A DNA stretch of 27,216 nt from a virus. Its lineage: Duplodnaviria; Caudoviricetes. This document shows, one piece after another, positions 1 to 27,216 of this stretch; the stretch's first letter is position 1, and every line of letters starts with the position of its first letter. The stretch lies in IMG/VR virus record IMGVR_UViG_3300037484_001943, positions 1 through 27,216 of that record. The stretch is one strand, 5' to 3'. The translations under genes and the position numbers were made by a program. The notes below the pieces were generated by a model, which was given only the letters and a program-made list of their open reading frames with translations, searched no databases and was not told the DNA's origin.

Positions 1-21
1 GATGTGTGTTGAGGTGGGCCC

Positions 22-2706
22 TCACTCCTGCAAGAACGCGGTGCCGGCGCCGAATTGTTCGGTCTCGGTGTCGTATTGGAAGTCAAAGGGGGCTTGAACG
101 GTGCGGTCGGCCGAATCGACGACAGTGGCGCCGGTGGCCATCTTGAGCCGGCCGCCGCTGATCTCGGCGAAGAAGGTGGAGAACGTGGTGACGCTGTCTC
201 CATCGCCGCTTGGGTCACGGGAATCGATGATCTTGGTGGTGGCGACGTCGATCAGCGTCGGTTCGGTAACCTGGTAGAAGCCGACATTCTCGAAGACCGG
301 TGTTTCCACGCCGGGCAGGCGTTCATCGTAAATGAGGCCGGAGCCGACGATCGGCGCCCCGGGGTACTGGTCGCCGGCATCGGACGGCTTTGGGTCGCCC
401 CGGTCGGAGGTGGCTCGCCGGGCGGCCTCGAACCCGAAAGGGTCCGGGTTGCCATCGTACTCGACGCGGACGCCGCGGCGCAGGTCGTAGCGGATCGGCA
501 GGGCCCCGGTGGCGTTTCGGCCGATGCCCGTGCCGCCCGCGAATCCCTCTTCCTCCTCGATTGGCGTGGGGAATCGCAACTCCTGCGAAACGTCAGCCGG
601 GTAGGCAAAATCGTAGGGCTCCATCTGGCCGGCCTTGACGGGCGCCCAACACTCAAAATCGATCGAGTGGGTCTCCGAGTTGTAGTCGGCCTTCTCGATC
701 AACGCCAGTACGTCGGAGTTGGCCACATAGGGCGAGTTGAAATCGAGCGTCACGGCGTCGAAGGTTTCGAGGTTGAGCTTGGTGAGCGGCGTACTGAACC
801 GGACCTTTTTCCAGGTGTTGGCGAAGCGGATCAGCCAGAAGGTGGCGCTCTTGAGAACCATGTCGAGCTTGTTGTAGATGTAGAAGTCGAACTCGCGTTC
901 CTTGGTGCCGTACTTCTTGACGTTGTGCCGCAGAATGACCTTGTTGGCCTCTTGCTGGGCACCGGTGGCCCGCCATCGGGCGACGAGTTTCGTGACCAGG
1001 TCCTCGGTGGTCGTGTGCAATAACTCGAAGGTACCGGCCTCGACGTCCGACTCGGTGATCGTGCCGGCGGGCGTCGGTTCCGCCGGGAGATATTGAAGAT
1101 AGAACGTGTTGTCCTTGAGCACGATGGCCGAGCGGGCCTGGAAGGCGATCTCTTCCAGGGCCTGGAGGATCTGCTTGCGGTCGGTCAGGGCGAAATGGCT
1201 CGGATAGTTGGCCAACCGGGTCCGCACGTCGCCAAACGAAGCGGCGTCGGTGTCAAACTCCGTGTTCTCTTCGATCAGGTATTCCAGGATATCGACCGTG
1301 TTCGGTCCCACGTCGCCTTGGAATGTGATGTAGATTTGGTCATCCCAGTTCAGGTCCGTTCGTTTCGAGAGGGCGTCGTCGAGCGTAACCATCGTGGCCG
1401 TGATCGGGCCGTACTCTTCGGTCGCGACGGCGTAGAAATCCTCGGGCACGTCGATCAGGAACCGCCGCCCGGCGGATTGGATGAATGCCTTGACGCTTCT
1501 TACTATGCCGGGCGTGATACTGGCGACGAACCGTTGCGGCTCGGACGCGGCCACGCGGACCTGGGAGCCGGCGTCGGCGAAGAAGTAGCCGGCCGAATCG
1601 CCCACGATGTTGCCGTTGGGCACGAAGCGGTTGAAGCCAAAGGGACCGCTGGGAAAGAGCGTGCCGTCGGCCCTGGGCGTGACCAGCGGCTCGCCCTGCC
1701 GGGGATGCTCGGCCGATTGGACCGACAACTCGTCGGTTTCGCCGAGAAACGCACCGGTGAATTTTGCGCCGTTGACCTCCAGCCTGATCGTGCCACGGGG
1801 GAATTCTTCGCCGCCGAAGACACGAAGGGTCGTAAACTGGGCCGTGGCGCGGAAGGAACCAAAGCCGTCGGATGCGACGAAATCGGCCACGATCGTCTTG
1901 GCCTGGTCGTCGAGCACTTTTAGGGTCTCGGCCTTTTGCCCCTCGAATCGGTCCCGGTTGGCCAAAAAGCCTTCCAGTTGCTTCTTGAGTTCTTCGTCGC
2001 CCGAGTTGGCCGCCTCACCGGTTGTGGTGAAGCCGTTCTTGGTCAGCCAATCGGAGATGTTGTGGTTGATGTAGTTGAGGATGCGGTTGATGGCGAACAT
2101 CCGGTAGGGCAACAAGAAATCGACGATCCCCACGCCGATGGCCAGCGTCCCGGCCGCCGGTTCCGAAAGCGGCACCCCCTGGACGTGGACGCAGGTCCCA
2201 AAGCACATCGGCCACGGCCGGCCGATCAGGTCCTCGGGAATACTCTCGAACTGCCCTTCCTCGGGCGAGAAACCGATCTCGGCGTCTTCGATCTGGGAGA
2301 TGATGTCGAAAGAGATGGTGCGGTCGCCCTCGCTCCAGACCACCGGCGAGCTGATCTTCCCGCGGAACAAGAGGGATTTTTCGGACAGGTCCAGACCGTC
2401 GAAGTATTGGAAGACGCGGACGTCGCGTTGGTGAACGTCGTGCGTGTCGAGGATGGCCTTGAGCGAGCCGTCGCTGTCATCGAGCATGACGCTCAGTTGC
2501 TGGGAGTCGGCGTTGCCCGAGACGTTGATCACGTTATCCAGCGGGCCGACTTCGAGGATGCGGCCGGGGATGGGGCCGATGGCGCGATCGGCGTAGGAAA
2601 GTGGAGCGTCGCCGCCGGTCCAATCGACTTCGATGATCGTCACCGGCTCGTTGCCCAGCTTCGTGGCGAGCTTCGCCAGGGCCGATGCCGAGATGCTACG
2701 GACCAT
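22..2706 (-). CDS. Phage tail hub / central tail-tip (baseplate, Tal- or gpJ-like) protein, about 894 aa
   Basis: Long ORF at the distal end of the tail operon, directly after a Dit-like gene. ATG at 2706 follows a purine-rich RBS (GAAGGAAAGAAGG) and overlaps the upstream gene end. Hub-like segments are present (LLFRGKISSPVVWSEGDRTISFDI; LETFDAVTLDF). Function is inferred from position. Confidence 0.7.
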   Translation of the reverse strand: MVRSISASALAKLATKLGNEPVTIIEVDWTGGDAPLSYADRAIGPIPGRILEVGPLDNVINVSGNADSQQLSVMLDDSDGSLKAILDTHDVHQRDVRVFQYFDGLDLSEKSLLFRGKISSPVVWSEGDRTISFDIISQIEDAEIGFSPEEGQFESIPEDLIGRPWPMCFGTCVHVQGVPLSEPAAGTLAIGVGIVDFLLPYRMFAINRILNYINHNISDWLTKNGFTTTGEAANSGDEELKKQLEGFLANRDRFEGQKAETLKVLDDQAKTIVADFVASDGFGSFRATAQFTTLRVFGGEEFPRGTIRLEVNGAKFTGAFLGETDELSVQSAEHPRQGEPLVTPRADGTLFPSGPFGFNRFVPNGNIVGDSAGYFFADAGSQVRVAASEPQRFVASITPGIVRSVKAFIQSAGRRFLIDVPEDFYAVATEEYGPITATMVTLDDALSKRTDLNWDDQIYITFQGDVGPNTVDILEYLIEENTEFDTDAASFGDVRTRLANYPSHFALTDRKQILQALEEIAFQARSAIVLKDNTFYLQYLPAEPTPAGTITESDVEAGTFELLHTTTEDLVTKLVARWRATGAQQEANKVILRHNVKKYGTKEREFDFYIYNKLDMVLKSATFWLIRFANTWKKVRFSTPLTKLNLETFDAVTLDFNSPYVANSDVLALIEKADYNSETHSIDFECWAPVKAGQMEPYDFAYPADVSQELRFPTPIEEEEGFAGGTGIGRNATGALPIRYDLRRGVRVEYDGNPDPFGFEAARRATSDRGDPKPSDAGDQYPGAPIVGSGLIYDERLPGVETPVFENVGFYQVTEPTLIDVATTKIIDSRDPSGDGDSVTTFSTFFAEISGGRLKMATGATVVDSADRTVQAPFDFQYDTETEQFGAGTAFLQE

Positions 2707-3097
2707 CCTTCTTTCCTTCAAACTCAATGGTAATCACTTGGGTCTCTCCACGGGGCATGGGGGCGATCGCCGGCGCGGCGCGAGCGGTGGTCTCGAACTC
2801 GAACGGATTACTGATGAAGTTGCCGACCCATGCCTGGCCGCTATGGTCGGTCACTTTGATCTTGGAAGGGAAGTAGGACTTGATAAACGCCCGAAGCTCC
2901 AGGCCTTTGTTGCGGGTGAGCCGAAAGGTCCACCGGAACCGGCGGCGTCCCTTCTGTTTGACGTAGGTATAGCGCGTGCCGTCCATTGCCCGTTTCACCG
3001 ACAACGATGCCACCACGTTCTCCTGATCGCCAAACGTGGGCCGGGGCAGGATGGTCGACGTCTGGATGCCGGGGTACGGAGCTTGAAGTTGGAACAT
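2696..3097 (-). CDS. Distal tail (Dit / lambda gpM-like) protein
   Basis: 133 aa with RBS (GGAGAACAGGCC-ATG), immediately upstream of the hub gene. Pattern 'AMDGTRYTY...FRWTF.L...L..FI....DHSGQAWVG...IEFEG' resembles small distal tail proteins. Confidence 0.6.
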   Translation of the reverse strand: MFQLQAPYPGIQTSTILPRPTFGDQENVVASLSVKRAMDGTRYTYVKQKGRRRFRWTFRLTRNKGLELRAFIKSYFPSKIKVTDHSGQAWVGNFISNPFEFETTARAAPAIAPMPRGETQVITIEFEGKKDGP

Positions 3098-3136
3098 GGC
3101 CTGTTCTCCGTCAAGAAAGACAGTATCACGCCAATA

Positions 3137-3478
3137 TTAGCCGGACGGGGGTGGCGGGAATTGGTCGTTGATCGCCTGGATGGTGTCCACAAAATCCGTG
3201 GTCCCATCCCGCATATCGCGGAAGATCATCATCAACATTCGATGCACGGACGGGTACGCCCGGCGACGTCGCCGCAGATACCGCTCCTTTTGGTCAAGAA
3301 GCCTCTGTGCCGGCGGGCGGGGATCGTCCGCCAAGTCGCCGGTCTCCGGGTCGAAGTAAAACTCTTGGGGACCATCCCACTCGACGATCTCGCATTCCGT
3401 CAGGTCGTAGCGGTCCAGGATGTTCACTTCGTCCGGATAGACCGCCTGGACTTTTCCATTCTTGATGACAAGCTGCAC
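3137..3478 (-). CDS. Small tail-fibre-associated (assembly chaperone-like) protein
   Basis: GTG at 3478 with a GGAGGAG RBS. The C-terminal 'RRRAYPSV..ML..I..D....D.I.AINDQFPPP' matches the motif seen in small genes that follow phage tail fibres. Lies right after the fibre gene. Confidence 0.55.
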   Translation of the reverse strand: MQLVIKNGKVQAVYPDEVNILDRYDLTECEIVEWDGPQEFYFDPETGDLADDPRPPAQRLLDQKERYLRRRRRAYPSVHRMLMMIFRDMRDGTTDFVDTIQAINDQFPPPPSG

Positions 3479-3497
3479 GGTTCGCTCCTCCAAGATA

Positions 3498-3530
3498 GGC
3501 AACCGGGGTGGACATTCGGCCCCTGTTGCC
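3498..3530. other. Intergenic stem-loop downstream of the tail fibre gene
   Basis: GGCAACCGGGG (3498-3508) and CCCCTGTTGCC (3520-3530) form an 11-bp stem with one mismatch; there is no clear U-tract. Confidence 0.35.
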
Positions 3531-3545
3531 CGGGTCCGCCAAAGG

Positions 3546-5996
3546 TCAGTACGGGCCGCCCTTCATCACCGCCCCATAGTTGCCGGTCGTATCTCTCGCG
3601 GGGCTGCAGGTGGCCGTGCTGTCGTAATAGACCTGGCTGGCCGAGACATCCTCTGCCTGGGCCAGCATTCCCGCACTGTTGGCCGTGTAAAGCACATGGT
3701 TGGTGGCGTGCTTGATGGAACCACCGCCGAAGTCGATCCAAGAACCGTCCGAAGAGAGAATGCCGCTTGCCCCGACCCCGGTCACGTGGGCACCGCTGGC
3801 GCTGATCGTGGCACCGGTCAGCGCGTAAAGCCCCGCATTGTTGCAGCCGGACAGGTAGCCCCAGCGAAAGTTGACCGTGGCGCCATTGTTGGCCAGGATC
3901 CCGTATTGATGGCAACAACTGATGAAGGCATCATCGGCAAACACCATGGCGTTGTTCTGGGCGTAGATCCCACGCTGCCACCCACGGAGGCCCGTCGTAC
4001 TGCCAAGACGGATCAATGGCGAGTTCAACGTCCAGATGCCGTAGTCGCAACTGGAGTTGTTCTCGTTTCCCTGAATCACCAGGTCCTTCCAATGGCCCAA
4101 ATGATAGGGACCATCTGCCTTGAGGCCGTTACTGCCGGTGAAGTTCAACACGGTCCTCACCAGGACGCAGTCGAAGTTGATGGTTCCGCTGGCATGATCA
4201 CAGCCGGCCCGATGGACGATACGAATCGTGGCCAGGTTACTGGCAAAACTCTCGACCTTGTGGCAACCATTCAGGGCCGCGGGATTCGTCCCTCCGCTGG
4301 CGTTGTAGATCAGGATGTAGTCACCGGCAGAGAGCGTGGTTCCTCCGGCGAAGGTGATGGTCGCGGTATAGTAATCGAGGTCGCCCGACACGGTAGCAAG
4401 ATCGTAATCCGTCCCACCGATCGACGTGGTTGACTTGCCGGTAATCGTCTCGGCATCCCCGTCAAAAGTAACCTGAGCGCCAAAAGGATGCCTGAACTCC
4501 AAAGGGCTTGTATGCGAGTAAACCCCCGGCCCGATGTCCACGGTGACGTTGTGCTCGCCCATGAACATCGTGTTGAGTTCTTCAACGGCCCTGGCTACCG
4601 TGGCGAAGGGATAGACCGAGGACCCACTGTTGACCAGATCATTTCCGGTTGCCTTGTTGACGAAGATCGTCTCGTCGCCGAGAAGCCGCCGAGGGGACAG
4701 ATCCGTCTTGCAGGTGACGATATTGCCGATCCCGCTTTCATCACCGAGAATGCTGACTTCCCACCCTGTCGCGAACCCCGTCTGACCCGCGAAGCCGGCC
4801 GTGACTTCCATGAGATGAACTTGAGGGTAGTCCCATCGCGTGGTCGTCGTCCCCAAGAGGATGCAGCACTTCGACCCATCATGCGCCAAACGCACCGACG
4901 TGAATGGGCACATCGCGCCTCGTAGGATGGCACTGTGGTTGTACCAGGCTCCGGTGGCGTAGTTGTAACCTCCAACGACGACTTCCCAAGGGCCGCTTTT
5001 CCGAGCATAGTTGTAACCCCGAATCCGGACGGTCAACATGGTGCTGCTCCAGGAGACCGGCAGCGTGATTTTCATGGTGCCGTTGGAGGCTCCGTTGGGG
5101 CCCTTGTAGGAATAGACATCGTGGTAGATCCGGTTACCGCCCGAGTTGGCTTGCGTCCCCAGGAAGGCACCCGAGGCGGTCACGTTGGCGGCCGACGCAT
5201 CGCCGGTCACCGCCAGGTCGCCGGTGACCGATACGCCACTGGTGTCGGCCGTGAAGACATAATTGGGCGTATACGAGTTGCCGTCCGTCAGTCCGGCATC
5301 GGCGGCGATGCTCAGATAGCCGGTACCGAAATAGATTCCGGATGCCGTCGACGATCTCGCCAACCAGTTCCCACCCGACCAATAATGGGCCCCGCACGCA
5401 ATCACAGCGGCACTGGAACCCCACGAACCGGCAAACAGACCGTAGGCGTTGTTTGCCGAATGCAAATGCAACTGTGCGCCGAAGTAGCCGCCCGCATAGG
5501 GGCTTTCTACGTCGACCCTGGCGTAGCCGTATCGTGAGGCGGGACCTACGCTGAGATGGCCCGTGGTCGACAAATCCTCATTGTCGAAGCTGATTGCGCC
5601 GGTGTCGCTGGTAATCGCCGCGCCGTTGATGGTGATGTTGTCAACCATCAGAGACGTTAGACCGGCAAGATCCGTCGTCCAACTCATCGATCCATCGGAT
5701 GCGCCCGTCAATACGGAATTGTCCACCGCGGGCGCCGGAAGATCCCAACAGGGCGGCTGAGCCACCCAGCCGGCCGCACCCGCCCCCGTTGAGACGAGAA
5801 CCTGATCGGCGCCCGTGGGATCGCCGAAGTCGGGAGCCCTTTGGGCCCAAACCGCGTTGCCCGAGGCATCCGCCGTGAGGAGATTGTTTTCCGTGCCGCC
5901 GGACGTCGGAAGCGTCCACCCGCCCACGTCGAGCGCCTGCCCGGCTGGCAACTGTCGCAGTCTGCCCTGGTCGATGGTGAGAGGTCGGTACGGCAT
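3546..5996 (-). CDS. Tail fibre / tailspike receptor-binding protein with C-terminal pectin-lyase-like beta-helix, about 816 aa
   Basis: Likely start is ATG 5996 (MPYRPLTIDQG) after GAGGGCG; the longer ORF start overlaps the upstream gene. G/S/T-rich with three N-terminal fibre repeats ending in W. Contains 'IFVNKATGNDLVNSGSSVYPFATVARAVEEL', a motif typical just before beta-helices, and repeated 'GI.A.....' rungs at the C-terminus. Confidence 0.75.
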   Translation of the reverse strand: MPYRPLTIDQGRLRQLPAGQALDVGGWTLPTSGGTENNLLTADASGNAVWAQRAPDFGDPTGADQVLVSTGAGAAGWVAQPPCWDLPAPAVDNSVLTGASDGSMSWTTDLAGLTSLMVDNITINGAAITSDTGAISFDNEDLSTTGHLSVGPASRYGYARVDVESPYAGGYFGAQLHLHSANNAYGLFAGSWGSSAAVIACGAHYWSGGNWLARSSTASGIYFGTGYLSIAADAGLTDGNSYTPNYVFTADTSGVSVTGDLAVTGDASAANVTASGAFLGTQANSGGNRIYHDVYSYKGPNGASNGTMKITLPVSWSSTMLTVRIRGYNYARKSGPWEVVVGGYNYATGAWYNHSAILRGAMCPFTSVRLAHDGSKCCILLGTTTTRWDYPQVHLMEVTAGFAGQTGFATGWEVSILGDESGIGNIVTCKTDLSPRRLLGDETIFVNKATGNDLVNSGSSVYPFATVARAVEELNTMFMGEHNVTVDIGPGVYSHTSPLEFRHPFGAQVTFDGDAETITGKSTTSIGGTDYDLATVSGDLDYYTATITFAGGTTLSAGDYILIYNASGGTNPAALNGCHKVESFASNLATIRIVHRAGCDHASGTINFDCVLVRTVLNFTGSNGLKADGPYHLGHWKDLVIQGNENNSSCDYGIWTLNSPLIRLGSTTGLRGWQRGIYAQNNAMVFADDAFISCCHQYGILANNGATVNFRWGYLSGCNNAGLYALTGATISASGAHVTGVGASGILSSDGSWIDFGGGSIKHATNHVLYTANSAGMLAQAEDVSASQVYYDSTATCSPARDTTGNYGAVMKGGPY

Positions 5997-6016
5997 AAGC
6001 GCCCTCGTCCGGTGAA

Positions 6017-6048
6017 ATTCGGCCAGCGGGATAGCCCGCCGGCCGAAT
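6017..6048 (-). terminator. Stem-loop upstream of the fibre gene (possible terminator or mRNA-processing hairpin)
   Basis: Minus strand ATTCGGCCGGCGGG-CTAT-CCCGCTGGCCGAAT gives a 14-bp stem with one G-U pair; only a short T run follows. Confidence 0.4.
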
Positions 6049-6057
6049 GGTGTCCGC

Positions 6058-6540
6058 CTAGAGCAGGATCGGTTGCGAGACGGAAATCTCCATTTCCGTG
6101 GTGGAGATGGCCCGGCCGACACGCACCACGAACTGCCCGACCGTGGTTGGAGCGGTCTGGGTGAGGGTTCCGGGGGTGGAGGGATCCAGATAATAGACGG
6201 CACCCGCCGTCAGGCCACCCGTTTCGCCGGTGACGGTGTCCCACTGCCCGGTCGTTGCGGACAAGACGCCGTCGGTCTGGATGGCACCGGAAGCCGCCGC
6301 CGCAATGGACGAATCGCGGACCAGGCCCAAGACCTCCACCGTCGCCCCGGCATCGGCTTGGGCCAGGTCGACGTTTCCATTCGACTTGGTGTAGACCGGC
6401 TGGCCGATGACGATCGAACCAAGATTATCGTTCTGCTTGGCAACGACGTCGACTTCACTGACGCTGGCGTCCAGCACGTCACTCGATTGCAGCTGCTGGA
6501 TCTGCCCGTCCACAATCACGAGGGGTTTACGCGAAGCCAT
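6058..6540 (-). CDS. Virion structural protein with a DUF2190/cement-like domain, 160 aa
   Basis: ATG 6540 with an AAAGGAG RBS. Motif 'IGQPVY...G.V.LAQA.....V.GL......G.I.T.G.....GLTAGAVYYLDP..PG.LT.TAP' is also present at the C-terminus of the upstream gene. Confidence 0.6.
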   Translation of the reverse strand: MASRKPLVIVDGQIQQLQSSDVLDASVSEVDVVAKQNDNLGSIVIGQPVYTKSNGNVDLAQADAGATVEVLGLVRDSSIAAAASGAIQTDGVLSATTGQWDTVTGETGGLTAGAVYYLDPSTPGTLTQTAPTTVGQFVVRVGRAISTTEMEISVSQPILL

Positions 6541-6554
6541 CGCAAGATCTCCTT

Positions 6555-8075
6555 TTACAAAAGAATAGGAAGCTCGATTTCCACATCGAGCAGATGGGCA
6601 GAAACGGCCCTGCCAATGCGAACCACAAAATGCCCCTGGGCCGTCGGGGCCGTTTTGGTGATCCGCCCGGCGGTCAAGGGGTCCAAGAAATAGGTGACAC
6701 CGACCGACAAGAGCGCCGTGCCGGCCACTTCGGTCCAATCCGTCCGCTCGACCCGGCCTTCGGTGAGATACCGGCAGGCAAATCCCGCCAAAACGTCCGA
6801 GATCGACACGCCGGCCACTTGCGTTGTCCCGGCGGCCGATGCCTGGGCCGGATTGACGTGGCCGATGCCCGTCAGATAGACCGGCTGGCCGATCTTGACC
6901 TCGGAATCGGCTTCCGCCGTGTGGTAATCGATCGTCTCGGCCATGACCGGCAACAAGGGTTCGTTGGGGACATAGTAACCGCCCTTCTGCGGCGAGCGGA
7001 TCGCCGAATAGCGAAGCGTGGGCGGCACCACCTGCGGGCTCCAGGTTGGATCAAGCTCTCCCTCGAACTCGAAGCCGGCCGAAAAGGAGTCGAACCGGTC
7101 TTCGACAACGGGCTCGTCCGGTGTCGTGATCACGCCCCGCCAGTAGCGATGCTCCCAGTCGATCAGCCCGACCTCCTGCCCGAGATGGTCCTCGATGAAC
7201 GTCAACAGATTCTGGGCCTCCACACGCAAGAGACCTGAGAACGAAAGCACGAGCGTCTCGGTTTTCGGCCAGATTGGATCGGCAAAAACGACCAGGGTTC
7301 CACCGCGTGTCTCGCGGATTACCCGGTTGAAGGCCAACCGATCCTTGTTGCCCAGGTTGGGCGACTTCAGACTGACCGAGTCGGTCACCACGCCCGTCGC
7401 CGGATAGACCAGTTGGAAGGGCACCTCGATGCCCGCCATCGGCCCCTGGAGAGTCGTGGATGGCGGCTCGGGGGCGCTCGGATCATCGCTGAAACCAACG
7501 AACGGGGAATATTGATGTTGGGTCGAGGCCAGGATGAGTGTGTAGGCCGCCGACTGGTTGATCGCCAGCGTCGAGCCGGCGGATTCCGCCCGCGTGAGCG
7601 TCACTCCGGCCGATTGATTCAACGCCAGATCGCTGTCGACCGGCTTACCCGTCTCCCCCGAGGCAGACTGACCCAGCGAGAGTTGCGATTCCGCGTCCCC
7701 GGTGAGGGTCGGATGGCCGTCCTGGCCCAAGTTGACCTGGCTTGTCGCCGAAACACTGGTCCCCGACGCCTTGAGGTGGACGACGTCGGCCCGGTGGGCC
7801 GTTTGCAGGAAGCTCGTGTGCCCCTGCCCCTGCGCGGTTTGTACCTGGGCCGAGTGATCGAGGCCGGAGGAGACTGTGACGAACGAGACGGCAATCGGAT
7901 CATAGACTTCTTCGGTCTCGATCAGTCGGCTGTCCGCTGCCGGACGAACCGTCTTCGCGGCGGCCACGTCCTGGGAAAATCCCAATAGGCTCTCGGCCGT
8001 GGCGCGACGAAGGCTGCACCACGCCGACTGGCTCAGCCCGATTTGGCTCTCCACCAAAACAGTCGTGACACCCAT
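6555..8075 (-). CDS. Multidomain tail protein (S/T/A-rich repeats, Dit-like domain, DUF2190-like domain), 506 aa
   Basis: N-terminal repeats of 'xES.L.L.Q.A'. The middle region resembles the 2696-3097 protein and the C-terminus resembles the 6058-6540 protein. Confidence 0.6.
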   Translation of the reverse strand: MGVTTVLVESQIGLSQSAWCSLRRATAESLLGFSQDVAAAKTVRPAADSRLIETEEVYDPIAVSFVTVSSGLDHSAQVQTAQGQGHTSFLQTAHRADVVHLKASGTSVSATSQVNLGQDGHPTLTGDAESQLSLGQSASGETGKPVDSDLALNQSAGVTLTRAESAGSTLAINQSAAYTLILASTQHQYSPFVGFSDDPSAPEPPSTTLQGPMAGIEVPFQLVYPATGVVTDSVSLKSPNLGNKDRLAFNRVIRETRGGTLVVFADPIWPKTETLVLSFSGLLRVEAQNLLTFIEDHLGQEVGLIDWEHRYWRGVITTPDEPVVEDRFDSFSAGFEFEGELDPTWSPQVVPPTLRYSAIRSPQKGGYYVPNEPLLPVMAETIDYHTAEADSEVKIGQPVYLTGIGHVNPAQASAAGTTQVAGVSISDVLAGFACRYLTEGRVERTDWTEVAGTALLSVGVTYFLDPLTAGRITKTAPTAQGHFVVRIGRAVSAHLLDVEIELPILL

Positions 8076-8127
8076 GAGTTCCCCAGGTCGTCCGCGTGGA
8101 CGGTTACTCTTTCGCTTCTTGCGTGGA

Positions 8128-8736
8128 TTAGGCAGAGACCGTGTAGGTGATCTTGAGTTGATCGCCGTTTTGGACGACCACGTCGCCGCTGGCGAACAGG
8201 GCCGTCGCCCAAAGGGTGCCGCCCGGTTCGTGGTTGCCCTTCAGATTAGCGCCCGCAACCCCACCGACGAGGAACAGGCCCTTGACCGTGCCAGCGACCG
8301 TGATGTCGAAGACCGCCACCGACGAGTTGGTAATCGACTGGGACGAGGCCGCATCGACCGGCCATGCCGGCCGGGTCGTCGGGCTGTCGCCACCCGCGGC
8401 ATCGGTGTAGCCCTGGAACTCGTCCCAGCCGTTGCCCACCTGGTCGATGGCGTCGTAGGTGTCTGTATCGGCCAGCGCCGTATAGCCGGCGTCGTCGATC
8501 AGGCCCAGGAACCAGGAAGTAATCTGGCTCGCAGCGTGGAACTGAACGTCCAAGAGCTTGTTCTTGCCCTCGCTGGTGATGCCGTTGGGGAACTCGCGGG
8601 CATCGATCAGCCGGCCGCCGCGCCAATGCTCGACCGTGAACCGGCCGCGGGGGGTGAAGTCCGACTCGGCCTGCGGCTCGGTGGGACGCACGATCTCGAC
8701 GCCGGCTTCCTGCAAAAGAGTGGGGTGGATTGTCAT
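8128..8736 (-). CDS. Minor tail protein following the tape measure (copy L), 202 aa
   Basis: ATG 8736 after GGAG. Clear paralog of 26352-26960 (FPNGI..EGKNKLLDV.FH; GTVKGLFLVGG; LWATALF; NGDQLK.TYTVSA). Confidence 0.7.
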   Translation of the reverse strand: MTIHPTLLQEAGVEIVRPTEPQAESDFTPRGRFTVEHWRGGRLIDAREFPNGITSEGKNKLLDVQFHAASQITSWFLGLIDDAGYTALADTDTYDAIDQVGNGWDEFQGYTDAAGGDSPTTRPAWPVDAASSQSITNSSVAVFDITVAGTVKGLFLVGGVAGANLKGNHEPGGTLWATALFASGDVVVQNGDQLKITYTVSA

Positions 8737-8773
8737 GGGGTTTACTCCGAAAGAAGAGACGGGTGGGATGGGA

Positions 8774-11700
8774 CTAGAGGATGGCCGTGCCGCGCCGCAG
8801 TTCCCGCCGGACGCCCGCGGCAATGGTTCGCGCGGTTTGACGGGCGGACTGGCCGCCTTGGACACTGACGTGGATGTCGCCGACGTTCGTGACCGGACCA
8901 CCCTCTTGGCGGTAGACCGGCCGAACGCCGGCGTTGATCGCTACAAGCTGTGAGAAGAATCTTCGGGCCGACCGGGCGTTGACCACGAACTCACCGGGCG
9001 AGAGCATGGCGGGAACCGTGTCGGTCCCTTGCGGAAGGAAACCGCCCCCAGAAAGATACCGGGCGACTTGCACCAGGCCGCCAGCCGACAGCTTTCGGAC
9101 CAACCCGCCCTTGGCCGAGGTCAGGGTCGCAGCGGTCGGGATGCTTGGCACGTTGATTTGACCGCTCGCCCTGGCCATCCGCTCCAGCGCATCGGCCGCG
9201 GCCAGACTCGATTCGGCCAGGGATCGGGCCGGGCCGATCGCGCTGGTCAGGTTGGATTGAACCTGGCCGGTCGAGGCGGCGGCCCGTTTGCTCTCCTCTT
9301 CGACCTGGTAAAGGAACTGCTCGACCTGGCGGAGTTGCTCTTCACCACCGCCCTCGGTGAACGGGTTGCCGCGGAGCTTTTCGCGAACCTCCAGGCTCTC
9401 TTGGAGAATTTTGAGGTTCCGGCCCAGGGCGTCATACTCGGCGCCAACGATGACCCCCTTGTTCGTCTCAAAAAAAGCCCGGGCGCGATTGAACAGGTCG
9501 GCGAACTTTTCGCGGGTCAGGTCGCTGCTGCTGTTGAGCCGGACCATTTCTTCGGTCAACAGTGTCAAGCCCTTCTGGGTGTCACTCAACGCCTTGGTTC
9601 GCTCCGGGCTGTAGAGCCACCCGAGGAAGTCGGTTTCCGTAGACCCGACCGGATCGAGCGGCTCACTCACATTGCCGCGAATCCGCGAGAAATTCTGCCG
9701 CAGTTGCTCTTTAGCGACCCGTGCTTCGGCCCGCTGCCGGAGCAGTTCATTGCGCCTGTCGAACTGTTTTTGGACCGCCTCGCCGATCCGGCCGACGTCG
9801 CCGGCGAATTTTTCGCCGCTGATCGCTTCCAGATCGGGGAGGAACCGGAGCTTCACTTCGAGGTCGCGGGTCGACTGCTCGATCTGGGCATTCAGTCCGG
9901 CCAGGGCCTCCGGCGCGGCCCGGAGCGTTGTGATCTGCGTGGAATCGAGTTGGCGGGACAGGTTGCGACTGAGACTGGTCAGACTGATGATCTGCCCGAC
10001 GTCGAGACTCTCGCTGGAAAGGGCGATCCGCCGGAACTCGCGAAACGCCTCCTGGTAGTTTTTGAGCCGCTTTGCCCGCTCGGCCGCGGGAAGTTCCCTG
10101 TCGCCCTCGAACAGGCTGGCTGATTCCTGGAGCCGCACGGATAGAACCTTGAGCCGATCGAGGTTCTGCTTCTCCCGCTGCGCGGCGCGCTGTGCGTCTT
10201 GGGCTCGCCGCTGTTGGCTTTGCCGTAGTTGTTCCTCGGCGACAAGCTGCCGTTGGAGGACACCGCGAACCGCCTCGGCTGCCTTGGATTCTAGCTGTCG
10301 GTTCTTTGTCCGGTCGGCGATGGCCTCGGCCTGCTTGGCGAAAGCCGCCGCCCGGTCGAACTGGGCCAGGGCGTCGCTGGTCTCCTCCGTGGTGGTGGCA
10401 CGGGCCAACAACTCGGCGGCATGCTCGGCCACCTTCTCCGCACGCTGGGTGTATCGCTCAAACTGCCGGGTGTCGCCGAGTCGCTTGTTGTTCCGCTCGA
10501 AGGCGTCGTCGGAAAGCCGATCCCGGACCGAGATACCGCGGCGCTGCGACTCGGTGACGGCCGCGATGGCGTCCTCTTCCATCTGCTGGTAGCGGCGAAC
10601 CCGGTCTTCTTGGACGCGGATGATCGCCTCGGCCGTGCTCTTGGTGTCGCGCACCAGTGTCTCGTTCGCCTCGCGGGCGGCGTCCACGTTCTGGAAGTGG
10701 AGCTTCCGCTCTTCGGCGATCTGCCGCTCGACAATCTGCTGGATCTTTTTGGACGACTCTTCGACCGCCTTGACCCGATTCTCCTCGTCGGCGCGGAATT
10801 TTCCCAAAACTTCCCGAGACGCCTCGGTGCGGATCTTGTCGTACTGCTGGCGCTCTTCGGCGATCCAGTTGCCGATCGCCTCGCCCGCCGAATGGGCAAC
10901 GCCGGCCAAGGCGAGCCCAGCCGAAAAACCGCCGATGGCCTTGTTGGCAAGCGTCGCATCCTTCGCCAGGGTCCGGGCTCTCAGGCTCGCGTAGGCCGCC
11001 TTGGCAGCAAACGCAGTCAAGGCGAGCGCCCCCGCACCCAAGACGGGCACCAGGGCCTTGCCGGTGCCGATCAGTGTGTCCACCCCGCCGACGACGCCAA
11101 AAAACTCCCGGGTCGTCCGGACCAGGGCCGCACCGAGTTCGACGGTAAAGAAGTTCTTCAGCTTGTTGAGGTCTTTTGTGACTTTTTCGACATCGGTCTC
11201 CGTGATTGCCCGAAACTGGTCGTTGAGTTCCGTGAGATCCGTCTTCTCCAGTTCCGCCAGGCTCCGCTGAAACACATCGGCCCCCGTCCCGGTCAGCCGA
11301 AGCACCGCGTTGAGGCCTCGGACCCGCGGGAAGAGCCTGGCGATGGATGTGGTCGAGCCGTCGGTGGTCGAGATAACCGCCTTCATGGCGCCGACGAATC
11401 CCAAGGCGGCCACGGCCTGCTCACCCGACTCGTAGCCGAGCTGCCGCAGGGCTTTCTTCATCTCGGTGGTCGGTTTCACTAGCGCGGTCATCGCGCCGCG
11501 GATCTGCGTGGCGGCCTCGGCCGTCTTCACGCCGCCGATCGTCACCGCCGCATATGATGCCTGCAACTCGTCGAGACTGATGCCAAGCTGTGAGGCCATC
11601 GGCGCGGTCCGCCCAAAACTGACGGCCAACTCGCTCGCCCGGGTCCGGCCCAGTTCGATCGTCTTGAAGAACTTGGCGGCCACGTCGTCCACCTCGGAGG

Positions 11701-12649
11701 TGTCCTTGCCGAAGGCGTTGAGCGTACCGGTAAGCAGATTCACCGAATCCTCGGTGCTCGCCACCGCAACTTTCGAGAACTTCAGCGACGAGGTCAACAC
11801 GTCGACCTGGTTGGCCGTTCCCTGGATCTGGTTCGAGATGACCTGATAGAGGCCCTCGCTTACGTCGCCCAACGGCTGGTTGAACTCGTCCGACAGGCCG
11901 CGAACCGTGGCGGCCAACTGGTTGAGGTTCTTGATCGGCGAGATGGTGCGGATCTCGGCGATCTGCCGTTGAAAGTCGATCGAGTCATTGTAGGCGTCGC
12001 CCAGGGCGTTGCGGACCATGCTCAGCGCGCGGACGATCAATTGGGTGGTCACAACCCGAGCGAGCGTCTCTCAACTCACCGTCAGGGACTTGGCGGACCT
12101 GTTGCCCGTCTCACCGAGCTTGCCGTAGGATTTCTCGACCCGCTGGAGACCATCGGCGATCTTGTTTTCCGCGCCGGTGAAGCTCTGGCCGAGGTTCTTT
12201 TGGATGCGGCGGACGTCGTCCAACGATTTTCCCGAGCGACTGGCGTATTCGGCGACCTTGGTGGCCGCGCTCTCGAAGGCCCGCTTGTGTTCGGTTCGGG
12301 CCACCGTCGGTATCTCGCCGAATTTCGCCTTCACACTCGCCAGATGCGCCAACACGGCATCGGCTTCGGAGCGGACCGCCGAGGTTGTGCTTGCGCCGGT
12401 TGCAGCCGGACCAGCGGTCCCGCGAGCCCGGTTGACGCGATCCAGACTGGCGAAGGCACGGTCGGCTTCGCTCTTGATCCGATTCAGTGCCCCGACGGTC
12501 TTGCCGGCCTGCTTGTTGAAGCCCTCCAAACCCTTGCCGGCCCCGGCCAGCGACTTCTCGAACTTCCCCAGCACGCCGTCCAGTTCGCGCAGCGTGTTTA
12601 GGGCCTGCGAGGCATCGAAGCCGAGTTCTTGCCGGATTTCTTCAGGCAC
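8774..12649 (-). pseudogene. Tape measure protein (copy L) interrupted by an in-frame TGA at 12071-12073
   Basis: ORFs 12071-12661 and 8774-12052 share a frame. The text reads 'LTVS*ETLARVVTTQ' against 'FVVTWGTISRVVMTQ' in the paralog. Contains a TP901-type TMP core and the C-terminal 'GTDTVPAMLSPGEFVVNA' motif. Likely start is GTG 12649 (VPEEIRQELGF, matching MADEIVNKLGF). Confidence 0.8.
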
Positions 12650-12700
12650 AACACACCTCATCCCGTGGATCGATGTAGGCGTACACGTAGAAACCCGACA

Positions 12701-13207
12701 TCACGACACCTTGTACGTCTTGACCTTGAGCGATTTCCACGGAGACGGAAGACGTACCTTTCGGGCGTACTGCCGAAAAGCTTCAGCCCCGGCCTGCTGG
12801 AAGTGATACGGACCGGGCTGCTTCAGGCGATAGAAGACATTGGGATCAGTGTCCGGTGTGTTGAACTCATTGTGGATCAGCCAGCGGAGCGTGGTTTCGT
12901 ACTTGAACGTGTACGTGCCTTTGGCACGGTCGATCTCCAAGCCACCGTCGCCGGCACGCCGGCCCTCGCTGCGTCGGTCCGGGGCAACCCCGGCGGTCCC
13001 GGCCGTGAGCGAGAATCCCACGGCCCGGGCCAGGTGATAGAACGTCGAGACCGACGCCCCGCTCCACTCGGGGATCAACGCGACAACCGTGGCGTCTAAC
13101 CACTCGTGCGCCGCCTCGATGATCGCCTGGCTGAACTCCTCATGCAGAGTTGCCCGGTAGCCGGTCAGGTCGATGCGCGGTGCTTTGAGCGTTCCTTTGA
13201 ATTTCAT
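12701..13207 (-). CDS. HK97-gp10-like neck/tail completion protein (copy L)
   Basis: 168 aa, paralog of 22074-22574. 'IPEWSGASVSTF' resembles the P-V-x-T/S-G-x-L/S-R motif of gp10-like proteins. Confidence 0.5.
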   Translation of the reverse strand: MKFKGTLKAPRIDLTGYRATLHEEFSQAIIEAAHEWLDATVVALIPEWSGASVSTFYHLARAVGFSLTAGTAGVAPDRRSEGRRAGDGGLEIDRAKGTYTFKYETTLRWLIHNEFNTPDTDPNVFYRLKQPGPYHFQQAGAEAFRQYARKVRLPSPWKSLKVKTYKVS

Positions 13208-13211
13208 ATGG

Positions 13212-13472
13212 TCAGCAGCCCTCGCCTACGGCGCCCCTGGGCATCCGTGCCCCTGCCAGGTGAGCCTCCCGCTCGGTGGCGTCGTGATCGCGGACTTGAT
13301 CGTAGGCCAGGATCAACGCCTGGGTGTGGACGCCGCAATCGTCCCAGTTGGGCTTCACTCCCGGGGGCCGGACACCGAGTCGCTCGCAGGCTCGCCAGAC
13401 GGCGTATTCTGCGGTTCGGTACTTGGGCCAGAGGATGCGTCGCTGACCGGCTGCTGACCACGTGGAAAAACC
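13212..13472 (-). CDS. -1 frameshift extension of the tail assembly chaperone (gpGT-like, copy L)
   Basis: The -1 frame after GGTTTTT (13472-13466) encodes GFSTWS...RTAEYAVWRACERLGVRPPGVKPNWDDCGV, which is conserved in copy R. It ends 4 nt before the next start codon. Confidence 0.7.
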   Translation of the reverse strand, partial: GFSTWSAAGQRRILWPKYRTAEYAVWRACERLGVRPPGVKPNWDDCGVHTQALILAYDQVRDHDATEREAHLAGARMPRGAVGEGC

Positions 13473-13903
13473 TGCCGAGCCCTTTCGAGCTTGGCTTCGT
13501 CCAGACAGTTGGCCCCCCAGACAAGCCCCACGATGCGGTTGATCTCGACTTGCGAGAAGCCCGCGCCTCGAAGATCGTTCGTGTAGTTGGCCCACGTCTT
13601 GGGGTTGTCCGGATCAACGGTGTCCCACTCGATCTCGGACGGTTCGAGCGACTTGACGACCATGTAGGCCACGCGGCGGCGGCCGTGGGCGAGCATGGCA
13701 CTTCGCCAATTGACGTCCTCTTCGTTGGGCTCCTTGCCGGTCTTGGTCAGACGAACGGGCGGCTTGGGCTCGGGACACAGCTTGTCGAACTCGTCCATGT
13801 CGGCCAGGCCACGGGCGCGAAAGACGATCTGCTCTTCGCCGCGCGGCAGGACGAGGATTTCTTCGGCCGGCAAGGTGCCGGGGTCGATTCCACCGATTCT
13901 CAT
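13355..13903 (-). CDS. Tail assembly chaperone (gpG-like, copy L)
   Basis: 182 aa, directly after the tail tube gene and a paralog of 21368-21895; has a slippery site near its 3' end. Confidence 0.7.
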   Translation of the reverse strand: MRIGGIDPGTLPAEEILVLPRGEEQIVFRARGLADMDEFDKLCPEPKPPVRLTKTGKEPNEEDVNWRSAMLAHGRRRVAYMVVKSLEPSEIEWDTVDPDNPKTWANYTNDLRGAGFSQVEINRIVGLVWGANCLDEAKLERARQVFPRGQQPVSDASSGPSTEPQNTPSGEPASDSVSGPRE

Positions 13904-13939
13904 TCGATTACTCCGATCGTTAGATAGTTAAAGTTTATG

Positions 13940-14087
13940 CACCACGGAGGCACGGAGGACACGGAGGAAGGAAGGAAGAATGCAGGGAGTGTCAAAGACA
14001 GGAAAGCGGAAAGCACTACGTGGCCGATATGCACCAATCACTCTCCAACAAGAATCTTCTCTCCGTGTCCTCCGTGCCTCCGTGGTG
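13940..14087. repeat. Palindromic REP/MITE-like element with perfect 27-bp inverted arms
   Basis: CACCACGGAGGCACGGAGGACACGGAG (13940-13966) and its exact reverse complement (14061-14087) flank a 94-bp spacer. Each arm contains three CACGGAG units. Confidence 0.85.
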
Positions 14088-14102
14088 ACTTTCTTAGCGT
14101 TG

Positions 14103-14858
14103 CTACTGACTGACGCGGCTGACGGTCGGCTCGACGGCATTGCACCGTCCGCTGACCGAGACGGTCGCCTCGCCAAGGTCGAATTCCTTCGAGTCGGCGC
14201 GGAAGTCAGGGAAGATCGAGATTTCCATGTCGGCACCGCCGCAGGGCGGGATGTGCTCGACTTCAATGTCCACGGCGTAGGGCTCGCACGGATCGGCCGA
14301 GGAACTGACCCACTCGGCGGCCCCGCCACGGCCCTTGATGGCGTCCATCGGCGTGATGACTTCGCCCGTACCGGTGGTGACGAACTCGTAGACGAAGTCG
14401 AGGTTCACGTCCATCGGCACCTGGTTGCCTTCGCGGACGGTGTCCAACTGGCCACGGTCCAACTCGTACTCGTACTCCGAGTTCTCGGTGTAGGTGAAGT
14501 TGCCGTCGCCGACTTTCACGTCGATCTGCTGGGGCAGGAACGCGATCACCGCATCATCGGCCGGGATACCGTCGGCGGTGGCCAGGGCCGGCGCGAATTG
14601 GATGTTCGTGGTCGTAGCACTGCCGTCGGCGGGCGTGCGGCCGGTCACAGTGTAGGTCACGTCGGTCGCGCCGACGACCGTGAATCGGGCCCCGATCGGA
14701 ATCACGTCAGTCCCCAGCTTGCCGTTGACCACCACGGTGTCGAGGTCGAAATCCGTGTCGCCGTCGGCCGGCGGGGTGACCGGTTCGTTGACGGCGCCCG
14801 TGCCACTGAAGCCGTCTTTCACGCGAATCGCGGCGTGACGAAGTTCTATCCTGGCCAT
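14103..14858 (-). CDS. Major tail (tube) protein (copy L)
   Basis: 251 aa, acidic and beta-rich, upstream of the chaperone and TMP genes. Paralog of 20446-21240 (MARIELR...KDG; ADPCEPYAV.IEVEH.PPCG; FPDFR). Confidence 0.7.
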   Translation of the reverse strand: MARIELRHAAIRVKDGFSGTGAVNEPVTPPADGDTDFDLDTVVVNGKLGTDVIPIGARFTVVGATDVTYTVTGRTPADGSATTTNIQFAPALATADGIPADDAVIAFLPQQIDVKVGDGNFTYTENSEYEYELDRGQLDTVREGNQVPMDVNLDFVYEFVTTGTGEVITPMDAIKGRGGAAEWVSSSADPCEPYAVDIEVEHIPPCGGADMEISIFPDFRADSKEFDLGEATVSVSGRCNAVEPTVSRVSQ

Positions 14859-14861
14859 GAG

Positions 14862-15365
14862 TCAATCTCCGTTTGTCGAGAGGAAGAGGTGATACCGGGC
14901 GTCAACCGCGCTCTGGCGGAGCCGATCGTCCCGGCTGATCTGTCCGAAGTGAATCACGCGGATCGCGTCCCGCTTGCCGGAGCGGAGCGTGAGGCAGCCT
15001 AGCTAGGTTTCATCGTCATCCGGCCCGTCACCCCACTTCAGCACGGGGATCGGACCGCCGGCCGCCTGGAGGAACACGCCGGCCTGCTCGACGATGTCGT
15101 AGGCGTTCTTGGTCTGGCCGCCCATCATGCTCGTCAAGAGCAGATTCACGTCCACATCGAAGCGGAAGTATTTGCGGCTGAGTTCCGTTACGGCCGGGCC
15201 GTTGATGCGAAATTCGACGTGGTCATTGGCCCGCATCTTCTCGGCTTCCCGTTCGTCGATCCCTTCGATCAGGATGGGCAGGCCGATCCCGTCGGCGGCC
15301 TGCTTGAAGTAGTCGGCGGCCGAGGCGAATATCCATCGCGGCCAGTGGGCGTTCGGGATGCTCAT
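14862..15365 (-). pseudogene. Tail terminator-like protein (copy L) with an in-frame TAG at 15003-15005
   Basis: After 'DDDET*' the same frame continues LGCLTLRSGKRDAIRVIHFGQISRDDRLRQSAVDARYHL to TGA 14862-14864. This matches the paralog's VGCLSPVQGRHDAIRVMHFGQVDPTNRIKQSMVDARYRM. Confidence 0.75.
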
Positions 15366-15862
15366 TGCCGGTAGGCTCCCGCCGCGAGACTCAACAGGCT
15401 ATCGGCGGTAAGCAGGTGGACTTGCTCCGCAACGCGGCCCATCAGTTCCTTGCCGACGATGATCCACGCCGCGCCGAACTCGAACTCCCAGATGGCCTTG
15501 ATCTCGTAGCGGCGCCGGTTGTAGACGAGCCAGTCGTCATTGGTGAACTCAAAGCCATCAGGCAGGTCGCGGGCGTCGATGATGAATTTTCGTAAGCCAC
15601 TGTCAAAACTGCCGCCGTAAACGAACGCCTTATTGGCCGAAATCTGCGAGATGCTCTGGATCACCTCGCGGCTGATCTTGACCGGCAGGATGACCGCCCG
15701 CCGGACGACGAAAACGTCCTTGTCGATCGTCTTCCGCCCGGTTCGCACGTTGGTCTGGGCATCGCCCAGACGATAGACGCTCACCGTGCCCCCGTACTGC
15801 CGTTTGAGCGCGTAGAGGGTCTGCCGGATCATGCGATTGAGCGTGCGGTCGGCCGGATACAT
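15362..15862 (-). CDS. Head-closure / head-tail joining-like protein (copy L)
   Basis: 166 aa, paralog of 19416-19928 (LYALKRQYGG; RRAV.LPV..SREV.QSIS.ISANK; DWL.Y..R.Y.I). ATGA overlap with the next gene. Function is inferred from position and the 'D.L.Y.GRRY.I' tail. Confidence 0.55.
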   Translation of the reverse strand: MYPADRTLNRMIRQTLYALKRQYGGTVSVYRLGDAQTNVRTGRKTIDKDVFVVRRAVILPVKISREVIQSISQISANKAFVYGGSFDSGLRKFIIDARDLPDGFEFTNDDWLVYNRRRYEIKAIWEFEFGAAWIIVGKELMGRVAEQVHLLTADSLLSLAAGAYRQ

Positions 15863-15880
15863 GCGTCTTTCCGTCTGGGA

Positions 15881-15949
15881 CTACCTGTCCAAAGCCCTTT
15901 CCAGCCGCTGCATGACCAGCGTATTCTGTGCGATCACGGTCGAGCACTT
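15881..15949 (-). pseudogene. 3' remnant of a small gene truncated by the RIT element (copy L)
   Basis: Reads KCSTVIAQNTLVMQRLERALDR* outward from the RIT end; 16 of 22 residues are identical to the remnant at the other end. Confidence 0.65.
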
Positions 15950-15978
15950 TTCTTCTGTGGCGCAGTCAGTTATGTGGC
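15950..15978 (+). repeat. RIT terminal inverted repeat (left)
   Basis: TTCTTCTGTGGCGCAGTCAGTTATGTGGC is the reverse complement of 19295-19323 except for one base. Confidence 0.9.
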
Positions 15979-16043
15979 GTCCAGCACGAGTTGCTCGCGA
16001 TTTCATGGATCGGTGCTGTGCTGGACGCCACATAATTTTCGCC

Positions 16044-17054
16044 CTACAGGCTTCGCAGGAACTCCATGAGTCCGGGATTCTTGCGCCACGGTTTCTTCGG
16101 CTTGCCGCCCTTGATCTCGCACTTCACAAGTGCTTTGGCCTTCATTTCCAGATCGACCTCCGCATACACGTTGGTCGTGTTGAGGGATACATGACCCAGC
16201 CACGCTCGAATCGTGTTGATGTCCACGCCGGCTCGAAGCAGGTGGGTCGCGGTCGTGTGGCGAATCGTGCGGGGACTTCCACGTTTCTTCGCCAGGGACG
16301 GCAGTTTCGCTGCCGTGCGAGCAGCGTGGCGTTCGACCAGCGCATGGACCCCGAATCGCGTCAGCGGTTGCCCACGGCGGTTGAGGAAGACATGCTCCGA
16401 TGCGGCTCGACCGCCGACGAGAGGCCGCAATTCCTCAACGGTCTTCGGCCACAGCGGACAGCGGCGGCGCTTGTTTCCCTTGCCGCGCAGGACAACGGCC
16501 GAGCCGTCGCGGCGAGGTGCGGCACCGAATTCGAGATCGCCGATCCGCGCCTGGGCCACCTCGTCGGCCCTCGCGCCGGTGTTGTACAGGAACAGGAGGA
16601 CCGCGTAGTCTCGACGACCTTGGGCAGTGCGTTGATTGGGCGCTTTCAGCAACGCATCCAGTTCGTCCTTCTCCAAGTATCCGATCAGTGGGCGCGCGAC
16701 TTTCTTCGACGCGATGGTCTGAATTTGACGAGACCATTCCAGGTGCTCCGGGTTGCACCGACCGATGAATCGCGCCAAGGAATGGATCGCCGCGAGGCGC
16801 TGATTTCGCGTGGCGATCCCGCAGCCGCGAGTTTTCTCCAAATCTTGAAGAAAAGCGCGGGTGCGCGCCGGCGAAACGTCCTCCACCCGAAGCCCTTCGA
16901 TCCGTCGATGGGCGGCGCGAGCTATGAACGGCAGAAATTGCCGCAACGCATCCCGGTAGCTCACCTGCGTGTTGCGGGCGAGGTTCCGCTCCGCAACGAG
17001 GTGCTCCAACAAGAACCGGCGGACCCAGGGGCCAAGCAAATCGGTGTTACGCAT
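16044..17054 (-). CDS. Tyrosine recombinase, third gene of the RIT (RitC-like)
   Basis: 336 aa with LYNTGARADEV, GKGNK, R-T-I-R-H (His of HxxR replaced by Arg), WLGH and TNVYA motifs. Confidence 0.9.
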   Translation of the reverse strand: MRNTDLLGPWVRRFLLEHLVAERNLARNTQVSYRDALRQFLPFIARAAHRRIEGLRVEDVSPARTRAFLQDLEKTRGCGIATRNQRLAAIHSLARFIGRCNPEHLEWSRQIQTIASKKVARPLIGYLEKDELDALLKAPNQRTAQGRRDYAVLLFLYNTGARADEVAQARIGDLEFGAAPRRDGSAVVLRGKGNKRRRCPLWPKTVEELRPLVGGRAASEHVFLNRRGQPLTRFGVHALVERHAARTAAKLPSLAKKRGSPRTIRHTTATHLLRAGVDINTIRAWLGHVSLNTTNVYAEVDLEMKAKALVKCEIKGGKPKKPWRKNPGLMEFLRSL

Positions 17055-17982
17055 GGCGTCCCTCCTTCCAGGCGTAGCGCTCGAAGCGCTGGCTGGCTTC
17101 GCGGAGAAGCTCGGGCGTCATGCTCAAGTACACCTGCGTGTCCTGCAAATGGGCGTGACCCAGATAGACCGACAGTTGGTGCAGGAGTCGCTGTACGTCG
17201 GCACCCTGCTTGTACCAGGAGGTGAGACGGTGAACAGCGAACGTGTGGCGCAGGTCGTGAATTCGCGGCTGCTGGCGCACGTCAGTTCGGCGGATGCCCG
17301 TGAGGTCGCGCAGAAGTCGGAAGTTCCAATGGAGCATTTTCGTGCGGATGGGGCCACCCTTTACGGTTGCGAAAAAGGGGGCGTCAGCGGGTCGTCGCTT
17401 CGGCCGCGTGCGGTCGTACTCAGCCAAGACCTGCCTCAGTTGCGGTCCCACGGGAACCAATCGCGTCTTGCCGAACTTCGTGTTCCGAATCGTCAGGATG
17501 GACTTGTTCAAATCCACGTCGGCGCGAGTCAGGTGTATTGCCTCGCTCAGGCGCAAGCCGGCCCCGTAGTACAGCAGTATCATCGTGCGGATCGTCGCTG
17601 GTTCAAAGACACGATTTTTACGCGAAAGAAGCTTAATTGCTTGGAGAATGCGACGAAGTTCTTCCTGCGTGTAGATGTAGGGAACGAATGCCGGCGGCTG
17701 CTTCGGCATGACGGTCGGAAGAGGGGCTGTGGTGATGTAGCCACGGCTCACGGCGTATTGGAGGAAGCCTCGCAGGCGGCTCAACTTGCTGAACCAGGTT
17801 TCGGTTACGGGCCTGGCTTTGCCGAGGAAAGCGTCCACGTGCTTAACGCGAACGCCGCCAATGCTGGCTCGTGCGCCACGGGCACGGCCGAAGGCCCGAA
17901 GAACCTTCGCATCATCGACGAATGGCGTTCCAAGCGACTGACGCAAGGAAATGTACTGTTCGATCAGCCGTTGGAGGTTCAT
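17047..17982 (-). CDS. Tyrosine recombinase, second gene of the RIT (RitB-like)
   Basis: 311 aa with GAGLRLSEA, TKFGK, HDLRH, YLGH and TQVYL motifs; 8-bp overlap with the third gene. Confidence 0.92.
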   Translation of the reverse strand: MNLQRLIEQYISLRQSLGTPFVDDAKVLRAFGRARGARASIGGVRVKHVDAFLGKARPVTETWFSKLSRLRGFLQYAVSRGYITTAPLPTVMPKQPPAFVPYIYTQEELRRILQAIKLLSRKNRVFEPATIRTMILLYYGAGLRLSEAIHLTRADVDLNKSILTIRNTKFGKTRLVPVGPQLRQVLAEYDRTRPKRRPADAPFFATVKGGPIRTKMLHWNFRLLRDLTGIRRTDVRQQPRIHDLRHTFAVHRLTSWYKQGADVQRLLHQLSVYLGHAHLQDTQVYLSMTPELLREASQRFERYAWKEGRHA

Positions 17983-19178
17983 AGGACACCTCCCATGTCG
18001 AGATCGGCCACTTCACGGAGGCCGGCAAGATCGACTTTGGCATAAATCCGCGTGCTGTTGGGGTCGGTGTGCCCCAGTTGATCGCCAATCTCCTTCAGCG
18101 ATAGACCAGCGGCCAGCAATTGCGTGGCGCAGGCATGACGCAAGGCATGAGGACCGTGGTGTGGAAGCGACACGTCTATGGATCGCAACCGCTCGCCGAC
18201 CACCTCCCAAAGCGAACTTGGGTTCAGCGGGCGGAGAGGAGCCCTCAGTGACAAGAACAATTCCCGATGCGCGGATTGCGGTCGCACCTCTTGCAGGTAA
18301 CGCAGGATGGCATCGCCGACGGATCGCGTCAGCGGATAGGTTCGGACCCGCCCCGACTTGGAAGATACGACGCGGAGCACTTCATGCTCCCAGTCGAAAT
18401 CATCCAGCCGCAGGCCGTTCACCTCCCCACGCCGGAGGCCGTAGATGGCCAGAAGCATCAGGATTGGCCGGTTACGGATGTCGCGCGGCTCGTCCCCTTC
18501 GGTCGTGGCGAGCAGCCGCCGCACGTCGTCCCACGATGGCCCGAGCGGCACCGATGCTTGCGAGAAGACTCGCGGAGCGCGAATGGACCCCGCCAACCCT
18601 TTGCGGCACCAGCCGCGTGCTTCCGCAAACCGAAAGAAAGCCCGCAGATCGGTGGCCCAGCTTTGAATCGTCCGCCGCGAATAACCTCCTGGTTCGAGCA
18701 TCTTCTGAAACGCCGTGTCGATCCGATGAGGAGTGATCGCGTGCAAAGAACCACCTTGGACACGCAGTTGCTTGACGAACTGCCTGACCTGCGAGCAACG
18801 GGTACAAATGGTCGCGGGCGACAGTTCCGCTTCATGCTCCATGTAATCAGCGAACGCTTTGATCTTCTTCGCCCAGGGAGTCAACGGGGCGGGACGCTGT
18901 TGCAGACGCCCCATGAATTGGAGCCATCGGACGGCAACTCGATAGAGGTCATGCCGCTTGGCAGCCTTGCGTTTGACTTCGTTGAGAGTCAGGGCCTTTC
19001 GGCTGGCCAATCCACGCATCTTTGCAATCGCGAGCAGGCCCCGCGCCCACCCCCGCAAGCCCTTCCGGGTGTAGCCCTGGCCTGCGAGATGTGTCAGGAA
19101 GGCAAGGCGCTCTTCCAGCATTGGACCTTTGCGGTAGCGCGCCACAACACCGGGAACCTCGAAAATCTGATCGAACAT
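17979..19178 (-). CDS. Tyrosine recombinase, first gene of the RIT (RitA-like)
   Basis: ATG 19178 after a GGAGGT RBS (MFDQIF). Motifs YGLRRGEV, SSKSG, HALRH, LGH and TRIYAK are present; ATGA overlap with the second gene. Confidence 0.92.
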   Translation of the reverse strand: MFDQIFEVPGVVARYRKGPMLEERLAFLTHLAGQGYTRKGLRGWARGLLAIAKMRGLASRKALTLNEVKRKAAKRHDLYRVAVRWLQFMGRLQQRPAPLTPWAKKIKAFADYMEHEAELSPATICTRCSQVRQFVKQLRVQGGSLHAITPHRIDTAFQKMLEPGGYSRRTIQSWATDLRAFFRFAEARGWCRKGLAGSIRAPRVFSQASVPLGPSWDDVRRLLATTEGDEPRDIRNRPILMLLAIYGLRRGEVNGLRLDDFDWEHEVLRVVSSKSGRVRTYPLTRSVGDAILRYLQEVRPQSAHRELFLSLRAPLRPLNPSSLWEVVGERLRSIDVSLPHHGPHALRHACATQLLAAGLSLKEIGDQLGHTDPNSTRIYAKVDLAGLREVADLDMGGVL

Positions 19179-19294
19179 AGTCGCACCTCCGGGGAGAAAG
19201 GGGAAACGGGACCTTCTCCCCATAGCGTAACGCCAAAATTATGTGGCGCAGAAAACGGGCTAAACGCTGCAATTCGGCCGAAGGAACGCGCTAG

Positions 19295-19323
19295 GCCACA
19301 TAACTGGCTGCGCCACAGAAGAA
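19295..19323 (-). repeat. RIT terminal inverted repeat (right)
   Basis: GCCACATAACTGGCTGCGCCACAGAAGAA pairs with 15950-15978. Confidence 0.9.
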
Positions 19324-19398
19324 CGCTGTGCGGACGTAATCGCCCAGAACACTCTGATGATGGAACGACTTGAGAAGGCCCTGGATCGGGACCATTGA
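19324..19398 (+). pseudogene. 3' remnant of a small gene truncated by the RIT element (copy R)
   Basis: Reads RCADVIAQNTLMMERLEKALDRDH* outward from the RIT end; paralog of 15881-15949. Confidence 0.65.
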
Positions 19399-19415
19399 CC
19401 GCGAGCCGTGCCGCT

Positions 19416-19928
19416 ATGACGTATCCCGCCAGTTACGGCTTGAATCAGCAGATTCGGCGCGTGCTGTACGCGCTCAAGCGGCAGTACGGCGGCGAGGTCG
19501 TCGTCTACCAGAACGGCACGGTGACTACGGATACGAAGACCGGCGAAACAAGCCGGACGAAGACGGCAACCCGGATTCGTCGGGCCGTCGTCCTGCCGGT
19601 GACGGTCAGCCGCGAAGTGAAGCAGTCGATCTCGCTGATCTCCGCGAACAAGCAGATGGTTACGGGCGGCGGTTTCGAGTCGGGCAAGCGGCTGTTCATC
19701 ATCGAGCGCCGCGACTGCCCGAACCTCGTGCTTCACAAGAGCGATTGGCTGGCCTACCAAGGCCGCAAATACGCCATCGAGAACTACGAAGAGTACGAGT
19801 TCGATGCGGCGTACCTCATCACCGGCAGAGAAATGCCGGGCGAGTCCCCGGGCGTGGCGGGGTCGATCGTCGAGCTTGCGGCTTGCGACACGCTCGCGTT
19901 GGATTCACAGGCCGGAGGGGCGATGTAG
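19416..19928 (+). CDS. Head-closure / head-tail joining-like protein (copy R)
   Basis: ATG 19416 (MTYPASYGL, matching MYPADRTL); paralog of 15362-15862. Confidence 0.55.
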   Translation: MTYPASYGLNQQIRRVLYALKRQYGGEVVVYQNGTVTTDTKTGETSRTKTATRIRRAVVLPVTVSREVKQSISLISANKQMVTGGGFESGKRLFIIERRDCPNLVLHKSDWLAYQGRKYAIENYEEYEFDAAYLITGREMPGESPGVAGSIVELAACDTLALDSQAGGAM

Positions 19929-19930
19929 CC

Positions 19931-20428
19931 ATGCCAGCCAATCCACACTGGGCACGCTGGGTGTTCGCATCCGTAGCCACCTACCTCAAGGACGTGGCGA
20001 AGGAGACCGGACTGCCCGTTCTGATCGAAGGCTTGGACGACCGGACCACGGAGTTCATGGAGGCCACGGATCGGTGCGAGGTCCGCATCACGGGGCCGTT
20101 TACCAAGGAGGTCAGCCACAACTACTTCCAGATCGAAGTCGTGGTGAACGTGCTGTTCTTGAGCCGCTACGAAGAGCAGAAGAACCGATACGCCATCATC
20201 CAGAGGACGGGCGTGTTCCAAGAGGCAATGGACGGAGCCATAGCCGTCTACCAGTACGGAAATGAACCGGGAGACGACGATGGCGCGCTGGTCGGCTGCC
20301 TCTCGCCAGTGCAAGGCCGCCACGACGCCATCCGCGTCATGCACTTTGGACAGGTCGATCCGACCAACCGGATCAAACAGTCGATGGTAGACGCTCGCTA
20401 CCGGATGGAAATATCCACCAGTCAGTAA
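19931..20428 (+). CDS. Tail terminator-like protein (copy R), 165 aa
   Basis: ATG 19931 (MPANPHWARWVFAS, matching MSIPNAHWPRWIFAS); sits immediately upstream of the tail tube gene. Confidence 0.55.
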   Translation: MPANPHWARWVFASVATYLKDVAKETGLPVLIEGLDDRTTEFMEATDRCEVRITGPFTKEVSHNYFQIEVVVNVLFLSRYEEQKNRYAIIQRTGVFQEAMDGAIAVYQYGNEPGDDDGALVGCLSPVQGRHDAIRVMHFGQVDPTNRIKQSMVDARYRMEISTSQ

Positions 20429-20445
20429 ACAGGAGATAGCCGAAC

Positions 20446-21240
20446 ATGGCACGCATCGAACTTCGTGACTGCACCGTCCGCATCAAGGACGGACTCGGCG
20501 CGCATCCCACCCTCTATCCTTGCACGGCGCAGGGGAACAAGACGCTCACACCCGACAAGACGGCCGTGGCCGAGAGCGACACCGGCGGCAAGGTGTCCAG
20601 CGTGAGCATTCCAACCGCGGTCGGCGGATACACGGAGAAGATCCCGATTGGGGCACGCTTCACCATTGCCGGTGAGACGGCCGCCACCACGGTCCACGTC
20701 GTCACGGCCAGGACCCAGGACGGGACCGACCCGAACAAGACGACGGACATCGTGTTTTCGCCCGCCCTCGGGGCCGGCACCTACGGGACGGACGCCGCCA
20801 TCACGTTCCTGCCGCAGCAACTCGAAGTGAAGATTGGCGAGGGGAACATCACCTACACCGAACACAACGAGTACAACTACCTGCTCGACCGGGACAACCT
20901 GGACACCGTGAAGGAAGGCAAGGAAGTCCCGATGGATGTCAAGTGGGACAGCGTGTACGAGCACATCACCACGGGCACCAGCGAGAACATCAGCCCGATG
21001 GATGCGCTGAAGGGCATCGGGGCGGCCTCCGAGTGGATCACCTACGCCGCGGACCCCTGCGAACCCTACGCGGTGGCCATCGAAGTCGAGCACGTTCCGC
21101 CCTGCGGCACGAGCCTGGGCGAAACCACGCTCTTCCCCGACTTCCGCTCGGAACAGCGCGAGGTGAACTTCAAGGAGGCCACGATCTCCGTGACGGGCAA
21201 GTGCAATGCCACGGAACCCATCGTGATCCGCGCGAGTTAA
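20446..21240 (+). CDS. Major tail (tube) protein (copy R)
   Basis: 264 aa with an AGGAG RBS, followed by a terminator-like hairpin; paralog of 14103-14858. Confidence 0.7.
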   Translation: MARIELRDCTVRIKDGLGAHPTLYPCTAQGNKTLTPDKTAVAESDTGGKVSSVSIPTAVGGYTEKIPIGARFTIAGETAATTVHVVTARTQDGTDPNKTTDIVFSPALGAGTYGTDAAITFLPQQLEVKIGEGNITYTEHNEYNYLLDRDNLDTVKEGKEVPMDVKWDSVYEHITTGTSENISPMDALKGIGAASEWITYAADPCEPYAVAIEVEHVPPCGTSLGETTLFPDFRSEQREVNFKEATISVTGKCNATEPIVIRAS

Positions 21241-21306
21241 GACGACTCCCCGGCCCTCTTTTTCAAGAAGGCCGGTTGGGCTGGTCTCTCTGTCAAGACC
21301 AGTCAA

Positions 21307-21354
21307 GCGGTGCCGGCTGTGGGTGCCGGCACCGCCTCTTTCTCTTTCCTTTTC
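21307..21354 (+). terminator. Rho-independent terminator-like hairpin after the tail tube gene
   Basis: GCGGTGCCGGC-TGTGGGT-GCCGGCACCGC forms a perfect 11-bp stem followed by CTCTTTCTCTTTCCTTTTC. Confidence 0.65.
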
Positions 21355-21367
21355 GCGAGGGAACAGC

Positions 21368-21895
21368 ATGAAGATTGCCGGTATCGACCCCAAATCGCTC
21401 TCCAACGAGGTGCTCCTCGTCCTGCCCCGCGGCGACAAAGAGATCGTCTTCCGCGCCAAGGGCCTGCCCGACATGAGGGAGTTCGAGGCCCTGTGCCCCT
21501 ACCCCAAGCCGCCGGGCAAGTTCACCAAGGAGGGCTGGATTCCCAACGTCACCGACCCCACCTACCAGCAAGTGCTCGGGGAATGGGCGAAGAAGCGACT
21601 GGGCTACATGGTCATTCACTCGTTGGACCCCAGCGAGATCGAGTGGGACACCGTGAACAAGGCCGACCTCCGCACTTGGACCAAGTGGGAGGACGACCTG
21701 AAAAGCGGCGGCCTGACCCAGGTGGAGTGCAACCGCGTGCTGGCCCTGGCGCTGGAGGCCAACGCCCTGGACGAGGCCAAGCTGCAAAAGGCCCGCGAGG
21801 TTTTTCTACGTGGTCGGGAGCCGATGCCCGAAGAGTTCTCTTCGCTCCGCAGCGAACGGCCGAGTTCGCCGTCTGGCGGGCCTGCGAACGATTAG
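21368..21895 (+). CDS. Tail assembly chaperone (gpG-like, copy R)
   Basis: ATG 21368 after GAGGGA (MKIAGIDP, matching MRIGGIDP); slippery GGTTTTT at 21799-21805. Confidence 0.7.
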   Translation: MKIAGIDPKSLSNEVLLVLPRGDKEIVFRAKGLPDMREFEALCPYPKPPGKFTKEGWIPNVTDPTYQQVLGEWAKKRLGYMVIHSLDPSEIEWDTVNKADLRTWTKWEDDLKSGGLTQVECNRVLALALEANALDEAKLQKAREVFLRGREPMPEEFSSLRSERPSSPSGGPAND

Positions 21896-22071
21896 GCATC
21901 CGGCCGCCGGGCGTCAAACACTCCTGGGATGACTGTGGCGTCGAGACTCAGGCTTTGATCGTCGCCTTCGACCATCTGCGCGGTCACGACGAAGCGGAGC
22001 GGGAGGCTCGACTGGCGGGGGCACGGATGCCTTTGGCGGCGTCCCCACCTTCCCCGGAGCAAGGTTCCTGA
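21799..22071 (+). CDS. -1 frameshift extension of the tail assembly chaperone (gpGT-like, copy R)
   Basis: The -1 frame encodes GFSTWS...RTAEFAVWRACERLGIRPPGVKHSWDDCGV and ends 2 nt before the next ATG. Confidence 0.7.
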   Translation, partial: GFSTWSGADARRVLFAPQRTAEFAVWRACERLGIRPPGVKHSWDDCGVETQALIVAFDHLRGHDEAEREARLAGARMPLAASPPSPEQGS

Positions 22072-22073
22072 CC

Positions 22074-22574
22074 ATGAAGTTCACGGCCCAATTCTCTGCT
22101 CCGCGCATCGACGTAGTGGCCTATCGCAGCGCCCTGGACAAGCACATGGCCCATGTGATTGCCCAGGGCTTGGTGGTCTGGCTAGAGGCGATCCTGGCCG
22201 AAATTCCGGTGTGGAGCGGGGCTTCACGGGCCACCTTCACGAAATTGGCAAGCCACATCTCCTATTCCATCCCCATTGCTCCGGTCGCCGTGGATCGGAT
22301 CGGGATGGGGCAGGCGTCCAGCGACGGCGGAATGGTCACGGACAAGCAGACCGGGGAGTACAGCTTCACCTACAGCACGACGCTGCCGTGGCTGATCTGG
22401 AACGAGTACCACAACGCCAACGTCGAGCCGGACCCAAGCCTCTTCTATCGCGTGATTAAGGAAGGCCCCTACAACTTCCAGGCCGTGGGTGCCAGGGCCT
22501 TTCTGCGGTTTGCAGACAACGTGGACCTTCTGCCCGTCAAGCCTCATCTGCGTGCGACGCGAGTCAAGTCCTAG
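22074..22574 (+). CDS. HK97-gp10-like neck/tail completion protein (copy R)
   Basis: 166 aa with 'IPVWSGASRATF'; paralog of 12701-13207. Confidence 0.5.
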   Translation: MKFTAQFSAPRIDVVAYRSALDKHMAHVIAQGLVVWLEAILAEIPVWSGASRATFTKLASHISYSIPIAPVAVDRIGMGQASSDGGMVTDKQTGEYSFTYSTTLPWLIWNEYHNANVEPDPSLFYRVIKEGPYNFQAVGARAFLRFADNVDLLPVKPHLRATRVKS

Positions 22575-22585
22575 CAAGGTGCCTC

Positions 22586-25500
22586 ATGGCTGACGAGATC
22601 GTCAATAAACTCGGCTTCAACGTCGAGGAGGCCCTGGCGGCGCTCCAGCGATTGGACCTTGCGCTGCAAACCTCGGGCGGAGCCTTCCAGACGTTCGGCG
22701 GGACGCTGAACGCCTGGAACAGCCAGGCGGCGGGTGCGCTGAACACGATGAAGCAGATGGCCTCGGCTGCGCAGAATCTCGCCTCGTCCATGTCGAAGAT
22801 GGGCAGCGGGCCGGCGATGCCGGCGCAGCCTGCTGCCACGTCCTCGTTCTGGCTGCCGTCCGGCATGGAAGCCGAGGCCAGGCGATTGAACGATGCCCTG
22901 CGCAGCGTCGGCACGTCGGCCACCGAAATGGGCGGCAAACTCAAGGACGGCGGCACGAAGGGCAAGGAAGCTCTCGACGAGGCGGACGACAGCGCCAAGA
23001 AGTTCGTCGTCACCTGGGGCACGATTTCGCGCGTGGTGATGACGCAGTTTGTCGTCCGGGCCATGAGCCAAATTCGTGACGCCCTGCGTGAAGCCGTCGC
23101 GGAGTCCATCGAGTTTCAGCGGCGGGTCGCCGAAGTCCAGACAGTCGCGCCAAAGATCGGCGGGAGTTTCGCCGCTTTGACGAGCGAGGCCGCAGAGTTC
23201 GCCAAAGCGTTCAACATCCCGTTGGCGCAGGCCACCGAGGGCCTGTACGAGACCATCTCGGACCAGTTCTCGGGAATGTCGCAGCGTGCTAGCGTGATGT
23301 CGGCGGCGATGAAACTGGCGAAGGTTGGCGTCATGGAATTTCAGGACGCCGTGACGCTGATTACCGGCACGCTCAATGCCTTCGGCATGACGAGCGAGCA
23401 AGCGGACTCGGTGGCCGCGAAGTATTTCACCACGATCAACTTGGGGCACGTCCGCGGCAAGGAACTGGCGGACACGATGGGGCAGGTCATTCCCATTGCG
23501 TCCCAGTTGGGCGTCAGCCTGGATGAACTGAACGCCGCAATGATTGCCATGACCATCGGCGGCATGGACGCGCACAAAACGGTGACGGGCCTGCGCGGGG
23601 CCATGACCGCTTTCCTGAAGCCTTCGGAAGACATGAAGAAGGTCATCCGGGAAATGGGCTTCTCTTCGGCCGAGCAGGTGGTCCAAGCCAAGGGCTTTCA
23701 GGGTGCTCTGGAAGCGGTCGCCGATGCCTCGGACAACATGGCCTCCGGGATCGCCAAGTCGTTCCGTAATGTCCGCGCCCTGACGGCCGAGTTGCGTCTG
23801 ACCAACGAAGGGGCTGTGAAGGTCGAAGAGGCCATGAAGGCAATGGCGACTTCGACGCCTGACGCCCTCGACAAAATCTACAAGCAGTTCACCAGCACCG
23901 ATTCAGAGAAGCTGACCCGCGAAATCAACCGCCTCAAGATCAATCTGACGCAGGACTTCGGCAGCGGCCTGACGGGTGTGCTGGCGACAATGATGCAGCT
24001 CATGGGCGGGGCCGACAGGCTCTCGGCCGCGATCCAGGCCCTCGCTTTCGCCGCCGTCCCGGCCGCTGCCGCGATGCTGGGCCTGGCCGCGGCAGCCGCC
24101 ATGACCCATCTCGCACTGGGTCCAATCGGCTGGGCCTTGCTGGGCATCACGGCCGCGCTGTCGCTCTTTGCCGGCGGCATGACCTACACGACGGCGCAGT
24201 CGATCAATGAGACCCGCCGGCTGTCGAACGAGCAGCGTCAGGCCACTTTGGAGTATCTGAAGAACAAGGAGGAGGAGCTACGCGCACTGCGCGAGACGGA
24301 AGAGAAGAAGACGGCCGAAGAGAACCGCGCCTGGGAGAACCGCGCCGCGGCGATCCGGCGAAACTACTTCAAGGCCCTGGACGGACTCCGCGACAAGAAC
24401 AAGGAGATCATCGAGAGCGACCGGCAGGCGATGCAGTCGATCATCGCTGCCCAGGAGCGGGTCGTCTCCGCCTATCGCAATGCCGCCAACGCCAGTCTCC
24501 GCGTCGTGCAGGACTCCCAGAACCGGCGTGTCACCCTTGAGGCCCAGGTTTCCGACAAGCTCTTCAAGGACCGGCTCGACAAGCTCTACGCACAACAGGA
24601 CGTGGAACAACGGGCGCAGGCTACCCTGCGTCGGAGCTGGGAATTGGAGAGCCAGGGCCTCACGGCGCTAGCCAACGCGCAGACGCAGGACGACGTGCAT
24701 CGCGCCGCAGCGGTTCTCCAACGGGCGGAGGCTTATCTCCAAGAGGGCACCGCCCTTGCCAAGACGACGAGCAACACTTGGCTCCAGTATCAGGCGGAAC
24801 GCAGCGTCCTGGACAACATGGAAGCCCAAGTCAAGGCTGAAAAGCAGTTGGAGGCGTTGCAGGCTGCGCGGGCGCAAAAGCTGGCGGACGAGGCCGCCAA
24901 GGAGCAGCAGCGGCTCGACCAGATGAAGGCCCTGATGAAGGCCATCCTCACGGACCTGCAAGCCTTCGACAAGCAGGGGGCAAAATCGCCCCAGGCTTTG
25001 GCGGAGCAGCAGGGCCAGCTCACCGAGAACCTCAACAAGTTCCGCGATCTGTGGCTCGGCGGCAAGAAGGTTGAAGTCGCCGACCTGTTGGGTTTTGACC
25101 AGCTTCAGCGCCGAGTGACGATGGCTCTGGAGGGCGGCGTCTCGCAGGCGGAGGTGAAGGAACTCTACTCGGCCCCGGAGACGTTTGCCAGGTTCCGCGA
25201 GGACATTGAAAAGGGCATCGGCCCGGTTCGCGTGATGATCGACATGGGAAGGATCGGCGGCGGCCCGCAGGTGTGGGAAGCGACGAAAGGGATGACCGCC
25301 GAGGAAACGATGTCGCACTTCTCCCAGGAGTTGCAGCGATCCACCCAGATCATCAACAGCTTTGGTGCGGCCCGTGATGCCTTAAAGATGGCGAATGCCG
25401 GGGTGCAGCAGAGCCAAAGGGAGGTCCAGAGCGCGCTAGATCGCTGGGTGGACGTGGGTTTCGTCAAAGACGTGCGCGACCTGGGCGGGATATGGGAGAC

Positions 25501-26329
25501 GTTCACGGGCCATGTGGCGAACACCCCGCTGGTCAAACAGGCCCGCGAGGAACTTGTGCGGGCAACCCTCAAGTTCACCGCCCCCGATGCAAAGCCCCTG
25601 ACCGAGGATTTGGACAGACTCCAGGCCGCCTACGATCTCTACCTGGCGGTTCTCAAGCCGAGCGCCAAGAGCAAAGCGGCCCTGGACGAGTTCATGCGGA
25701 AGGCGTCGATGGCAACCGAGGCCGCGAAGCGGGTCGAGTCGCTGGAACAGGGCACGAGGGCTATGGAAGGCAACGCGACGGAGGCCATGAGGAACAAGCC
25801 CGCCTTGGAGAACGCCTTGAAAGCGGCCGAAGAGGCGGCCCGCAAAGCGAAGGAGGGCACGGATGGGGCGCAAGCTAGCGCCGAAGGTGCGTGGAAGGCC
25901 ATCTCCCAGGTCTCTCAGATCAACATGAGCGGGCTGGTCAGCCAGACCCAAGAGGTGGCCGACGCCATGTGGAGCCTGGCCAGCGCCTCCATGATGGTGC
26001 AGTTCCCGACGCCGCAGATGACCGCCTCCCACGGAGGGACGGCGTGGAAGCTCCTGGCCAGCGGCGGCCCGGTGGGCACGGACGTGATCCCCGCGATGCT
26101 CTCACCGGGCGAGGTGGTCATCAACGCCGCTTCGGCGCGGAAGTTCGCTTCACAACTGACCGCCATCAATGCCGGCGTGCAACCGGTCTACCGCAGCGAA
26201 GGCGGCAGCGTCACCAACATCGGTGACATCAACGTGTCTGTAACCGGCGGCGGAACCAGCCGCCAGACGGCTAGGTCCATCGCCGCCGAGTTGCGCAGAG
26301 AACTGCGGCGTGGCACGGCAACCCTGTAA
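22586..26329 (+). CDS. Phage tail tape measure protein (copy R), 1247 aa
   Basis: Ala-rich helical protein with a TP901-type core (TINLGHVRGKELADTMGQVIPIASQLGVSLDEL), a hydrophobic segment and the C-terminal GTDVIPAMLSPGEVVINA motif. Confidence 0.9.
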   Translation: MADEIVNKLGFNVEEALAALQRLDLALQTSGGAFQTFGGTLNAWNSQAAGALNTMKQMASAAQNLASSMSKMGSGPAMPAQPAATSSFWLPSGMEAEARRLNDALRSVGTSATEMGGKLKDGGTKGKEALDEADDSAKKFVVTWGTISRVVMTQFVVRAMSQIRDALREAVAESIEFQRRVAEVQTVAPKIGGSFAALTSEAAEFAKAFNIPLAQATEGLYETISDQFSGMSQRASVMSAAMKLAKVGVMEFQDAVTLITGTLNAFGMTSEQADSVAAKYFTTINLGHVRGKELADTMGQVIPIASQLGVSLDELNAAMIAMTIGGMDAHKTVTGLRGAMTAFLKPSEDMKKVIREMGFSSAEQVVQAKGFQGALEAVADASDNMASGIAKSFRNVRALTAELRLTNEGAVKVEEAMKAMATSTPDALDKIYKQFTSTDSEKLTREINRLKINLTQDFGSGLTGVLATMMQLMGGADRLSAAIQALAFAAVPAAAAMLGLAAAAAMTHLALGPIGWALLGITAALSLFAGGMTYTTAQSINETRRLSNEQRQATLEYLKNKEEELRALRETEEKKTAEENRAWENRAAAIRRNYFKALDGLRDKNKEIIESDRQAMQSIIAAQERVVSAYRNAANASLRVVQDSQNRRVTLEAQVSDKLFKDRLDKLYAQQDVEQRAQATLRRSWELESQGLTALANAQTQDDVHRAAAVLQRAEAYLQEGTALAKTTSNTWLQYQAERSVLDNMEAQVKAEKQLEALQAARAQKLADEAAKEQQRLDQMKALMKAILTDLQAFDKQGAKSPQALAEQQGQLTENLNKFRDLWLGGKKVEVADLLGFDQLQRRVTMALEGGVSQAEVKELYSAPETFARFREDIEKGIGPVRVMIDMGRIGGGPQVWEATKGMTAEETMSHFSQELQRSTQIINSFGAARDALKMANAGVQQSQREVQSALDRWVDVGFVKDVRDLGGIWETFTGHVANTPLVKQAREELVRATLKFTAPDAKPLTEDLDRLQAAYDLYLAVLKPSAKSKAALDEFMRKASMATEAAKRVESLEQGTRAMEGNATEAMRNKPALENALKAAEEAARKAKEGTDGAQASAEGAWKAISQVSQINMSGLVSQTQEVADAMWSLASASMMVQFPTPQMTASHGGTAWKLLASGGPVGTDVIPAMLSPGEVVINAASARKFASQLTAINAGVQPVYRSEGGSVTNIGDINVSVTGGGTSRQTARSIAAELRRELRRGTATL

Positions 26330-26351
26330 CCTTTGATCGAGAGGAACACCC

Positions 26352-26960
26352 ATGAGCGTCAGCCGAATGAATGTCAGTCAGCACGCGGGTTGCAGCGCGG
26401 TCCGCGCCCGCAAGGCGGAAGACCAGCTTCAACCGCGCGGGCGGTTCGTGGTCGAGCACTTCCGCAAGGGCGAGAAGATCGGCCATTACGAGTTTCCCAA
26501 CGGGATCGCCAACGAGGGCAAGAACAAGCTGCTGGATGTCATGTTCCACGGCGTTTCGGCCATCACGACCTGGTGGCTGGGGCTGATCGACAACGCCGGC
26601 TACTCGGCGTTGGCGGCGACCGACACCTACGCAAACATTAACCAGACCGGCAACGGCTGGGACGAGTTCACCAACTACACGGACGCCGGCAACGGCGGCA
26701 GCGCCAGCACCCGGCCCGAGTGGACGGAGGGGGCGGCCTCCGGCCAGGCAATCACCAACGGCTCGCCGGTGGTCTTCGACATCACCGACAGCGGGACAGT
26801 CAAGGGCCTGTTCCTGGTGGGCGGGGCGGCCAACGCCCAGAACAAGAGCGACTACCAGGCGTCCGGGGCCGTGCTCTGGGCCACCGCCCTGTTCAATTCC
26901 GGCGACGTGCCCGTGAGCAATGGCGACCAGTTGAAGGTGACGTACACCGTCAGCGCGTAA
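26352..26960 (+). CDS. Minor tail protein following the tape measure (copy R), 202 aa
   Basis: GAGGA RBS; paralog of 8128-8736. Confidence 0.7.
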   Translation: MSVSRMNVSQHAGCSAVRARKAEDQLQPRGRFVVEHFRKGEKIGHYEFPNGIANEGKNKLLDVMFHGVSAITTWWLGLIDNAGYSALAATDTYANINQTGNGWDEFTNYTDAGNGGSASTRPEWTEGAASGQAITNGSPVVFDITDSGTVKGLFLVGGAANAQNKSDYQASGAVLWATALFNSGDVPVSNGDQLKVTYTVSA

Positions 26961-26975
26961 CGGGACTCCCTCGCC

Positions 26976-27025
26976 AAAGGTCGGGCGGGGTCTGTTACCA
27001 AGAGCCCCGCTCGGCCTTTCTTCTG
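26976..27025 (+). terminator. Terminator-like hairpin
   Basis: AAAGGTCGGGCGGGG (26976-26990) pairs with CCCCGCTCGGCCTTT (27005-27019) using two G-U pairs, and is followed by CTTCT. Confidence 0.55.
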
Positions 27026-27048
27026 TGTAGCCCCGCTGGGAGGTTCTG

Positions 27049-27216
27049 ATGTCTCTGCTCTGGCTTGATGGTTTTGAGTGGCTGGGGACCAATGTAGACA
27101 ACTACATTACCGGCAGTCGCTTCAGCAAGAAGTACGTCTCCGCTCCCAACGAGGGCTATGTGCGCCTGCGATCCGGGCGCACAGGGGGCTATGCCGTCGA
27201 GCCGGCCTATAGTTAG
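27049..27216 (+). CDS. Short or truncated phage protein (MSLLWLDGFEW..., 55 aa)
   Basis: GGGAGG RBS, ATG 27049, open frame ending in TAG at 27214-27216. Not in the supplied ORF track. Confidence 0.5.
   Translation: MSLLWLDGFEWLGTNVDNYITGSRFSKKYVSAPNEGYVRLRSGRTGGYAVEPAYS

What the first reader, a model, noticed from the sequence alone, without database searches (positions are those of the whole stretch)
15881..19398. RIT element joins two paralogous genes head-to-head at the same codon
Seen: reading outward from each RIT end gives the C-terminus of the same small protein (left KCSTVIAQNTLVMQRLERALDR*, right RCADVIAQNTLMMERLEKALDRDH*; 16/22 identical, with most identical residues differing at third codon positions). 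Both start at the same codon and frame right after the shared ...CACAGAAGAA, and are followed 18 and 17 nt later by paralogous genes. A simple insertion would leave a 5' half on one side and a 3' half on the other; here both flanks are 3' halves. Inference: the RIT recognised the equivalent site in two diverged phage loci. Either two oppositely oriented copies then recombined, or one element recombined with a second target, fusing both tail operons back-to-back and separating them from their upstream genes. This would be a phage-gene-targeting RIT that reshuffles or disables whole virion modules.
Basis: partly seen in the sequence, partly recalled or inferred. Interest (0 to 1): 0.9.

Follow-up and report, generated by a model that had tools for sequence, protein, structure and literature searches.

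The report
Transposon fuses two prophage tail modules
A three-recombinase mobile element (RIT) that repeatedly cuts into one codon of a small phage gene here sits between the back halves of that gene from two different phages, joining their tail-gene sets back to back, likely because one inserted element can grab a second target, which would explain how these poorly understood elements rearrange DNA.

Summary
A 3,368-bp RIT core (15953-19320, three tyrosine recombinases) is flanked on both sides by 3' halves of one small membrane-protein gene from two diverged phage lineages (A, B). Intact homologues lie between capsid and tail genes and lack the HITxCATEE sequence (0 of 120). The gene is a recurrent RIT target. 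Normal insertions carry an extra 20-bp palindrome at one end, bracketed by two 6-bp spacers; the window has lost it. Assembly graphs of four sediment runs show three 3'-half exits but one 5'-half exit from this core. In run X2 the ritA end has a single exit, so a 3'-core-3' molecule is forced. A diverged RIT (L028) shows the same fusion. Bare palindromes between two left half-sites (the predicted reciprocal) occur at other targets, but not at this gene. Best reading: the inserted RIT keeps a second crossover site and captures a second target (0.45). Rivals: homologous recombination between two copies (0.35) and assembly chimera (0.12). No long reads were available. The scan earlier noted bare RIT palindromes on other DNA (e1-754579). 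Verdict: new variant of a known kind.

The parts
22..15862 (-). Tail operon of phage lineage A, read away from the RIT: putative head-closure gene (15362-15862), tail genes, tape measure (8774-12661, split by one stop), distal tail genes. No head genes.
   Evidence: ORFs; tape measure by Pfam/PHROG; 83-89% nt to intact A-type contigs L001-L008 near the junction; head-closure label is only a weak PHROG hit (E 0.036) of the right-hand paralogue
15881..15952 (-). 3' half (EKCST...LDR*) of the small membrane-protein gene, lineage A; starts with the target's 6-bp core at 15947-15952
15953..16035 (.). ritC end: two 8-bp sites 9 bp apart (15953-15960, 15970-15977) and an inverted third site (16028-16035) closing a 66-bp hairpin. 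The 20-bp palindrome that precedes this end in the identical copy L029 is absent.
   Evidence: hairpin z = -7.35
16044..17054 (-). ritC, tyrosine recombinase, 336 aa; Arg in place of the first His of the HxxRH motif
17047..17982 (-). ritB, tyrosine recombinase, 311 aa, HxxRH and catalytic-Tyr motifs present
17979..19223 (-). ritA, tyrosine recombinase, 414 aa, HxxRH and catalytic-Tyr motifs present
19239..19320 (.). ritA end: inner site 19239-19246 and two outer sites (19296-19303, 19313-19320), inverted relative to the ritC end
19321..19398 (+). 3' half (ERCAD...DRDH*) of the same gene, lineage B; 6-bp core 19321-19326 identical to intact allele L020
19416..27216 (+). Tail operon of phage lineage B, read away from the RIT, to the end of the record. 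No head genes.
   Evidence: 97.9% nt over 6,605 bp without gaps to intact contig L020; tape measure

Best explanation
The window is a RIT core joined at both ends to the 3' halves of one phage gene from two lineages, likely a real molecule made when an already inserted RIT recombined site-specifically with a second target. Shown: a normal insertion reads 5' half, 6 bp, 20-bp palindrome, 6 bp, core, 6 bp, 3' half. The inner junction (core end, 6 bp, palindrome arm) has the same build as the joint expected on an excised circle. Inferred: that inner site stays active; it flips the core, and when it attacks the same codon in a second prophage it gives 3'-core-3' (this window) plus 5'-palindrome-5' (lost here). 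Resolving such a fusion through the other site would put the head of one phage on the tail of another, as in L029 and run X3. Inferred effect: both tail operons lose their head genes and the target gene is broken, so the product is probably a dead end or a shuffling intermediate in a Pirellulales host with several related prophages.
For: (1) L029 holds the same core (3,374 of 3,374 nt) with 5' half plus palindrome at the ritC end; the window has no palindrome. (2) The palindrome sits at the ritC end in 35 and at the ritA end in 17 of 52 assignable contexts, out of 141; the two 6-mers flanking it are identical in 21 and 5/6 identical in 13 of 51 (one scan required GA at one 6-mer, so this is biased). 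G802 and G940 carry a related element in the same kind of target with the palindrome at opposite ends. (3) Graph exits. X1 (possible source, not independent): ritC end to 5'A-palindrome (depth 7.2) or 3'A (6.2); ritA end to 3'B (6.24) or 3'B' (5.32); core 10.4. X2: ritC end to 5'A-palindrome (5.51) or 3'A (5.44); ritA end unbranched into 3'B (12.5). So the ritC end toggles between the two halves of an A-type gene while the ritA end always leads to a B-type tail. (4) L028: RIT 89% nt identical, both flanks 3' halves, arms 91% identical to each other, no palindrome. L390 in genome G922: palindrome-less mini element with the same 15 bp outside both ends. (5) Bare palindromes with a matching half-site on both sides and unrelated sequence beyond: L176, L220, L258, L273. 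(6) Genome G507 has three capsid loci on one contig, on both strands, each followed by the small gene.
Against: The reciprocal 5'-palindrome-5' junction at this phage gene was not found: not in viral contigs, not in 56 of 64 parts of the metagenome collection, and X1-X4 show no branch after the palindrome. RIT-free head/tail hybrids predicted by the return step were not seen: 0 of 40 intact B-tail loci with a capsid hit have an A-type capsid. This copy's RitC has Arg for a conserved His (6 hits, the window and five views of the L029 contig, against 55 hits with His), so it may be impaired. Bare palindromes could also arise by excision from a double-palindrome product like L212, or be long natural or artefactual palindromes. 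All evidence is from short-read contigs; no piece spans the window's whole junction-to-junction stretch.
Confidence: 0.45

Rival explanations
1. Two copies of the same RIT inserted independently in prophages A and B, one with its core flipped, and host homologous recombination across the identical 3.4-kb cores joined 3'A to 3'B. The reciprocal (5'-palindrome-core-palindrome-5') was lost. The molecule is real and RIT-caused, but the last step is not site-specific.
For: Both core orientations occur at this gene with near-identical RITs: palindrome at the ritC end in L029, L074, L084; at the ritA end in L166, L211, L201. Core depth is about the sum of two exits in X1 and X2, so two identical copies coexist. 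L212 has a palindrome at both ends between two methylase-like 5' halves. The RitC substitution would not hinder this route. The A-head/B-tail hybrid of L029 and X3 is one crossover away.
Against: It needs three precursor junctions (ritA end-palindrome-5'A, ritC end-palindrome-5'B, ritA end-3'A); none appears in X1-X4. It does not directly give bare palindromes or the palindrome-less mini element L390. L212 is a 3.6-kb contig with 70-bp and about 360-bp flanks and may be a collapsed repeat.
Confidence: 0.35
2. Assembly chimera: two normal insertions with oppositely oriented cores were collapsed and the assembler joined the two 3' flanks.
For: The core is a repeat with branches at both ends in X1, and no contig piece spans it with both window flanks. 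The pairing of exits in X1 is not fixed by contigs: X3 joins 5'A to 3'B, L029 joins 5'A to 3'B'. L028 has no read-level check. Only about 73-90% of each run was read and a filter drops records.
Against: It needs a palindrome plus 5' half at the ritA end at depth about 6; no such record was laid in any of four runs, and in X2 the ritA end runs unbranched into 3'B. With three 3' exits and one 5' exit in X1, every pairing leaves one 3'-core-3' path. In X4 the 3'A arm (3.5) and 3'B exit (3.6) match in depth, though X4's 3'A piece stops 9 nt short of the junction.
Confidence: 0.12
3. The repeat is gene sequence or a chance inverted duplication, not an element end.
For: The repeat is in frame with both remnants and has no stop.
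Against: 0 of 120 homologues contain the motif; 55 of 65 related loci show the intact gene with ...L[LM]PLV-type sequence before the core codons; the same repeat flanks RITs at unrelated targets.
Confidence: 0.01

Closest known systems
RIT (recombinase in trio) elements (PMC3414803 and PMC2864759, passages read; Ricker et al. 2013, PMID 23628708, not held and not read)
   Same: Three overlapping tyrosine recombinase genes (4-bp and 8-bp overlaps), about 3.4 kb, terminal inverted repeat of about 28-29 bp, insertion that breaks a gene (radC and an IS66 tnpA in the paper).
   Different: Target is a phage morphogenesis-region gene. Both flanks are 3' halves from two loci and the terminal palindrome is gone. 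The passages read describe no such fusion and call the mechanism undeduced.
SE elements and Tn554 (PMC10214605, passages read)
   Same: Tyrosine-recombinase elements with target specificity and a 6-bp spacer carried as a footprint; here the 6-mers beside the palindrome vary among Glu-Arg-type codon pairs of the target family.
   Different: SEs have one joint (attS) and other gene sets. This RIT has two inverted crossover-like sites around a 20-bp palindrome, allowing core flipping and, by inference, a second capture.
Adjacent deletions and inversions by insertion sequences (recalled, no call)
   Same: One resident element end recombines with a new target and rearranges flanking DNA.
   Different: Those use DDE transposases and loose targets; here the second target is the same codon of a paralogous gene.

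Membership tests
RIT element | Three adjacent, overlapping tyrosine recombinase genes in one direction | tested here: met
   PF00589 in all three; overlaps 4 bp and 8 bp
RIT element | Length about 3,500 bp | tested here: met
   Core 15953-19320 = 3,368 bp; 26 bp more with palindrome and spacer in L029; figure from PMC3414803
RIT element | Terminal inverted repeat of about 28-34 bp | tested here: met
   29-bp match with one mismatch, 3 bp of it target-derived; figures
RIT element | Palindromic sequence at an end | tested here: inconclusive
   66-bp hairpin inside the ritC end is present; the outer 20-bp palindrome is absent in the window, present in identical copy L029. The passage does not say which is meant.
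RIT element | All three proteins keep the catalytic motif | tested here: inconclusive
   RH and Tyr motifs in all three; RitC lacks the first His of HxxRH
RIT element | RitA with two core-binding domains, RitC with extra C-terminal helix | not tested
   Described in PMC8138268; no structure or subgroup profile was run
RIT element | Mobility as a unit | tested here: met
   Identical core with four different flanks; intact allele L020 without it. Comparative evidence only.
SE / Tn554-like elements | One ordinary plus one large recombinase with Srap/TnpC-like accessory gene | tested here: not met
   Three 311-414 aa recombinases and no accessory gene between the ends
BhlA/UviB-type holin (target gene; resemblance recalled) | Match to a holin profile | tested here: not met
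   No holin family at E up to 1 in Pfam or PHROG for two intact alleles

The most novel reading that the evidence does not exclude
RIT elements are two-site recombination machines: once inserted they keep a live crossover site, capture a second copy of their target codon, and so act as site-specific hubs that fuse, delete and swap head and tail modules between prophages of Planctomycetes. The window is the trapped intermediate of such a swap.
Probability: 0.35. Interest if true: 0.85.

Novelty: new variant of a known kind. Interest (0 to 1): 0.68.

Why it matters
How RITs move and why they need three recombinases is described as open in the passages read. This locus and its relatives give base-exact sites: 8-bp repeats, a 6-bp core inside a conserved codon pair, and an invertible 20-bp palindrome between two crossover-like sites. 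That makes excision, inversion and second-target capture testable with small plasmids. It also shows a bacterial element aimed at the boundary between head and tail genes of a prophage family, where it breaks a gene and joins modules of different lineages. A programmable-looking fusion reaction between two copies of a target would also interest genome engineers.

Tried and rejected
Own-genome search for other copies: the laid genome is only this 27,216-bp virus record. Reciprocal junction at this gene: not found. Of 142 palindromes classed, 100 had an element end on one side, 28 on neither, 2 on both and 12 were too short. By eye I kept 4 of the 28 as head-to-head half-sites and dropped the rest: a mirror at a contig end (L164), IS91-like insertions next to the palindrome (L167, L185, L255, L271, L280), degenerate element ends (L161, L163, L199, L267, L288, L293) and unclear cases. 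Host search with the head-closure protein found 0 of 401 genomes; the capsid query found 8 of 301 in the order of G002. Holin identity of the target gene: no profile support. Promoter scan of 15800-19500: 0 sites. Ricker et al. 2013 could not be read and may already describe the palindrome and both orientations. Literature searches that found no report of head-to-head RIT fusions or phage-gene targeting: (listings, plus passages of five papers; supplements not opened).
Full report
Observation. The window is a 27,216-bp virus record with no further genome. Two phage tail operons point away from a central trio of tyrosine recombinases. Read outward, both ends of the trio give the C-terminus of one small protein in the same frame: 16 of 22 residues identical, 12 of those codons different, next genes 18 and 17 nt later. 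The arms are paralogous and inverted, 64-73% identical in blocks.

The target gene. Searches with the two downstream genes returned 19 and 46 viral loci. In 55 of these 65 the small gene is intact; 2 carry a RIT in it (L028, L029); 8 did not match my pattern. A capsid gene lies upstream in 58 of 65 (P22-type coat). L020 is an intact allele 97.9% identical to the right arm over 6,605 bp. Among 120 listed of 151 homologous proteins, none has HITxCATE, 3 run from the 5' half into the RIT palindrome and 1 is frameshifted at the same codon. So the repeat is an element end and the gene is a recurrent target. The protein has one hydrophobic stretch and no family match. The cut lies at a Glu-Arg/Lys codon pair; the element core is 15953-19320 and the GAA after it is target sequence. 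Related capsid loci occur in 8 of 301 genomes of the order of G002, whose locus L289 is titled Pirellulales. G507 has three on one contig, on both strands, each with the small gene. The host is therefore likely a planctomycete with several related prophages (inference).

Anatomy of a normal insertion. L029 holds the identical core (3,374 of 3,374 nt). Its ritC end reads 5' half, 6 bp, a 20-bp palindrome (two 8-bp arms, 4-bp centre), 6 bp, then the inverted repeat. The window lacks the palindrome. Pattern scans of viral, metagenome and genome collections show the same build at many targets. The palindrome is at the ritC end in 35 and the ritA end in 17 of 52 assignable contexts (141 in all), and the two 6-mers beside it are identical in 21 of 51 and 5/6 identical in 13. 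The metagenome pattern required GA at one 6-mer, which biases that count. At this phage gene both orientations occur: L029, L074, L084 against L166, L201, L211. I infer that the core inverts and that the inner junction is an active crossover site. Of 14 other elements whose two ends I inspected by eye (not exhaustive, and palindrome scans cannot find palindrome-less elements), 10 have one adjacent palindrome, 1 has it displaced by an IS91-like insertion, 1 has two (L212) and 2 have none (L028, L390).

Is the fusion real? Four sediment runs from four studies hold 81-98% of the region's words; X1 may be the source. All are contigs, not reads. Laid on the window and on L029's left junction, X1 shows two exits at each end: 5'A-palindrome (7.2) or 3'A (6.2) at ritC; 3'B (6.24) or 3'B' (5.32) at ritA; core 10.4. 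Three exits are 3' halves, so any pairing leaves one 3'-core-3' path. X2 has the same two ritC exits (5.51, 5.44) and runs unbranched from the core into 3'B (12.5). X3 has one contig, 5'A-palindrome-core-3'B (8.72). X4 has 5'A-palindrome and both B exits; its 3'A piece stops 9 nt short. No record shows a palindrome at the ritA end, which a chimera requires. Limits: 73-90% of each run was read, a filter drops records, assemblers can prune weak branches, and no piece spans both window junctions. L028 is a second case: RIT 89% identical in DNA, both flanks 3' halves of lineage B, arms 91% identical to each other; it has no read-level check. I put the chance that the fusion is a real molecule near 0.85.

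Mechanism. Best reading (0.45): an inserted RIT keeps its inner site, which attacks the same codon in a second prophage, giving 3'-core-3' and 5'-palindrome-5'. In the four runs the ritC end alternates between the two halves of an A-type gene (both best match L002) while the ritA end always leads to a B-type tail, which this route explains with the fewest unseen junctions. Bare palindromes with the same half-site on both sides exist at other targets: L176 (two DNA-ligase-like gene starts; label recalled), L220, L258, L273. Against it: that reciprocal was not found at this gene; 0 of 40 intact B-tail loci with a capsid hit have an A-type capsid, so RIT-free hybrids are not in evidence; and this copy's RitC has Arg for a His found in 55 other hits. 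Rival (0.35): homologous recombination between two identical, oppositely oriented copies; L212 looks like its reciprocal, but three needed precursor junctions are unseen. Rival (0.12): chimera. If both prophages faced apart on one chromosome, either real route would delete the two head regions on a circle that is then lost, which would account for the missing reciprocal (inference). The left tape measure gene has a stop where three relatives read Trp, consistent with decay or a contig error.

Comparison with what is known. It meets the tested RIT criteria of gene trio, overlaps, size and inverted repeat. PMC3414803 (passages) gives about 3,500 bp, a 28-29-bp repeat and a palindrome, and says these do not fit usual recombinase sites. 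PMC2864759 (passage) reports RITs breaking radC and an IS66 tnpA. PMC5737581 (passages) found protected free intermediates and calls the mechanism undeduced. PMC10214605 (passages) describes 6-bp footprints in SE and Tn554 elements and lists RIT movement as untested or vague. PMC8138268 (passages) defines RitA-C subgroups. Ricker et al. 2013 was not held; it may describe targets, palindrome and orientation. Searches showed no report of head-to-head fusions or phage-gene targeting; supplements were not opened.

Verdict. A known element family in an arrangement not found in the papers searched, with comparative evidence that fixes its recombination sites and points to second-target capture. New variant of a known kind; interest 0.68.

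Noticed in passing
window 12071-12073 (minus): The left tape measure gene is split by a stop codon where L004, L005 and L006 read Trp; decay or contig error.
   Followed up: partly
window 16044-17054 (ritC): RitC has Arg instead of the first His of HxxRH, only in this copy and the L029 contig, against 55 hits with His.
   Followed up: partly
window 13940-14087: A perfect 27-bp inverted repeat 94 nt apart between the putative tail tube gene and the next gene; alignments to L002, L003 and L006 break here. Possibly a small mobile or regulatory element.
   Followed up: no
L092:4521-7267 (also L099, L255, L271; similar in L167, L185, L280): An IS91-like element (Y2 transposase plus integrase) inserted between the RIT palindrome and its inverted repeat, repeatedly.
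   Followed up: partly
L029:2314-5950 and run X3: A lineage-A head region joined through the RIT to a lineage-B tail; no such hybrid among 40 intact B-tail loci.
   Followed up: yes
L390:1501-2149 (G922): A 650-bp non-autonomous mini-RIT without palindrome, with the same 15 bp outside both ends.
   Followed up: partly
L154-L294: Related RITs target other conserved motifs, by eye in genes resembling ATP-dependent DNA ligases, DNA methylases and a nuclease-like family (labels recalled, not tested), mostly at an acidic-residue codon; the scan pattern favoured this.
   Followed up: no
P0113: A homologue of the target gene frameshifted exactly at the target codon without RIT sequence; possible excision scar or error.
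   Followed up: no
L369 and L341: A related RIT at another site in two contigs that also carry this phage family's tail gene (the contigs of L038 and L044), so a second gene of these phages may be targeted.
   Followed up: no
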